Shown here: one piece after another, positions 1 to 64,000 of the stretch
Layout: every line of letters begins with the position of its first letter
How positions within the stretch are numbered: position 1 is the first letter of the stretch
Position numbers and translations under genes: made by a program
IMG/VR virus record: IMGVR_UViG_3300044568_003163
Location: 62,001-126,000 of that record
Direction: 5' to 3' (one strand)
DNA length: 64,000 nucleotides
Notes under the pieces: model-generated
Told to the model about the DNA's origin: nothing
Seen by the model: the letters and a program-made list of their open reading frames with translations, nothing else
Databases searched by the model: none

Positions 1-269
1 TCACGGAATTCCTCATCTTTTACGTTTCTCCAAAGATCTGGTGTAACTCCGATAAGTTCACCAGCTAATCCTCTCTTTTCCCACATTGCTTGCATTTTAG
101 CAAGTCCAGCATGTCTCCATGAAGAACTCATTACAATCTTAGCTCCAGTTTCATCTACAATTCGTTTTAGATTGTCCATGAAATGTTGATGGAATATTTG
201 ACCAAACTCATCGTGACCTTGTCCTATCACGTTAAGCACTCCGTCGATATCAAGAAATATTACTTTCAT
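1..269 (-). CDS. HAD-family phosphatase (Swiss-army-knife RNA repair HAD type), partial
   Basis: Manual translation MKVIFLDIDGVLN...IVMSSSWR has the DxDGVL and SSSWR motifs; runs off the window. Confidence 0.8.
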   Translation of the reverse strand, partial: MKVIFLDIDGVLNVIGQGHDEFGQIFHQHFMDNLKRIVDETGAKIVMSSSWRHAGLAKMQAMWEKRGLAGELIGVTPDLWRNVKDEEFR

Positions 270-535
270 AACTTAAAGTATTTGCCTACTTTATCTAGCA
301 TTACCATATCTCGATTATCTTTAAAGGGCAGATCATCAATATCTTCGTATAAGTTTTGAACAAATACGTCTGCTTTATTTTTTGCAATGTAATTATTAAG
401 TTCCTTACGTTTTAAAGCAATTACAATTTCTTTAAGTTCGTCGACAGATAAGCCATCCAAATCACCAGATCCATCACTATAAACTTTGATTTCTCGAGCA
501 AGTGTAATAATAAAATTTGGTGATGATTTAACCAT
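266..535 (-). CDS. hypothetical protein
   Basis: ORF track; overlaps neighbours in operon fashion. Confidence 0.6.
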   Translation of the reverse strand: MVKSSPNFIITLAREIKVYSDGSGDLDGLSVDELKEIVIALKRKELNNYIAKNKADVFVQNLYEDIDDLPFKDNRDMVMLDKVGKYFKL

Positions 536-707
536 TTGATTTGTTCATTACGATTCCTAATTTATTCATATCAGCAAGATTTCCTTTAACATACTTTTTA
601 TTCCATTCTCCGTATGATAGGTTATAATTAATTTCCACCCAAAGATTAAAACCGCCAAACCATCTGCGAGTCCAAAAGTATTTTCCTGTTAGTCTTTTTT
701 CGTTCAT
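528..707 (-). CDS. hypothetical protein (59 aa, not in ORF track)
   Basis: Manual translation MNEKRLTGKYFWTRRWFGG...; fills the gap between adjacent ORFs. Confidence 0.55.
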   Translation of the reverse strand: MNEKRLTGKYFWTRRWFGGFNLWVEINYNLSYGEWNKKYVKGNLADMNKLGIVMNKSNG

Positions 708-1000
708 ATTAATTGGCCGTTTTCAATTTCTTCGGATCTCTTCAATAAACTAACTTCCTTTCTAATTTCACGTCTCCACCATTCCTTTGTAAGCTTAGGA
801 TTATGAATGTCCTTATAAATAGTAAATGCTACTTTAGGTTTTGCAATTTCTATTTCTTCACCCCATAAAATCCATTTCTTACGTTTAGTAATTTCCATAC
901 CATCGTAAAACTCGGTATATTCATAACTGTCGCATTCATTAGCTTCGCATTGAACGGCATATTGAAATTTTCTACCGTCGATTTCTATTTCTTTTAACAT
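704..1000 (-). CDS. hypothetical protein
   Basis: ORF track. Confidence 0.6.
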   Translation of the reverse strand: MLKEIEIDGRKFQYAVQCEANECDSYEYTEFYDGMEITKRKKWILWGEEIEIAKPKVAFTIYKDIHNPKLTKEWWRREIRKEVSLLKRSEEIENGQLI

Positions 1001-1191
1001 TATTCATTAGATATTAAGGCACCTAGCCAAGTTAATTCAAGTCCAACAACAAGTATTCTTCCACCGATAGAGTCAAATAACCACCAATGCATAGGATTAA
1101 AGTCCATAGCAACGAAAGAACCTACTACATAACATGATATATGCAATAGAATATAAAGCGCGAGTTTAAATAGATTTCTCTTCATTATCAA
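1000..1191 (-). CDS. small membrane protein
   Basis: Two hydrophobic segments. Confidence 0.55.
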   Translation of the reverse strand: MIMKRNLFKLALYILLHISCYVVGSFVAMDFNPMHWWLFDSIGGRILVVGLELTWLGALISNE

Positions 1192-1411
1192 GTATTTGAT
1201 TTTGGGTAGTATTAACTGATGCCGGAAATAACATTCGAGTAAGTAACATCATTAAGAACATATCGTTATACGATACGAAAGGTCCATCAAAAATTCTTGG
1301 TACAGTAAGATTCCAAAGAATCATGGTTGGAAATGCAAATACGGCAATTACAATAGCAGCAAGAATAAAATACTGAAAAGTTGCACTTATTCCGAGTAAG
1401 ATTGTCTTCAT
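1166..1411 (-). CDS. small membrane protein
   Basis: Two hydrophobic segments; directly downstream of a promoter cassette. Confidence 0.6.
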   Translation of the reverse strand: MKTILLGISATFQYFILAAIVIAVFAFPTMILWNLTVPRIFDGPFVSYNDMFLMMLLTRMLFPASVNTTQNQILDNEEKSI

Positions 1412-1443
1412 AATAAATAGTTTATTGTTATATGTTTGAAAGA

Positions 1444-1501
1444 GTAAATATAATCAACATTATCTAAAAATGAAAACTTTAGAGCATTTAGTTATTAACA
1501 A
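1444..1501 (-). promoter_or_regulatory. class I promoter cassette (TTGTTAATAAC box + TAnnTTTR -7 element)
   Basis: gttattaacaa at 1491, -7 element at 1445; offset 46. Confidence 0.65.
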
Positions 1502-1508
1502 ATACAAC

Positions 1509-1534
1509 AAAAGCTCAATCTTACGATTAAGCTT
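1509..1534 (-). terminator. intrinsic terminator ending the tRNA array
   Basis: AAAGCTTAATC-GTAA-GATTGAGCTTTT hairpin with U tail on the minus strand. Confidence 0.7.
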
Positions 1535-1592
1535 TATCGAAGGTATATTAGGCCATACCAATAACCAGGACCTTTTCCCTAGGGAAATGTCG

Positions 1593-1675
1593 TGACCAAA
1601 GAGGGACTCGAACCCTCACGCTCAAAGAGCACCAGCTTCTTAGACTGGCGTGTCTACCAATTCCACCACTCGGCC
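1593..1675 (-). tRNA. tRNA-Leu(AAG)
   Basis: Cloverleaf with long variable arm; loop CT-AAG-AA. Confidence 0.85.
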
Positions 1676-1677
1676 GT

Positions 1678-1802
1678 AATGAGCAATCCTATGGAATTAC
1701 TGCAGTTTATCCAAAGGTCGTATATAGCTTGCAGACTAAGATTCTGCTGGATTTTCACCTTCATAAAGCTGGATATCAACGACCCTTATCGCGATTCTCA
1801 TT
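1678..1802 (-). ncRNA. candidate structured ncRNA
   Basis: Nested stems AATGAG/CTCATT, GGTCGT/ACGACC, AGCTT/AAGCT, GCAGA/TCTGC. Confidence 0.5.
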
Positions 1803-1803
1803 G

Positions 1804-1877
1804 TACCCGAGATGGGACTCGAACCCACACTGTACAGGGTTTAAGTCTGATGCCTCTTCCAATTGGGCTACCCGGGC
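1804..1877 (-). tRNA. tRNA-Leu(TAA), short variable loop
   Basis: Cloverleaf; loop CT-TAA-AC; weak anticodon stem. Confidence 0.7.
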
Positions 1878-1880
1878 AAA

Positions 1881-2003
1881 TTAAAGAAGTAAGAAAATGA
1901 ACTCCTTAACAGCTGAACGTTCAATAACTTTAAGAATCATTTTGCTTGTATCTCTAGGATTTGCAACTCCTATAAATTCACAAAATGCTTTTTGTTTATT
2001 CAT
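1881..2003 (-). CDS. 40-aa small ORF
   Basis: MNKQKAFCEFIGVANPRDTSKMILKVIERSAVKEFIFLLL. Confidence 0.4.
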   Translation of the reverse strand: MNKQKAFCEFIGVANPRDTSKMILKVIERSAVKEFIFLLL

Positions 2004-2044
2004 TATTGTTCATTTCAATTTTGTTATTGCATTATTAGGAATAA

Positions 2045-2116
2045 CGATACTATAGGACTCGAACCTATACCTTCCAGCTCGCTCGCCGGAATTCTACCAA
2101 ATTAAACTAAATACCA
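2045..2116 (-). ncRNA. tRNA-like element with non-canonical anticodon loop
   Basis: D arm and T arm (ATAGGTTCGAGTCCTAT) present; 6-nt loop GAGCGA lacks U33. Confidence 0.5.
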
Positions 2117-2153
2117 ACCTTTTTATCTCAATAACAAAAGATGTCCTTCTTTG

Positions 2154-2226
2154 TACCTAAGGAGGGATTCGAACCCACACTGTCATGCTCCTAAGGCATG
2201 TGCCTCTTCCGTTGGGCTACTTAGGC
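2154..2226 (-). tRNA. tRNA-Leu(TAG), short variable loop
   Basis: CATGC-CTTAGGA-GCATG. Confidence 0.85.
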
Positions 2227-2231
2227 AAATT

Positions 2232-2307
2232 GGTAAGTGATGGCCTACTTGTTACCATCTGTCTCTGTTTAGTTGCAACCACTAATCCTGAATGTAGAGA
2301 ACTTACC
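2232..2307 (-). ncRNA. candidate structured ncRNA
   Basis: Closing stem GGTAAGT/ACTTACC with internal hairpins. Confidence 0.4.
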
Positions 2308-2434
2308 TTTTGTTTTATGTTAGCTAATAAACATTGTTTCTAATGTTATTAACATCATCTTTTTAATTTTTGTACATTATAATATACATTAAGCCACAAT
2401 ATGACGTGTTTTGTATATTATAGTGTACATTTTG

Positions 2435-2507
2435 AGCTGACAATCAGGATCGAACTGATGACCTCTTCGATACCAACGAAGTGTTCTTCCAACTGAACTA
2501 TGTCTGC
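2435..2507 (-). tRNA. tRNA-Thr(GGT)
   Basis: CTTCG-TTGGTAT-CGAAG. Confidence 0.85.
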
Positions 2508-2515
2508 ATATTACA

Positions 2516-2612
2516 GGGTTGTTAATTACCTCTTTCGAGGATTTCGGAGTTGAACCGATAGACAAAATTTCAAGTTTCGTGTTTAACCAATAGTTGTTTG
2601 CTGAAACAACCC
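2516..2612 (-). ncRNA. tRNA-core-like RNA without acceptor stem
   Basis: GGGTTGTT/AACAACCC closure around D-like, anticodon-like (CTTGAAA) and T-like arms. Confidence 0.5.
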
Positions 2613-2617
2613 TTTTG

Positions 2618-2691
2618 AGCTGACAGTCAGGATCGAACTGACTCTGTTCCGGGTTACAAATCCGGTGCACCACCATTCATGCGTTGCCAGC
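2618..2691 (-). tRNA. tRNA-Thr(TGT)
   Basis: Loop TT-TGT-AA; cloverleaf. Confidence 0.85.
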
Positions 2692-2701
2692 ATATGTTTC
2701 G

Positions 2702-2772
2702 TTGGGATACTAGGTTTCGAACCTAGGCGGACTGGCTCAAAACCAGTAATGCTACCGTTACATCATATCCCA
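2702..2772 (-). tRNA. tRNA-Gln(TTG)
   Basis: ACTGG-TTTTGAG-CCAGT. Confidence 0.85.
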
Positions 2773-2778
2773 ATGTAG

Positions 2779-2849
2779 TTATCCGAGGTGGATTCGAACC
2801 ACCAATGACTGCACCAAAAACAGTAGTGTTACCGTTACACTATCGGACA
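2779..2849 (-). tRNA. tRNA-Gln(TTG)
   Basis: ACTGT-TTTTGGT-GCAGT. Confidence 0.85.
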
Positions 2850-2850
2850 G

Positions 2851-2924
2851 TGACCATAATAGGATTCGAACCTATAACCGCTGGTTTAGAAAACCAGTGC
2901 TCTATCCAATTGAGCTATATGGCC
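2851..2924 (-). tRNA. tRNA-Arg(TCT)
   Basis: CTGGT-TTTCTAA-ACCAG. Confidence 0.9.
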
Positions 2925-2995
2925 AATTAAGTTCTCCAACCCTGGAACTTATACATATCATCATTAAGCGGTCACATAGAATGTGAGATATGTTG

Positions 2996-3081
2996 AAGAG
3001 AAGATGGGACTCGAACCCACAAACCGAATTAACGGTTAACGGATTAGCAATCCGCTGCAGTACCATTATGCTTACTTCTCT
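2996..3081 (-). tRNA. tRNA-Ser(GCT)
   Basis: GCGGA-TTGCTAA-TCCGT; long variable arm. Confidence 0.9.
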
Positions 3082-3086
3082 ATAAA

Positions 3087-3187
3087 AAGTTAAAGGCAGA
3101 ATTCCAAATCTGCATTTTTATTCTAAAACGAGAATAACGTGAGTTTTATCGATACGTCTATCGAGGCAATTATCACTACTTTAACTT
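3087..3187 (-). ncRNA. candidate multibranch ncRNA
   Basis: AAGTTAAAG/CTTTAACTT closure with three internal hairpins. Confidence 0.45.
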
Positions 3188-3189
3188 AA

Positions 3190-3279
3190 TGGAGGAGAGA
3201 GTGGGATTCGAACCCACGGAACGCTTTCACGCTCAATAGTTTTCAAGACTATCCTAATCAACCTCTCTAGCACCTCTCC
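3190..3279 (-). tRNA. tRNA-Ser(TGA)
   Basis: ATAGT-CTTGAAA-ACTAT; long variable arm; CCA encoded. Confidence 0.9.
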
Positions 3280-3285
3280 ATTATT

Positions 3286-3363
3286 TGGGGTGGAAGACGG
3301 GACTCGAACCCGCGATCTCTAGAACCACAATCTAGCGCTTTAACCAACTAAGCTACAACCACC
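3286..3363 (-). tRNA. tRNA-His(GTG)
   Basis: CTAGA-TTGTGGT-TCTAG; G-1; CCA encoded. Confidence 0.9.
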
Positions 3364-3374
3364 ATGTATAAAAC

Positions 3375-3409
3375 AAAAAAGCTCGATTCATTTGATAGAA
3401 CCGAGCTTT
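3375..3409 (-). terminator. attenuator terminator 1
   Basis: AAAGCTCGGTTC...GAATCGAGCTTTTTT just upstream of tRNA-His. Confidence 0.85.
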
Positions 3410-3443
3410 GCAATTTAGTATTTATATTTTCACATAAGAACCA

Positions 3444-3518
3444 TCACACTTCGGTACTGTTTTCAGATCTTGTTAGATGCTGAAGCGACGTTAACGATAA
3501 TGTACTTGAAGTTCTCAT
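3444..3518 (-). CDS. putative attenuator leader peptide 1 (MRTSSTLSLTSLQHLTRSENSTEV)
   Basis: Lies between promoter and terminator; codons 2-18 are only R/T/S/L/Q/H. Confidence 0.75.
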   Translation of the reverse strand: MRTSSTLSLTSLQHLTRSENSTEV

Positions 3519-3550
3519 TGTTTGTAATTTATTATTTTTTATATATACTG

Positions 3551-3578
3551 TTATATGTCTAAAATTGCTGAGAGTTTC
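3551..3578 (-). promoter_or_regulatory. class II promoter GAAAC-N16-CATATAA
   Basis: Same motif and spacer recur at 6140, 9470, 44907 and 56117. Confidence 0.7.
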
Positions 3579-3603
3579 AAAAAACTTTCAATTTATTTTC
3601 TAG

Positions 3604-3700
3604 TGAAGACAATTGGGATCGAACCAATGGCACGCCTATGTTCCTTATCGATCATACCAATAAGTACTGAAGGTTGCTCTACCAACTGAGCTATATCTTC
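3604..3700 (-). ncRNA. tRNA-like RNA with expanded anticodon domain
   Basis: Intact acceptor, D and T arms; no 7-nt anticodon loop. Confidence 0.65.
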
Positions 3701-3705
3701 ATTTG

Positions 3706-3776
3706 TAGCGGATTAAGGACTCGAACCTCGCCATTGGGTTATGAGCCCGATATGCTACCAATTACACTAAACCGCA
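3706..3776 (-). tRNA. tRNA-Met(CAT), initiator-like, divergent
   Basis: GGG-CTCATAA-CCC; 1:72 mismatch. Confidence 0.65.
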
Positions 3777-3917
3777 AGATGACCTTAAGGATTCGAACCT
3801 TTAACTTGTTTCCTCTTTTAGTTTTGCAAACCTACTCAATTCTACCGTGCCCAATACACTATTGCCAATCGTCATTTTCGAACATGACAGCCTTAAGTTA
3901 ATTACTCTTAAGATTTG

Positions 3918-3989
3918 TAGTCCCACCGGGAATCGAACCCGACTTTTCAGGATGAAAACCTGATGACCTAACCGATAGTCGATAGGACC
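3918..3989 (-). tRNA. tRNA-Glu(TTC)
   Basis: TCAGG-TTTTCAT-CCTGA. Confidence 0.9.
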
Positions 3990-4077
3990 AATTAAGTTAT
4001 ATCAAATTCTCCCGCAGAGATACCGACCCATTGCTGAGCCAGAGAGGACTTGAACCTCTGATTCTCAATAACTAATT
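3990..4077 (-). ncRNA. circularly permuted tRNA-like RNA (YrlA-type topology)
   Basis: Order is stem, T arm, GCAA-capped acceptor-like stem, TA, D-like arm, stem. Confidence 0.55.
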
Positions 4078-4173
4078 TAAAAGAATTAAAGAGTAGAGCT
4101 CTTCAACGATTTCGGCATTTCAGCTGGATCTTTATGCCAACTTCCTAATCCTTAGTCCGTTTAATTCTTGTAG

Positions 4174-4247
4174 TATTATGTACGGGACTCGAACCCGTGT
4201 TATCAACGTGAAAGGCTGACGTCCTAGACCAACTAGACGAACATAAC
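4174..4247 (-). tRNA. tRNA-Glu(TTC)
   Basis: TCAGC-CTTTCAC-GTTGA. Confidence 0.85.
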
Positions 4248-4251
4248 ATTT

Positions 4252-4464
4252 TTAAGCTTCTTCAGAGACAAGTCCTAAAACTTCTTCTCTGTAAATTTTA
4301 TTCAATTCACTTACTTCAATATCGATATTCGTTTGTGGATATCGGTGAAGTAAAATCTTAACTAATCTGATTCGTTTCTCAGCCAAATCTTGATTAAAGT
4401 CCATTTCAATCATTGCATCACTTAAATGAGATTGAATTGCGATTGATAATTTGATAGTTTCCAT
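4252..4464 (-). CDS. hypothetical protein
   Basis: ORF directly after a class I promoter. Confidence 0.65.
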   Translation of the reverse strand: METIKLSIAIQSHLSDAMIEMDFNQDLAEKRIRLVKILLHRYPQTNIDIEVSELNKIYREEVLGLVSEEA

Positions 4465-4488
4465 AATGTGATTGTTTAATTTTAATAA

Positions 4489-4546
4489 GTAAAACTAATC
4501 AATTTAATTGACATATGGAAATTATTTTTCAAAAAGTTATTAACAA
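4489..4546 (-). promoter_or_regulatory. class I promoter cassette
   Basis: Box at 4536; offset 46. Confidence 0.65.
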
Positions 4547-4558
4547 TTTTAAAATAAA

Positions 4559-4732
4559 AAGTTTGTCACCGGCACAGATTGGTGAATACCCAAGTACAAC
4601 CGAATGTACCCGATACCTTACTAACAAAATGAACGGATCTGTGTTTCCTGTATGCGGCAAGTGACCTCCTTCCTTGCTTGTGTTTCCGTATCGATGTGTG
4701 CGGCAACATACCATTTTGAGTTCAACAAACTT
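4559..4732 (-). ncRNA. candidate ~175-nt structured ncRNA
   Basis: AAGTTTGT/ACAAACTT closing stem; GC-richer than flanks; follows tRNA-fMet. Confidence 0.4.
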
Positions 4733-4736
4733 CTTG

Positions 4737-4809
4737 TAGCGGGAGCAGGACTCGAACCTGCGACCTTTGGGTTATGAGCCCACTGAGCTACCAACTGCTC
4801 TATCCCGCA
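4737..4809 (-). tRNA. tRNA-fMet(CAT)
   Basis: GGG-CTCATAA-CCC; unpaired 1:72. Confidence 0.85.
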
Positions 4810-4835
4810 ATATACCTTTTAAGTAGAACCATCAA

Positions 4836-5027
4836 CTATATTTCTGTTGATGATTCTAATTGTCTTAATTTTAAACCTTCTTCAATTGTTTGAATGATGT
4901 CCTCAATTATTTGAGCTCGCGTAACATCAAAGTTACCATTCATTCCATTCAAATCTTTTGCATCAATTGCAATAGATCCTACTGACTTACCGTCTTTCTG
5001 TAATTCAATTACTAATGTATCAAACAT
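4836..5027 (-). CDS. hypothetical protein
   Basis: ORF track; class II-like promoter at 5050-5077. Confidence 0.6.
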   Translation of the reverse strand: MFDTLVIELQKDGKSVGSIAIDAKDLNGMNGNFDVTRAQIIEDIIQTIEEGLKLRQLESSTEI

Positions 5028-5092
5028 AATATAGCTTTTTATTTAATTGTTTTATGCAATTTGAAATAAATTGTTTCTCTTCTTATTAACAT

Positions 5093-5551
5093 CTATCTAC
5101 AGATTCTATCAGCTACATATGAAGCCGAGCATGCATCTGGTTTACATCTAGCGTTATAACCTAATGATTCTACATAACCTAAAGCAGAACGCAGAATTGA
5201 ATTAGATTGATACTTAGGGTCTGGATTAAAATCCAAATCAATAAATGCAGGTTTTTCAATATCATTAGCTTCAAGCCATTGAGCTAATTCAACTGAATCT
5301 TCTACCTCTTTCCAAAGTCTAGTAAATCTATCTAAGATTCTAGGAATTGATTTACGAGAGTAGATAACGTGACCTCCTCGATTACCGTAATGTAAAACAA
5401 TAACCATTGCGTAAATTGTATTTCTTCCAATATTTTGCGAATCTGAACCGATATACATTTTGATGTCTTTACCAGTTGCGAGTTTGTCCTTTAAATAAGG
5501 AATTAAGTCAATTACTTGACCGTTTGTTAACGATTGAAATTTCCGGTCCAT
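5093..5551 (-). CDS. RNase H-like protein, YkuK/DUF458 family
   Basis: IGSDSQ, RLWKEVEDS, IDLDFN and ADR motifs. Confidence 0.8.
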   Translation of the reverse strand: MDRKFQSLTNGQVIDLIPYLKDKLATGKDIKMYIGSDSQNIGRNTIYAMVIVLHYGNRGGHVIYSRKSIPRILDRFTRLWKEVEDSVELAQWLEANDIEKPAFIDLDFNPDPKYQSNSILRSALGYVESLGYNARCKPDACSASYVADRICR

Positions 5552-5571
5552 GATTATTAAATTTATGTTAG

Positions 5572-5642
5572 AGGCGAGTATAGGATTCGAACCTATGTAA
5601 CTGATTTTGCAGACCAGCGCCTAACCGCTCGGCCAACTCGCC
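5572..5642 (-). tRNA. tRNA-Cys(GCA)
   Basis: CTGGT-CTGCAAA-ATCAG; U73. Confidence 0.9.
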
Positions 5643-5647
5643 ATTTG

Positions 5648-5719
5648 TGACTCTAGAGAGACTCGAACTCCCATCTCCTGATCCGTAGTCAAGTGTTCTA
5701 TCCATTGAACTATAGAGCC
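5648..5719 (-). tRNA. tRNA-Arg(ACG)
   Basis: CTTGA-CTACGGA-TCAGG. Confidence 0.9.
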
Positions 5720-5728
5720 ATTATTTTG

Positions 5729-5801
5729 TCGGGAAGACAGGACTCGAACCTGCGGCCTCATGCTCCCAAAGCACGCGATCTACCAACTGATCTACTTCCC
5801 G
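5729..5801 (-). tRNA. tRNA-Pro(TGG)
   Basis: CGTGC-TTTGGGA-GCATG. Confidence 0.9.
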
Positions 5802-5848
5802 TGGCAGAGAGGCTTTTGAAGTGCCCTGCTAGTTCATCTTTTAATTTG

Positions 5849-5922
5849 TCGAATAGACAGGAATCGAACCTGCTAACTGATACGTCCAAGGTACCCGTGC
5901 TTAAAACCTTAGTCACTACTCG
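5849..5922 (-). tRNA. tRNA-Pro(TGG), divergent
   Basis: GGTAC-CTTGGAC-GTATC; atypical D arm. Confidence 0.7.
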
Positions 5923-5931
5923 TTTAAAAAC

Positions 5932-5967
5932 AAAAAAGCCTGAATCGGTTGAATGATTCAGGCTTTT
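5932..5967 (-). terminator. attenuator terminator 2
   Basis: AAAAGCCTGAATC...GATTCAGGCTTTTTT just upstream of tRNA-Pro. Confidence 0.85.
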
Positions 5968-5988
5968 ATATGATGATGTTACTTTATA

Positions 5989-6084
5989 TCATTCAAAAAC
6001 CTGCATACCATTCTCACATGCCTCAGGACGAGGGCATTCTACTGTTAACTGCGATGTTGTTAGTATGTGTGAAAGTATTAACAT
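5989..6084 (-). CDS. putative attenuator leader peptide 2 (MLILSHILTTSQLTVECPRPEACENGMQVFE)
   Basis: Lies between promoter and terminator; E-C-P-R-P-E-A-C-E core. Confidence 0.7.
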   Translation of the reverse strand: MLILSHILTTSQLTVECPRPEACENGMQVFE

Positions 6085-6139
6085 TTTAATTTTTATTAGC
6101 AAAGACTCTTTATCTTTGTTTAGTTCTTTTATATATCTT

Positions 6140-6167
6140 TTATATGTTCCGTTATTGCGGAAGTTTC
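6140..6167 (-). promoter_or_regulatory. class II promoter GAAAC-N16-CATATAA
   Basis: Exact motif. Confidence 0.7.
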
Positions 6168-6316
6168 AAAATTATTTTATTCTTTTCTATTTGTGCTTTA
6201 ATCTTAGCAATCTTTTCTGGACTAGGATTTCTATCTATCGTATACGAAACACCCATCTTGTCCATGTAATCGTAAAGAAGTTGCATATCTTCATTAGTAG
6301 TTTTAGTTGTTTTCAT
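6152..6316 (-). CDS. 54-aa hypothetical protein (not in ORF track)
   Basis: MKTTKTTNEDMQLLYDYMDKMGVSYTIDRNPSPEKIAKIK... Confidence 0.55.
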   Translation of the reverse strand: MKTTKTTNEDMQLLYDYMDKMGVSYTIDRNPSPEKIAKIKAQIEKNKIILKLPQ

Positions 6317-6328
6317 AATAACTATTTG

Positions 6329-6402
6329 AGCGGATATTCGGATTCGAACCGAAACTTCAGACTTGGAAGGCCCACGTGCTAGCCGTTAAACACCATACCC
6401 GC
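6329..6402 (-). tRNA. tRNA-Gly(TCC)
   Basis: TGGGC-CTTCCAA-GTCTG. Confidence 0.85.
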
Positions 6403-6412
6403 ATTTTGTTTG

Positions 6413-6485
6413 AGCAATAAATCAGATTCGAACTGACGACCTCTACCTTGGCAAGGTAATGCTCTACCAACTGAGCTATTATTGC
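6413..6485 (-). tRNA. tRNA-Gly(GCC)
   Basis: TTACC-TTGCCAA-GGTAG. Confidence 0.9.
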
Positions 6486-6552
6486 ATTTGAAGGACTTGC
6501 ACCTTCTGGACATGGTTTGTTTCGCCTAAGTCGCCATGTCAACAGACCCGAG

Positions 6553-6624
6553 AGGGCAGAGTGAGATTCGAACTCACGACCAGTTGATTAACAGTCAACT
6601 GCTCTACCGCTGAGCTATCCACCC
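6553..6624 (-). tRNA. tRNA-Asn(GTT)
   Basis: GTTGA-CTGTTAA-TCAAC. Confidence 0.9.
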
Positions 6625-6630
6625 TTATTG

Positions 6631-6741
6631 CAGGAATGTAAGGAATCGAACCTTAGCATCTTCCGAGACAGGGAGTAATTTATGCAGAATACAATCTTCG
6701 CAGATTGAGTTTTAAGCGTGCTACCATTACACCACATTCCT
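6631..6741 (-). ncRNA. tRNA-like RNA with ~60-nt replacement of the anticodon domain
   Basis: Perfect acceptor, D and T arms; internal CAATCT-GCGA-AGATTG hairpin. Confidence 0.7.
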
Positions 6742-6749
6742 GTATTTTG

Positions 6750-6866
6750 TGGGCTCATATGGGCTCGAACCATAATCTCTTCCTAATGACATCCTACCAT
6801 ACTAAAAAGGAATCGAACCTTAGACTCATTATCGAGAAAGCGCTTTGCCAATTAAGCTAATCGCCC
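6750..6866 (-). ncRNA. tRNA-like RNA with a second T-loop/D-loop inside the anticodon domain
   Basis: TAATGA/TCATTA stem encloses AAGGTTCGATTCCTT and AGTATGGTAG. Confidence 0.65.
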
Positions 6867-6872
6867 ATGTAG

Positions 6873-7004
6873 TGAAGAATCCTAGACTCGAACTAGGAAT
6901 GTCAATTAAGACGCCGGTTTTACATCCTTTAAATTGCTGAATAAACACTTTGCACAGTGTTTGCCTTTTTGGACCGGAGCGTTTACCAATTCCGCCAATT
7001 CTTC
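6873..7004 (-). ncRNA. class II tRNA body with ~54-nt anticodon loop
   Basis: CCGGT/ACCGG stem encloses a long loop ending TGTAAA; variable arm present. Confidence 0.7.
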
Positions 7005-7011
7005 ATTATTG

Positions 7012-7083
7012 TTCTCCCGCTGGGAGTCGAACCCAGCCTCATAGATTAAAAGTCTATTGCCCACACCAGTCTGCTACGAGAGA
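7012..7083 (-). tRNA. tRNA-Lys(TTT)
   Basis: ATAGA-CTTTTAA-TCTAT. Confidence 0.85.
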
Positions 7084-7169
7084 TTGTAAAGTTTTCTATT
7101 GCCAACCTCTCAACAGTGTAGAGTATTGACCTATCTATGTTTTCGCTTCATGTTCATTATATTATTTAG

Positions 7170-7243
7170 TGGCCAAGCCTGGACTCGAACCAGGGACCTT
7201 CGCATTATGAGTGCGCCGCTCTAACCAACTGAGCTACATGGCC
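7170..7243 (-). tRNA. tRNA(CAT), probably Ile2 (lysidine type)
   Basis: Loop CTCATAA; GGCC acceptor resembles Ile2 tRNAs. Confidence 0.75.
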
Positions 7244-7359
7244 AAAAATGTAGGGTTATCCGGTACCTACACTGATTAATGACAATCAGACCATCGTTCA
7301 CCACCTGTAAGAGCCTAACGATAGATACTGTACTTGCTTACACTCAAGTATCCGCTGGG

Positions 7360-7433
7360 TAGCGAGGACCGGGATCGAACCGGCGACCTTTGGTTTATGA
7401 ATCCAATGTTACTACCAACTGAACTACCTCGCC
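7360..7433 (-). tRNA. tRNA-Met(CAT), elongator
   Basis: Loop TTCATAA; GGCG acceptor. Confidence 0.8.
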
Positions 7434-7472
7434 AAATTGTAAGTTTTGAATGGACTTACAACCATTGATAGA

Positions 7473-7703
7473 TTATTGGTGATGAGGAATATACTTTCCG
7501 TTCTTAACTCTAACTGCCAGTTTGGTCACGTTAAAATTCCAACAATCAAATGTACTTAATGCAGATCTTTGTTTTGCAAGACTAATGGCTTGCTTTTCTG
7601 CTTTTTCTCGACCTTCTTCCGTTGTTTCGACGAAAAAAGTGGGAGCCTGAACACCAGTCTTACTGGTAGGAACTACTCTCCAAATTCTCAAATTAGTAAT
7701 CAT
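7473..7703 (-). CDS. hypothetical protein
   Basis: ORF track. Confidence 0.6.
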   Translation of the reverse strand: MITNLRIWRVVPTSKTGVQAPTFFVETTEEGREKAEKQAISLAKQRSALSTFDCWNFNVTKLAVRVKNGKYIPHHQ

Positions 7704-7783
7704 AAGTTTTAGCTAAGCTAGACCTATGAGGAATTGTACGATTTTGTTGACATTTGATTTATATTTTTTTATTATATGTTCGA

Positions 7784-8230
7784 TTAAGCCAGAGATTCAA
7801 TAACCTCTTTTACTAATTTTGTATCGGCAAGACCTGGAAATTTCTTAACGAAAGCACCCATAGTCATACCTATTAATTTTTGTTTGTTTAATTCTAAAAC
7901 AGAACCGAGTAAAACATTAACTTCAGTTTCAATTTCAGCTCTAGTCATTTGCTTTGGCAAGTACTTTTCAATAACACCTAATTCATTAGCTTCAGATTCC
8001 ACTAAATCGAATCGACCAGCTTTTGTAAATTCTTCAATAGATTGTCTACGTTGTTTGATTGTAGAAATTACTGCATTTAGAACTAACTCATCAGTAAGTG
8101 GACCAGCATGCTTTGCCTTTTCAGCATCTTGGATTTTTGCCTTTAATCCACTTAATGCATTCTTCGCAATCGCGTTTTTCTCTTTGAATGCTACTATATA
8201 GTCAGCATTGATTGTTTCTCTTAAATTCAT
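7784..8230 (-). CDS. GatB/YqeY domain protein
   Basis: KQRRQSIEEF..AGRFDL..E..E..VIEKYLPKQM signature. Confidence 0.9.
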   Translation of the reverse strand: MNLRETINADYIVAFKEKNAIAKNALSGLKAKIQDAEKAKHAGPLTDELVLNAVISTIKQRRQSIEEFTKAGRFDLVESEANELGVIEKYLPKQMTRAEIETEVNVLLGSVLELNKQKLIGMTMGAFVKKFPGLADTKLVKEVIESLA

Positions 8231-8246
8231 CTTTACTAATTTTTAG

Positions 8247-8327
8247 TGGGCAACAGTGGACTCGAACCACTCCCGTGAGGACCAGATTTACAGTCTGGCT
8301 GCCGTATCCGAACGACTTTTGCGGCCC
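8247..8327 (-). tRNA. tRNA-Tyr(GTA)
   Basis: CCAGA-CTGTAAA-TCTGG; variable arm; atypical D arm. Confidence 0.8.
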
Positions 8328-8336
8328 ATTATATTG

Positions 8337-8410
8337 TGACTCCTCTGGGACTCGAACCCAGGACTCCCTCATTAAAAGTGAGGTGCTCTAGCCGACTGAG
8401 CTAAGAAGTC
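8337..8410 (-). tRNA. tRNA-Lys(TTT)
   Basis: CCTCA-CTTTTAA-TGAGG. Confidence 0.9.
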
Positions 8411-8420
8411 ATTGTAATAG

Positions 8421-8494
8421 CAGTCCTAACGGAATTCGAATCCGCAATCTCTTCCGTGACAGGGAAGCGTCATACGCCAATATGCTGTAGGACT
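8421..8494 (-). tRNA. tRNA-Asp(GTC)
   Basis: CTTCC-CTGTCAC-GGAAG. Confidence 0.8.
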
Positions 8495-8581
8495 ATATAA
8501 AAATTATTTAGTTTAAGCTCCTTTAAACCATGTAATTTCAGGGAGCTATTTGAGCTTATGCATGGAACTAAATAATAATTG

Positions 8582-8655
8582 CCGAGATGACGGGACTCGA
8601 ACCCGTGACCTTCGCCGTGACAGGGCGACATTGTAACCAACTCTACTACACCTCG
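8582..8655 (-). tRNA. tRNA-Asp(GTC)
   Basis: TCGCC-CTGTCAC-GGCGA. Confidence 0.85.
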
Positions 8656-8714
8656 ATTTCTAATTTCACGCTCACACTATGCAGTTCTATAAATTAGTAA
8701 CAGTCTCATCTGGG

Positions 8715-8788
8715 CTCTCCTGACTGGATTCGAACCAGTAACCCTCACCTTAACAGGGTGTCGCTCTAACCGTTGGAGCTACAGGAGA
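8715..8788 (-). tRNA. tRNA-Asn(GTT)
   Basis: CACC-CTGTTAA-GGTG. Confidence 0.85.
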
Positions 8789-8811
8789 ATATTTGATGTT
8801 TTAATTATAAG

Positions 8812-8869
8812 ACAAATATAAACAATGTCATTGACATATGAAAATATTTAATCAAATAGTTATTAACAA
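8812..8869 (-). promoter_or_regulatory. class I promoter cassette inside the tRNA array
   Basis: TATATTTG at 8813-8820, box at 8859; offset 46. Confidence 0.75.
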
Positions 8870-8873
8870 TTTG

Positions 8874-8945
8874 TGGAGCTACCGGGATTCGAACCCGGAA
8901 TAACAGAGTGCAAGTCTATCGTGATGCCAATTTCACTATAGCCCC
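8874..8945 (-). tRNA. tRNA-Ala(TGC)
   Basis: GGGGCTA acceptor with G3:U70; loop CTTGCAC. Confidence 0.9.
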
Positions 8946-8955
8946 ATTAAATTTG

Positions 8956-9030
8956 TAGGAGATGACGGAATCGAACCGACGACCTTTTGCGTGTAAAACA
9001 AACGCTCTAAACCAACTGAGCTAATCTCCT
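8956..9030 (-). tRNA. tRNA-Val(TAC)
   Basis: TTTGT-TTTACAC-GCAAA. Confidence 0.9.
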
Positions 9031-9036
9031 AAATTG

Positions 9037-9110
9037 TAGGTAATATGAGACTCGAACTCATAACCTCCTCGGTATCAGCGAGGTGCTCTAACCAATTGAG
9101 CTAACTACCT
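9037..9110 (-). tRNA. tRNA-Ile(GAT)
   Basis: CCTCG-CTGATAC-CGAGG. Confidence 0.9.
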
Positions 9111-9117
9111 GTGGCAG

Positions 9118-9188
9118 CACGAATGGAAGGATTCGAACCTTCATCGACGGTTTTGGAGACCGGCATGCTACCATTGCACCACACTCGT
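9118..9188 (-). tRNA. tRNA-Trp(CCA)
   Basis: CGGT-CTCCAAA-ACCG. Confidence 0.9.
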
Positions 9189-9195
9189 ATTTTAG

Positions 9196-9268
9196 TGGTA
9201 AGGGACGGGATCGAACCGTCATCATCGGATTTTCAGTCCGCTGCATAGACCAACTTTGCTACCTCACC
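9196..9268 (-). tRNA. tRNA-Phe(GAA)
   Basis: CGGA-CTGAAAA-TCCG. Confidence 0.9.
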
Positions 9269-9274
9269 AAAAAC

Positions 9275-9308
9275 AAAAAACCTCTGAATTTTTGAAGATT
9301 CAGAGGTT
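9275..9308 (-). terminator. attenuator terminator 3
   Basis: AACCTCTGAAT...ATTCAGAGGTTTTTT just upstream of tRNA-Phe. Confidence 0.85.
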
Positions 9309-9335
9309 AAAGTATATTGTATTAAAATATCGATA

Positions 9336-9434
9336 CTACATCCGAATCACATTGCTATCCACATAATCATTCCCGGCAAACTTAATCGCCCAGTCAAAAT
9401 TCATGTTAATATTTATGTTAGTAGTAGGTATCAT
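9336..9434 (-). CDS. putative attenuator leader peptide 3 (MIPTTNININMNFDWAIKFAGNDYVDSNVIRM)
   Basis: Lies between promoter and terminator; composition matches the downstream tRNA block. Confidence 0.75.
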   Translation of the reverse strand: MIPTTNININMNFDWAIKFAGNDYVDSNVIRM

Positions 9435-9469
9435 TTTATTGATGTTTTAATATTGTTTTATATATACTG

Positions 9470-9497
9470 TTATATGTTCTAAATTTCAAAAAGTTTC
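9470..9497 (-). promoter_or_regulatory. class II promoter GAAAC-N16-CATATAA
   Basis: Exact motif. Confidence 0.7.
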
Positions 9498-9526
9498 AAC
9501 TTATTTTTATATTATTTTAATCTTAG

Positions 9527-10090
9527 TTAGTCCCACCAAGAATCATATTCTTTAGCGAAGATTTCCATTGCTAAAGCAAAGTCTTTACTTCTATTCAAAT
9601 GAGCAATTTTCATACCCATTATGTATTCTTTGTTCTTTTTTCTCAGCTGAGCAGGTGTATATCGCTCATCATTCCTATCCATCAATCTGTGGCAATCTGG
9701 ACGATCTTCGCAAGGAATAGTATAGTAATCTGACTTACCCCATTTAGCGTCATGCTTTTCTCTATATGGCTCGTCGTAGTTATCTTCATGCACTTTCGTT
9801 AATAACTCTAAACATTCAGTCATCGTTCGAATTTGCTTTTCGCGATTCTCATCGACTGTATGGCCATGGTCTTTAACGTATTTGATATGAGCTTTCAACT
9901 TAAAAAGAATTGGTTCCATAATGTAATGGTTATCCCAATCTCTATCTCGCCATACAATAGGCATCCATCGAATTATATTCTTAATTCCTCTCACAAAATC
10001 CTTGGAAGGAATCTTGACGTATTCCTTCCAATAAAATTTTGCATTGTCTACCGCTTCTTCAACGTAGAACTTAATTCGTTCGTTTATCAT
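9527..10090 (-). CDS. conserved phage hypothetical protein
   Basis: W.DRDWD motif and terminal WWD seen in large phages. Confidence 0.65.
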   Translation of the reverse strand: MINERIKFYVEEAVDNAKFYWKEYVKIPSKDFVRGIKNIIRWMPIVWRDRDWDNHYIMEPILFKLKAHIKYVKDHGHTVDENREKQIRTMTECLELLTKVHEDNYDEPYREKHDAKWGKSDYYTIPCEDRPDCHRLMDRNDERYTPAQLRKKNKEYIMGMKIAHLNRSKDFALAMEIFAKEYDSWWD

Positions 10091-10104
10091 ATTGATGTTA
10101 TTGA

Positions 10105-11421
10105 TTAACCTTCAGCTTCTTCGGTATCAATTACTCCAGAATCTTTTACGATTCCTTCAAGTACTTTGAATTCGAAAGACTTGAATTTGAATGTTTTGTT
10201 TACCAAACCACCTTCAATTCTTACACAAACTCCTTCTTTGATATGTCTAGTATCTAAGATAGATGGACCAGTTCCGAATGTTTCGACGGTGTTGCTGAAA
10301 TATTCTCGCAAATCTCTATCATCGAATTTATGAGTGATTGCTTCTAATTCGTTTAAGGTTATCGTAGCAACATGTGGTACAGTTTTTACACCTAATTCAT
10401 TACAACGTTTTACAACATCATTCCAAGCATAATCGATAGATTGACCATCTTCATTAGCAAATGTCATACGGTAAACATAAACCTCAGATTGAGTAGGTTC
10501 ACAACCATAAGAATAAGCCATAGACTTACCGTATTGTTTCGTAAACTCTTTATCACCCATTTTGGTTGTATCAACAGATGGCATAATTGCAGCTCCTGTA
10601 GATTCGTAACCTACAATTTCAAAATAAACGGTTTCACCTTTTCTTAAGTTACCTTTGAATAAGTTCATTGCTTTATCTCGGATGGTTGGGTCATGGAATT
10701 GATTTGCGGATTTTGATTCTCCTAAAACAACTCTACGAGTACCATTCAAATAAGCCCATTCTTTGTCGTTGATAGCTAATCCAAATTTAGTAACAAGTTT
10801 TTCTAACCAACCTAATTCTCTAGTCATTTGAACGTGACCAATACGACCTGAAGTACCGTGAAGTTTTTCAGTAATAATGATGTGTTGACCCTTTTCAAAT
10901 TCGTGGATACTCTTACCAAAGTGTCCGGTATCAAAATGTTCTTTGAACATTACAGAAGATCTAGAAACTCGGGTTTTCTTACCTTGATTTTCTCTAGCAA
11001 TTTTAGCCGTATTTGGATTTACATATTTGTTACAGATAGGTACACCTTTCCATTCGTCAAATTCAAATCCTTCTACATCTAAACCAGTTACCATAATGAA
11101 TCCAAAGTAATGTAATGGAACCCAGAAACCATCAGAGATTTCACCTCTAAATTTTTGAGCTCTTACTCTTCGGTTTGCATCGAACATTCCACCTTTCTCA
11201 TCTTTTCTAGCATTTAACTCGGCATCACGATAAAGGTTGTTTGCTTTACAGAACTCATCGGATAACTGACCATCAGATGGAAAGTAAACTCCTAAATGTC
11301 CTTCTAAAGAATCTAAACCAATTACTACTTGATTACCGTGACAAGTTGCTAATTGAACTTTGTCTGCGTTAGGATGTGGTCTCACGTTTGTCAACCTAGT
11401 GACGATTGCATTGTATGCCAT
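10105..11421 (-). CDS. RNA ligase (DRB0094/Rnl2-like with N-terminal OB-like domain)
   Basis: HPNADK, TEKLHGTS adenylation motif, EGVCVR, FKFKS. Confidence 0.85.
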   Translation of the reverse strand: MAYNAIVTRLTNVRPHPNADKVQLATCHGNQVVIGLDSLEGHLGVYFPSDGQLSDEFCKANNLYRDAELNARKDEKGGMFDANRRVRAQKFRGEISDGFWVPLHYFGFIMVTGLDVEGFEFDEWKGVPICNKYVNPNTAKIARENQGKKTRVSRSSVMFKEHFDTGHFGKSIHEFEKGQHIIITEKLHGTSGRIGHVQMTRELGWLEKLVTKFGLAINDKEWAYLNGTRRVVLGESKSANQFHDPTIRDKAMNLFKGNLRKGETVYFEIVGYESTGAAIMPSVDTTKMGDKEFTKQYGKSMAYSYGCEPTQSEVYVYRMTFANEDGQSIDYAWNDVVKRCNELGVKTVPHVATITLNELEAITHKFDDRDLREYFSNTVETFGTGPSILDTRHIKEGVCVRIEGGLVNKTFKFKSFEFKVLEGIVKDSGVIDTEEAEG

Positions 11422-11445
11422 GATTTCGTATTTTTAATTTATAAG

Positions 11446-11503
11446 ACAAATATAATCAATGTCTTCGACACTTGAAAATAATTTCTCATTAAGTTATTAA
11501 CAA
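11446..11503 (-). promoter_or_regulatory. class I promoter cassette
   Basis: TATATTTG at 11447-11454, box at 11493; offset 46. Confidence 0.75.
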
Positions 11504-11507
11504 TTAG

Positions 11508-11618
11508 TAGTCAGAACAGGATTCGAACCTGTATGGTGTTACCTAGAGTACTCAATACAGAGCGGTAAATCGGTTACGAACCATTACTCTTAGCGTCTTC
11601 CAATTCCGCCACCTGACT
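11508..11618 (-). ncRNA. tRNA-like RNA (Leu-like D arm) with expanded anticodon domain
   Basis: Intact acceptor, D and T arms; AGAGTA/TACTCT stem encloses ~35 nt. Confidence 0.65.
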
Positions 11619-11634
11619 CGATAGAACTAGCCTA

Positions 11635-11985
11635 TCATGATTGTGTAGATTTAATGTACACAATTATTCCAATGATTGAAAGAAAGCACAATGCTAATAC
11701 TGTTATTGCAGGTAAATAATCTTCTTTCTCTCTCCAAATTTTGTAATTATATCGAGGTTCGTTCTGCTTCCACGAATGGTCTTCAGACTTCTCAGACTTA
11801 ACATATTTTTTGTTTAGTTTTTTTAGGGATTTCCTAATTTCCTTTTTACATGGTTCAGCACCACAACAATAAAAAAATGATATATCTGTTTCGCTTATCA
11901 GCTTAGTAGTAGCTTCTTCCTCGCAACAATAACAATAATTTGGTTTCATATTAATACTCTTTAATGAGTACGGTACCATCTCCAT
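11635..11985 (-). CDS. Cys-rich protein with C-terminal TM
   Basis: CxCC and CCxxxxC motifs, hydrophobic tail; true start probably near 11949. Confidence 0.55.
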   Translation of the reverse strand: MEMVPYSLKSINMKPNYCYCCEEEATTKLISETDISFFYCCGAEPCKKEIRKSLKKLNKKYVKSEKSEDHSWKQNEPRYNYKIWREKEDYLPAITVLALCFLSIIGIIVYIKSTQS

Positions 11986-12817
11986 GCTCTAAACAGTCAA
12001 CGCAAAAGATAGTGTCTTTTACTTCTGGCCATCTACCAGCAGTCGGTTCAGTATCGTATTCAGTTACTTTGTGATGGGGTGTATGTCCGATTACTTGGTC
12101 ATAACCTTCTAATGCATCCCATCTTAATCTTCTCGGTCTAATCCAAACAGGACCTGCAAATTCTGAATATCCACCAGAATCTCCATCTACGTTAAATAAA
12201 ATATTTAAACGATATTGCCAAGCTTTATTGATAATCTCATCCGGCCTAAGATTCCAATCTCCTTCAAAATCTGCTTTGAATCGGAAACCGTCTCTTTTAA
12301 CCGTTGCATGCAATTGGCGTAACCAACCATGAGTTACTCCAGCATGAGTCCATAAAGTTCGCTTTAACCTACCATCGATTTCTCTTTCATGATAATATGC
12401 GAAAGTAAATTTGTCGATGTTTTTAGTAAACAACTCTTGAAAATCAAATTTCATTTCAGGTCGATAACCTGAACAGATTTGATCGGCTACAATATATTGA
12501 ATATCGTGATTTCCTAAAAGCAAGACTATTTTGTCTGGATATTCGGTTTTTAAATGTATGATTTCCTCTAGATTTAATTTCATCTCTAGGTTTTGTACAT
12601 CAAATGAATCTACGTAATCTCCAACGAAAACGATTTTATCCATTTCGTTAAAAATAGGATAGGTGTCTTCAAACGCTTCTTTTGCTCCGTTATCTACTTC
12701 CTGTCTCCAGCTATTATAGTCCGTTAGAGAGCCGAATAACACAGTCTTCCAGGTATTTCTTCCGTGGATATCTCCGATAGACATGATTTTCATTGTAGTT
12801 TTCATTTTATGGTTCAT
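11951..12817 (-). CDS. calcineurin-like metallophosphoesterase
   Basis: GDIHG, GDYVD, GNHD, THAG and GHT motifs. Confidence 0.9.
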   Translation of the reverse strand: MNHKMKTTMKIMSIGDIHGRNTWKTVLFGSLTDYNSWRQEVDNGAKEAFEDTYPIFNEMDKIVFVGDYVDSFDVQNLEMKLNLEEIIHLKTEYPDKIVLLLGNHDIQYIVADQICSGYRPEMKFDFQELFTKNIDKFTFAYYHEREIDGRLKRTLWTHAGVTHGWLRQLHATVKRDGFRFKADFEGDWNLRPDEIINKAWQYRLNILFNVDGDSGGYSEFAGPVWIRPRRLRWDALEGYDQVIGHTPHHKVTEYDTEPTAGRWPEVKDTIFCVDCLEHGDGTVLIKEY

Positions 12818-12890
12818 CTTATTTAGTAAACATCGTTCAAGAGATGAACTCTCGTAGATGCCATTTGTACTATGTTATATGCACCAAATA

Positions 12891-13505
12891 TTAATTAGTA
12901 TCAAAAACTGATTTCAAATTTCTCTTCTTAATTATTTCCTTTAGTCGGTCCACATAAGTATGGTCTTCTGCGTAATTTTGTCTCAGATACTCAAAATACT
13001 CTCCTTCAGTTTTAATATCATAAAGGTAAGTAGAGTAATATAGAGCATAGTCTAATAAAGAGTCTTGCCAATTATCGTAATATGCATGATTGCGATGAGT
13101 TCCTTTAGCTAAGTTTGCTCGTTGTGCAGCTTCACGCATTCCAAACATATTATTATTTTCTTTAAAGATAACTGATTTGTAATGTCCAGTTTCTAAATAT
13201 GTTTGTGCCAATACAATATGTGGATATTTAAAATTCAAAGTTTTGATTTTTGCAATCAAAGCAGTTTCCGTAAATTCGTTGTATTCTCTTATAACAATTA
13301 ACTTTTCTTCTTGTGATAGGTTTTTTACTTCTACCCTTGGTGCAGTTGCAAATCCTATCGTAAACATTATTGCTATAATTGCTAGCAAATACTTAACATA
13401 TTTTAAAATGGATATTTTCTCGAAATCTAAGGTTTCTTTGTTAAATCTATACATAATTTTTATTTTCGTTAATACTCTTTTCGAAGTGCTTGGATTACGT
13501 CCCAA
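12891..13505 (-). CDS. membrane-anchored glucosaminidase/muramidase (GH73-like)
   Basis: TM plus AQTYLETG, NNMFGM and YAED; start probably the internal MYRF. Confidence 0.75.
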   Translation of the reverse strand: MGRNPSTSKRVLTKIKIMYRFNKETLDFEKISILKYVKYLLAIIAIMFTIGFATAPRVEVKNLSQEEKLIVIREYNEFTETALIAKIKTLNFKYPHIVLAQTYLETGHYKSVIFKENNNMFGMREAAQRANLAKGTHRNHAYYDNWQDSLLDYALYYSTYLYDIKTEGEYFEYLRQNYAEDHTYVDRLKEIIKKRNLKSVFDTN

Positions 13506-14071
13506 GCATCTTCTAATGCATCATGAGTTACTGCACCAGGAATTCCACCTCGTTCTTTGCATTCGTTCAATGATGGCAATGCATAATCATTTGCCCAATC
13601 TACATAAAGAATAGATGGGTCTAAAATTCTGTTTCTAAACTTAATACATTTCTTAAATGCTGGTAATCTTTCTAGGAACAATTTATCGAAGGTTCCAAAG
13701 TTTTTACCTGCTACGTTAATAGTCAATTGTTCACCATATTCACCGAAACCATTGTCTACTAAGAATTGATGAAGTAAATTTACTGCTTCTGCAGGACTTC
13801 TGAATTCCATACCAGTTTTTTCAATCAACTCACATCTAACATCTTTCTTACTGATTAGGTATTTATTGATGTTTGCAATTAAGTCTTTGTTCATGTTAAT
13901 TGCAAAATGAGAACCTTCAATTCTTTCGTGTAGCAAAGCAACGTGGAATTTAGGAAGCTCCTGATATGGGAGCTTCGTTTTCGTATCTTCTATGATTGCA
14001 CCAATAGAAAGAATTTGGTCGCGTTTAGAATCGATTCCTGTGGTTTCGATGTCGATTGAAACGTATTTCAT
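13469..14071 (-). CDS. DEDDh 3'-5' exonuclease
   Basis: DIETTG, FD and HDALEDA motifs. Confidence 0.85.
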   Translation of the reverse strand: MKYVSIDIETTGIDSKRDQILSIGAIIEDTKTKLPYQELPKFHVALLHERIEGSHFAINMNKDLIANINKYLISKKDVRCELIEKTGMEFRSPAEAVNLLHQFLVDNGFGEYGEQLTINVAGKNFGTFDKLFLERLPAFKKCIKFRNRILDPSILYVDWANDYALPSLNECKERGGIPGAVTHDALEDAWDVIQALRKEY

Positions 14072-14346
14072 TATTTACTTTCTTTAAGGATTACCTCACC
14101 GTTACCGGTTAAATTTAAAACTGATCCTTTATCTTGTTTAAAGGTGTAAGTTTCAGCAGAATCTTTTGCTGTCATTTTACGAGTCAAATACCATAGGTCA
14201 GATTCACCTTTCCAAGTAACATTTACTAATTTTTCTCCAGCCGGTAAATCGACTGAATATGTTCCACCAAAAGATTTTGCTCTTTGATTGTCGGTACATG
14301 ATACCATTACTAATGCCAATGCGGCTACTACAAATAATTTTTTCAT
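14071..14346 (-). CDS. lipoprotein
   Basis: Signal peptide ending MVSC. Confidence 0.75.
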   Translation of the reverse strand: MKKLFVVAALALVMVSCTDNQRAKSFGGTYSVDLPAGEKLVNVTWKGESDLWYLTRKMTAKDSAETYTFKQDKGSVLNLTGNGEVILKESK

Positions 14347-14361
14347 AATTTTAGATTTTAG

Positions 14362-14835
14362 TTATTCAACGATTTCGATTGCTGGTTCGTAAGACTCATC
14401 GTCAAAAGTTTCCATAATAGGTTCAGTTGGAAATTCTTCCTCTTCAACTGCAGCTTTTTTACGAGAAGCTTTAAGAACTGGCAAATACATTTTTAGCGGT
14501 TCGTAATCTTTTTCGATTGGTGTAGATTTACCGCCTAAATCTTTCCATTCTACGTATTTTCTATCTAACTTCATTTGTACAAAATGAGCAGAACATTCCC
14601 AGTAGATAGTTTCACCATCTACCTGTTCGGTAACAATCATGTGTTCGTTAGCCGTCATTCCATGAATTTTGAAGGTTCGGTCATTATGAGTAAACTCAGT
14701 TCCTATGTCTTCGACACTTACTAAATATTTAGTAATTAGGTTTTGTGTGAACACATTTAGTTGTTTTTGGTAATGAGCCGCTAACACTGGTGTTACGTTA
14801 GCCTTTTGTCTCATTAATTCTCGTTCTTTAGCCAT
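14362..14835 (-). CDS. hypothetical protein
   Basis: ORF track; acidic tail. Confidence 0.6.
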   Translation of the reverse strand: MAKERELMRQKANVTPVLAAHYQKQLNVFTQNLITKYLVSVEDIGTEFTHNDRTFKIHGMTANEHMIVTEQVDGETIYWECSAHFVQMKLDRKYVEWKDLGGKSTPIEKDYEPLKMYLPVLKASRKKAAVEEEEFPTEPIMETFDDESYEPAIEIVE

Positions 14836-14864
14836 TTTTTGTTTTAGTTGTTTTTAGTTTATGA

Positions 14865-16064
14865 TTAGTCTTCAATTACTTCTTCGATAAATTGTTCAAC
14901 ATCTGAGTCGAAGTCTTCCTCATCTGGTGTTTTGTCAGTGATACCGAAGATTTTGTTAAACTTAGCTTCTTCAGAAAGTAAGATTTCCTTTTCTTTCTGA
15001 AGACGTTTCTTAATATCATCGTCTCTATCTAGACGTTTTTGGTCGTATTCAACTTCGTTTACGTTATCTAAAGAGAAGTAAATCTTTTCATGTTTAAATC
15101 CTCGACGGTTTTTAGTTACTTTTGCGTATCTATCACCAGAGAATTCAGATGAATATCGAAGTTCAATCATTCCGGTAGTATTGTGTTTTAATTTATTGGA
15201 TCCTACGAAATTACCACCTTTGGTAACTTGTTGAATCGCTAAAAATGAAGTGTATTTGTTTTCGGCATTTTTACCTTTATTGTTTTGGACCATTATATCA
15301 ATCATCCATTTTTCAGCTTGAGTACGATTCATTCCTGAAGAAGCTTGAATAGATTCTTGAACCTCGACGAAGGAGTCGATAAGTATAATATCCCATCCTT
15401 GATTGTAGGTTGATTCTAATACTTCGGCAGCATTATCATCGAGATAATCACAAAGAAATAATGTAGGGATTTTACCGAAAGCTGGATATCGTTGAACATA
15501 ACCAAACATATCGATATCGTTCATTTCGCCTGAGATAAATAAGACCTTTTTAGAAGGGTCGTTTTTCTTGATTTTTGCAAGGATATCAAGAGTTTGAGTA
15601 GATTTACCAATTCCTGGGTCACCTATAATCATGTAGTTTGTAGCAGGATAGATTCCACCTTCAGATGAAAACATATAGTCGATTGAATCGTTAGTTTTCA
15701 TTGGAATAAAGATTGAAGGGTCGTAAGATAAATCAGCAACTTGTACTAAGTTAATTTTTACTGGAGTTTTAATCATAGGATTTACGGTAGAAGTCGAAGT
15801 TTTTCCTTTGAAAGGTACGATGAAATATTCATCTTTTTTATCTGAATTGGATTTTAAAACCCAGTGTTGATTTGAACGATACATTCCTTGGAATGTAAAA
15901 TCAGTGTTTTCGAATTGTTCGCCTATCGTGTATTGATTTGCGAATTTAGAAGCCTGAAAACGTTTTTGGCATTTAATAAGGATTGCGTTTGAAGTTTCGA
16001 TTCTTTCCATAAATAGTGTAATTAGATTAATTTGATATACAAATATAACACATATATTTGACAA
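14865..16064 (-). CDS. RadA/Sms-like RecA-superfamily ATPase
   Basis: GDPGIGKST, ISGEM, ILIDS, QVTKGG..VG..LKH, KNR; true start about 16008. Confidence 0.85.
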   Translation of the reverse strand: MSNICVIFVYQINLITLFMERIETSNAILIKCQKRFQASKFANQYTIGEQFENTDFTFQGMYRSNQHWVLKSNSDKKDEYFIVPFKGKTSTSTVNPMIKTPVKINLVQVADLSYDPSIFIPMKTNDSIDYMFSSEGGIYPATNYMIIGDPGIGKSTQTLDILAKIKKNDPSKKVLFISGEMNDIDMFGYVQRYPAFGKIPTLFLCDYLDDNAAEVLESTYNQGWDIILIDSFVEVQESIQASSGMNRTQAEKWMIDIMVQNNKGKNAENKYTSFLAIQQVTKGGNFVGSNKLKHNTTGMIELRYSSEFSGDRYAKVTKNRRGFKHEKIYFSLDNVNEVEYDQKRLDRDDDIKKRLQKEKEILLSEEAKFNKIFGITDKTPDEEDFDSDVEQFIEEVIED

Positions 16065-16096
16065 TAAAAAATGTTTTGACTAAAAGTTATTAACAA
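16039..16096 (-). promoter_or_regulatory. class I promoter cassette
   Basis: Box at 16086; offset 46. Confidence 0.75.
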
Positions 16097-16102
16097 TTTG
16101 AA

Positions 16103-16318
16103 TTAATAAATTTTTGCAAAAACACTATCGTTGACAAATTCCGAATTTTGATTTATCTCTTCGATCTGTTCATCGGTCATAGGCACTCCATCGTAATCAG
16201 CAGACACAATATAAGCGTCGCAGAAATCTGGATAATCTTTAAAGTCGATATTATCTACTACTACGTTACTGATTTTTTTGACGTCGATTTCTTCTTTAGG
16301 ATTTTTTGAATTTTTCAT
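16103..16318 (-). CDS. small conserved phage protein
   Basis: DYPDFCDAYI motif. Confidence 0.65.
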   Translation of the reverse strand: MKNSKNPKEEIDVKKISNVVVDNIDFKDYPDFCDAYIVSADYDGVPMTDEQIEEINQNSEFVNDSVFAKIY

Positions 16319-16342
16319 AATTGTATTGGTTTAAATTGATAT

Positions 16343-16400
16343 ACAAATATAAGCAAAAAACTCGACATATGGAAATGTCGAGTCATATAGTTATTAACAA
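16343..16400 (-). promoter_or_regulatory. class I promoter cassette with embedded hairpin
   Basis: CTCGACAT..ATGTCGAG; box at 16390. Confidence 0.75.
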
Positions 16401-16425
16401 TAAAATGTATTCAGGCGCTTGTTAA

Positions 16426-16917
16426 TTATTTAATTGTTAAAGTTTTCGGTTTAGCTTCTTCAGCAATTGGAATATCGATGGTCAGTAAACCATGTTCCAT
16501 TTCTGCTTCTGCGAGGCTCAAGTTAAATTTAGACAAAGGTATTCGATAACCTAAGTCAAACGATTTACGGGAAATACCTTTATGGTAGTAGTTTCTCTTT
16601 GTACTCTCTTCAACGTCTTTGTTGTGAGAGATTTTAAGGACATCGCCTTCAATTGAGATGTTGATGTCTTCTTTAGTTAGACCTGTTCCGGCAACTGCAA
16701 AATGTAGGCCGGCTTCATCTTCGTATATGTCTACAGGATGACCAATTCGAGTATCAATCACTGGAGCGAAGAATGAATCGTTGTTAAAGAAGTTTTTAAA
16801 TAAGACGTCAAATGCGTCCATGTCTCTAGTTATTCTAGTGTGTGTCATAGTTCTTAAATCTATTTTTTTTATTTTTGACTCTCGTTCGATGAGTCTTTGA
16901 ATGCGCCTGAGATACAT
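16426..16917 (-). CDS. Hsp20/alpha-crystallin small heat-shock protein
   Basis: PVDIYE, HKGIS.KSF, AEMEHGLLTI. Confidence 0.9.
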   Translation of the reverse strand: MYLRRIQRLIERESKIKKIDLRTMTHTRITRDMDAFDVLFKNFFNNDSFFAPVIDTRIGHPVDIYEDEAGLHFAVAGTGLTKEDINISIEGDVLKISHNKDVEESTKRNYYHKGISRKSFDLGYRIPLSKFNLSLAEAEMEHGLLTIDIPIAEEAKPKTLTIK

Positions 16918-16939
16918 TCATTTTATTTATCTTTGTTGA

Positions 16940-17410
16940 TTAGGCAAGCATATGAAGATTAGTTCTCAAAGCTCCAATAGCAGCATCAAAGGTTTCAAAT
17001 ACCGGTATTCCTGCTCGTGAGCAAATAATATCTACATTACCTTTTCGCCAAAATCCGGTAGGACAACAGACAATTACACGTTGATGAATTGCAGCACATA
17101 CACCTAATTCCATTAATGTGATAGGACTTTTTGTGTCTGGTAAGATATTAAAGAATGCAATATCCGATTCAGTTAATTGAGTCAATTCCCAATTTACTTG
17201 ATGATTGAATTCTGGATTACTTTCCTTTTGTTCCCATGAAGAATCCCAATCATCTCTTCGAGGATTTAAGAAAGTAACATCTTCGTCTTTAAAGATTTCA
17301 GTGATTGCAGTTTGCCAATCTTCGGCAACTCCCATTTCAATGGAACCAGCTAAAAATACGCTGGTTCCATCTATGATTTGGTCTGATGAATTTGGTTTAA
17401 TTACTTGCAT
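16940..17410 (-). CDS. nucleoside 2-deoxyribosyltransferase-like protein
   Basis: VFLAGSI, NPRR, QVNWEL, SPITLMELG. Confidence 0.85.
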   Translation of the reverse strand: MQVIKPNSSDQIIDGTSVFLAGSIEMGVAEDWQTAITEIFKDEDVTFLNPRRDDWDSSWEQKESNPEFNHQVNWELTQLTESDIAFFNILPDTKSPITLMELGVCAAIHQRVIVCCPTGFWRKGNVDIICSRAGIPVFETFDAAIGALRTNLHMLA

Positions 17411-18932
17411 TAGACAATTCCATTACTTTAGCTCGGATAGCTGTTAATGTTGTTCGATTATAGAATTTTCCATTTTCATAAATCGTTTGTAAGATACCCA
17501 TATCTTCTTCAGTGTCGTTACATTGAGTTTGAACTACATAAGTTCCATCAACTTCAACAACTGCACATTTACCCTTTAATGACTTTTTAGTACCATCATC
17601 GGTAATTGGATCTTTAAAGATATCGTAACCTACTCCATTTGCCTCAAACCAAGCACCTTTTGCAGCATAACCGAAAGTATCACGAGTTGTAAATTGATAT
17701 GTGAATGAACCTACACCTAATACAATATTCGTTGAAGCAAATCCTTTAGCTTCTAATCTTTCGTAGATTTGGATTTGTCTTTCTAGATTAATTGAGTCTC
17801 CGTAGATAGCACCAATATGTGGATCTAGAACTTTATAACCTTGTTCGTTGATTGTACCACCAAAGATATCCCAAAGTAATTCAATAACACCTTTAAATTC
17901 TGGCACATAAACATCTTCATCAATTTCTTCGGCAGTTAAAAGTTTATCACCTGATTGGTACATTCCTCTTCCGCAAATAATATCTACCGGATCACCTGAA
18001 TCAGGACGAATAACCAATTTACCGTCACGTGACATGATTTGCTCTTTGTTTGCAGGCAAATACTCAGTAATCAATTTCCATAAGTCGAATGTGTCAGCCA
18101 CAATAGAAAGTATTCCTTTATCAAATTCAGTTAACCAATCAGAAATCATTTGTTGTTCACCTACCGTAAAGATTTTAGTAGTTGATACTGAGTGCTCAGA
18201 AGCATTTACTGAATTGATACAAACTTCGTTTTCTGGTTCGTCATAAAAATAACGAGCACCTGGAATAACTATGATTGAGTCAGATCCTCGGAATGAGAAT
18301 GCATGACCTAATCCAGAAGATAAACTATCCCATGGAGAAAGTCCTCTGGCAGAAAAATCATGACATAAGAAGTCGATTAACCAAGCATTTGCAGGATCAG
18401 TTTTCATTACCCATTTAACAAGGTTTCTACGGTATTGTAATGCATAAGTTGCAGATGTAGCTGGTTTCCAAGCTAAAGAAGAGATAATAGTTTCTAAGTA
18501 CAATGTCAACCAAGCAAAACCTTTAACAGTATTGATGAATGTCATATGAGGTACATTAGGATCAGTTTCAATTCCTTCTGGAAGAGCTTTGATACGAATA
18601 GGTAAGTAACCTAAATCATGGAGTGATTCAAAGTGCGAAGCATCGTAAGGCATACCTAAATATTGAGACATATCCACTCCAAATTGAGTAGCTGTTTCTT
18701 TTGGCATGTCGAAGAAATTTTCTTGCCATTCTGCATGCAACCAACTTACCGTTAATTGATGTCCAACCGAAAGAATTTTATTAACACCTTTTGGTGCATG
18801 TTTTAAACTTCTAGGAATCCAAGTTCCATATAAGAAATCTGTACCAGGAGCAAGCATCCTTTTATGGCCGACTTTGTAACCATCAGAATAAAAAGGAGCA
18901 GGTGCTCGAAATGTTTTTTGTAGTTTTAACAT
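17397..18932 (-). CDS. nadV: nicotinamide phosphoribosyltransferase-like (NAMPT/Namat)
   Basis: DGYKVGH, HDFSARG, ASEHS, IRPDSGDP, IYGDSI, KKSLKG. Confidence 0.9.
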   Translation of the reverse strand: MLKLQKTFRAPAPFYSDGYKVGHKRMLAPGTDFLYGTWIPRSLKHAPKGVNKILSVGHQLTVSWLHAEWQENFFDMPKETATQFGVDMSQYLGMPYDASHFESLHDLGYLPIRIKALPEGIETDPNVPHMTFINTVKGFAWLTLYLETIISSLAWKPATSATYALQYRRNLVKWVMKTDPANAWLIDFLCHDFSARGLSPWDSLSSGLGHAFSFRGSDSIIVIPGARYFYDEPENEVCINSVNASEHSVSTTKIFTVGEQQMISDWLTEFDKGILSIVADTFDLWKLITEYLPANKEQIMSRDGKLVIRPDSGDPVDIICGRGMYQSGDKLLTAEEIDEDVYVPEFKGVIELLWDIFGGTINEQGYKVLDPHIGAIYGDSINLERQIQIYERLEAKGFASTNIVLGVGSFTYQFTTRDTFGYAAKGAWFEANGVGYDIFKDPITDDGTKKSLKGKCAVVEVDGTYVVQTQCNDTEEDMGILQTIYENGKFYNRTTLTAIRAKVMELSNASN

Positions 18933-18953
18933 AATATTGATTTTAATTATAAG

Positions 18954-19010
18954 ACAAATATAAACAATTGCCTCGACATACTAAAATATCGAGGCTTAAG
19001 TTATTAACAA
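18954..19010 (-). promoter_or_regulatory. class I promoter cassette with embedded hairpin
   Basis: Box at 19000; offset 45. Confidence 0.75.
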
Positions 19011-19357
19011 TTAATTCCCTTTTCTTTTAGGAATTGTCGAATCTGATATTCAACCGTAGGGATTATCATACCAGCTTTAACCAAAGACTCTAAACTTTCT
19101 AAATCAGCATTGATGTTAAATCGTTTTAGGATTTCAGCTTTGTGTGCTTCTGGATTTTGATGCTTTGCAACAAAGGCGGGCAAAGCCATTTTAGTAATCG
19201 TATTTGTTTCTAAATCGATAGTGTGAACGTCGTTAGCCGTTGACATATATTTAGCATGATACAATACCCAACGTGGACTTCTCCAAGCTATTTTATTAGA
19301 AGCTCCTTTTCTAATTACTTGACCTCTCGAATTTGTGACTGTGTAAATTTTACTCAT
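19004..19357 (-). CDS. hypothetical protein
   Basis: ORF track. Confidence 0.6.
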   Translation of the reverse strand: MSKIYTVTNSRGQVIRKGASNKIAWRSPRWVLYHAKYMSTANDVHTIDLETNTITKMALPAFVAKHQNPEAHKAEILKRFNINADLESLESLVKAGMIIPTVEYQIRQFLKEKGINC

Positions 19358-19658
19358 TTGGTTTTGTTAATTTAAGTTCTTGACTATCTGTTTCAATTTT
19401 CACTTCGGTTGCATCTGAATTTTTTGAATATTCTTTAAGAAGTTCAATAGTTCCATCAACTCCTTTTTTAATACCTTCATTGTATTTTTGGTCAGAAATT
19501 AACCCAACTCCAATTGCGATTATTAGCCAACCTATCGCAGATTTCCAAGCTGCCAAATGAATAGAAAATGGATTGAATGTTATTGTTGTTTCTGCAATAA
19601 AAAGGAAAGCTGCTATACAGATGATAGAGCTGATAATTAATGATGTGTACATTTTCAT
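19350..19658 (-). CDS. membrane protein
   Basis: Two TM segments. Confidence 0.6.
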   Translation of the reverse strand: MKMYTSLIISSIICIAAFLFIAETTITFNPFSIHLAAWKSAIGWLIIAIGVGLISDQKYNEGIKKGVDGTIELLKEYSKNSDATEVKIETDSQELKLTKPNE

Positions 19659-20326
19659 TATGGTTTATAGTTTACAATTGTTATTTTACAATCTTTTAAT
19701 TCAGTTTGAATGATTTTCTTAACGATTTCCCAATCACCACCAGCAAGTCCACAACCAATTCTAGGGAGACCGATGTGTTTGCCTTTAAATCGATAATTGA
19801 TTTTTTTCATACACATCTCGATAGCAGCATAATCAACTGGATTTTCATCTCCATCTTTATGATTTCTACCGTATTTGTATTGTGTATATGCATTGACTAC
19901 TTCTAATCTTCTGCGTTGGCCATCTTCATCAAAGACATACCAAGCATAATGTTCGATATTTCCTAATTTGGTCATATCACCTTTACGGTCTGGAAAATCC
20001 GTAGATTCTCCATGATATTTTTCAGGGTCATTACAGGAAAATGCCTTTGCCATTTGTGGTGCAATTCCAGCACCCATTTGACAGAAGCAATTGCAGCCAT
20101 GAGCAATCACATCGAAATTAGCTCGTTGAGCCAACTTTATTAAATCACCATCGATTTCTCGGTAATTTGTACCATTCCATTCATGTGGAAATTCTCGCAT
20201 AATTTGATCTGGTGACATATTAAAAAATTGATTGAACTTTAAGTTTGTGCATTTCGTTGTCGTTTGCAAGTGAGAATCCTGCATTGTCTGTTGCATGAAT
20301 AGAATCGGTAGTATAGATTCCATCAA
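19658..20326 (-). CDS. Macro-domain (ADP-ribose-binding/hydrolase) protein
   Basis: GDL, HGCNC..MGAGIA, PRIGCGLAGG; true start probably near 20200-20220. Confidence 0.9.
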   Translation of the reverse strand: MMESILPILFMQQTMQDSHLQTTTKCTNLKFNQFFNMSPDQIMREFPHEWNGTNYREIDGDLIKLAQRANFDVIAHGCNCFCQMGAGIAPQMAKAFSCNDPEKYHGESTDFPDRKGDMTKLGNIEHYAWYVFDEDGQRRRLEVVNAYTQYKYGRNHKDGDENPVDYAAIEMCMKKINYRFKGKHIGLPRIGCGLAGGDWEIVKKIIQTELKDCKITIVNYKP

Positions 20327-21140
20327 ATGTTTCGTTTAAAGGTTTAAGTCCAGCAGAAAATAATCCATGAGTTACTACTAAGAAAATTTTATCATTGAAT
20401 TTATCTTTTGGTCTTTGTAAGCGAATAGCTTTTGCAAGTTCAGTAAAAGTTCTACCACCATCGCAAATATCATCAAGAATAAAGTAAGCTTTGCTATCAG
20501 CATCTTCACCTAGATTAGGCACTTCCGTATGAGTGATTTTACCTGTGGTTATATCTCTATGTTTAGATGCAATTAAGATGTCTTTATTAAAACCTAAAGC
20601 TTCGGCAGCATGATAAACTTTCTTTAGAGCACCTGCATCCGGAGAAACTAACTCAACGTTAGTATAATCACTTTTAGGTAATTTGATTACATTAGCAAAA
20701 TAATCTACTATTGCAAATTGAACAACACCTACATTTGTGAACTTTTCAAAGTTATCTAAACAAGCTTCTAACACATCTGAATGTGGATCTACTACGGTAA
20801 CTTTGTTAAATTTTTGTAGATTGATTATCGGACATACTACATTTTTAAGGTAGTTTACGCTATTTTCTTCGAATCGTCTATCTGACCTAGCTCCTAAAAA
20901 GTAAGGAACGTAAAGTTCAACATGTTCTGAACCTAATTGTCTTAATGTTTGATTAGCCGCAATAATAAGTTCTAAGTCTCTAAATGAATTGAATCGAGAC
21001 TTGATTACTACTCGTTGTAAGGTTTTTTTGAATGCATATCCTTTATTTTCTAAAGTAATCGATTGTTGTCCATCAGGGAATCGAGAGATTTTGAATTGGA
21101 TTTCTGATTTATCAGGGTGTGCTAAATTAAGTACTTTCAT
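20220..21140 (-). CDS. prs: ribose-phosphate pyrophosphokinase-like (Prs/Adps)
   Basis: FPDGQ, PYFLGARSDR, DPHS, SPDAGA, DDICDGGRTF, VTHGLFS. Confidence 0.9.
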   Translation of the reverse strand: MKVLNLAHPDKSEIQFKISRFPDGQQSITLENKGYAFKKTLQRVVIKSRFNSFRDLELIIAANQTLRQLGSEHVELYVPYFLGARSDRRFEENSVNYLKNVVCPIINLQKFNKVTVVDPHSDVLEACLDNFEKFTNVGVVQFAIVDYFANVIKLPKSDYTNVELVSPDAGALKKVYHAAEALGFNKDILIASKHRDITTGKITHTEVPNLGEDADSKAYFILDDICDGGRTFTELAKAIRLQRPKDKFNDKIFLVVTHGLFSAGLKPLNETFDGIYTTDSIHATDNAGFSLANDNEMHKLKVQSIF

Positions 21141-21186
21141 CTGTATAGATTTTATGTAAGTTATATGAACAATTGATTATTAAGTT

Positions 21187-21465
21187 TTAGAATTTGTTGA
21201 ATGCAAATGCACAATAAAAAGTTTCATCATCTAATGTAGAAGTTGAATAGTCATCAATATTATCAGAAAGTTCTTCGATTAACTCATCACTAACTGGAGG
21301 ACTTACATAGAAATTAAAAATCTGCCCATCAATAGATTGAAACATTTCAATGGTATCTATTTGATTGGTATTTTTAAATTCCATTAGCATATCAAATACT
21401 TTAGGATTTAAGTAAGTTTGTTCGTGTTTAGTATGAGCAGTAACCAACGTAATAAATGTTTCCAT
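21187..21465 (-). CDS. hypothetical protein
   Basis: ORF track. Confidence 0.55.
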   Translation of the reverse strand: METFITLVTAHTKHEQTYLNPKVFDMLMEFKNTNQIDTIEMFQSIDGQIFNFYVSPPVSDELIEELSDNIDDYSTSTLDDETFYCAFAFNKF

Positions 21466-22079
21466 TATGCAATGTATAAAATAGTTGGGTTATCTTTATG
21501 TGAGTCCATTTGAGGTAGTTTTCCCATTATCAATAGTTGATTAAGCTTACTGATATTGAATGGACGAGTAATGATATGGAATCCATTTTTAGTAGGTATT
21601 TCAATCATTAGAGGTTCTCTATTTGCTTCTGTTTGCAAATTAGAAATGATTTCCTTTATTTTTTCGATTGCACCAGGAAAGTTCTCATAATCAATCCAAT
21701 CGATATCGATTAACCAAGTTTTATCTGGATCCGAGTGGAATTCACCTGCAATAGATGCATATGAATTTTTGATTGGTCGATAGTTTTCGCTAATGATTAA
21801 ATCAGTAATTCGCTTAAGCATTTGTAAGCCAACTTTTTTAGCATCTCTACGATTTAATCGGAAATATGCTCTGGCGTTTTCATCATTACAAATCTTAATT
21901 ATCTTAGGCATTAGATTATCAAATTGCTCTAATGAATAGATGTAATAATCTCCTAAAACATTCATATCTCGTTCAAGGTCTGGATTGTCCTTTCTACGTT
22001 TAAGTATTTGAAGAAAATAGAAATCGTTAGGCGATTCAAATTTTAAAAGTGGTCTTATTAAGTGGGCATTGTTTATCAT
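21465..22079 (-). CDS. conserved phage protein, possibly AEP/primase-like fold
   Basis: IDID and TKNGFHI resemble AEP motifs I/II. Confidence 0.45.
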   Translation of the reverse strand: MINNAHLIRPLLKFESPNDFYFLQILKRRKDNPDLERDMNVLGDYYIYSLEQFDNLMPKIIKICNDENARAYFRLNRRDAKKVGLQMLKRITDLIISENYRPIKNSYASIAGEFHSDPDKTWLIDIDWIDYENFPGAIEKIKEIISNLQTEANREPLMIEIPTKNGFHIITRPFNISKLNQLLIMGKLPQMDSHKDNPTILYIA

Positions 22080-22088
22080 ATCGTGGGT

Positions 22089-22319
22089 TTAATTAACTTT
22101 AATTTCTAATTCAAATTCGCTGATTTCAATAGCAAATTCTCGTGATATATTTTCGATGTCCTCTATCGAAAGCTCAATCCATTTTTCATCAAAGTAATAT
22201 TCGAAAAATTCTTTACGTTGTCTAAATGAACCAATCAATTGAGGTAGTAATTTTTCGATGAGTTCCTTTTCGAATCCACCAATAACTCCTTCTTTTATTT
22301 GTATTAATCTCTTTATCAT
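22089..22319 (-). CDS. hypothetical protein
   Basis: ORF track. Confidence 0.55.
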   Translation of the reverse strand: MIKRLIQIKEGVIGGFEKELIEKLLPQLIGSFRQRKEFFEYYFDEKWIELSIEDIENISREFAIEISEFELEIKVN

Positions 22320-22501
22320 ATCGTTTGTTTTTATCTGTCAGCTAATCTTTTGAATACGTCAATGTTTTGCATTATTTTCTCGTTTAAGATTTTCATCTTG
22401 TCATCTAAGAATTTTTTGTACTCAGCGTCGTTCTTGAATTGTTTTTTGTCGTAGTTCAATTTCGCAGTCTGTGTCATAATTTTGAAGTATTAATTTATAA
22501 G

Positions 22502-22569
22502 ACAAATATAATCAAAAAGCTCGATACGTGGAAATATCGAGCTTATTATTTTCAAAAAGTTATTAACAA
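22502..22569 (-). promoter_or_regulatory. class I promoter cassette with embedded hairpin
   Basis: Box at 22559; offset 56. Confidence 0.7.
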
Positions 22570-22570
22570 T

Positions 22571-23005
22571 CTAGCGAAGTTCAAATGCAGTTTTTGTGAA
22601 CCTTACGGTTGCAGTTGCATCACAAGCTTCTTTGAACATCTTAAATGGTCGTCCACCTCTAACTGGCCTTCCAGTAGGAGTAGTAAGTTCGGTCCAACCT
22701 GATCTTTCATGATTGTTCGATGTACCCCATAAAATATAATATCGATAACCTTTAGTGTGAGCATTCCAACTAATATTACTACCGAAACGATAAGTGAATT
22801 CCTGAAAATGTCCTAGTTTATCAAACTTAGGTTTAACTTTCGTTTTGATTAAAGCTATATGTCGAGGATGGAATTCACCATCATCAGTTTTTTGCCAAGC
22901 AGAAAAGGTCATCAAAGCTTCTACTGGACCCATTAGCTCATGTCGTATAATTATTTTAGGTTGTTTGAACATTGTATTATTTTTTAAATTGATATAAGAT
23001 TGCAA
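22571..23005 (-). CDS. hypothetical protein
   Basis: ORF track. Confidence 0.55.
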   Translation of the reverse strand: MQSYINLKNNTMFKQPKIIIRHELMGPVEALMTFSAWQKTDDGEFHPRHIALIKTKVKPKFDKLGHFQEFTYRFGSNISWNAHTKGYRYYILWGTSNNHERSGWTELTTPTGRPVRGGRPFKMFKEACDATATVRFTKTAFELR

Positions 23006-23456
23006 TGAACTCGGTGAACGTTACTTGTTTGTCTATCCGTAAAAGGATATTTGCTGCATAAGTAGAATTACCGACATAAACAAAAGGAGCTTTCAGAGTG
23101 CAAATTATGTTTGATGCATATTGTGAATTACCGGAATATAAGTAAGGACCTTTCATATTTGAAATAATGCTCGACTCATAATATGAGTTTTGCTTATATA
23201 CGAATAAATCCTTAGTGGTATAAATTATTTGACCGGTGTAATCGCAATCACATAGATAGATTTTATCACCTTTAATAGTGCATAAAATATCTGAACGATA
23301 TGTAGATTTACCTTTGTACAATTTGCCATCATTTAAAGTAAATAAAATATCCGAATCATAAGTAGAATTTCCTTTGTAGACATAAGTCTGAGCGGCTGCA
23401 ATACAACTTACGAAAAGTAATAAAGCAATGAGTAATTTTTTAATTTGCATTTTCAT
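22977..23456 (-). CDS. secreted repeat protein
   Basis: Signal peptide; repeated YKG.S.Y.S.I units of ~19 aa. Confidence 0.7.
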   Translation of the reverse strand: MKMQIKKLLIALLLFVSCIAAAQTYVYKGNSTYDSDILFTLNDGKLYKGKSTYRSDILCTIKGDKIYLCDCDYTGQIIYTTKDLFVYKQNSYYESSIISNMKGPYLYSGNSQYASNIICTLKAPFVYVGNSTYAANILLRIDKQVTFTEFIAILYQFKK

Positions 23457-24651
23457 AATTTAAAAGTTCGAATGTACGAGTTGAATTCATTAACATTACT
23501 TTACCGTAAGATAATCCAAGAGCAGAGCAACATTGAATATAGTTATTTGGTGATTGACCATCTAAACCAATAAGGTCGAATGTATCAATTAGAGTGTTTA
23601 GTGCATGTAAACCAGTTTTTGATTCGTAAAATACTTTACCTGCAAAATACATCCTAGCTCGATTTGGCATAATACCAGTTTTTACGAAAGGACGTAGAAT
23701 TTTATCTAATTCCTTAATACCAGTATTTGCATTTTTTATACCAGAGAAATCCAATTCGCTTTTAGGATTTGGAGTAGCAGAAATCATATTTTCATAAGCT
23801 TTAATATGCATTAGAGCTTGAGCCCATTCGATTGGTGTATTTTCTAAAGTTAAATTATGTTTACGAGCTTGCATAATAGACATTTCGCGAAAAGCAAATT
23901 GACGTAACATTGATGCATGAACACCTTCGTTTATCGATAAATCCGAACCTGCATTTTTGAAGTTGTTAGCGATTTGATAAAATACATTATGTGGATCAGC
24001 AATACCATTATGTAGCATTGTAGATAATTGGGTTTGACCATCATGTTTATCGCGAGTTTGTGCATATGTTTGTGCAATTTTATAAGCACGGGTAATAACA
24101 TCAGATTGAACGAATTTAGTTACATTTGCCGGAATTGGATATGTTTGTGAAGTTTCTGGAATGTTAACTAAAACGATATTTGAATTCCATGTTAAAGGAA
24201 CGAGAGTTTCGATTGATTTAACATGAGACATCCAACGAGATTTTGCAGTCATTTTGTGACATGTATCATCGACCAAAGCTGAATCGATTATTTCGTAAGG
24301 AATATCTAAATTAAGCAAATCGATAGAATGCCACATTGCAAAAAGAGGTTGGTCAATAACTAATTTAGTAAAACCATAGTTTTTTGCTAAATGATTAATG
24401 TGTGCAATTGGATTAGATTCCTTAAATACAAAGAGTTTACCGCTTTTAGATTGCAAAGAATTATCGAATTGATGCAATGAATGATAGAATGCATCTAAAT
24501 TAGCTTGTGAACATTTTTTGTATATTTGTTGCTCACGTTTACCTGCAAAATAGTAAGGAGAGTAATAAATAAATGTACACTCGCCGGATAATTTAGAAGT
24601 TAATCGAGAATCTTGACGAAATGAATTTGTAATCCAAACTAATGTTTTCAT
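23440..24651 (-). CDS. divergent DNA photolyase/cryptochrome-like protein
   Basis: N-terminal LVW..SFR.D, TGI..LD, G.MPNRARM, DG.SPNN. Confidence 0.7.
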   Translation of the reverse strand: MKTLVWITNSFRQDSRLTSKLSGECTFIYYSPYYFAGKREQQIYKKCSQANLDAFYHSLHQFDNSLQSKSGKLFVFKESNPIAHINHLAKNYGFTKLVIDQPLFAMWHSIDLLNLDIPYEIIDSALVDDTCHKMTAKSRWMSHVKSIETLVPLTWNSNIVLVNIPETSQTYPIPANVTKFVQSDVITRAYKIAQTYAQTRDKHDGQTQLSTMLHNGIADPHNVFYQIANNFKNAGSDLSINEGVHASMLRQFAFREMSIMQARKHNLTLENTPIEWAQALMHIKAYENMISATPNPKSELDFSGIKNANTGIKELDKILRPFVKTGIMPNRARMYFAGKVFYESKTGLHALNTLIDTFDLIGLDGQSPNNYIQCCSALGLSYGKVMLMNSTRTFELLNYENAN

Positions 24652-24710
24652 ATATTTTGTTTAATTTTATAAGACAAATATAAAACAAATTCCCGATACT
24701 TGAAAATTTA

Positions 24711-25127
24711 TTATGTTAAATTTTCAATTTGTTTTACCTTTTCTTGATATTCTTTATATGCAATACTTTTCAAATGGTCTTTATTTTCTTTGAGTAGCTT
24801 TTTAGCTAACAAATCGGCTGCTATATTTACAGGAGCCTTAGTGATTTTATATCCTTCAACCTCGTATGTTGAATGGTCGCAATGCCAATCAATAGAAACA
24901 TGAGTACATCCGATACTCTTCATATTATTTACTAGATTAAGGATATGGTCAATGTGAATCGGTTCGCCGTCGTTATTACCATATCCATTAGTATGATTGA
25001 TTTGATAATCTTCATAGACATCCTCGTCGAAGCCGAATTCATCTCGTAATAAAGAATTAGTATCTTCAGTTTCGTCTACGGTTATTAATTCTTGATTGAT
25101 GTAAAGCAATGGTAATTTGTTATTCAT
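24711..25127 (-). CDS. hypothetical protein
   Basis: ORF track. Confidence 0.6.
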   Translation of the reverse strand: MNNKLPLLYINQELITVDETEDTNSLLRDEFGFDEDVYEDYQINHTNGYGNNDGEPIHIDHILNLVNNMKSIGCTHVSIDWHCDHSTYEVEGYKITKAPVNIAADLLAKKLLKENKDHLKSIAYKEYQEKVKQIENLT

Positions 25128-25857
25128 GTGATGGCATTATTAAGGTTCTTACTTTGTGTACTTTATATGGGTAAATAATTTTGATTAAGAAAGCTGAGAT
25201 TTTAGCAAAAGACCTATCGTCTTTATAATTGTAATGGATGCAATCAATATAACCTAAGCATTTTTTTAAATCCTCAACTTTGGGTTTGTCAGTGTTCATT
25301 AAGTTTTTATAGGCCACATTAAATTCTCGCAAATAATAACTTACCATTCGATGAGTAGGCATAATGTTAACATAACCATCACCATCCTTTTTCCACCATT
25401 CAAATCGATAAGAAAATTTCTTTGGTAGGTATTGCAATTCTAAAGGATAGTTATAACCTTTCTCTCTAGGTTCAACCTTCAATTTATATTTTCCTAGTTT
25501 GAAGGTTTTTTTTCTAGCGGCAATTGCAGATTTGCCTATATTGTAATGATGTTCCCACGAATTCAATGCATAATACATTCCAGATTGGCTTAATTGCTCT
25601 ATTGCTCTATGAGCCTCAGTCCAAGTAACGTTCATCGGTAATTTAGAAGAGTCAATATACATTCCACCATCTTCAATCCAAGAAGCATGCAATTGATGAG
25701 CCAAACACGTTGCGTCAGGACATTGATAGCCATCCTTTAACGAAGGTGTGCCATTAGGATTACATACGTGGTCAGATAAGTCTTCATATCTTTCTTGATG
25801 AGTTATCTCTAATGTTGACGAACATATTGGACACTGCAATTCTTTATTTGTTTCCAT
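25120..25857 (-). CDS. Zn-ribbon-containing hypothetical protein
   Basis: CPIC and CxxxxC motifs. Confidence 0.6.
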   Translation of the reverse strand: METNKELQCPICSSTLEITHQERYEDLSDHVCNPNGTPSLKDGYQCPDATCLAHQLHASWIEDGGMYIDSSKLPMNVTWTEAHRAIEQLSQSGMYYALNSWEHHYNIGKSAIAARKKTFKLGKYKLKVEPREKGYNYPLELQYLPKKFSYRFEWWKKDGDGYVNIMPTHRMVSYYLREFNVAYKNLMNTDKPKVEDLKKCLGYIDCIHYNYKDDRSFAKISAFLIKIIYPYKVHKVRTLIMPSHE

Positions 25858-26019
25858 GATTGTCTTTTTTGTTTTGTTCTCTTAATTTTTCTCCTATTGA
25901 TGTGTTGCCATAAAAGCCATCAAAAAACATTTCTCCACCTTCGTTTCCTATGCATTGAAGTGCACATACGATTAGAAAGGCTATTATAATACCAAATCCT
26001 ATGGTAAAGAAGGTTTCCA

Positions 26020-26568
26020 TTATTGAATTTCAAAAATTTCTTCTAAATAATCCCATAGTGGCTGAGTGTAATGCCCATCAGCATGTAACATTTTTTTGAA
26101 GTGTGCATGTTCTTTTTTGTATTTAGCAAACATAGAACTTCCAGTCATTTTAGAATATTGAGCATTCGCAATTCTATCACATAATTTAACATAAACCGCG
26201 TGTGGAGTTTCATAGATGTCTTTGTAAATAAAATCAGGCATTCTTTCTTCTCGGTCTCTGCCTCTGCCGTAGTTAGTACAAGCTCTTACGATTTCAGCAG
26301 TCATTTTGTTAGTTTGACGTAATACGCTGTTGTAGTTTTCTCTTGCATCTTCGATTAAGTCATGACAATAGCAGGCAGCAATAACCGAATCTACATCAGA
26401 ATCTGGCAAAACGTGCATAAATTTCATACCGTTATTAGCTACCATTCGCAAATGGAATTCATAAGGCAAATACTCGTCATACATATGGTTTGTACCGGCA
26501 TGAGTAGCAATTGCGTAGTTTTTTGCATTTGTAATAAAAATGCTCGGAAATATTCTTGAAGTTTTCAT
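26020..26568 (-). CDS. HD-domain hydrolase (RelA/SpoT hydrolase/Mesh1-like)
   Basis: PY.FH, HDLIED, VKLCDRIAN. Confidence 0.85.
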   Translation of the reverse strand: MKTSRIFPSIFITNAKNYAIATHAGTNHMYDEYLPYEFHLRMVANNGMKFMHVLPDSDVDSVIAACYCHDLIEDARENYNSVLRQTNKMTAEIVRACTNYGRGRDREERMPDFIYKDIYETPHAVYVKLCDRIANAQYSKMTGSSMFAKYKKEHAHFKKMLHADGHYTQPLWDYLEEIFEIQ

Positions 26569-26572
26569 AGTC

Positions 26573-27040
26573 TTAAATTATAGTGTCAATATAAGGTTTC
26601 TTCCATTCCATCCATGGTAGGGTCTCCGAATCTAATTCTCTGAAAACTTTCCAATACTGGAAGAATTTTCTTTCGGAATTATCTTTATAGAATTTCTTTA
26701 ATCGATCATGTTCGTCCATGATTTCTTTTTGGTGCATGATTTTTGATCGTAATTCAGTAATCTTTTCAGGTAAAACTAATAGCGCTTCAACTGCTTCAGC
26801 TGTTGATAATTGTTTACATGCTAAATCAACGATAAGCTCTTTTAAACCTTCACCTCTTTGAATTAACTCATTGATTTTAGGAACCATTTCGTTATGACGT
26901 TCTTTAGCAGCTTCTCGAATTTTATCAAAGTTTTCGTATCTTTCTTGTAGTTCTTTGTCATTAAAATCTTCCATGAATAAATCATAGATTTTTTCAAATG
27001 CGGTTTTCTCTACCTTGGTTTTCTTATTCTTAGTTTCCAT
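26573..27040 (-). CDS. hypothetical coiled-coil protein
   Basis: ORF track. Confidence 0.6.
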   Translation of the reverse strand: METKNKKTKVEKTAFEKIYDLFMEDFNDKELQERYENFDKIREAAKERHNEMVPKINELIQRGEGLKELIVDLACKQLSTAEAVEALLVLPEKITELRSKIMHQKEIMDEHDRLKKFYKDNSERKFFQYWKVFRELDSETLPWMEWKKPYIDTII

Positions 27041-27058
27041 ATTGATTTTATTTATAAG

Positions 27059-27116
27059 ACAAATATAACAAAAAGCCTCGATACATGGAAATGTCGAGGC
27101 TTAAAGTTATTAACAA
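27059..27116 (-). promoter_or_regulatory. class I promoter cassette with embedded hairpin
   Basis: Box at 27106; offset 46. Confidence 0.75.
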
Positions 27117-27117
27117 A

Positions 27118-27618
27118 TTATAGATTAGGGAATTCTAACTTTTTGATTCCGAGATTTTCGAGAACCTCTTTCCAATTAGCAGCATTTGGCATTCCAAAGT
27201 GAATGTGCTTGCCATCGAAATCTGCAACACCATTAGCAATTCTATCGTCAACTAAATAATCACCTTTTACTAGGCCTTTGTTATGACAGAGAATTAATTT
27301 CTTATTAGCAGATTTACCAAAATGCTCTTCAACCCATTTTCTTTTTTCTGCCCAAGCTTCTGGATTAGACCAAGGTGGAGTTGATAAAATATAGGTCTCG
27401 AATTTATCTTGGAGTAAATGCCAAGCTTCGATTGCACCTTCAATAGGCTCTAAGTTTTTATAAGCGTTTGGATGTTTAAATAAACGATGTCCTTTAATAC
27501 CTTCGTTTTCTTCGAGTTCCTTAGCTCGTTTATCAAAATCACATAACACTCCGTCCATATCAATGTACATGATAGGTTTGCTAGTTTTTAAGCTAGCTCT
27601 TAAATAATCTTTTTGCAT
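27118..27618 (-). CDS. 5'(3')-deoxyribonucleotidase (NT5C, HAD)
   Basis: DMDGVLCDF, EK..W, GDYLVDD. Confidence 0.9.
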   Translation of the reverse strand: MQKDYLRASLKTSKPIMYIDMDGVLCDFDKRAKELEENEGIKGHRLFKHPNAYKNLEPIEGAIEAWHLLQDKFETYILSTPPWSNPEAWAEKRKWVEEHFGKSANKKLILCHNKGLVKGDYLVDDRIANGVADFDGKHIHFGMPNAANWKEVLENLGIKKLEFPNL

Positions 27619-27685
27619 TTACGTTAACATATTAAGGATTACCACTACGACAATTCCAATTATTCCTATTATAAATTTTCTCATT

Positions 27686-28018
27686 TTATTGTGTATAAAA
27701 AGACTTGACTTTCTTTACATAACCCTGTTTGTAACCAACGATAGTTCCTTCGTCATTTTCATCATAATTCCAAGTAGGAACTGGTTCAGTATTAAGATAT
27801 GAACGTAAATCTCGATGATGCACTTTCCCATGAATTGCATTGTGTGCAGGATGAGATTCAATAAAAGCACCATCCATACGGTTCCAAAGAACTACTGCCT
27901 GATGTGGCTTTCCAGTTTCCCAAGGCAACCAAACCTCTACGGTATCTCCAGCATAAATCATATTACCGTAAGAATCTCTGCCAACCCAATATGCTTTCTT
28001 GTAGTTTCTAATTGTCAT
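27686..28018 (-). CDS. YopX-like hypothetical protein
   Basis: G.DSYG..IYAGD motif. Confidence 0.45.
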   Translation of the reverse strand: MTIRNYKKAYWVGRDSYGNMIYAGDTVEVWLPWETGKPHQAVVLWNRMDGAFIESHPAHNAIHGKVHHRDLRSYLNTEPVPTWNYDENDEGTIVGYKQGYVKKVKSFYTQ

Positions 28019-28400
28019 ACTTCCATTTTAGTCGTAAATATTCCTTTCTTTCCTTTTCCTCTTCTTTCTCTTTGGCTATTTTAGCAGTAGCTTCCTTGAT
28101 TTGTCTAGCAGTTTCATTGGCCTGTTCAATAAGAATTTTTGCATCTTCAAGAATTTCTTCATCAGACATAAACAAATAATCTGATTTAAAATTCATTGAA
28201 GTTGAATCATAACTACCTCGGAAATATTCATTAGTGTTCAATGAAACTGAATTATCGTAGAAATACAATTCACCGGTATCAGCAAACATTTCCCACATTT
28301 GAAAATTTAATTTGTTTAGAATTTTTGATATTTCGTAAGCTCGTTTCTCTAAAGTTTCTTGATAGCTAATGTGATTTAAGTAATTTTCTTTCGTTATCAT
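28008..28400 (-). CDS. hypothetical protein
   Basis: ORF track. Confidence 0.6.
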   Translation of the reverse strand: MITKENYLNHISYQETLEKRAYEISKILNKLNFQMWEMFADTGELYFYDNSVSLNTNEYFRGSYDSTSMNFKSDYLFMSDEEILEDAKILIEQANETARQIKEATAKIAKEKEEEKERKEYLRLKWKYDN

Positions 28401-28408
28401 ATTTAATA

Positions 28409-29032
28409 TTAGTTAGCTAAACTTCTAAGTTTAGATATTAATTCATCTCTTTCTTTTATATAGTCTCTGGTATCAAAAGTTTCATCGTCGATTAAACGAA
28501 AATCTTCCCAAATATAATTACATTCTTCAAAATCTACAATCTTTTGATTTTCGATTAATTGAATTCCAAAATGTAAAATTCTGAGTGCGTGAAATATTCC
28601 TTTTTTGGCCGAATGTTTCCAATCATCTTTAGCTTGCAAATCGGCAATATGCCAAGAGTTAGAAGCCTTTGTAATGATTTTCTTTATCATTTCTTTATTG
28701 TTCCATTTAGAGACTTTGAATGGCCAGTTAGCTTGAATAACATTTTCTTCAGGAAGTGACAAACATTCTAATGCTGAAATATCATAGTTGTTAATGGCAT
28801 CGATAAATCCACTTCTCGAATAAAGAACTCCTTGAATGGTTCGAGTTTTATTTGATATTGCATTTTGTTTGAATGCTCCACTTTTTAACATCGAACCTTT
28901 CGTGACAATGATGTAATCATGGTCAGAGTCTTCATTTGCCGTACCATAAATTCGGCTACCATATTCATAAATGTTTAGCACATCTTCATCGATACGAAGT
29001 TCGGCTAAAATTCTTTCTGCTTCGGTTACCAT
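28409..29032 (-). CDS. Pol-beta-superfamily nucleotidyltransferase
   Basis: YGSRIYGTANEDSDHD, HALR. Confidence 0.85.
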   Translation of the reverse strand: MVTEAERILAELRIDEDVLNIYEYGSRIYGTANEDSDHDYIIVTKGSMLKSGAFKQNAISNKTRTIQGVLYSRSGFIDAINNYDISALECLSLPEENVIQANWPFKVSKWNNKEMIKKIITKASNSWHIADLQAKDDWKHSAKKGIFHALRILHFGIQLIENQKIVDFEECNYIWEDFRLIDDETFDTRDYIKERDELISKLRSLAN

Positions 29033-29283
29033 GATATTGTATGATAGTCTTGTTCTCTCGGATCTCTAAAATCTCCTTGATTTAGCTTAACAACAAATCC
29101 TCTAGATTCTAATTCTCTCTTCGTCAAGTTATCTAATGAAATAAAAACATTAGCCGACATTTTATTTTCTCTAACTGCAGCTTCAATAAGAGTTTGACAT
29201 TTTTGCAATTGAAGTTTTACCTTTTCTCCTAATACTGCGGTTGCTTTTGTTCTGCACATTTGTGCTGTAAAATTACTGTCCAT
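29026..29283 (-). CDS. hypothetical protein
   Basis: ORF track. Confidence 0.6.
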   Translation of the reverse strand: MDSNFTAQMCRTKATAVLGEKVKLQLQKCQTLIEAAVRENKMSANVFISLDNLTKRELESRGFVVKLNQGDFRDPREQDYHTISW

Positions 29284-30026
29284 TATTTTGCGTGTTTAAA
29301 TGTTGGGTTTAACCAAAGTCCATTAGCAAATATTAATGCTAATAAACCCGGAATTTGATTTTGGTCGATAGAAGTTAACAACTTAATAGTTGCAACGGTA
29401 TCGTGTTTCATCATTTTGAAAAGTTCTTCTCGGATTCTTTCTCCACTAACAGTAGTTCTTAATTTCTCAAGAATTTCTTCTTGTTCCATAGCTTGAAAAA
29501 TTGTGTGATGAATAAGAAATCCTTTAGTGATAGAAAATCTAATAGCTCTTAAGATTCTTAATGGATCGTCCATCATAGTTATCTTAGCATCTAGTGGAGT
29601 TCTTAAGATTTTCATTTCTAAATCTTCTTGACCGTTGAATAAATCGATAATGTTACCATCTACATCTTCAGCCATTGCATTTAGTGTAAAATCTCTTCGC
29701 ATAAGGTCATCTTCAAGAGTACCTAATTCTAGAATAGGTCTTCTAGTTCCTTCCATGTAACCAATTTCTTTTCTGGCCATTACAAAATCAGCATCTAACT
29801 TAGCGAACTTATGATCGGTTGGAAATTTAGCTCGGATAGTAAACATTTCCGGAACAGAAAGAAAGATAGTAAATCCTTGATCAGTCATCCATTTTTCCAT
29901 TTCAGCAAATCCACTTTCTACTGTTTGGTCTAAATTATCGAGTACAAAAGTAAAATCGATATCCTTAGAATTGATTCCTAGGAATGCGTCTCTTACGCAA
30001 CCTCCTACTTTGAATATCTTTGGCAT
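29283..30026 (-). CDS. cca: CCA-adding tRNA nucleotidyltransferase
   Basis: VGGCVRD, DID, RRDFTLNAM, DDPLRILRAIRF, ERI.EE. Confidence 0.9.
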   Translation of the reverse strand: MPKIFKVGGCVRDAFLGINSKDIDFTFVLDNLDQTVESGFAEMEKWMTDQGFTIFLSVPEMFTIRAKFPTDHKFAKLDADFVMARKEIGYMEGTRRPILELGTLEDDLMRRDFTLNAMAEDVDGNIIDLFNGQEDLEMKILRTPLDAKITMMDDPLRILRAIRFSITKGFLIHHTIFQAMEQEEILEKLRTTVSGERIREELFKMMKHDTVATIKLLTSIDQNQIPGLLALIFANGLWLNPTFKHAK

Positions 30027-30050
30027 AATTATGTAGTTTTAATTTATAAG

Positions 30051-30107
30051 ACAAATATAACAAAAAAACTCGATACTTGGAAATATCGAGTCGAAAGTTA
30101 TTAACAA
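30051..30107 (-). promoter_or_regulatory. class I promoter cassette with embedded hairpin
   Basis: Box at 30097; offset 45. Confidence 0.75.
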
Positions 30108-30114
30108 TTTAACG

Positions 30115-32889
30115 TTAACCTACTCCTCCTGCACCAAGTTTTCTAGGTGGCATGTTGGTAAATATCCATCCTGAGCCAGCAGTCGAAATTGCTTGATTAT
30201 TGACACTATTAAGTCCAGCATACCACGTATTAGTAGAAGGTGTTGCAATGCAATGTTGAATATTTAAGTAGTCACAATTTACTACGCCTAAAGGTGATTT
30301 TACGAGGTTAAACCCATTTACAGTATTTCCACTATTTAAAGTTATTAAATTACCAGGTGAGCCATTAACTACGAAATTACCTACGGTGAAAGTACCACCT
30401 TGTGAAAATAATAAAGAATGAGCGGCAGTTCCTATATCAATAAAATTAACACATGATAAAGTCGTGTTTATACCACAAGATCCAGTACTTCCGGCTCTGT
30501 TCCATTGTAATGTATAATATAAAGCGTTAGTTCCTCCTGAGAAATTAACAGAATTTGATGATGAATTCGTTATATTAATTGTTGCAGTTCCTCCATTAAA
30601 AGTTAAATTTGTGGAGTTTACATTCCAAACAGTACCAGTTCCAGTAATTGTCCAAGTACCACTGCCCATTGATATGTATCTCACACCAGTACCAGCGGCG
30701 GCAAAAGTTCCTAAATTATAATTACGAGATCCTTCAGTTATTATGCTTCCTATAGCAAGAGTTAATGTACCACTAACATTCAATGTACCATATGATTGTA
30801 AATTGCCATTTGATATGTTAAGAGTTGGTGTTGTTAGTGTACTATAATAAAGTAAAGAACTCGGAGATGTAGCGTTAGATAATGTTATAGACGATGTTAC
30901 GTTAGCGTTTCCTGTAAATAATACAGCTCCTTGGGCAGAATGAGTTAGAGTTGCAATCGATGCAATTCCAGTAACTTCAACCGAATTACCAAATCCTAAT
31001 ACGCTATTATTTAAAAGCATAGTACCGCTTAGAGTTAAAGAAGAATAAAAATATGTAGTATTACATGCGGTTGAAGTAAATGCCGTACCAGTAAAAGGTC
31101 CGTTAAAATAAACATATGCCGCTGAAGTAACCAGAAATGCAGCATTAGAAGAAAATCCGTCAAAATCTATCATTAACGTATTAGGTCCAGTTACGGAATC
31201 AGTTATTGTAACTGGACCCGTTACGAGAGATTTACCATTTAATGTTACGTATGCTTGATTGGAGCCAGAACCTAATACTGCAAATCCATTAAATATCATA
31301 GTAGGTGTTAATGTTGGAGTTCCTGCCGAAGCTGCAATAGTTAAATTACTACCTATGGTTAAAGTTTGACCTGCCGCATTCGACCAGATTGCGTTTGTAC
31401 CAGAAGAGAATTCTAAAGATTTAATTGTAGCAGTCGAAAATGAAACTGCAGCTCCTCCAGTATTTGTAACATAAATATCAAAGAGACCAGTAGTAGAAGC
31501 TGCTAAAGTTATAGTCGAGCCACCAGAACCACCTAAATAAACTCCGATTTGAGGATAAAAAACTGTATTAAATGATAATGTTCGAGCGACTGATAAAGAA
31601 CTAATAAGATAAACATTATTGATACCTACCGTTAGATTAGCGTTTGTAGCAGAACTAATTAAGGTTCCAGAACCTGATAGATATAAATCATTCGTTAATA
31701 TTGATCGTGGATTTGAGTTAGAACTGGATATAGCACCACAATAAATATCTCCGCCGCTTCCTGTTGTATCTATGGTGCCATTTGTAAGTATAATGCTAGC
31801 AGTTGTAATAAGACTTCCTACAGTTACGATTATTCCGGTAGCATCTGAACCACTAACGGTTATTGCGGAAGTGAAAGATTTATTATATTGATTAGATAAA
31901 TAAAAGGCCTGCACTGCCGTTGGGTTATTAATAGCAATTGGCGGTGATGCGGTGATGGTCATGGCAGAATTAAAAGAAATCGCACCATAATCGCTATTAA
32001 ATGTCATAGTGGATGTACCATTATTCCAATTCATATTTGGCGTTACTCCAGGAGAAGCATATACACCCCAATCAAAATTTTGATACATTGTGGTAGTACC
32101 AAAGTTAATTGATGCGCCACCGGTATTATGACAATAAAAATCATAGAAGTTACCGTTTGCAGTATATGAACCAGTTCCGTTTCCGGTTATATGAAAACTT
32201 ACTTTAAAAGTTCCTCCATATGAGACACTCGCAGTTGTTACCGTATTTGTTATAGTTTTAGTATCCGATGATGTATTTGTAACTTTTACGACAGATCCAT
32301 CGTTCCAACTAAAATTAGTTCCCGACACGTTCCAAACCGTTCCAGAACCGGTCACTGACATTTCATTAAGTTGAATAGTTCTTTCGACCGATCCAGCCGA
32401 AGCAAAACGACCAACGGATACATTGATACCAGGAGAATTTAGTACGATAGCTCCACCACTTAATGTTAGAGTTGCCGTTGGGGACATTGTAAAATTATCG
32501 TAAAAATTCAATACTCCGTTTATTGTGCTAACTGTAATATTAAATGTTACTATTTTTCCGTTAGATATAAAAGCAGAAAATCCGGTAGTTGTTGCAGTTC
32601 CTGTCCACGTAAGTCCCATTGAGGAACCTAAAACTATTGCATTATTACATGATACGTTTGCAGTGCCTGCTAATGTACCAGTAAATCCTGTACAATCAAG
32701 AGTTTGAAATGAGGAAGCAAGTGCGATAGTTAATGTACCTGAGCCTGATTCAGCGGTTAAATAAACATCGTCTGCTATAGTTGGTACAGTAGTAGTCCCT
32801 AGAGTACCACCTGGTCCATTATACCAGTTTGCTGCAGTTGACCACAATCCACTCCCGTTACCCGCTACATACCAATACTTAGCTGCCAT
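30115..32889 (-). CDS. large G/S/T/N-rich beta-solenoid protein (fibre/adhesin-like)
   Basis: 924 aa; internally repeated G.GTVWN and S..R.I units. Confidence 0.65.
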   Translation of the reverse strand: MAAKYWYVAGNGSGLWSTAANWYNGPGGTLGTTTVPTIADDVYLTAESGSGTLTIALASSFQTLDCTGFTGTLAGTANVSCNNAIVLGSSMGLTWTGTATTTGFSAFISNGKIVTFNITVSTINGVLNFYDNFTMSPTATLTLSGGAIVLNSPGINVSVGRFASAGSVERTIQLNEMSVTGSGTVWNVSGTNFSWNDGSVVKVTNTSSDTKTITNTVTTASVSYGGTFKVSFHITGNGTGSYTANGNFYDFYCHNTGGASINFGTTTMYQNFDWGVYASPGVTPNMNWNNGTSTMTFNSDYGAISFNSAMTITASPPIAINNPTAVQAFYLSNQYNKSFTSAITVSGSDATGIIVTVGSLITTASIILTNGTIDTTGSGGDIYCGAISSSNSNPRSILTNDLYLSGSGTLISSATNANLTVGINNVYLISSLSVARTLSFNTVFYPQIGVYLGGSGGSTITLAASTTGLFDIYVTNTGGAAVSFSTATIKSLEFSSGTNAIWSNAAGQTLTIGSNLTIAASAGTPTLTPTMIFNGFAVLGSGSNQAYVTLNGKSLVTGPVTITDSVTGPNTLMIDFDGFSSNAAFLVTSAAYVYFNGPFTGTAFTSTACNTTYFYSSLTLSGTMLLNNSVLGFGNSVEVTGIASIATLTHSAQGAVLFTGNANVTSSITLSNATSPSSLLYYSTLTTPTLNISNGNLQSYGTLNVSGTLTLAIGSIITEGSRNYNLGTFAAAGTGVRYISMGSGTWTITGTGTVWNVNSTNLTFNGGTATINITNSSSNSVNFSGGTNALYYTLQWNRAGSTGSCGINTTLSCVNFIDIGTAAHSLLFSQGGTFTVGNFVVNGSPGNLITLNSGNTVNGFNLVKSPLGVVNCDYLNIQHCIATPSTNTWYAGLNSVNNQAISTAGSGWIFTNMPPRKLGAGGVG

Positions 32890-32896
32890 ATTAAAA

Positions 32897-33259
32897 TTAT
32901 GTTATAGGATCTTCAGAAGGAGGAGTTTCTTCGATAGGAGTTTCTTCGATAGGAGTTTCTTCGATAGGAGTTTCTTCGATAGGAGTTTCTTCGATAGGAG
33001 TTTCTTCTATGATTGCTCGAGTTAAATTCAATTGAGCTATCACATAATCTTCGAGTACTGAATCATCCGTACCCCATTGCAAAACTATTTCATGAGGAAT
33101 TATCATAGATCCTTCGAAGGTTTTATCATCACCTATTAATTTCCAAAATACTTCAACAGTATCTGGAAAAAGAGGAAATGAATTAACTGTTACCTCTAGT
33201 GAATCTATATTCCACCCTAAAGGATATGTGAAAGTAGAAATTGGTTGAATATTTGCCAT
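32897..33259 (-). CDS. hypothetical virion-associated protein with (IEETP)n tail
   Basis: ORF track. Confidence 0.6.
   Translation of the reverse strand: MANIQPISTFTYPLGWNIDSLEVTVNSFPLFPDTVEVFWKLIGDDKTFEGSMIIPHEIVLQWGTDDSVLEDYVIAQLNLTRAIIEETPIEETPIEETPIEETPIEETPIEETPPSEDPIT
32921..33010. repeat. 15-bp tandem repeat x6 (AGGAGTTTCTTCGAT)
   Basis: Directly visible; in frame. Confidence 0.95.
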
Positions 33260-33261
33260 CG

Positions 33262-33708
33262 TTATTTATAGAATATGTTTATGTTTAAATCGTTTAATGC
33301 TACTGCAACTGTATCGGTGTCAGCTATTCCAGTAGTTGTAGATATTGCAATTCCAGTAGAAAAATTAATACCTGCTGGATATGATACGTTTGCTCCTGAT
33401 AAAGGTGGAATAACTACCGAAAAATAAACCGATGCTCCGGCTGTAGGTGTACCCGCATTATTATGAAAGGCAACTTTTCTAGCAGAACCATTGTTATTAT
33501 AGATGTACCATCCAGTTACTTTCCCGGCACTAGATTTTATATTTGTTAGATTAGTTGAGGCAGCAGAAACTAGGTGAAATGCCGTAGCTCCACCAGTAGC
33601 AACCTCTTGTAAGGAAACATTTACCGTTGATTGATCTGGAGCTATAACAACCGGAGAAGAATTCGCTGAAGCCGTTGGTCCATTTGGATTATTAGGATTG
33701 TATGCCAT
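33262..33708 (-). CDS. putative virion structural/decoration protein
   Basis: Beta-rich; GI.FSTGI motif; fibre-module context. Confidence 0.5.
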   Translation of the reverse strand: MAYNPNNPNGPTASANSSPVVIAPDQSTVNVSLQEVATGGATAFHLVSAASTNLTNIKSSAGKVTGWYIYNNNGSARKVAFHNNAGTPTAGASVYFSVVIPPLSGANVSYPAGINFSTGIAISTTTGIADTDTVAVALNDLNINIFYK

Positions 33709-33721
33709 TTTATTTTTTATT

Positions 33722-34879
33722 TTATATTACCCACCAGTTTGCGTTATCTGAAACTAAAGTAATTGATTCATATATTTTGTTTATTACTGCAGTAAGTCCA
33801 TCATCTATCGTTTGAGTAGAAAATGCATCAACAGTAATTGGTGGAGTACCATCTATTTTTTTAATTACTAATGTTGAAGTATTATCAATTGCAGTAGGTA
33901 GATTAACTTGAAAAGCTCCTCCAGAAGTATTACATTTTAAAATAAAGGTTCCTGCAGTTGCACTTATATTATATGTAGTAGATGCAGAATCAATTACATA
34001 ACCGCTAACACCTCCTGTTCCAGCAGGACCGGTAGCACCTTGAGGACCAGTAGCACCAACTGGACCGGTTATACCAATTCCGGTAGCTCCATTAAGACCA
34101 TCGTTTCCAGTAGGTCCAGTAGGTCCATTAAGGCCAGTAGGTCCAGTTTGACCTACTCCAGTAGCACCAGTAATTCCGATAAGACCAGTAGCACCGATAG
34201 GACCTTGAAGTCCAGTAGCACCAGTTTGTCCATTATTACCAGTAGGACCTTGAAGTCCAGTAGCACCAGTAGGACCTTGAAGTCCAGTAGCACCAGTAGG
34301 ACCTTGAAGTCCAGTAGCACCAGTTTGTCCATTATTACCGGTAGAACCTTGAATTCCAGTAGAACCAGTTTGTCCATCGTTTCCAGTAGGACCTATTCCA
34401 CCAGTCATTCCAATAGCTCCAGTTTGTCCATCATTTCCGGTAGCACCTTGAAGGCCATTGTTTCCGGTAGGACCAGTAGCTCCGGCTACACCAGGATTTC
34501 CTGTAGCACCAGTAGCTCCAATTTGACCATCATTTCCTGTAGCACCAGTAAGACCGATTTGACCATCATTTCCAGTAGGACCGGTAGGTCCAGTTACACC
34601 TGCACCGGTTGGACCGATTTGTCCATTATTTCCAGTAGGACCGGTAGGTCCTTGAATTCCAGTAGCTCCGGTTTCACCAGCACCAGTAGAACCAGTAGCA
34701 CCTTTATTTCCGTCTACCCCTGTAGGACCGGTAGCTCCTGTTTGACCTCTACTTGCTTGTAAAGTTATAGGATTACCGAGTCCATCATAATAATTTCCGT
34801 TTCCGTCTGTTTGTAAAAGATTACCAAAAGAGTTTGATACGAACTGATTGGTTAAATCAAAATCTTGATTTTGTGGCAT
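33722..34879 (-). CDS. collagen-like (Gly-X-Y) fibre protein
   Basis: About 245 aa of GPT/GAT/GQT repeats plus a C-terminal domain. Confidence 0.9.
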
Positions 34880-34881
34880 TG

Positions 34882-35418
34882 TTATCTAATATTAGAAATT
34901 CTAACTCCAACTTTTGGTGCGGTCTCAACCGATTCCGTAACCTTAACCGTTACTTTCTTAGAGCTAGTAGCTACAAAAGTATCTTCCCAAGGATTAAATA
35001 CCATGTCATCAGCTATAACTTCAAGTTTTATTTTTCCTATCTCATTTTCTAACAGAAAATTCATTTTACGTAAAGGTATTTCACAATGTCCTTTATCGTC
35101 AATAGTACCTTCAAACATATAAGTCATATCCTTACTTTCAATAATAACTCTAGCCTTACTATTTGCTGGATTAGCTCCTGATATTTCCATATCACAAATA
35201 AACGTTTCAGTTTTATCTCTAAATACTTTATATCCGGTAACAGGTTCTTCAACTATAGGTGTGATAGATTCCTGTATTTTTTGAGGTTCTCTGATTGGTG
35301 GAGTATTGATTTCCGGCTTTTCATCGATAACAACCGTTTCTAATACAGGTTCGTTTTCAATGGATTCGGTAGATCTTTCTTTAGCTAATTTAGCCATGAA
35401 TGTTTCGAAACTTTCCAT
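34882..35418 (-). CDS. hypothetical protein
   Basis: ORF track. Confidence 0.6.
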
Positions 35419-35436
35419 TTAGTGTGTTGCTTTTTG

Positions 35437-35805
35437 TTATATATCCTTCCTACTAATGTGAGTAAGTTTTACTTGCGGTTTAAGGACTTCTTCAATAGTT
35501 CGATCTATTTCAGTCAAAGTCATTACGCATTCAGGATTTCTTTCTTTTAATTGATGAGATGTAATACCATTAACTCTACATATAAGATTGACGAATTTCT
35601 TATATTCTTTACCGGTTAAGGCTTGCTTTACTATTTCCTGTGGCGGCAAATAAACATGCTTAGCTGCCGGATTTGTTAAATTTGCATTTACTCCTCCTAA
35701 TGCATCACGAACTTTTATCGTAATTGCTACATCATCCCATGTATAATATGCACCTATCCATTCCTCATTCAAATTAGACCATTTGAAATATATCTTTTCG
35801 TCCAT
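35437..35805 (-). CDS. hypothetical protein
   Basis: ORF track. Confidence 0.6.
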   Translation of the reverse strand: MDEKIYFKWSNLNEEWIGAYYTWDDVAITIKVRDALGGVNANLTNPAAKHVYLPPQEIVKQALTGKEYKKFVNLICRVNGITSHQLKERNPECVMTLTEIDRTIEEVLKPQVKLTHISRKDI

Positions 35806-35835
35806 TTCTATTATATGTTAATAACTTCAAAAAGA

Positions 35836-36309
35836 TTATTTAGGAGTATCGTATTTTTCGAGAATAGATGTCATCTTTTTTAGTATAGGCTTTTGATTTA
35901 CAGGCACTATAGTTTTCTTAATTTGTACAATAGGTTCAGGTTCTCGAACGCTTCTCAAAACTCGAATAGTATCGTAAGGATTGTCTCTTTCTATTTCGTT
36001 AACTTCGGGTCTTCGTACTAAAGTTCTTTCGACTAGAGTTTGAGGTTTAAGTGAGAGCATACTATCTAAAAGGCGTTTTACTTCTAAAATATCTTTTGTC
36101 TTTTTATTGCTATCATCCATTATTTGATTATTCAATTTTAGTTGATTAGCATAAGTAACCATCATTGAATCATATTGAGTAGATATTGATAAACAATCGT
36201 CAGTTTTAAAATACGAAGTACCTATAGCAGTCATCGAACTAAAGATAACTGCTATGATAAATGCCCATATTCTTTGTTTTGGTGTTAGTGATTTTATAAC
36301 TTCAAACAT
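35836..36309 (-). CDS. N-terminally anchored coiled-coil protein (spanin-like?)
   Basis: One TM plus coiled coil; lysis context. Confidence 0.4.
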   Translation of the reverse strand: MFEVIKSLTPKQRIWAFIIAVIFSSMTAIGTSYFKTDDCLSISTQYDSMMVTYANQLKLNNQIMDDSNKKTKDILEVKRLLDSMLSLKPQTLVERTLVRRPEVNEIERDNPYDTIRVLRSVREPEPIVQIKKTIVPVNQKPILKKMTSILEKYDTPK

Positions 36310-36317
36310 AATTAAAA

Positions 36318-36935
36318 TTATTTGTATGGCGCATATTTAGGTAGGCCCTTAACTCTAACGCAACGTAGAATTTGTTTTCTTTGTTTGCCAGTGGATTCGT
36401 AACTCACATGAACCCAATTTGGATTTATATCATTACCATATTCCCATATAAGCTGGTCAAATTCTAAATTATCTTTAATAAAATCAAAGACCATTTTATT
36501 AGTAATTCCTGTACCTGCAGAATCTTGGTCTAAATCTAAAGCTTCACCAGTACTGTGTTGTGAAGTTAAAGATGCTCCTGGTGTAGCAGCATTTAGGGCT
36601 TTGCTTCTATATCCCGAAGATATTAAAATAGGTTTACCAAAATGTAAACGAATAGGTTCAAAAACCTTTTCGGCTATTAATTTCAAATTAGCCAAATGTT
36701 CAGGAGATGGGGTATTGTCTATTCCAAGGCGTTTTGCTTCACCGGAATTAGTTACTTCGCTAAGCGAAAGGTGTGCACTTAATTTCATAGGATATATTAT
36801 TTTTCTGTCTTCTAATTCTTCCGTTATGATTCGATTCATCATAATTTGAGCATCATCAGGTTTAACACCGGCACGAATTAACATCGATAGTATCTTCATG
36901 CCAAATTCCATTTGGTCATCTGATAATCTTGACAT
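36318..36935 (-). CDS. peptidase M15A (Zn D-Ala-D-Ala type)
   Basis: SSGYRS, SQH..GEALD, WVHVS. Confidence 0.9.
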   Translation of the reverse strand: MSRLSDDQMEFGMKILSMLIRAGVKPDDAQIMMNRIITEELEDRKIIYPMKLSAHLSLSEVTNSGEAKRLGIDNTPSPEHLANLKLIAEKVFEPIRLHFGKPILISSGYRSKALNAATPGASLTSQHSTGEALDLDQDSAGTGITNKMVFDFIKDNLEFDQLIWEYGNDINPNWVHVSYESTGKQRKQILRCVRVKGLPKYAPYK

Positions 36936-36941
36936 CGCTAT

Positions 36942-37517
36942 TTAGCTATTTTTATTCTCGGATGCATATTTTACACCCATAATCGTACCTACGATAGAGA
37001 ATGCGTTTGTGAGTAGAATACCAAACATATTAGACCAAGTCGAACCTATGATTTGAGTGTCTTTACCAGTAAACATTGCAACACTGTACATAATCGTTGT
37101 TATTATTCCAACGCTCATAATTACAACTAAAGCTACTTTGACGATTGTTCCAATTAATTCAGTTTGTGATTTTTTCTGAATAATATCTAAGTCGTTTAAA
37201 GCTGCGTCTTTTGCTACTAATGCCTCAGTTTTAGAATTCTCTGCTTCTTGAAGAGCAATCTTAAGGTCTTCGTTTATACGTATGTTTTCTTCCTCGGATG
37301 CTAATAATTCTCGATTTCTTTCTTGTACTTGTTTAGTAACTTCTAATCGTTTCCTTCTAGCATCTTTGTCCTTTTCTAAAGCCGTTGAAAGATAATCTGA
37401 AAATTCTTTATCACCTTCTTCGGGCTCTATAACTTTAAGTAAGTTACCTTCAATAGCAACTCGTTTAGTCTTTTGAATTTCAAGTAAAAAATCTCGGATT
37501 ACTTTATTTACTTTCAT
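36942..37517 (-). CDS. coiled-coil plus 2-TM membrane protein
   Basis: Two C-terminal TMs; translationally coupled to the receiver gene. Confidence 0.65.
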   Translation of the reverse strand: MKVNKVIRDFLLEIQKTKRVAIEGNLLKVIEPEEGDKEFSDYLSTALEKDKDARRKRLEVTKQVQERNRELLASEEENIRINEDLKIALQEAENSKTEALVAKDAALNDLDIIQKKSQTELIGTIVKVALVVIMSVGIITTIMYSVAMFTGKDTQIIGSTWSNMFGILLTNAFSIVGTIMGVKYASENKNS

Positions 37518-37948
37518 TATTTATAAACTTTGAACGGCGCAGTTCTATTTTTATAACCTTCAAAATCTTTTTTAAATTCCTCTAGTCTAGGTTCGATGTC
37601 GTCAGATTTGATTATCCAGAATTGAGCTCCAGATTTAACGGCTTTTGCTTGTTCTTCTGGCTCATTAGATGATGAGATGATTCCAATAACCACGTTATTA
37701 CCATACTCAAAGTTTATCTTACGAATAAGCTCGATACCATCATACGAAGAACCTATGATATTAAGATCTACGAAAACACATTCAGGTTTTCCTTCAGGAT
37801 CTTTTTGCCAACCTGAAAATAGTTTAGCAGCTTCGTCTGAGCTATCTATAGACTCAAGAGAAAGTGAAATATCTAAAAGACTGCAAGCGTCTTCGAAAAC
37901 TAAGTGAAAAAGACTTTCGTCATCTACTAGTAAAATTGAATCAATCAT
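37517..37948 (-). CDS. stand-alone response regulator receiver
   Basis: LLVDD, FVDLN (phospho-Asp), ISSS, conserved Lys. Confidence 0.9.
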   Translation of the reverse strand: MIDSILLVDDESLFHLVFEDACSLLDISLSLESIDSSDEAAKLFSGWQKDPEGKPECVFVDLNIIGSSYDGIELIRKINFEYGNNVVIGIISSSNEPEEQAKAVKSGAQFWIIKSDDIEPRLEEFKKDFEGYKNRTAPFKVYK

Positions 37949-37960
37949 TTTTGTTTTATG

Positions 37961-39886
37961 TTATTTTAATTTGATTTTCATTTGTGTGCCTATCTCTGGC
38001 AGTTTATTACATTTAATGGTAAAGCCATGTTCACTTAAAATTGCAATACATATATTAAGGCCTAATCCGGTTCCTGATTCTGCTTGTCCTTCTTTCCTTA
38101 CATACGGTTTAGATAGATAATCGAAATCTGCTTGACTTAATCCTCTACCGTTATCTTCAATAAAGAGAGTATCTTCAACTCGATAAATTTTAACAAATTT
38201 ACTATTACTGTCATTGTATTTCAATCCATTACGAATAAGATTATCAATTGATGTACAAAATAAGGCTTCATTAACATCCAATTCTCCTAAGTCTTCTAAA
38301 ATTACTTGAGGTCGATATGCAGTTGCAGAAAGATAATCCTCTAATATAAGCTTAAGATTGCAATTAACTCGATCAAGTACAACATCCTTCTTTACCAAAT
38401 TTGTAAATTCATAAACTCCTTTATAAACTTTTTGAGTGTGTCGCAGACCTTCTTTAATCATCTTAAGAGGTGCTTCAATCTTCAACTCTTTTATTTGTTC
38501 TTCCGTGAGTCTACGTTCTAACGAAGATAAACCTCGAGGCATATATGTGTTAATTCCACTATGCATATCATGTCGAAGAATTTTAGCAGCATGTTCAAGA
38601 TAAGTGTTTTTCTTTTCAATCTCTATCTGCTGATTATAGCTTTGAGTAACATCAGTAGCAATTTTCATTATTCGATAAGGTTTACCATCAATACCAATAA
38701 CCGGATTATAAGTTGCTTGTAGATAAATTAAATTTCCATCTTTTTTCTTTCTGATAATTTCTCCACTAAAGAATTTTCCTGTTCGTAGAGTTTCCCAAAA
38801 TTTTTGATATTCATTTGATTCGACAAATTCATCCTCTACGAATATGCTATGATGTTTACCTACGATTTCTTCGAATTTATCGTATCCCATAGTATTTAAG
38901 AAAAGTGAATTAGCAAATATTATATTACCTCCTAAGTCGAATTCAATAACCGCATTAGATTGATTAATTGCAGTCATTCTATTATGTATTTCGTTCTCTT
39001 TGTTTTTTAATTGAGTAACATCTTGTCGGATAGACATAAATCCTAATATGGTTCCGTCATCGTCGAAATTGCACTTTATAAAAGTATCTACATAATACAA
39101 TGAGCCATTTTTTGCTCGGTTTGTACAGATAGCATTCCAAATTTTCTTTTCTTTGACTACTGTCCTATACATATCAGACCAAAATTCCTTAGGATGTTCA
39201 CCTGAATTTACAACATTATGGTCAAGGCCTATCACTTCATCTATCGTATATCCAGAAATATCACAAAACTTTTGATTTACATATGTTATCTTTCCTTTAG
39301 AATCAGCCATTGAAATGATTGCTGATGTATCGAGAAATTTTTCTAGTTCTATCATTTGACTCGATAACTTTTTAGATTCTTTAACAGAATAAGCAAATGA
39401 ATACAGAGACGAAAGTATTTGAGCAAAATGAATTTCCTCAGTTTTCCATATTCTAGGGGATAGACTTTCAATACAAATAACCCCAATCAACGATCCACTA
39501 TACCAAATTGGTACATCTAACATCGATTTAACACCCAGAGGTTTTAGATAACCTTCAAGAAAACACGATGTGGCAGGATGATTTTCTGCATCATTAGCAA
39601 CAATGATTGGATTTTCTTCCAGTGATAAAAAATATGATTCGAAATCTTTTTTATGTAAAATAATATCTTGATAAAAGGCATCTTCTAATTTTATATAAAG
39701 TTGTTGAAGGATGATAGAATCTCGGTCCTCGTTAAACAACCATATAGATGTTCGATCAGCTGAAACACTATCTACAACTTCCTTAACCACCAATTTAGCT
39801 CCTTCCATAATATTACCTTTATAAAATAATTCATTTGAAGATTGATGTACTAATACCTCAGTTAAAATTTCTGAGTATGATTTCAT
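37961..39886 (-). CDS. cytoplasmic GAF-PAS-PAS sensor histidine kinase
   Basis: GAF (SMLDVPI), two PAS/PAC, H-box RHDM, NLIRNGLKY, EDNGRG, GTGLGL. Confidence 0.9.
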   Translation of the reverse strand: MKSYSEILTEVLVHQSSNELFYKGNIMEGAKLVVKEVVDSVSADRTSIWLFNEDRDSIILQQLYIKLEDAFYQDIILHKKDFESYFLSLEENPIIVANDAENHPATSCFLEGYLKPLGVKSMLDVPIWYSGSLIGVICIESLSPRIWKTEEIHFAQILSSLYSFAYSVKESKKLSSQMIELEKFLDTSAIISMADSKGKITYVNQKFCDISGYTIDEVIGLDHNVVNSGEHPKEFWSDMYRTVVKEKKIWNAICTNRAKNGSLYYVDTFIKCNFDDDGTILGFMSIRQDVTQLKNKENEIHNRMTAINQSNAVIEFDLGGNIIFANSLFLNTMGYDKFEEIVGKHHSIFVEDEFVESNEYQKFWETLRTGKFFSGEIIRKKKDGNLIYLQATYNPVIGIDGKPYRIMKIATDVTQSYNQQIEIEKKNTYLEHAAKILRHDMHSGINTYMPRGLSSLERRLTEEQIKELKIEAPLKMIKEGLRHTQKVYKGVYEFTNLVKKDVVLDRVNCNLKLILEDYLSATAYRPQVILEDLGELDVNEALFCTSIDNLIRNGLKYNDSNSKFVKIYRVEDTLFIEDNGRGLSQADFDYLSKPYVRKEGQAESGTGLGLNICIAILSEHGFTIKCNKLPEIGTQMKIKLK

Positions 39887-39898
39887 ATTTTGATATTT

Positions 39899-40711
39899 TT
39901 ATTTTAGTAGGGAGTAATATTCCTTGAAATGTTTTAGCCTATCAGCTAATCCTATGGTACCACCGTTTACTCTTTTAGTTACTGCAGTAACTGTTGCATC
40001 GTCCGCTCCTTTGTCGCATATGGACCATAGTTTATTTGAATCAAAAAAGAATGCTGCAGAAGCTAATGGATATTTAGTCGCAACTAAATCTGGAGTAGCA
40101 ATACAATCTTCACCGATAAATTTAGTAAAGTTAGTGTAGTTAGATTTTCCTGTTAATTGAATGAAACCTCTTCCTCTGAATTTGAATCCTTCACGAGAAG
40201 CCTCATCACCATTACCCATTCTAGATGCATAAACTCTAGAAGCAATTTTCTCTGGTTGTCTTGCATATAAATCAGACATATTTCCAGGAAAGTACTTTCC
40301 AAATATTTTCTTCAAACCATCTGCCGAGTAATTTACATTTTCAGTAACTGCCTTAAATCCACCTGACTCATGGCCACATTGAGCTAAGAAATGAGCTAAT
40401 CTTAATGGAGTAGTGATGTTGAATTTTTTGGCAGTATCAGGAATTTGAGCAATAACTGAATCTGGTACGTGACCTTTTAATTTGTCTAATTTAAAAGGAG
40501 ATGTAGGAATTGGTGTAGACGATGTAGTAATTGCTTGGATTTTACTCCAAGTAGCATCACCAACAAATCCATCTGCAGTTAATCCATTCTTAGATTGAAA
40601 GTCTTTAACCGCCTTTTCTGTGCCTGGACCGAAGTCACCATCAGCACTCAAACCCAAAGCTTTTTGTAAAGCTATTACGTCTGGACTAGTAGAACCTATT
40701 TTAAGTAGCAT
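39899..40711 (-). CDS. endolysin: PG-binding domain + GH19
   Basis: DGDFGPGT..AV..FQ; FLAQCGHESGG, RGRGFIQLTG, VNGG..G..DR. Confidence 0.9.
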   Translation of the reverse strand: MLLKIGSTSPDVIALQKALGLSADGDFGPGTEKAVKDFQSKNGLTADGFVGDATWSKIQAITTSSTPIPTSPFKLDKLKGHVPDSVIAQIPDTAKKFNITTPLRLAHFLAQCGHESGGFKAVTENVNYSADGLKKIFGKYFPGNMSDLYARQPEKIASRVYASRMGNGDEASREGFKFRGRGFIQLTGKSNYTNFTKFIGEDCIATPDLVATKYPLASAAFFFDSNKLWSICDKGADDATVTAVTKRVNGGTIGLADRLKHFKEYYSLLK

Positions 40712-40896
40712 AGATAAATTTATTTTAAATATCTATCTCTTATAGGCAATAAAATCTATTTATACATTAGATTAAATGTCTTTGGTTGGGTCCTTGGCTC
40801 GGCTGGGCTTTGCCTCGGAATAAACTTCTTCAATTTCCTCGAATCCAAGTAATCGTTATATGCATCTTGGATACGGAGAGTTTCGAAATTGAAAAT

Positions 40897-41244
40897 TTAT
40901 TTTAGAAAAATTTGTATTGCCAGAATGACAAACGAAAGAAAAACGCAAAGACCATTTTTGAAGTCTAGGCCTTGTTTGAGGATGAGGAGAGTAAGAATAA
41001 AGAAGATGATTGTTCCAGTGATTGTAGGAATAATTCTCGAAGGCCATATCTGCGAATCAAATCCTTCGTATAAATGACCTACTCCTAGAATGAATAAGTA
41101 AGAAACCGTAGTTCCAAAAACTATTGATATGAGAAGACGATAATCGTTGACTTCAGGCCAGATGAATTGTGAATTAGTTTGAAACCAAATTAAGACTTGG
41201 CCTATTGCACAATATAAAATTCCTATAAGGATATGTTTATTCAT
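40897..41244 (-). CDS. 4-TM small membrane protein (SMR/EamA-like)
   Basis: Four hydrophobic helices in 115 aa. Confidence 0.55.
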   Translation of the reverse strand: MNKHILIGILYCAIGQVLIWFQTNSQFIWPEVNDYRLLISIVFGTTVSYLFILGVGHLYEGFDSQIWPSRIIPTITGTIIFFILTLLILKQGLDFKNGLCVFLSFVILAIQIFLK

Positions 41245-41359
41245 CGTTTTCTAAAAGTTTCAATTATAGAGACGATTTCTCCCAATACCACGATTATAAA
41301 TATTGCTATGCAAATAGATACTCCTTGATGATTTTCTATTGAGGTTAATATTTCTTCCA

Positions 41360-41584
41360 TTATTCAGGATTTATGATTTCTACTATTTTCCATCTATCAG
41401 TTTTCTGACAGATTACAATTTGTTTTTGTGCTAAAATTTTACCTAACCAAATTGATTTTTCTTCGTTAGCTAGATAAGTCTTAACTTCTTCTAGAGTTTT
41501 GAATGTCTTATGGGTTTTTAATAACACGGTAAGACCTGAACTATAAGAATCATAAGCGTATAATTTGAATTTAGTTTCTTCCAT
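41360..41584 (-). CDS. hypothetical protein
   Basis: ORF track. Confidence 0.55.
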   Translation of the reverse strand: MEETKFKLYAYDSYSSGLTVLLKTHKTFKTLEEVKTYLANEEKSIWLGKILAQKQIVICQKTDRWKIVEIINPE

Positions 41585-42285
41585 TACAATTGTTGAGCTT
41601 TACGTTTGATTTCATCTTTTGTTGCTTCTAATTTCTTCAACGATTTTTTGATTTTTTCTAATGCAAAATCATTTGAAATTTCTTTCATCCAAAGTTTATG
41701 AGTTTCTTTGGCCTCTTTCGTGGATTCTTCTAGGAATGAATAAACATTAAGACCCCAATGAGGCGTGAACTTAACGAATTCCATTTTAAACATTGCCGTT
41801 TTGTAAAGACCAAATCTATTTGCATAACGAGGATTTCTTCGAGAATTATAATTTTTATATCGTTGTATTATGATTGATGGTGATTTATTTTCGTAATTTT
41901 CGAGTTCATTTACATATCGTTCTATGAGCTCGTGGGCTAATGAAAAATCTACATACACATCTTTTATTTGTGCATAGATAGGAGATTGTTTATCTTCTGG
42001 TGCTATATAACCAAGCAACATATTAGGTCCACCATCCCAACCATTGTTAGGCTCGAAATTAGAAGAGTATTTATTAAGAATGGTTCGGTCACCCTTTTTG
42101 ATGTGACATTCCTCATTTTCCATTTCTTTACCAACACTAATAATAAATTCTTTAAGCGTACTTTCGTAGAAATTTACATTTTCTTTATGAAGACGATATC
42201 TTTCAGTTTCAATTTCTTGAGCTTTCTTAATTGCCTCAAGTTTTTTGATTCGTCGTTTATCTCGGATGAATTGAAATATACCCAT
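41584..42285 (-). CDS. hypothetical protein
   Basis: ORF track. Confidence 0.6.
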   Translation of the reverse strand: MGIFQFIRDKRRIKKLEAIKKAQEIETERYRLHKENVNFYESTLKEFIISVGKEMENEECHIKKGDRTILNKYSSNFEPNNGWDGGPNMLLGYIAPEDKQSPIYAQIKDVYVDFSLAHELIERYVNELENYENKSPSIIIQRYKNYNSRRNPRYANRFGLYKTAMFKMEFVKFTPHWGLNVYSFLEESTKEAKETHKLWMKEISNDFALEKIKKSLKKLEATKDEIKRKAQQL

Positions 42286-42578
42286 TATTTTAAAGATTTA
42301 ACTTGTGATTCGATTTCGTTGTACATTGCTTCAACTAATTTGTTTGAACGTTTGTCGTAGTGAATACAAGTAGATGCATGAATTACTGTGGCATGATTAT
42401 CTCTTCCGTGTTGTTTAGCAATGGCAAGTAAATTAAGGCCGGTATTAAATCTTGAAAAGTACATTGACAAATGTCGTGCTTGAACTACGTTAGCTTTCCT
42501 TGAAGGAGAATTGATTTGACTGATTGAGATTCCAGTTACTTGCGAAACGATAGTTTGAATTTGTGGTACTGTTGACAT
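42285..42578 (-). CDS. stand-alone DnaA C-terminal (domain IV) DNA-binding protein
   Basis: SR...V.ARH.SMY..R and RDNHATVIHA match the DnaA signature RDHTTV.HA. Confidence 0.85.
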   Translation of the reverse strand: MSTVPQIQTIVSQVTGISISQINSPSRKANVVQARHLSMYFSRFNTGLNLLAIAKQHGRDNHATVIHASTCIHYDKRSNKLVEAMYNEIESQVKSLK

Positions 42579-42655
42579 AATGTATTTGTTTAAGAATTAT
42601 AAGTAAAACTAATCATTTTTTGCGACATAAAGAAATAAAAACTGTTAAATTAATG

Positions 42656-43030
42656 TTAAAGTTTTTCATAATGATGTTGAGCCCAATATGCAGGACCTCC
42701 ATAATAAGTACAGATTTCTTCACCAATTTCTATATCTCGAATAGCAAAAAAGGTTACGGCTTTATGGTCTCTAGGAAATTTCCAAGATGCATTATTTTTA
42801 TCTGCATGATTGTAGATGCAACCATATCCGAAAGGAATAATGTACTCAAAATCTCGACCGTTCGTAGGTAATATGAACCGATAATCTAAGAGCAAATCAC
42901 CATCCTTAGGAATAATCACATAATGGCATTCCTCAATAATTTCATCTTTAAGGATTTTTTCAGTAGCGAATACACCTAATCCTTTACCTTCGGTATGGTC
43001 GATTTTTATTTTTGTAGGAACTTTAAACAT
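42656..43030 (-). CDS. SET-domain methyltransferase
   Basis: KGLGVFA, YNH...N, RDI..GEEI..YYG. Confidence 0.9.
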   Translation of the reverse strand: MFKVPTKIKIDHTEGKGLGVFATEKILKDEIIEECHYVIIPKDGDLLLDYRFILPTNGRDFEYIIPFGYGCIYNHADKNNASWKFPRDHKAVTFFAIRDIEIGEEICTYYGGPAYWAQHHYEKL

Positions 43031-43198
43031 GTCTTAATTTTATTTGATATTTGTAGGCGAACGTAACGGTTTGACCACGTTCTAAGGCCTTAATAAAATT
43101 TGAATATCTCCATGGTAAAAAAATCATATTGAAATAAACAAAGCAATATTCTAAATTACTTAGTTCTTTATATTTACGGCAACATACACATCTACTCA

Positions 43199-43498
43199 TT
43201 ATATCATCGATTTAATTTGTTCTAAAGCATTTTCTCCTTTAATAGCCGCAATACCATCTCGGATAAATATTGCTCGGTCATAATATTCTCTTTCGGCAAA
43301 CCAAGTTTCCATGTTTTTTAGGATTCTTAATTTTTTTTCTTCGGAGAATTCTACTTGTTTGTTCCAATTTTCTACTCCTGCTTTATATACAATATCATAA
43401 GCAGCAATAACAGAAAGTTCCATGTCAATTTCAAATTGTTCTTTTGCTTTAACAATGTCTAGTGGATCTAGTTCGTCGTTCATAAAATCGTTTTCCAT
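43199..43498 (-). CDS. hypothetical protein with UVR-like tail
   Basis: EYYDRA..IRD. Confidence 0.5.
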   Translation of the reverse strand: MENDFMNDELDPLDIVKAKEQFEIDMELSVIAAYDIVYKAGVENWNKQVEFSEEKKLRILKNMETWFAEREYYDRAIFIRDGIAAIKGENALEQIKSMI

Positions 43499-43500
43499 AA

Positions 43501-43737
43501 TTATATTTTAGTTTGATTATCTACTAATTGAGCTTTAAAGATTGCTCTTACCATATAGATGGCAGAGAATAAAAATGCAAAGAAACATGCAGATTCGATA
43601 GGATTAAGATATGCAAGATATAAAATTCCAATTGCAAAAATTACAGCTTTTGAAAATGCAAGTCCGCATATGATTGAAATGGATAATATAGCTATCCATG
43701 ATAGAGAATTAATCCAATTCGATATTTTGATTTTCAT
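43501..43737 (-). CDS. membrane protein
   Basis: Hydrophobic; follows a promoter cassette. Confidence 0.55.
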   Translation of the reverse strand: MKIKISNWINSLSWIAILSISIICGLAFSKAVIFAIGILYLAYLNPIESACFFAFLFSAIYMVRAIFKAQLVDNQTKI

Positions 43738-43759
43738 AATTTGAAGTTTTAATTATAGT

Positions 43760-43816
43760 GTAAATATAACAAAAAAACTCGATACTAAAAAATATCGAGT
43801 CGAAAGTTATTAACAA
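43760..43816 (-). promoter_or_regulatory. class I promoter cassette with embedded hairpin
   Basis: Box at 43806; offset 45. Confidence 0.75.
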
Positions 43817-44889
43817 TTGTACTTAAAGAATTCTGAGAACTTTTCTTTATAGAATTCGATATCCTTAGATAATTTGACATAATCCGAACATTTGTAAATT
43901 TCCTTGATTGCTGATTCATAATCGATAGTTTCTATCAAAGATTTAATTCCATCCATACTCACTACATATTTATCGAACAATTTCGATAATTCCGGATAGT
44001 GTTGAAGTCCTATCTTATATTGAGTTTCTTCATGAATTAAAGGTATCGTTTTCATTGCCAATGCCTCGTAAAAACGAACTGAACTAAAATGATTTTTATC
44101 GTATGATGGAACGATTAAAGTAAACTTAGACTTACATAAGAATTCGTTATAAATTCTATTGTTTACCATGTTGTCTCGCTTTTTAAATTTGTCTTTTACA
44201 AAAACGTTAAATCCTTTGATTGATTGTAGTTCAATAAGCGAATCTGATAAATGAGCTCTATCTTTACTTAATACCGTACAACCAAAGGTAAAATCTTCGG
44301 TCTTTCTTTCAATCGGTAAGTCCTTCTTAAAAATAAATCCATATTCCACGTATGGAAGATATTTTAAGTTAGTTTCTGGCGAATCATAAAAGTAAAAACG
44401 ATTTTTTATTGCATCATATTCATGAGGATCCGATACTATATGCAAAGCCTCAATTCCTTTAATTTCGGTAATGTAATAGTTTGTTAGTATTCCTCTAGTC
44501 GAATGAAAGACAATATTAAATTTGTTTAAGTACTCATCGTCTTCTAAAGAATTTTTGTAATGTAATTCTGATTTTGTATCTCCACCTAATCGATGGTCAC
44601 CCATTATATTTAAGTAAAAAACTAAATATCTATCGATTGAATATTTTTCAATAATAGAATCTATAGAAGCCCAATAGGCTTTCCATGATTTACCCTTTTC
44701 GGTTTTAACAATTGTAATATTTTTAACGTTTGCCACATTAGGAAAACTACGTAAAAATGTACTATCGCTATATCGATTAATAATGTAGTAGTGATTAACT
44801 TCGTCAAGCTCAATAAATTTAATATATGAGTTGAATTTGTTTGCCTCAAATCGAGACAGTGCTTTATCAAAGTTTAGTAATATGTTCAT
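43810..44889 (-). CDS. putative GT-B glycosyltransferase
   Basis: SKFTL.V...S.RFYEALA...PL C-terminal motif. Confidence 0.6.
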   Translation of the reverse strand: MNILLNFDKALSRFEANKFNSYIKFIELDEVNHYYIINRYSDSTFLRSFPNVANVKNITIVKTEKGKSWKAYWASIDSIIEKYSIDRYLVFYLNIMGDHRLGGDTKSELHYKNSLEDDEYLNKFNIVFHSTRGILTNYYITEIKGIEALHIVSDPHEYDAIKNRFYFYDSPETNLKYLPYVEYGFIFKKDLPIERKTEDFTFGCTVLSKDRAHLSDSLIELQSIKGFNVFVKDKFKKRDNMVNNRIYNEFLCKSKFTLIVPSYDKNHFSSVRFYEALAMKTIPLIHEETQYKIGLQHYPELSKLFDKYVVSMDGIKSLIETIDYESAIKEIYKCSDYVKLSKDIEFYKEKFSEFFKYNC

Positions 44890-44913
44890 TTACTCTTCTT
44901 TTTTGTTTATATG

Positions 44914-46527
44914 CTAGGATTTAGCAAGAGTTTCTTTCTTTGCTAATGCAATTCCTATTTTCTTTCCTTCTTCAACATCTGAAGGATAATGAACTCCTGA
45001 TAGGATTCTTGAGTTACCTATTTTATCAGCCAATTCACTCAATGAATTAGCTAAATGAGGATATTTGTTTGCTAACATACAAGCCATATAATGAGCACCA
45101 CATGAATGCCCAGAAGGAAACGAATATGTGTTTGATGTAGTTCCACTTAAAGGAACTATGTTATGAGACATATATGGTCTAAGTCTTTGCCAAGCAACTT
45201 TCATGTTATTCACTAATTCAATATTGCCGTCATGCTTCCATAAGTCTTTTAATTCTTTCATTGAAGGTTTTTCTCCTCTGATGGTTAACCATTGATAGAA
45301 AAGTTCAGGTGGCGAATCATTTGCAGCAAGTGCAAATTTTTTATCTTCTTCGGTAGCTCTCTTCATTTCACTCTTAACTAATCCAATTTCATGATTATCT
45401 TCGATTGTAAGATTTCCAGCTGGTGGCATTTTACCTAAGAAGTTATGATGTAAGGTGTTTGAAATTTCTTCTGGCAAAAATGAATAATCAGCACCAACAC
45501 CCGGTGCATCAGTAGCCCATTCTTCGTTTATGCTTTCAAATAGAGGAGTTTCTTCTAATGCAATAAGTAAACCTATTCCATCTTTAGCCATCTTCCAATG
45601 AAATCCCGGTTTTATGTTATCTTTTATCAATTCAACATAAACTCTACCTCTCTTATTTAATTTACCTTCTTCGGTTTCTTCTCCAGGAGAATCAGCACCT
45701 ACAAAATAAACTGTAACTGAAGGATGGAGATTTAGATACTCTTCGATGATAGCTTGGATAGTAGAAAAAACTTTACTAACCTCAGTCATAGAAGATAATC
45801 CATTACCAGCAGATTTTAATTTATCAGATTCAAAGAAACATAAAGTAGATTTTAAAGCTAACGCATTAAACTTAACGATGTAATGGTCGCTTGAACCTGA
45901 AAATTGAACTCTGGAATTACCATGATTACTAGCTATAATAGTCCATGGATATTTAAAATCAGTAAGCTTTCTTTCGTTTAAAGAATTTTTAGTATTTGCC
46001 ATGTAATTCAATCTCATTCCTTTAGGAATGCCTTGATAAACTCCTTCGTTCTTTTTAAGGAATTTATTTTCACAATAATTTACCCATTTAGAGAATATGT
46101 CAATAGGAGTTCGATGGCCATTATTTTCGTAGTTTTGATAGAATGTACCTATTCCGTGTTTTAGGAAATATATGTTACTTTCTTTAGGGACTATGTCATC
46201 GTCGTTTCTACCAAATACTATGGTATTGACTGCACGTTTAGTTCCCATTCTAACTATTGGGTCGAATGATCGACTATGGACTGCCGGATTAAAAAGTAAT
46301 GTAGGTATTCCGGTTAATGTGCCTATGCAATAAGCAAACCAACCACCCATAGAAGAACCTATTAGGAGATCGATTTTATTTTTCTTAACTTCGGCTAAGG
46401 TTTTTTCGAAAAGTCCGTTGTCGTGATAGTCCATTGGTGGATCGTAAACATAATCAAACTTTTCTAAGAATTCGTTTTTGTCAGTTTTAGGTGAGGACTC
46501 AAGTCCATGGAAGAATGCAACTCGCAT
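44914..46527 (-). CDS. fusion: YqiA-like esterase + unknown domain + PAP2 phosphatase
   Basis: HGLES and GSSMGG; K....RLRP, SFPSGH, SRILSGVHYPSD. Confidence 0.8.
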   Translation of the reverse strand: MRVAFFHGLESSPKTDKNEFLEKFDYVYDPPMDYHDNGLFEKTLAEVKKNKIDLLIGSSMGGWFAYCIGTLTGIPTLLFNPAVHSRSFDPIVRMGTKRAVNTIVFGRNDDDIVPKESNIYFLKHGIGTFYQNYENNGHRTPIDIFSKWVNYCENKFLKKNEGVYQGIPKGMRLNYMANTKNSLNERKLTDFKYPWTIIASNHGNSRVQFSGSSDHYIVKFNALALKSTLCFFESDKLKSAGNGLSSMTEVSKVFSTIQAIIEEYLNLHPSVTVYFVGADSPGEETEEGKLNKRGRVYVELIKDNIKPGFHWKMAKDGIGLLIALEETPLFESINEEWATDAPGVGADYSFLPEEISNTLHHNFLGKMPPAGNLTIEDNHEIGLVKSEMKRATEEDKKFALAANDSPPELFYQWLTIRGEKPSMKELKDLWKHDGNIELVNNMKVAWQRLRPYMSHNIVPLSGTTSNTYSFPSGHSCGAHYMACMLANKYPHLANSLSELADKIGNSRILSGVHYPSDVEEGKKIGIALAKKETLAKS

Positions 46528-46603
46528 AAGTGGTATTTATTTATAGTACAAATATAATCATTTTCCTATTCAATAGGAAATTAAATTGAATTAATTATTA
46601 ACA

Positions 46604-47197
46604 TTATGCTCTTGGTCGTCCTAACATAATTTTGTCGTGAGCTCCACCAGCAATATTTCTAGTGTACCAACCATCACCAGAAGCATCTGGCATAGTACCA
46701 ATCCATTGAACTTGTTTACCTAAAACTTTAGTAACTACATCAATATCAGTTACTACTGGCACATCATATTTGTTGATTAAGATTTCCGCGATTTTACCAG
46801 AAACTTCGATATAGAATCCCATCTTTTTAAGGTCGACTCCTCTAGCTTCAATGTAAGCACGTTTAGCATCTTTGGTTCCGTCATGTCCTACTCCTGAGAA
46901 TTTAACTCCAAATTTAGTTCTTTGACCAAACATTACCATATCAAAATCTCTGGTTCCGTGAATATCTTCACCTTCCCAATAATTCCAATCTGGATCTGCA
47001 AACACATCTTCAGGAGATTTTATTTTAATGTGACCTCCAATTTCGGCATATGCCGTTTGTATCAAATCGAAAAATTCTCCAGCTAATTCTGGATATTTCT
47101 TATGATTGAATAGTAAAGCCTTTCCTCTTGGTGGTTTTAAATCACCAGAAGAAGTTATTTCGTTTACGTACTCTTCGTATTTTTTAAATGTTGTCAT
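46604..47197 (-). CDS. CTS-like-peptide protein, unknown domain
   Basis: MTTFKKYEEYVNE; resembles the next gene. Confidence 0.65.
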   Translation of the reverse strand: MTTFKKYEEYVNEITSSGDLKPPRGKALLFNHKKYPELAGEFFDLIQTAYAEIGGHIKIKSPEDVFADPDWNYWEGEDIHGTRDFDMVMFGQRTKFGVKFSGVGHDGTKDAKRAYIEARGVDLKKMGFYIEVSGKIAEILINKYDVPVVTDIDVVTKVLGKQVQWIGTMPDASGDGWYTRNIAGGAHDKIMLGRPRA

Positions 47198-47751
47198 TTT
47201 AATTTACCGTATATTCGTTTTGTAATTCGTTTTCCTGCTTTTGAAAGAAATCTAGAGTAATATCCGTCTTCTTCCATTTGTGGTTGTTTATGCTTACCTA
47301 CAATATTTTGAATTACTTCAAAATCATCTACTACTGGAACTTTAGAATCCACTAAGATTTCTTCCATTCTTTTCGATGCTTCGATAAACCAACCTTTAGT
47401 ATTTACTAAGTCAATAACTTTCGTTATCAATTCTCGTTTAGCACCTTTCTTTTCGTTAGTACCTAATAGAGCAATCTTGTTTCCATAAGCAGTTTCCTTA
47501 TAAATAATGAATGCATCTGGTTTGTGATCGGAATCTACGTCTTTTAGATAAGTAGCTTTATATTTCGTCTTTAATTCATGAGCATCATCAGCAGAAAAAT
47601 CTAGACCTTCTTTAGAATATGTATCGGTGTACATTTTCCAAATTAAGTCTTCTGCCTCTTTATCTAATTTAGACATATCAATATTAACCCACTTACCAGT
47701 AGGAATCGACATTTCACTTACAAATTCGTTATATTTTTTAAATTGTGTCAT
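47194..47751 (-). CDS. CTS-like-peptide protein, apparent paralog of 46604
   Basis: MTQFKKYNEFVSE; shares G.(F/Y)IE.S, VPVV.D and DG.Y.R. Confidence 0.65.
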   Translation of the reverse strand: MTQFKKYNEFVSEMSIPTGKWVNIDMSKLDKEAEDLIWKMYTDTYSKEGLDFSADDAHELKTKYKATYLKDVDSDHKPDAFIIYKETAYGNKIALLGTNEKKGAKRELITKVIDLVNTKGWFIEASKRMEEILVDSKVPVVDDFEVIQNIVGKHKQPQMEEDGYYSRFLSKAGKRITKRIYGKLK

Positions 47752-48218
47752 TTTATTAGTTTTACCGATTTTTTAGGTTCAATTACAACTACATTAGTTG
47801 TACGTATATATTTGTTTCCTTTTACTGGATGACTTCCGGCATCCATAATATTTTGAAAGACTATTCCATCAAAACCTTTATCTATAGCTGCTCTAACAAA
47901 ATGGTCAGTCTTTATAGATTTAATTTCAGGATTTGGTTTGTATCTATCGAAATCTTCGGGTTTCATTCCTAATTTTTTAGCTTCGGCTTTTGCAGCTATC
48001 TCAGGTAACCACCAACCTTCAGCTGAACTAAAATCTAAAGTAACAAATTTCTTAAGGATGATTTGATATGGTCCAGTAACCTTTCCGTAAGATTGTGCTA
48101 TTAATAAACTATCAGTAAAATATATTGGTTTGTTAAAATCTACATCTCCACCATGATACATCAAATCAAATTTTTCTGATTCGTTTAAGAACTCGTCATA
48201 TTTTTTAAATGTCGTCAT
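47748..48218 (-). CDS. CTS-like-peptide protein, ADP-ribosyltransferase-like
   Basis: MYHGG, IYFTDS..A..YG, GFDGIV. Confidence 0.6.
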   Translation of the reverse strand: MTTFKKYDEFLNESEKFDLMYHGGDVDFNKPIYFTDSLLIAQSYGKVTGPYQIILKKFVTLDFSSAEGWWLPEIAAKAEAKKLGMKPEDFDRYKPNPEIKSIKTDHFVRAAIDKGFDGIVFQNIMDAGSHPVKGNKYIRTTNVVVIEPKKSVKLIK

Positions 48219-48610
48219 TAATCTCCAGTTCCTTTGTATATTATTTTAATTGCCTTAGCAGGAATATTTTCAAATGTAATTATACGTTTGTCTTTCAAAT
48301 CAAAATTTGGATCTACGTACCATATATTCTTAAGATTAGTTGTATCTATTTGATAGATGTCATCATCATAAGTTGAATCCCACCAATCTTTCTTATTATC
48401 ACTATTAACTGCAAATATAACTTTGCCATCAATATTGGTGTCAGATAACCAAGTCTCACTTTTACCTTTAGTAATCAATCCTTCTTTAGAAATAATATTT
48501 CTATAATGAGGATTTGATGTATGATATAAGTATCTGTTTGGTTTTACTTCAATTAAGCGAGAATTAGCACTTTCATTTATCCATTTTTCGTATAGAGGCA
48601 AATTTCTCAT
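48218..48610 (-). CDS. CTS-like-peptide protein, ART/Tpt1-like
   Basis: YLYHTS....I.KEGL, IF, IP...I. Confidence 0.55.
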   Translation of the reverse strand: MRNLPLYEKWINESANSRLIEVKPNRYLYHTSNPHYRNIISKEGLITKGKSETWLSDTNIDGKVIFAVNSDNKKDWWDSTYDDDIYQIDTTNLKNIWYVDPNFDLKDKRIITFENIPAKAIKIIYKGTGD

Positions 48611-49008
48611 ATCTTTGCTTTAAGTATTTTCATATTAATAGCCTTGTCTCCTTTTATGATTTGTGATGCTATTCGATGATGTCCATCAAAAACGATTACT
48701 GTTCCATTTTTAAATTGTACACCAGTAGGCATTTCGGTCTTTTTACTTTTTGAATATAAATTAACCGTAGTTGAATTCAAATAATCTTGATTTGGAACTA
48801 TTTTGTTTATGTCTATAGATAAAGTTTTAGCTTTATCGAATGCCTTAATTTTTAAATTTGCGTTATCCTCTTCATCGTATCCTAATTCAGATCTCCAAAA
48901 ATCCTTCATATCTAAATATGAATCCGTAGTCATCTTTTGTTTGAATACGTTTAACAATTTCGTATTATCCTCATTAAGCCAGTCTTCATATATAGGCAAA
49001 TTTCTCAT
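48607..49008 (-). CDS. CTS-like-peptide protein, ParB/sulfiredoxin-like
   Basis: I.P.Q, VFDGHHR. Confidence 0.7.
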   Translation of the reverse strand: MRNLPIYEDWLNEDNTKLLNVFKQKMTTDSYLDMKDFWRSELGYDEEDNANLKIKAFDKAKTLSIDINKIVPNQDYLNSTTVNLYSKSKKTEMPTGVQFKNGTVIVFDGHHRIASQIIKGDKAINMKILKAKI

Positions 49009-50090
49009 TACAGAAGATTCTTTTTAGCTCTTTTTATATATTCGGTAACTAAACCTCGGATTTTGTTCATTGCCGCTATTGCAGCCGGAGTTTCAGCCTT
49101 ATTGAATTTAGGAGAGTTATAAGCTTCCATCATTCCTTTCTCATATTGTTTTACTACTGCCTGCATAAATTCTTTTGCCGACTTATATTTTAAAACAGTA
49201 CCAAATTCTCCTATTTGTTCAAGAGTATCAGCCACCGCTAATATTCCATCACACAAATCATCAAATGTAGGAGAATCAGGATTAACACCTTTCCATTGTT
49301 GTAATGATTCAGAAGGCACAAAAGGCTTTCCAGGATTAGATTGGTCCCAAAAGAATCTAGCAATATCCATCATAAAAGTAGACGAACTTAAAGTAATTAA
49401 TCGATCTTCAACATTTGAACGTTTAGAATAAGGCACCATTAAATCACCTTGAAATCTTGCTCTAATTCCTCTTGGTTGTATTGAAATTTCTAAAGCCTCA
49501 CCGAATGACGAGTATAACTTACCAATTACAAATCCTTTAACGTTTTTCTCTGGAGTAAAACGGAAAACTGCCCATGATGAATATTCTTTATGAGTTACCA
49601 CTAAGTCCACTTGCACATAACCTATTTCACCAGTTCTTAAAGGAACTGTTACTAATAATTTTAGAGATGCATCAGTAGAAATAGATTTTGTTTCTTCTAC
49701 GTCTATACCTTCAGGTGTTTCAGCTTCTAGCCACATTAGCAGCTCTTGATTATACAATTTAACAGTAGCAATCTCATCAGCTCGTGGATCTTTACTTGTA
49801 AGTTTAAGTACCGGATATGCGATCATGTAATCTACATCTCCGTATAATTTTTCAGGTTGATTTTTTAAATCATCTTCCCACCAAGTACCAGATCCTATAG
49901 GCTTCAAAAAGTCTAAAGATGGTAATTCCAATTCTCGTAAATGTCCATTGAAATCTTCGGAAATCCTAGCTACGACCTTCGTTACTTTTTGGATAACGTC
50001 TGGAGTTAAAGGAGTTTCCTGAGTTTTAGTAGTTGACCAACCGCCTTCGTTGATAGTCAACCATTCGTTATATAGTTGTAAGTTTCTCAT
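49008..50090 (-). CDS. CTS-like-peptide protein, nucleotidyltransferase-like
   Basis: IGSG...GDVD...VQVDL. Confidence 0.65.
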   Translation of the reverse strand: MRNLQLYNEWLTINEGGWSTTKTQETPLTPDVIQKVTKVVARISEDFNGHLRELELPSLDFLKPIGSGTWWEDDLKNQPEKLYGDVDYMIAYPVLKLTSKDPRADEIATVKLYNQELLMWLEAETPEGIDVEETKSISTDASLKLLVTVPLRTGEIGYVQVDLVVTHKEYSSWAVFRFTPEKNVKGFVIGKLYSSFGEALEISIQPRGIRARFQGDLMVPYSKRSNVEDRLITLSSSTFMMDIARFFWDQSNPGKPFVPSESLQQWKGVNPDSPTFDDLCDGILAVADTLEQIGEFGTVLKYKSAKEFMQAVVKQYEKGMMEAYNSPKFNKAETPAAIAAMNKIRGLVTEYIKRAKKNLL

Positions 50091-50097
50091 AATTTTG

Positions 50098-50463
50098 TTA
50101 TTCTATTAACTTTTCTACATAAGTGCAGGTTTCTCCTGCATCAAATCCCTTTTCGATAAGTAGTGATAGTGAGGCCGGTTTACACCAAGCATATACAAGC
50201 CAACCTGAATATTTACTTTGTACGTATTCCCATCGAGTATTCCAAAGTTTTCTAAAGATTCCTTTTCTTCTATGCTCTTCTTGTACCCAGGCATCTAAGA
50301 ATTTAATCTTCTGATCCTTTTCTCTTTCCATATAGATATGGCCTACAATATCACCATTTATCATTGCAATCCAAGTTTCTAATTGCTGGGCATTGCTCTT
50401 TAGGTGAATTATTTTTATATCTTCTATAAAAGAATTCGATACTTCATTCAAAACATTACTCAT
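50098..50463 (-). CDS. GNAT acetyltransferase
   Basis: V.EEHRRKGI, KGF. Confidence 0.75.
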   Translation of the reverse strand: MSNVLNEVSNSFIEDIKIIHLKSNAQQLETWIAMINGDIVGHIYMEREKDQKIKFLDAWVQEEHRRKGIFRKLWNTRWEYVQSKYSGWLVYAWCKPASLSLLIEKGFDAGETCTYVEKLIE

Positions 50464-50479
50464 TATATTTATAAGTTTC

Positions 50480-50776
50480 TCATATTGCAGGTAAAGACAA
50501 ATCTAATGTTTCTGGTATGTGTTTATATTTGTTGTAAACGTTATTAGACACTATGTAGGATTTGATAAATCTTTCCATTTCTGCAATACTACCAAAGGTA
50601 TGACCTCCGAAATCGATATCAATTCCTTTATAAAATGGAGTATAATTTGCAACAGTACGACCAGCTTGTTTTTGCTCTCTTTGTTTTTTCCAAATAATTC
50701 CGTCATTACCTTTTACTTCATCTGGCCATTTAGTAGATTCGTTAAGAAACTCGTCGTATTTTTTAAATTGTGTCAT
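50480..50776 (-). CDS. CTS-like-peptide hypothetical protein
   Basis: MTQFKKYDEFLNE. Confidence 0.65.
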   Translation of the reverse strand: MTQFKKYDEFLNESTKWPDEVKGNDGIIWKKQREQKQAGRTVANYTPFYKGIDIDFGGHTFGSIAEMERFIKSYIVSNNVYNKYKHIPETLDLSLPAI

Positions 50777-50777
50777 A

Positions 50778-51521
50778 TTATTTAGTATTTCTTTTTAACC
50801 ACTGATTAAATGATTCGGTTATTTTAGTTAGGGTTGCTTTATACGTAGCCTTAAAATCTTTTGGTTCTTGAATATAACCTTCGGCAGTTTCGTCATGTAA
50901 ATCAGAAGTCCATTGCCAATGAAAACATAATTCATTAGGCACATCAAATCCATAAAATTTAAGGACTTGCTTTTGTTTTTCTAATTCCGTACCGCCATTC
51001 CAATTGTGACCAGTTAAAACAATACCAGCTAATTTACCTTCTAAAATATTATTTTCTTCTAGGGTAGTCCATCGATTTTCTAACCAATTTAAGCGTTCGA
51101 TTAGTTTTTGATAGACTGCGTTAACTGAACCCCATCGAATCGAACCTAAAAATATAACGGCATCAGCTTCTAATAAAGGTTTGCTCACTTTCCAAAGTTC
51201 ATCGTCTTTGTGATTAATAGAAGCCCAACAACGATGACATCCACTCGGATTTTTAGTTGCATCTTTTAGTATGGAATCTTTTACTCCACATGAATTTCCT
51301 TTTGAAGTAGAAACATTACCTTCGCATTGATAGATGTGCAATTTAGTAACGTCGACAATTTCGCAAGTAGATGAACCTAATTCATCTTGAATCATTTGTG
51401 CCAATTGAGAGGACTTAGGAATATCATCACTACCTTCCCATCGAGTCGATGTGGTAAGTAGGAGTACCTTCTTTCCTCTGAGATGAGTGGTCAATCTTTG
51501 TAAATCGTGGTTGCTATTCAT
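50778..51521 (-). CDS. flavodoxin/NADPH-dependent FMN reductase-like
   Basis: TSTR, C.GN, ADAVIF.GSIRWG....QKLIERL. Confidence 0.8.
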   Translation of the reverse strand: MNSNHDLQRLTTHLRGKKVLLLTTSTRWEGSDDIPKSSQLAQMIQDELGSSTCEIVDVTKLHIYQCEGNVSTSKGNSCGVKDSILKDATKNPSGCHRCWASINHKDDELWKVSKPLLEADAVIFLGSIRWGSVNAVYQKLIERLNWLENRWTTLEENNILEGKLAGIVLTGHNWNGGTELEKQKQVLKFYGFDVPNELCFHWQWTSDLHDETAEGYIQEPKDFKATYKATLTKITESFNQWLKRNTK

Positions 51522-51522
51522 A

Positions 51523-52173
51523 TTATTTAGATGTCCAAACTACTCCACCACCACCATCTTCGATATGGAATTTAGCTTTTGGATATTTTCTTTTCATGTC
51601 TTCGTATTTAGCCGGAATCAAGTCTCGGATTTTAATGTCATTTGATTGACCAACTACCTTTCCATATTCTAAAGCAACAATAGACCAAGGTCCGTTATCA
51701 CCAGTTTTTACGCCTTTCATCATCACTGCCCAAACTCCTTCGTTAACAACAGATTCGTTACGCATATCTGCTAGATATGCATCGGTTAAATCGGTTATTA
51801 GGTCTAGCAATTCGTTTTTCTTATTAATATTTAACCCGGCCATATCGATAATATCATCGATTTCCTTTGCAACCTCTTTTACCTCTTTATCAGAGTTTCT
51901 ATAATAATCGGTTAGAGACATTGCCTCATTAATAGAAGATTCATTATAAGGAATTACTCCTAATTTTTGATCGGCTTTAGCGATCATATCCTCTACCTTT
52001 TTACAAGCAGATTGAATGCCTTTTAAAGCAACAATCCATTTAGGAGCTGATATGTCCTTCTTTAATAGCTCATCGATTTTATCTTGAAGGTTAGTTATGT
52101 CACTCCCAATTTCATCAAAAATAAAATATTGACCTTCGTTTAAGAATTCTTCGTATGTTTGTAAGTTTTTCAT
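51523..52173 (-). CDS. CTS-like-peptide multi-segment protein
   Basis: MKNLQTYEEFLNE plus internal NESSINE and NESVVNE. Confidence 0.65.
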   Translation of the reverse strand: MKNLQTYEEFLNEGQYFIFDEIGSDITNLQDKIDELLKKDISAPKWIVALKGIQSACKKVEDMIAKADQKLGVIPYNESSINEAMSLTDYYRNSDKEVKEVAKEIDDIIDMAGLNINKKNELLDLITDLTDAYLADMRNESVVNEGVWAVMMKGVKTGDNGPWSIVALEYGKVVGQSNDIKIRDLIPAKYEDMKRKYPKAKFHIEDGGGGVVWTSK

Positions 52174-52571
52174 TATTTGTAATTTTTATTTAAGTACCAA
52201 TTAATATCCTCTTTAGCATAACCTAAAAGCTCGCCAATTCTTTTGCTCTCCTGTTTAGTAGCCTCATATGATAAATATCCGCCATATTTATTAGCAATCT
52301 TTGCTAATTCTTTAGCTTTTTTCTCGGCACCTTTATTAAAATAAATATAAGCGTCGAATGGATTTCCTGGTAATTTGATTGTTCCTAAGTTGTGAGTCTT
52401 AACCAAATCCCAAAATTCATCTATACTTAAATCAACTGTGGTTTTTAAAGTAATAAATCCTAAATCTCTCTTTCCGTCTATAACAGTTTGTACCGCACTT
52501 TTATCTCGGTGGGCTTCTTCTGCCTTAATAGTTTCGTTTACGAATTCGTCGTATGTAGGAATGTGTTTCAT
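52173..52571 (-). CDS. CTS-like-peptide hypothetical protein
   Basis: MKHIPTYDEFVNE; IGELLGY. Confidence 0.65.
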   Translation of the reverse strand: MKHIPTYDEFVNETIKAEEAHRDKSAVQTVIDGKRDLGFITLKTTVDLSIDEFWDLVKTHNLGTIKLPGNPFDAYIYFNKGAEKKAKELAKIANKYGGYLSYEATKQESKRIGELLGYAKEDINWYLNKNYK

Positions 52572-53110
52572 TATATTTTTCCGGCTTTTACTCTATCTCT
52601 AGAAACGCTGTTGATGTATTTTAATTCATCTGCATTTAGTTTAGGAGCAATTAGTTTTTTCCATTGACCTTCTTGTTTAGCTCTTGGTAATTGCAAAAAT
52701 TCAATAACGTCTTGGTCATCTTTTAACTTGCTAATTATCGATTGGACTGCTTTATCTCGCCAATGTTCTTTCCACCACATTTTCAAATCATCAACTGGGT
52801 GAAAATCTACTCTATTAGCTAACAGTGCAATTTGTCCTCCAATTGCAGCAGCCTGTAACATAAGGATTGCAGTCATTGCATCTTCATTTAAGAATTCTTC
52901 GGATTCTTTTAAATATCCTTCGTCACTCCAACCAGCTATAAAAGAGATATCTCCTTTTGCTCGGCCTTCTAAAAATTTCACCTTTGTATTTTGATTTTTA
53001 CCTAAATCAATAACTTCAAATTTACCTAATTTAGGGTGAGTGTAAATTTTGCCAACGATAAAATTAGATTTCTCGTTTAAGAATTCCTCGTATGTTTGTA
53101 AGTTTCTCAT
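52571..53110 (-). CDS. CTS-like-peptide two-segment protein
   Basis: MRNLQTYEEFLNE; internal ESEEFLNE. Confidence 0.65.
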   Translation of the reverse strand: MRNLQTYEEFLNEKSNFIVGKIYTHPKLGKFEVIDLGKNQNTKVKFLEGRAKGDISFIAGWSDEGYLKESEEFLNEDAMTAILMLQAAAIGGQIALLANRVDFHPVDDLKMWWKEHWRDKAVQSIISKLKDDQDVIEFLQLPRAKQEGQWKKLIAPKLNADELKYINSVSRDRVKAGKI

Positions 53111-53244
53111 TATCTTCCTTGTCCTTTGTATTTTTTAGGCTTTTCTTCTTTAGGCCCAAAGTGTTTTTTGGCTTTGCCAGTACTCTTCGTTTTAGTTATC
53201 TTAACCGAAGTAGTTGTAGTTGATTTGCTTTTAGTAGCGGCCAT
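53110..53244 (-). CDS. 44-aa highly basic peptide (not in ORF track)
   Basis: MAATKSKSTTTTSVKITKTKSTGKAKKHFGPKEEKPKKYKGQGR; stop overlaps the next start. Confidence 0.65.
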   Translation of the reverse strand: MAATKSKSTTTTSVKITKTKSTGKAKKHFGPKEEKPKKYKGQGR

Positions 53245-53385
53245 GGTGTTACATGATATTTTTATTTTTGCGTTTTATTCATTTAGAGTTCACCAGATAA
53301 ACGATTTACTGGTGTTATAATACCTACTAACCAGAGAACAATTTTTAAACGTGGATTACACGATTTCTCTTACTAATCAGTGGTT

Positions 53386-53802
53386 TTATTGTATGTCTTC
53401 TTTTCTGTATTCTGGTGCAATTGTTGCAGCCGGTAATTGAGTAGCTAAATCAGTCGTACCTTCATTAACCGTAGCCTTATAACCAAATTTTGATCGTAAA
53501 GCTTTAATTGCGGCAATAGCCTTTGCTTCATCTTCGAAGGAGTCGTCCATAAAAATAGAAATTTGTTCAGGTGCTAAATCTTCAGCACCGTTTTTCATTT
53601 TTAAAGGCGATATAGTAACATTAACAATAGCGGCAAAGTTATTTCTCATTGTTCCCGCAACTCCACCCTCAACAACTACACATTGATTTTCATCGAAGTG
53701 TAGTGCGTCTTTCCAACATGATTTCCATGTCTTATTAGCCGGAGTAGCTGATTGAAATTTAGCACCATCAGCTAAAAATTCGTTTAGAGATTCATGTAAC
53801 AT
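53386..53802 (-). CDS. CTS-like-peptide hypothetical protein
   Basis: MLHESLNEFL. Confidence 0.6.
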   Translation of the reverse strand: MLHESLNEFLADGAKFQSATPANKTWKSCWKDALHFDENQCVVVEGGVAGTMRNNFAAIVNVTISPLKMKNGAEDLAPEQISIFMDDSFEDEAKAIAAIKALRSKFGYKATVNEGTTDLATQLPAATIAPEYRKEDIQ

Positions 53803-53805
53803 AAT

Positions 53806-54141
53806 CTATTTAGGTGACCATTCTTTTTTGTCAAAATCTTCGATGTTTAACATGGCTTGTATCGACTTTTCAAAATGAATATTTACTCGACCCCAAAAAA
53901 ATCCAGTAGTAGGAGCAAATTCCGTATTCCAAAATTTACGATCTCTCAATCTATCCAAACAATCTTTTGTAACTCCTTTTGGATCGTCATAGACGATATT
54001 AAGATAGCCATTTACATCCTCAGTTCTAAACTTAATTTTACTAGAAAATCCATGTAAAGCTTGTAAGATGTCAATTAAATCATTTGCAGTTCCTCTACCT
54101 TCATTTAAGAAAGTTTCTAGTGATTCGTGTAATGAGCTCAT
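53806..54141 (-). CDS. CTS-like-peptide hypothetical protein
   Basis: MSSLHESLETFLNE. Confidence 0.6.
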   Translation of the reverse strand: MSSLHESLETFLNEGRGTANDLIDILQALHGFSSKIKFRTEDVNGYLNIVYDDPKGVTKDCLDRLRDRKFWNTEFAPTTGFFWGRVNIHFEKSIQAMLNIEDFDKKEWSPK

Positions 54142-54635
54142 TATTTGATGTATTTTTTTCTAATAATTTCCTCAGCCTTTTCAATCTCTTTCGGAGACCA
54201 ACCATAGAGCTTACCTATCTCGGTGGCAACCTCTAATGGGTCGTCTGAAGTCTTAAATTGATTGATGTGCATTTTAATGGTTGCATCATTTACCGGTTGT
54301 TTGCTCTCATTTAAGAAGGCTTCAAAGCTTTCCATAAGATTACTTGATTCGCTCACTTCTGCTTCATATACAGTTCCTATTACATCACTAGCATTACTAA
54401 ATTTCTTAATGTGACTACTCACATCCTTTAGCTTTTTGATAATAGCATCTAATTCTTTAGGGTCAACATCATTACCGGAAGTAACTCGATCGGTAAATAC
54501 ATTTAACTTTATGCGAGCTACGAATAGTTCGGTTTTGACTACATCTTTCGGTAATCGATAGAAAGTTCCTTCGTTCATAATATTATTTCTTGCTCCAAAG
54601 TAAATCTGAAAAATCCGAGTACATGTACTTGTCAA
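54141..54635 (-). CDS. multi-segment hypothetical protein
   Basis: Likely start MNEG near 54578; internal LMESFEAFLNE. Confidence 0.6.
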   Translation of the reverse strand: MTSTCTRIFQIYFGARNNIMNEGTFYRLPKDVVKTELFVARIKLNVFTDRVTSGNDVDPKELDAIIKKLKDVSSHIKKFSNASDVIGTVYEAEVSESSNLMESFEAFLNESKQPVNDATIKMHINQFKTSDDPLEVATEIGKLYGWSPKEIEKAEEIIRKKYIK

Positions 54636-54963
54636 TTAGAGAATTCTCTAGTTTTTTAAATTTTTGTTGTTGGTCAGCTTTACCTAAATAAGGATTTCCT
54701 TCGGTTTGAAGTTTTATCTGATGAGTTAATTCATGTAAGATAGCTTGTTCCGGATCAACCATTCTCGACAAATCAAATGAGATATAAAGAGCTTGATTTG
54801 TCTTAGCATTGTAAGAAGTACATGCACCACCATGAGCAACCTTTTCAAATTTCAAAGGTAATTCCTTAACTCTCTCAGCTTTACATACCGCAGAATAGTA
54901 AGCCTTAACATTAGCTTGACTAACGGCTTCATTAAGAAACTCTTCTAATGATTCGTGTAACAT
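54583..54963 (-). CDS. CTS-like-peptide protein, HExxH metallopeptidase-like
   Basis: MLHESLEEFLNE; ILHELTH. Confidence 0.6.
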   Translation of the reverse strand: MLHESLEEFLNEAVSQANVKAYYSAVCKAERVKELPLKFEKVAHGGACTSYNAKTNQALYISFDLSRMVDPEQAILHELTHQIKLQTEGNPYLGKADQQQKFKKLENSLIDKYMYSDFSDLLWSKK

Positions 54964-54965
54964 AA

Positions 54966-55169
54966 TTATTTCTTTTGTTCTAAGCCATCACTATAAGCCC
55001 AACGAATAGCTGAAAATACATCAGCAGCTAAAGGAGAATTAAATGTCGAACCTTTCATTGACAACCCGAATTTCTTAAATTGTTTAAATGCCTGAATAGC
55101 ATATTCTCTCGCTTCATCATCACCGGAAGATTCAATTAAATACTCGTCGTATGTTGGTAAGTTTTTCAT
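54966..55169 (-). CDS. CTS-like-peptide small protein
   Basis: MKNLPTYDEYLIE. Confidence 0.6.
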   Translation of the reverse strand: MKNLPTYDEYLIESSGDDEAREYAIQAFKQFKKFGLSMKGSTFNSPLAADVFSAIRWAYSDGLEQKK

Positions 55170-55223
55170 TGTAGCAACTTCTTTTTTATTATGTATCTCA
55201 GACTCCCTCGATTAGCTATCGAA

Positions 55224-55592
55224 CTATTTCCCAGTTTTCTTCAAGTCCTGAGGCCCCGAGGAGGCTTTTTCCGCAGCCAACACCTCAACGGCACTAATCA
55301 AATCGACGACCTCTTGACAGTCCTCGTATTCCTCCTCTTCTACTCGATGGTCTAAAATCTTACCTAAAGCCGTAATAGCATCAGTCAATCGGATAGACAC
55401 CCATACTGACGAATAAGTTTCAATACACCAGATTTCCAAACACATATCGGTCGTACTCCGGAATTCTAACATCCGCTTACACCCGAGTACAATTTGACTA
55501 TGAATAAATGATTTATCTTTAATAGCATTCTCCACTTCATCCAATGTCTTACAATAGAGACGAGTCCACTTTTGTTCCTTAGTTATAACCAT
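55224..55592 (-). CDS. hypothetical protein with UVR-like tail
   Basis: EEEYEDC. Confidence 0.55.
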   Translation of the reverse strand: MVITKEQKWTRLYCKTLDEVENAIKDKSFIHSQIVLGCKRMLEFRSTTDMCLEIWCIETYSSVWVSIRLTDAITALGKILDHRVEEEEYEDCQEVVDLISAVEVLAAEKASSGPQDLKKTGK

Positions 55593-55715
55593 GTTCTACC
55601 GATGATTAAACCTGTCAGCAACCCTGCTAGATAGGTAATTAACATGAGCCTAATCCAGAAAGAAGGCGTTTTTACTTTTATGTGTATCATATTATATGTA
55701 TCGCATTACAACTGA

Positions 55716-56096
55716 TTAAGATGAGCAAGCGGTGTAGTACATGATACAAATAACAACCGCATGTAAGAATTGGTCGAATCCAAATAAAATCCAATGCCAT
55801 TTAGAGGCTGGAGATTGTACAATTGGAAACCATACATTCATCCGACCTTTCCATAAGTCAATCAGAAAATGCGATAACAATTGAAACATAACCAAATTAA
55901 ACCAAAGGGCGAAGGTCATCTGACCAAATGCTAATACAATAGCCATGAGGGTAGCATGAACGGCAGCATGGGCAAAGATAGGGAGTAGAGGCTTACCGAC
56001 AGCTTTAGCATTAAGCATCCAAGAGGTCGATAACCAAGTAAAGTCAGCTAAAAAGTGACAGAAGAAGAGGGCAATAAGTAAGTAGCAATTATCCAT
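55716..56096 (-). CDS. DUF3307-family membrane protein
   Basis: HFLADF, H...H, SHFLID..K, DQFLH. Confidence 0.85.
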   Translation of the reverse strand: MDNCYLLIALFFCHFLADFTWLSTSWMLNAKAVGKPLLPIFAHAAVHATLMAIVLAFGQMTFALWFNLVMFQLLSHFLIDLWKGRMNVWFPIVQSPASKWHWILFGFDQFLHAVVICIMYYTACSS

Positions 56097-56116
56097 AGAG
56101 TATTAATTTATAGTAA

Positions 56117-56144
56117 TTATATGAAGGCGCCGCGGATGAGTTTC
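56117..56144 (-). promoter_or_regulatory. class II promoter GAAAC-N16-CATATAA
   Basis: Exact motif, 20 nt upstream of the DUF3307 start. Confidence 0.7.
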
Positions 56145-56149
56145 GAGGG

Positions 56150-57075
56150 CCACTCGAATTCCCTGAAAAAAATTTTATGACAGTGATTTTAGGCCGAAAG
56201 TTTAACCAGTGTTAGGGTTGGGCTTTAGCCGGCCACAGATCTATTTCCAGAGCGAAAAGTGCCTGGAATTGCATGCCCACAGGGCCCGGCACAAATCCTC
56301 CGCGTCATTAACGCAACTCAGGGATCCTATGACCTGAGGCCTTTCTAGCTTCTCAAAAAGTCACCTCGGGAAAAGTTGATAGCTAGGTCACTTTCTCCAC
56401 TCTCTTCGACCTCGAGCTCTCTTAGGCTACTCGCCACCTTCTCTACCCTAATCCTCCCTTCTACTCCCTCAAGGTGTAGCACCTCTACTCTCCTACCCTA
56501 CTTCTACTCTTAAGGCTACCTACCTCTCTACCCCTCTACTCTCTTAGACCTTCCTCTACTAGCTACTACACTCTTATTGCCTATTTGCCTTTCTACTACG
56601 CTACGCTTACTCTATAAAGAGAGCCTACCTATACGTATGTAATGCACTCTATACGAGAGCCTCTATCTAGTGTGTAGTGTTAGGTAGTTATAACAGGTGA
56701 AGGTGGCAAGGGTAGGGAGTGATGTAGGAGTACGTACACTAGGGTGGTGGTAGAGCCTCGCTACCCTACGAGTGTTGTGGACTGGTAAGGTTAGAAGGCT
56801 GCTGACTGGTACGTACCTGAGTGGCTACCTGTCTGGTACGTGTCTGAGGTGACTGCCAGGGTCAACCTGGGTGGTCCTAGACAGTCCCTGGGATGACCTA
56901 GGAGTGGTCCTGGAGGTACGTACCTGGAGTACGTGTCTAGAAGTGGTCCTAGAGTGGTCCCTGGAGAAAGTTAATATATGGCCGTCTCGGAATGAACCTG
57001 GAGAAAGCCACTAAACCCCTCAAAGGCCATATATATTTGACTATATATGGCCTAAGATTCGATCAAATTAAAAAA
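56150..57075. other. GC-rich non-coding region with a strand-skew switch
   Basis: No ORF of 60 aa or more; C/T-rich half then G-rich half; short repeats. Confidence 0.7.
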
Positions 57076-57079
57076 TCAC

Positions 57080-58168
57080 TTAGAATGGTTGATTTAGGAC
57101 CAAATTAGCGGTATCAAAGTTTTTGGCAAGTATATCACCTGCAACCATTTGTAAGTGTGTATCAGAATTGGCTTTTTTCTCAAAGCCATAATTATGTGAT
57201 GCGAAATCAGTTACTCCATTAATGACATCCCATACTGAAACTCCTGTTCTTAGATTAGCCTTTTGTTTGGCATTTAACTTAGTAGTATCTAAATTAGCAC
57301 CATGTATTCTATTATATGTGTTTTTATGGCCTTTGAAAAACATCTCTAACTCATTTTGTTGGATATTAGAGTTATTAAGGAGTAAATTAGCACCTTGCTC
57401 TAGCTCTAATAGTGAGGCAGGAGTATTAATAGCTTCAATAACCTTTTGGTTAAATGCGGTAGGTACGAAATTCATTTTTTCGATACGTTCCATATGCTCA
57501 TAAAATTCTTGCCATGTTCTTGCATCCATACTACGAAGATTGAAGGACTCATCGAATGCTCTTAAGACATTACCATTTGTACATACTAGACGGTCCATAT
57601 AAGGGTCAGCCTGGAGTCCATTTGCCGTTCTGGCCAAAGATATACCAGTTTGAAATACCTCATTGGATAGGTTTTCCACTTGGTGTTGATTACCTTGACC
57701 ATTAATTGCTCTTATATAGATATTACCATTTCCTTTATTGAAATCGGTTGAGGTAATTTCCAAATTATGAGTATTGGCTAGACGTTCGAAAGTATCAAAG
57801 TATGTTTCAGCAGAGATAATGGCTGAAGCACCTTCTTTTTGTATACGTGAGATAATACGATCGGGTGTAACTGCTATAGTTACTTGCATAGACTTGTTTT
57901 GGCCAATTGCATTTTTTAGGGAATTTAAAAACATTTGAGCTCCATCTTCACCTACTGATGAGGTAAGATTTTTTAATCCAGTTGAGGAGAATCCTACTAT
58001 CTGAAGTAAGTCTTTAATAGCTTGTCGGTCGACTCCTAATTTTAGACCATTGAATTCTACTAGGTCCATAGTAATAAATCTTAAATCCGTAAGAGCAATA
58101 GTTTTTCTTAGGGGTTGATTGCGTAGGCTGGTTTCTTTGAAATTAGCGTACTGTGCTTGTGATATCAT
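57080..58168 (-). CDS. DUF932/DUF945-like protein
   Basis: RLVCTNG and WDVINGVT motifs. Confidence 0.7.
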   Translation of the reverse strand: MISQAQYANFKETSLRNQPLRKTIALTDLRFITMDLVEFNGLKLGVDRQAIKDLLQIVGFSSTGLKNLTSSVGEDGAQMFLNSLKNAIGQNKSMQVTIAVTPDRIISRIQKEGASAIISAETYFDTFERLANTHNLEITSTDFNKGNGNIYIRAINGQGNQHQVENLSNEVFQTGISLARTANGLQADPYMDRLVCTNGNVLRAFDESFNLRSMDARTWQEFYEHMERIEKMNFVPTAFNQKVIEAINTPASLLELEQGANLLLNNSNIQQNELEMFFKGHKNTYNRIHGANLDTTKLNAKQKANLRTGVSVWDVINGVTDFASHNYGFEKKANSDTHLQMVAGDILAKNFDTANLVLNQPF

Positions 58169-58209
58169 ATTGAATGAATTTTTTTGTGTCCTGATGGACT
58201 AGTTATGTA

Positions 58210-58485
58210 TTACAGTTTCGGTGCTTCAACTTTGGTACTTGGTTTTAACTTAATAAAGTAGGATGTTTCCATCGTAGATACTCTAATAGATTTCTGACCA
58301 TTTGTTTCGTCAAATACAACTGCTTTTACCGCTTCATATCCTTTGCATAAGTCTCTTACAAGGCCGATTGCAATGATAGGTTCTTTCGCATTGTTTTGAA
58401 CCAATTGTTTGATTTTGAAATACTGATCTTTTCTTAAACGGTTAGTTACTGGAACCTCATCGTTAACACTTTCTGGTCTTGCCAT
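58210..58485 (-). CDS. hypothetical protein
   Basis: ORF track. Confidence 0.6.
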   Translation of the reverse strand: MARPESVNDEVPVTNRLRKDQYFKIKQLVQNNAKEPIIAIGLVRDLCKGYEAVKAVVFDETNGQKSIRVSTMETSYFIKLKPSTKVEAPKL

Positions 58486-58524
58486 AGTTTTCTTATTTTA
58501 TATGATTAATTTGATAATTAGTTT

Positions 58525-58788
58525 TTAGTAAAAGTAGCCATTGTGAACAATTTGTATAGCTTGTTCGTATTGTTGACCGACTTTTTCTTGTCCTTCTGAA
58601 CCTAAGTAAGAAGGAGTAATTTCTAAGATGCATGTTCCTTTAACAGTATCGATACTCACTAACTTTGACCTTAAGGTAGCAGAATGATTATCTGGACCGA
58701 TTTTTCCTATTACGGATTGAAGGTCGTAAGCCATTCTGTTAATAGTTTGTTGTTGGTACTCAGCGAATTTTGAATCGGACATAAACAT
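58525..58788 (-). CDS. hypothetical protein
   Basis: Has its own class I promoter at 58810-58877 (offset 56). Confidence 0.6.
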   Translation of the reverse strand: MFMSDSKFAEYQQQTINRMAYDLQSVIGKIGPDNHSATLRSKLVSIDTVKGTCILEITPSYLGSEGQEKVGQQYEQAIQIVHNGYFY

Positions 58789-58981
58789 AATATGTGTTTT
58801 TAATTATAAGTAAATCTAATCATTTTAGGCGAAACTAGGAAATGATTTGTGCATTATTTTCAAAAAGTTATTAACAATTGAGAGGTGTAGCATATCGATT
58901 TAATGCTCTTAATATTTACTCGGTGAGCACCTCTCAATGTTAATTATCAGTTTACATATTGTAAGTGTTGAGGTTTACAAA

Positions 58982-59272
58982 TTATTTCACTAAGAACCTT
59001 GAAGCTCCAGTTCTTCTTGACTCAACGATTTCAGATAAAATGTTTTTGGTATTTACCACTTGTACGTAGTTTTTTCTAGCGTATAATTGAACAAATACTT
59101 TTCTAGACATATTAATGGTTTTCTCAACGATTGCGTTGGTAGTAGTCATTTGGATTGCATTTTCGTTTAAGGCAGTAATCTCGAAAATGTTGTTAGCACC
59201 ATTACGGATAATTTGACCTTTTGCAATTGTAGCGTTGATTGTTGTTTCTGAGGTAGTGTTGATTGTTGTCAT
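58982..59272 (-). CDS. hypothetical protein
   Basis: Has its own promoter near 59300. Confidence 0.6.
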   Translation of the reverse strand: MTTINTTSETTINATIAKGQIIRNGANNIFEITALNENAIQMTTTNAIVEKTINMSRKVFVQLYARKNYVQVVNTKNILSEIVESRRTGASRFLVK

Positions 59273-59470
59273 AATGAATAAGTTGTTGTTTTTAATTATA
59301 AGTAAATCTAATCATTATTGGCGATACTTGAAAATAAAAACTGTTAAATTTTTGTTAAAGTTTTGAAACTTTTTTGGTCAGCCAGATTATCAAAAGGCAG
59401 GTAATAACACTAGCTATTACAAAGCCTAAGAATAAGCCCATGACCTGGATGGCTATAGTAAATGGATCCA

Positions 59471-59845
59471 TTAGTAGAAAAGAGATAAAAGGTTATTGTA
59501 ATCCGCAGGAGTAGACACTCTAAATGTCTTCATATCTGGTACACAAGTTCCTTTATAATCATCAGTACTGTACTTAGCTTTTGCAAGTTCCATTGCCTCT
59601 TCTTTAGTGTGAGCATATTCACTGTTCCAACCTCCACCTTCAAAGTTAAATAAGAATTCGTATTTAGCTGAGGTAGCCTTTTCTAATTGGTTGATGACGT
59701 CTTGATTTTCAGCCATTTGCTCGAGAATTTCGTTTTCCATTACATCAGATAATTCCATTACATTACACATAGCGTGCATATTAATGTTACGATTCTTAAG
59801 GATAATAATTCTTTCTAAAGCTGATTGTCTCTGTGCTTGTGTCAT
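59471..59845 (-). CDS. hypothetical protein
   Basis: ORF track. Confidence 0.6.
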   Translation of the reverse strand: MTQAQRQSALERIIILKNRNINMHAMCNVMELSDVMENEILEQMAENQDVINQLEKATSAKYEFLFNFEGGGWNSEYAHTKEEAMELAKAKYSTDDYKGTCVPDMKTFRVSTPADYNNLLSLFY

Positions 59846-59969
59846 GATTATTTTATTTTGTTAAAGGTTTTATATAGTCGAAAAAAACTCGTTTTTAAGG
59901 AAATTCTTTGATTGATATTCAAATTACCGTGAATGGTATAAAAATGCTTTAATGCCATAATGTATATTA

Positions 59970-60320
59970 TTAGTTAATGAATGATCCGTTTTCGTCGATT
60001 AGGTTTAGGTTATCTAGAGTCTCATAACCAAGAGGAGTAATGTGCATGGTTCCATAAGCATCGGGAGACCAATAAGGATTACGGGTTTTGTTTCCGTCCT
60101 TGTCGATGTTAAATTTTTTCTCACCTTCTTGGATATTGACAAGACCTTTAGTAGATAGTGAAGCGAAAACTCCACCTCTTTTACTTTTAGGTATTGAACA
60201 GGCATCGTACACTGAGAAATCCCATAAGATAGATTCTCGTCCATTTTCATAGAAATCCGAGTAAGTAATAGATTTCAGAGCAAGTAGCTCGAGGTCGGTA
60301 AGGGTGATTGGAGTTGTCAT
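59970..60320 (-). CDS. winged-helix-like small protein
   Basis: GVFASL..KGLV...IT..G pattern; own promoter at 60344-60411 (offset 56). Confidence 0.5.
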   Translation of the reverse strand: MTTPITLTDLELLALKSITYSDFYENGRESILWDFSVYDACSIPKSKRGGVFASLSTKGLVNIQEGEKKFNIDKDGNKTRNPYWSPDAYGTMHITPLGYETLDNLNLIDENGSFIN

Positions 60321-60744
60321 AACGTATTGTTTTAATTTGATAAGTAAAACTAATCATTTTAGGCGACAAATGGAAATGTTTCGGCAACTATTTTTAGAAA
60401 GTTATTAACAATTTAGAGTGGCCGAAGTTGTGAAAAACCAGGTAGTAGACTAGCTGATGTTGTACTAGGGTTGATAAAAGCCACAAAAAGCCAGACGGGA
60501 GTCTAGCTGGGTGTATAAAGGTGAATCGGATTTCGCTTCGCCGGTATTGTGGGTGAGCCATTAGGCCTTTCTGGTATTGGAGTACTTTGCATTTTATTGA
60601 CGACGGCGAGTATCGAACGAGCTCATCTATTACATTTTTGTCTGCTCGGTGGACTAGGAGTAATAATCTTTCATTGAAATGCTCCTCCTCGCACGGGTGC
60701 ACGATAGGCACACATGTGCTGGAGTGGCTTACTTACTCGCTACC

Positions 60745-60969
60745 CTACTGCATGTTTCTAAAATCATCATCATTAGGTCCTTCTATTAGGATTCTTATTA
60801 CATGATATACGAATAGGCAGATAGCTATAGGCCATAATAAGATGAGATTGATACGTTCACTATTAGACTTGATTTGATATTCTTGTATAGCTGTAGACTT
60901 TAATATAAGTTCTGCTATGATAGAGACTATTGAGCCTATTACTAGATAGATGGAGATGTTGTATAACAT
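60745..60969 (-). CDS. 2-TM membrane protein
   Basis: Two hydrophobic segments; LLWP. Confidence 0.6.
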   Translation of the reverse strand: MLYNISIYLVIGSIVSIIAELILKSTAIQEYQIKSNSERINLILLWPIAICLFVYHVIRILIEGPNDDDFRNMQ

Positions 60970-61018
60970 TTTTATTATTTAGTGGTGGTAGGAATTTTTA
61001 TTTTGTGGCGAACGGTCG

Positions 61019-61480
61019 CTAGGATGACTTGGTAGCCGCGTTCCTGGAGAGCATTTCGTTGATAATTTTAACTTCGACTTGATGGTGGATGCTCTTCTTG
61101 TATTTAGTCGTTGACCATTTATGAGAACGGTCAACAAAGATGATTGGATTTGGTAGCTCCTTACCGGTAAATGGTTGATCGATATAATCGTCACCTAAAA
61201 ACCGGACTGATGTTGGATTGTCCTTCATCCAATTGAGAAATCCTTCTTCGGTATGATAAACTCCTATCTGGTCAACGGATCTCAATTCTAATAAGATAAC
61301 AGCTCTCTCTTCGACTGAGAGTACAGGTGCTAATTTATGAGGTCTTTCTGCGGATGGGTCGACATGTATTAAGACAACGAGTTTTTCGCAATGTGCTTTC
61401 GCATCGCCAAATAACTTAATGTAACCAGGATGTATCACATCAAAGGCACCGGCTACAAAGCCTACTTCGTATTTTTTCAT
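61019..61480 (-). CDS. cytidylyltransferase-like (TagD/RfaE family)
   Basis: GAFDVIHPGY, EER, GDDY, STT. Confidence 0.85.
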   Translation of the reverse strand: MKKYEVGFVAGAFDVIHPGYIKLFGDAKAHCEKLVVLIHVDPSAERPHKLAPVLSVEERAVILLELRSVDQIGVYHTEEGFLNWMKDNPTSVRFLGDDYIDQPFTGKELPNPIIFVDRSHKWSTTKYKKSIHHQVEVKIINEMLSRNAATKSS

Positions 61481-61683
61481 AGATTTCTAGCTTTTAACAT
61501 GGCATCGGCTATCTTATAGCTTTCTGCGGCTCGGCTATCGTAGTTTGTTAACACTGAGCCATATTTTGCAGTAAATCCTTGCATTGCGGCTGCCGCAAAA
61601 TAATCTCTTAAGGACATGCCAGAATATTCTTCTTGTACAGTATCAGCTGGAAATGCGTTAGGGTTAGGTGGTTTTGTTTCCAT
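61477..61683 (-). CDS. conserved phage protein
   Basis: GMSLRDYFAA.AMQ...ADAML motif. Confidence 0.75.
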   Translation of the reverse strand: METKPPNPNAFPADTVQEEYSGMSLRDYFAAAAMQGFTAKYGSVLTNYDSRAAESYKIADAMLKARNL

Positions 61684-61970
61684 TAAAATTTAATTTGATT
61701 GTTAGTAAATAGCTTTTCAGTTTGTCGAACGATGGCTTCTTCATAAGTTTCTTCTCGGTCCTTCTTCCACCATTTCGTATGTTTAACCATTTCTCGTTTA
61801 ACGATGTTTTCGTCACCTCGTTGTTCGGTTTCTAATGCGCCAAAGTTGACAAGTCCAGCTTCTAAATAGCCTAAATGTGCATATAGAGCAGGAGTGCCCA
61901 TATGGTCTCTTTTGGTTTTGAGTGTATTATAGCAATATTGCAAGTGGCTGAGAGTAAGTTTATTCTCCAT
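61683..61970 (-). CDS. hypothetical protein
   Basis: ORF track. Confidence 0.55.
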   Translation of the reverse strand: MENKLTLSHLQYCYNTLKTKRDHMGTPALYAHLGYLEAGLVNFGALETEQRGDENIVKREMVKHTKWWKKDREETYEEAIVRQTEKLFTNNQIKF

Positions 61971-61973
61971 AAT

Positions 61974-62183
61974 TTATTTCTTGTTAGCGGGTTCGAATGT
62001 TGACGTATACCAATTTTTGTCGTATAAACCTTTTGGCCATTCTTTTGATTCGATTACAACACCTTGAAATTCTTTACTCGAGTAGTTGCAGGTAGTTTCA
62101 GTACACATAATTATAGTGTTACCTGATTTGTTTGTGTATAATTCTCCTTTTAGGAAAACTTTTCTTTCTATAAAATCTTCCAT
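61974..62183 (-). CDS. hypothetical protein
   Basis: ORF track. Confidence 0.55.
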   Translation of the reverse strand: MEDFIERKVFLKGELYTNKSGNTIIMCTETTCNYSSKEFQGVVIESKEWPKGLYDKNWYTSTFEPANKK

Positions 62184-62186
62184 ATC

Positions 62187-62762
62187 TTATTGGTTTTCGT
62201 CATAATATCCGTAATCTACTCCTGTGCAATCGACGCATCTATCGCATTGTTCTAAACATTGTTCGTCATAATCTACCTTATCGCCGCAATAGAAGTTTCT
62301 TTTGCGTTTGCTGTTTTCTAGCTTTTCAGTTTCATATTTAGTTAAAATCCATCTAACATTCGTTTCCGTATCTTTGCCTTCTAGGCCAGCTTCAACGATA
62401 TTGTATTGGTTGTAGCCGGCATTATAAGCTCTTCGCATTAACTCTAAAATATCTACATTGGTTAGGCTGAAAGTTTTTTGTGCTAATTTATAACCATCAA
62501 TAAATGATAGTTCATCTCCATATTGATTTCTTTCAACCGATGATAGTAAATAATTTTCAGCAAGTTTATCAAGTGTTTCTTGTTTAGGTTCTTCTAATGT
62601 AATTTCCTTCAATGATTGTAATTCTATAATACTTCGATTTCCAAAACCTATTTGTTTTAATTTTCGAGGTTCTATGTTAATAGCCTCTTCGAAAGTTATA
62701 TTAAATTGTTTAAAGGAATTTTCTAACCTTGCCGATATTTCTTGTTCGTTGTTATTTGTCAT
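62187..62762 (-). CDS. mosaic hypothetical protein; N-terminus resembles RNAP alpha-CTD
   Basis: ISARLENS...GFGNRSI.EL pattern. Confidence 0.45.
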   Translation of the reverse strand: MTNNNEQEISARLENSFKQFNITFEEAINIEPRKLKQIGFGNRSIIELQSLKEITLEEPKQETLDKLAENYLLSSVERNQYGDELSFIDGYKLAQKTFSLTNVDILELMRRAYNAGYNQYNIVEAGLEGKDTETNVRWILTKYETEKLENSKRKRNFYCGDKVDYDEQCLEQCDRCVDCTGVDYGYYDENQ

Positions 62763-63174
62763 CTTCTATATCTTTAGGTCCACATTCACATGTTGTAGTG
62801 TGTCCACAATAGCATTTTATTTCGATTGTATCTTCGATGCAAGTACATGACTCTAATGCTGTATTGCAATCATTACATACTTTTGGCAGCCATTTGATGT
62901 TGGCAAGTATTTCTCTAGCTCTATCATTACTCTTTTTGAATAGCTCTTGACCTTTAAATTTGTCGATGAATTCTTTAAGTTTAGCCTTCTTGTCGTCGTT
63001 AAAGACTTCTTCGTGAGTAATTTCCCTTTTAGAAACTTTCGATTCTTCTTCATCTACTTCCGTGATAGATGAGATTTTGAAATTGTATCTTTTTATCCAA
63101 CTAGCTAATTCACTAGATTCCATTGTTGATACTGAACTACCAAATTCGGTAAAATATCTGACTGCTACTTTCAT
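62752..63174 (-). CDS. Cys-rich hypothetical protein
   Basis: CYCGHT..C.C. Confidence 0.55.
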   Translation of the reverse strand: MKVAVRYFTEFGSSVSTMESSELASWIKRYNFKISSITEVDEEESKVSKREITHEEVFNDDKKAKLKEFIDKFKGQELFKKSNDRAREILANIKWLPKVCNDCNTALESCTCIEDTIEIKCYCGHTTTCECGPKDIEDDK

Positions 63175-63262
63175 ATTAATTTATTATGACATTATGACAT
63201 ACATTACTATTTCTACAAATATTATAAATAAGGCAAACATACAGATTGCAAATTTATCGTCA

Positions 63263-63802
63263 CTACTCAACCGTTTCACTTGTTCTGCGTTTTGGTTGAT
63301 GCTTAGCTAAACGCATTTCAATTTTGTTGACTAACTTTAGATTTTTGTACATTTCTATATTGTCAAGGTATTTTTGATGTCCGGCTTTTGCCACTTTAAT
63401 TAAATCCGATTCTTCAGCATCGGTAAGTTCATAAACTAAATCACCACATTGAATTTTTGTTACAAAATTCCATTCTCGTTCACATAATACAATATTCGGA
63501 CGAAGAAACCTTTTCTTAAAGATTGTTTCCTTTTCGTTAATATTTGTGCTAGTGTATACTCGAATGTCAGGTTCACCATCAGGAAATTTCAAACTAAAAG
63601 AAAGAATGTCTCGTTCAAAATATTCTCTTTTAGGGTAAGCACCATTATCTACTGCAATGTCAGTTAACCATTTAGTGCAATAATTACCTTTCCATGTCGG
63701 ATCACATCCACCAACAATACTATTGATGGTGTCTTTAAATACTGACTTGTCGGTCATACCCTCAATTTCGAGATGAATTAGTCTTAGTAGTTTTTCTTTC
63801 AT
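63263..63802 (-). CDS. hypothetical protein
   Basis: ORF track. Confidence 0.6.
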   Translation of the reverse strand: MKEKLLRLIHLEIEGMTDKSVFKDTINSIVGGCDPTWKGNYCTKWLTDIAVDNGAYPKREYFERDILSFSLKFPDGEPDIRVYTSTNINEKETIFKKRFLRPNIVLCEREWNFVTKIQCGDLVYELTDAEESDLIKVAKAGHQKYLDNIEMYKNLKLVNKIEMRLAKHQPKRRTSETVE

Positions 63803-64000
63803 GATTACTTGTTTCTTGATTTTAATAATTCAACTGCTATTTCGATACCATCTAACTTAGCTTCGTAATAACCTATGGCATTGTCGTCTGTAGTTTCCTC
63901 TTCTCCTTCTTGTAAATAAGAATATACATCGGCAATAAAGGTAGGTTGACCTTCTAATGTGTGACCTTCATATGTTACTTGAACAATAATATCATGTTCA

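Follow-up and report, generated by a model that had tools for sequence, protein, structure and literature searches.

The gap between two called genes at positions 56097-57079 of the window, the 64,000-nt stretch of DNA analysed here, is occupied by a single-copy element that has a conserved anatomy and is devoid of coding capacity and of conserved RNA structure. It is likely to be a protein-binding element of double-stranded DNA. The leading reading of its function, which we hold tentatively and at slightly less than an even chance, is that of a replication origin of the iteron type, similar to T4 oriE or to the iteron origins of plasmids. A literature search found no description of such an element, which represents an already known kind in the form of a new sequence family. 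The positions of its parts and of the flanking genes are given in Table 1.

Table 1. Parts of the element and genes flanking it, in window coordinates
Feature	Position	Strand	Remark
10-mer TTAATTTGAT, opening the element	57062-57071	−	9-mer core TAATTTGAT
Perfect hairpin, 12-bp stem and 6-nt loop	57024-57053	−	Terminator position of relatives; T run weak in this phage
Third ATATATGGCC copy	56974-56983	+	
Distal repeat array, G-rich on the + strand	56690-56965	+	Eight RGTGG sites
Switch point between the opposed arrays	56621-56689		GC skew about 0
Proximal repeat array, G/A-rich on the − strand	56390-56620	−	Eight GTAGAR units, two RGTGG sites
Fixed-length conserved core, about 80 nt	56234-56316	−	One copy in the genome
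Conserved A/T tract, then CAG (AAAATTTTTTYCAG type)	56163-56176	−	Longer form unique in the genome
Outgoing promoter, GAAAC-N16-CATATAAT class	56116-56144	−	Genome holds six exact copies, each on the coding strand
Upstream flank: divergent DUF932-like gene, 362 aa	57080-58168	−	Linked to the element in every relative found
Downstream flank: DUF3307 membrane-protein gene	55716-56096	−	Absent from relatives
122-aa gene	55224-55592	−	Homologue directly after the element in relatives

The window comprises bases 62001-126000 of a 294,034-bp IMG/VR virus record, which is classed as linear and about 91% complete. The genome has a GC content of 33%, carries nearly all of its genes on the − strand, and codes for a T4-type major capsid protein, a family-B DNA polymerase, a DnaB-type helicase and a large terminase. 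The polymerase gene appears to be split, matching two separate ORFs about 5 kb apart and outside the window (genome positions 263493-264221 and 269181-269567). Among 50,697 deposited phage records, neither blastn nor megablast found a match to the DNA. Judging from the T4-type gene set and the lack of any DNA-level match among deposited phages, the source is an uncultured T4-like jumbo phage. The window also contains a cluster of 35-37 tRNA genes (1592-11618, −), in which ARAGORN called a tRNA with a four-base anticodon (2044-2116) and Rfam gave two long tRNA-like hits absent from the ARAGORN output (3604-3700 and 11508-11618, the latter of 111 nt). Other products encoded in the window include an RNA ligase (10105-11421, −), a protein of the nicotinate phosphoribosyltransferase family (17397-18932, −) and a 641-aa GAF/PAS/HATPase histidine-kinase-like protein (37961-39886, −).

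An earlier note, made from the sequence alone, had described a non-coding region of about 0.9 kb with a GC content above the genome background, and both descriptions held. The gap is 983 nt long, and its longest standard ORF has 47 aa. No hidden gene was found under read-through of a single stop codon, the longest stop-free run being 169 codons; a gene hidden behind any one stop codon was therefore rejected for want of a long open frame in the gap. Nothing suggests an alternative genetic code, since table 11 leaves the flanking genes intact. Of all GC-rich islands in the 294,034-bp genome the gap ranks first: its richest 300 nt reach 0.55, the genome mean being 0.328 and the sd 0.037. The second GC-rich island, which is unrelated to the element, is a 385-aa ORF of collagen-like G-X-Y repeats (33722-34879, −). 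Two further IMG/VR assemblies are 100% identical over 12.9 kb spanning the region, which disposes of the assembly artefact that the earlier note had kept in view.

The same note had reported a mirror skew switch, and this is the sharpest local switch in the genome. The left part (56390-56620) has a GC skew of −0.65, is 73% pyrimidine and contains the genome-wide minimum over all 230-nt windows, and the right part (56690-56965) has a GC skew of +0.32 (top 0.16% genome-wide). The contrast between left and right belongs to the top 0.0024% of positions and differs by less than 0.03 from the genome maximum, located 2 nt away. The switch consists of two G-rich repeat arrays on opposite strands, those of the right half lying on the + strand and those of the left half on the − strand. 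On the other hand, the whole-genome cumulative GC skew, which had been proposed as a check on an origin or genome end, fell steadily over all 294 kb with no turning point at the element. A blip of +115 was seen there against an overall trend of −6,577, and a comparable blip occurred at 48-54 kb; the turning-point test is weak in this phage, whose genes are nearly all on one strand. The 5-kb block to the right of the element (window 57001-62000) has a positive GC skew though its ORFs lie on the − strand, as elsewhere, and this block accounts for a small local minimum of the cumulative skew at the element. For genome scanning, it follows that opposed repeat arrays can produce an extreme local skew switch, and that such a switch is not necessarily the sign of a replication turning point.

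The repeats reported in the two halves were borne out. CTAC occurs 21 times in the region against 3.4 copies expected from the genome rate, in agreement with the C/T-rich, CTAC-bearing left part described before. The G-rich right part holds, on the + strand, four RGTGGTCC copies (among its eight RGTGG sites) in units such as CTAGRAGTGGTCC, together with three palindrome-like GGTACGTRYC units. Four of the nine genome copies of GTGGTCC/GGACCAC lie in the element, within 91 bp, and all genome copies of GTACGTAC are confined to it. RGTGG-type sites number 12 in the 983 nt compared with 2.1 per kb in the flanks; in the window their spacing is irregular (11-50 nt), and the GTAGAR units of the proximal array are 8-37 nt apart. 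Two direct GAGAGCCT / TATACG units were found at the switch point. Repeated 8-mers amounted to 56, against 12.1 ± 4.4 in 300 shuffles, whereas inverted 8-mers barely exceeded the shuffles (z about 1.5-2). The halves, which had been called loosely complementary, are therefore so in composition; in sequence they are not, as the folding values given below (z −0.65 to −2.4) also indicate. As had been stated, ATATATGGCC occurs three times in alternating orientation (56974-56983, +; 57025-57034, −; 57043-57052, +), and these are its only copies in the genome. Two of them make up the hairpin at 57024-57053, and the third could pair with the copy at 57025-57034, replacing the terminator stem.

The core begins with CGTTAAYG, and sCCATG starts at a distance of exactly 36 nt from the first base; TTCCRG comes next, then a T tract and finally a CTCGAAAC-like box. 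A search of the whole genome with the core by nhmmer gave a single match (E 5.8e-13). The pure A/T tract that follows is only about 12-14 bp long and could serve as an unwinding or bending element. The promoter is read from 56144 to 56116 and fires away from the arrays, into the next gene; no motif of either of the two recognised promoter classes of the phage is aimed into the arrays. The promoter region at 56097-56125 is AT-rich, as is the whole genome.

In order to compare the element among relatives, their contigs were gathered by exact protein look-up, by a protein pattern and, separately, by a core DNA pattern. One contig labelled as human-gut metagenome (L055) was excluded from every comparison as a precaution. 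The place of the element is conserved in 15 distinct relatives; their flanking protein shares 46-70% identity with that of the window. All 15 carry an ORF-less, GC-elevated gap in the same place, between the DUF932-like gene and the homologue of the 122-aa gene, with a length of 476-1000 nt where it was measured from called genes. Six relatives found by the DNA pattern alone also have a DUF932-like gene linked to the element, and the gap is absent next to homologues that are more remote (33-35% identical). In the orientation of the genes (−), the common order is TTAATTTGAT with the terminator, a variable stretch, the core, the A/T tract (AAAATTTTTTCCAG type), the promoter and the next gene. 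The 9-mer TAATTTGAT was present in 8 of the 11 relatives with upstream sequence, 4-10 nt ahead of the terminator hairpin, which in relatives is a canonical terminator with a T run.

The core alignment, about 80 columns long, contains hardly any indels, and 14 of its positions are invariant. Core and promoter are separated by about 130 to 560 nt. Translation of a small peptide from the ATG of the core was ruled out, since 5 of 16 sequences have 1-nt indels and L012 has no ATG. Within IMG/VR (2.9 million viral contigs), the core pattern was found only in this lineage and in three clearly unrelated sequences; its 37 matches in 185,579 prokaryote genomes were all chance-like. Among the metagenome matches of the pattern, about 80 of 90 were also due to chance and were removed by requiring extra motifs.

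The variable stretch, which has a length of between about 80 and about 760 nt, defies alignment between relatives and is nearly missing in three of them (L089, L011 and L007). Between two relatives that are 95% identical (L005 and L006), a segment downstream of the core has been replaced within the element. Short contigs of five relatives (L036, L046, L050, L084 and L085) end 90-300 nt beyond the core, at differing positions, so that the region seems to be a hot spot of assembly breaks; tandem repeats (L011 and L007) and the segment swap between L005 and L006 are the likely causes. In two relatives (L007 and L008, scaffolds of 307-326 kb), a 192-aa, weakly GIY-YIG-like ORF (6132-6710) separates the DUF932-like gene from the beginning of the element, which is consistent with the insertion of a homing endonuclease.

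When 6-mers of ten elements were compared with their flanks, AGTGGG was the most enriched (29-fold), and GTGGGT (12-fold), GACTAG (12-fold) and GAGTGG (8-fold) were also enriched. GAGTGG is repeated within 8 of the 10 elements. Alignment of the repeat instances gave a motif close to yTAGAGTGGkyC, which occurs 4-13 times per element in the array-bearing relatives, in both orientations, and of which AGTGGTCC, AGTGGGTC and AGTGGC are variants among the elements. CTAG was enriched about 4-fold in the elements, and no enrichment of GATC or GANTC, as in Dam- or CcrM-controlled origins, was found. Sites near the core mostly face it and more distant sites often face the opposite way; judged from these orientations, the mirror layout recurs at least in L005 and L012. 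Chi-like protective arrays were rejected, because the relatives differ in how their repeats are oriented. A weight matrix built from the relatives only was used to scan the whole genome of the phage and gave 44 sites; the densest 1-kb window was this element, with 5 of the 44.

A 10-bp periodicity of A/T tracts was detected in the 130 bp upstream of the core, with a pooled power of 1.82 compared with 0.26 ± 0.07 in coding controls. The phasing was strong in 9 of 16 sequences, and the copy of the window itself is without phased tracts (power 0.24). Helical phasing is a property of duplex DNA and marks curved DNA. With this phasing on the one side, and with neither an RNA family match nor a predicted RNA structure on the other, the element is best read as a site at which double-stranded DNA is bound by protein.

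The earlier note had placed a DUF932 gene next to the region. The assignment stands in a weakened form, as a distant relationship suggested by sequence comparison: the 362-aa protein gave no DUF932 match in Pfam at E 0.01, but one homologue (37% identity) carries PF06067 and the nearest Atlas clusters are 15-23% DUF932. The protein has 111 homologues in marine and freshwater metagenomes, and tblastn against phage records gave one match (27% identical), in an unannotated 484-kb uncultured phage. Its AlphaFold model (pLDDT 81) had no Foldseek match at E <= 0.001. Several resemblances to OB folds were seen for residues 19-115 of the model, with VIA Z values of 5-6.2, which are below the noise level of 8 of the tool; this faint resemblance is a lead and not a finding. 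The literature search yielded nothing on the function of DUF932. The model of the 122-aa protein (pLDDT 90) likewise gave no Foldseek match at E <= 0.001, and the VIA Z values of both proteins were all below 8. As relatives have no DUF3307 gene at this place, that gene is probably a lineage-specific insertion. No initiator, HTH or Rep family and no ParA/ParB/TubZ-type gene was recognised among the scanned neighbours, which are ORFans. About 1.5 kb from the element, a 164-aa ORF (window 54141-54635, −) contains a borderline phage-integrase SAM-like DNA-binding domain (22.2 bits against a cut-off of 22.3).

The small genes to the right of the element carry repeated promoter cassettes, which agrees with the run of small, promoter-bearing genes reported there. 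TTGTTAATAAC occurs 13 times in the window, always on the − strand, against 0.11 expected copies; its positions include 58867-58877, 60401-60411 and 16086-16096 and ten more, and repeats lie at 58795-58843 and 59287-59335. It is often located between a terminator hairpin and a TATAAT-type box upstream of small genes, and these sites look like composite promoter-terminator cassettes of the PeSL type, which have been reported in T4-like phages (PMC2839356, PMC4122927). The element resembles them in being bracketed by a terminator and a promoter, in a genome in which PeSL-like cassettes are abundant; however, those cassettes are short and multi-copy, whereas the element is about 980 bp long, single-copy and equipped with a core of its own.

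The element is thus a single-copy, lineage-specific unit that probably acts as double-stranded DNA, bounded by the terminator of the DUF932-like gene on one side and by the next operon's promoter on the other. Its three parts are the opposed arrays of iteron-like repeats (yTAGRAGTGGkyC / GTAGAG type), the A/T tract, and the core of about 80 bp, whose length is invariant. The repeats and the core may be bound by a protein of the phage or of the host, which would bend or wrap the DNA; in an origin, the strands would then open at the neighbouring A/T-rich tract and promoter region. The origin reading is the best fit to the single copy number, the conserved core, the lineage-specific repeats, the DNA curvature indicated in relatives, the A/T tract and the promoter. 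It was already among the suggestions of the earlier note; the skew on which it then leaned has fallen away, and the reading now leads by virtue of the synteny, the invariant core, the iteron-like repeats and the phased A/T tracts of relatives. Against it stand the missing skew turning point, the lack of a recognisable initiator nearby, the irregular spacing of the repeats, the short A/T tract and the unphased copy of the window. In addition, the replication genes lie about 140 kb from the element, and the iteron role of T4 oriE is itself unproven.

Among known origins, the closest likeness is to T4 oriE, in which 12-nt iterons are clustered; the cluster, of unproven role, has been conserved in the syntenic regions of related phages (PMC3016281). 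Both belong to T4-type phages, consist of clustered short repeats (about 12 nt in oriE), are conserved in synteny, and are read as initiator-binding sites by analogy with plasmid origins (PMC3016281). The repeats of oriE are, however, evenly spaced and direct, whereas those of the element are irregular and in both orientations, and the element adds the core of about 80 bp and the A/T tract. With R6K gamma and lambda ori it shares repeated initiator-type sites and a single copy, and it may share bent DNA, as the tract phasing of relatives suggests, and an A/T-rich neighbouring stretch; no recognisable Rep or O-type initiator gene is adjacent. No DnaA or IHF site was noticed in the element on a cursory look, and an unwinding element does not stand out because the background genome is already AT-rich. 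The R-loop origins oriF and oriG of T4 are resembled in that a phage promoter is part of the element and that a − strand transcript of the left half, 73% purine and G-rich, would favour an R-loop if it were made. In contrast to those origins, the only recognisable promoter of the element faces away from the arrays, and a terminator precedes them.

A different possibility, which we consider unlikely but worth keeping, is control of transcription of the downstream operon, in which an operator- or enhancer-like array would be bound by a phage regulator at the repeats and at GAAAC-type boxes so as to set the timing of expression, with no role in replication. The genuine GAAAC-N16-CATATAAT promoter at the end of the element is in favour of this, as is the CTCGAAAC box in the core of relatives, which resembles the −35-side box of that promoter class and is sometimes present in 2-3 copies. 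Phased A/T tracts are also common upstream of promoters. However, the arrays lie 100-800 nt upstream of the promoter, and with the variable distance of the core (about 130-560 nt) this would be unusual for an operator. No regulator gene was recognised nearby, and no −10 element was found after the CTCGAAAC-type boxes of the core.

It is improbable that the variable part is a fast-evolving, functionless slippage spacer between the terminator and a small functional core with its promoter. Such a spacer would agree with a stretch that is unalignable, varies in length between about 80 and about 760 nt and is nearly missing in three relatives, and with the segment replaced downstream of the core between the 95%-identical L005 and L006. 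Nevertheless, the same AGTGG-type and CTAG motifs recur in the otherwise unalignable arrays of most relatives, and the matrix from relatives singles out the array of the window itself. Furthermore, the GC content stays far above background, although in a genome of 33% GC such an excess would be expected to decay under neutral drift.

A more specific proposal, likewise improbable at present, is that the element is an origin or a centromere-like site for which the DUF932-like protein acts as the repeat-binding initiator, the repeats and the protein co-evolving in each lineage. This proposal is based on the linkage of the gene to the element in every relative and on the faint N-terminal resemblance to an OB fold.

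Very unlikely is one or more non-coding RNA genes, such as a long structured or protein-sponging RNA. GOLLD and ROOL are large ornate RNAs of 0.6-0.9 kb that are GC-rich and occur in phage genomes with tRNA clusters, and the element, too, is a GC-rich non-coding stretch in a phage with a tRNA cluster. Its high GC content in an AT-rich genome, in which the other GC-rich islands are mostly tRNA genes, would suit an RNA gene. In addition, the whole 981 nt folds better than shuffled sequences (z −4.4 on the + strand and −3.4 on the − strand; only 20 shuffles), a hairpin at 56186-56240 uses G-U pairs that exist on the + strand only, and GGA and UAG motifs abound in the left half on the − strand. 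In contrast to GOLLD and ROOL, however, the region had no match in Rfam 15 at either the gathering threshold or E 10, and neither conserved secondary structure nor a folding excess was found. RNAalifold gave 0 conserved pairs for 16 aligned cores, and the mean folding z of the core was +0.27 and −0.11 for the two strands (14 sequences) and about −0.2 downstream of it; a conserved RNA structure in the core was ruled out on this basis. For the skewed part of 596 nt, comparison with whole-sequence and 60-nt-block shuffles gave z values between −0.65 and −1.2 for the + strand and between −2.0 and −2.4 for the − strand. The skewed halves thus fold no better than shuffles, and the giant RNA or ssDNA hairpin suggested by the earlier note was discarded. 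The lack of phage promoter motifs directed into the arrays and the duplex nature of the A-tract phase also argue against an RNA gene.

A centromere-like or DNA-organising site, that is, an array for a partition, condensation or nucleoid protein, appears still more doubtful. The many short repeats in both orientations, the single copy and the associated curved DNA speak for such a site, but no partition gene of the types named above was recognised among the scanned neighbours. T4-like phages are lytic, and since this phage looks T4-like, partition would be of no obvious use to it.

A packaging site (pac or cos) or a physical genome terminus, also among the earlier suggestions, is the least probable reading of all. 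The pac sites of SPP1 and P1 contain repeated boxes and bent DNA, features that the element combines with a single copy number, and the five short contigs of relatives stop soon after the core. Nevertheless, at least seven contigs of 100-326 kb run through the element, the ends of the short contigs differ in position, the large terminase gene is 105 kb away, and capsid and terminase are of the T4 type, whose phages package by headful without a fixed end (PMC3016281, Figure 1 legend).

The origins of T4-like and jumbo phages are poorly defined, and the element described here is sharply bounded, present in a single copy and conserved. Its 80-bp core can be retrieved from metagenomes by a simple DNA pattern. 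If the DUF932-like protein were the initiator, this would be the first function for DUF932-type proteins of phages and plasmids, and the two would form a new origin-initiator pair in T4-like jumbo phages. For the DUF932-like and the 122-aa proteins, which represent two conserved ORFan families, the element offers a partner that can be tested, and it may provide a handle on the start of replication, or on a DNA-organising protein, in an aquatic lineage of phages of about 300 kb.
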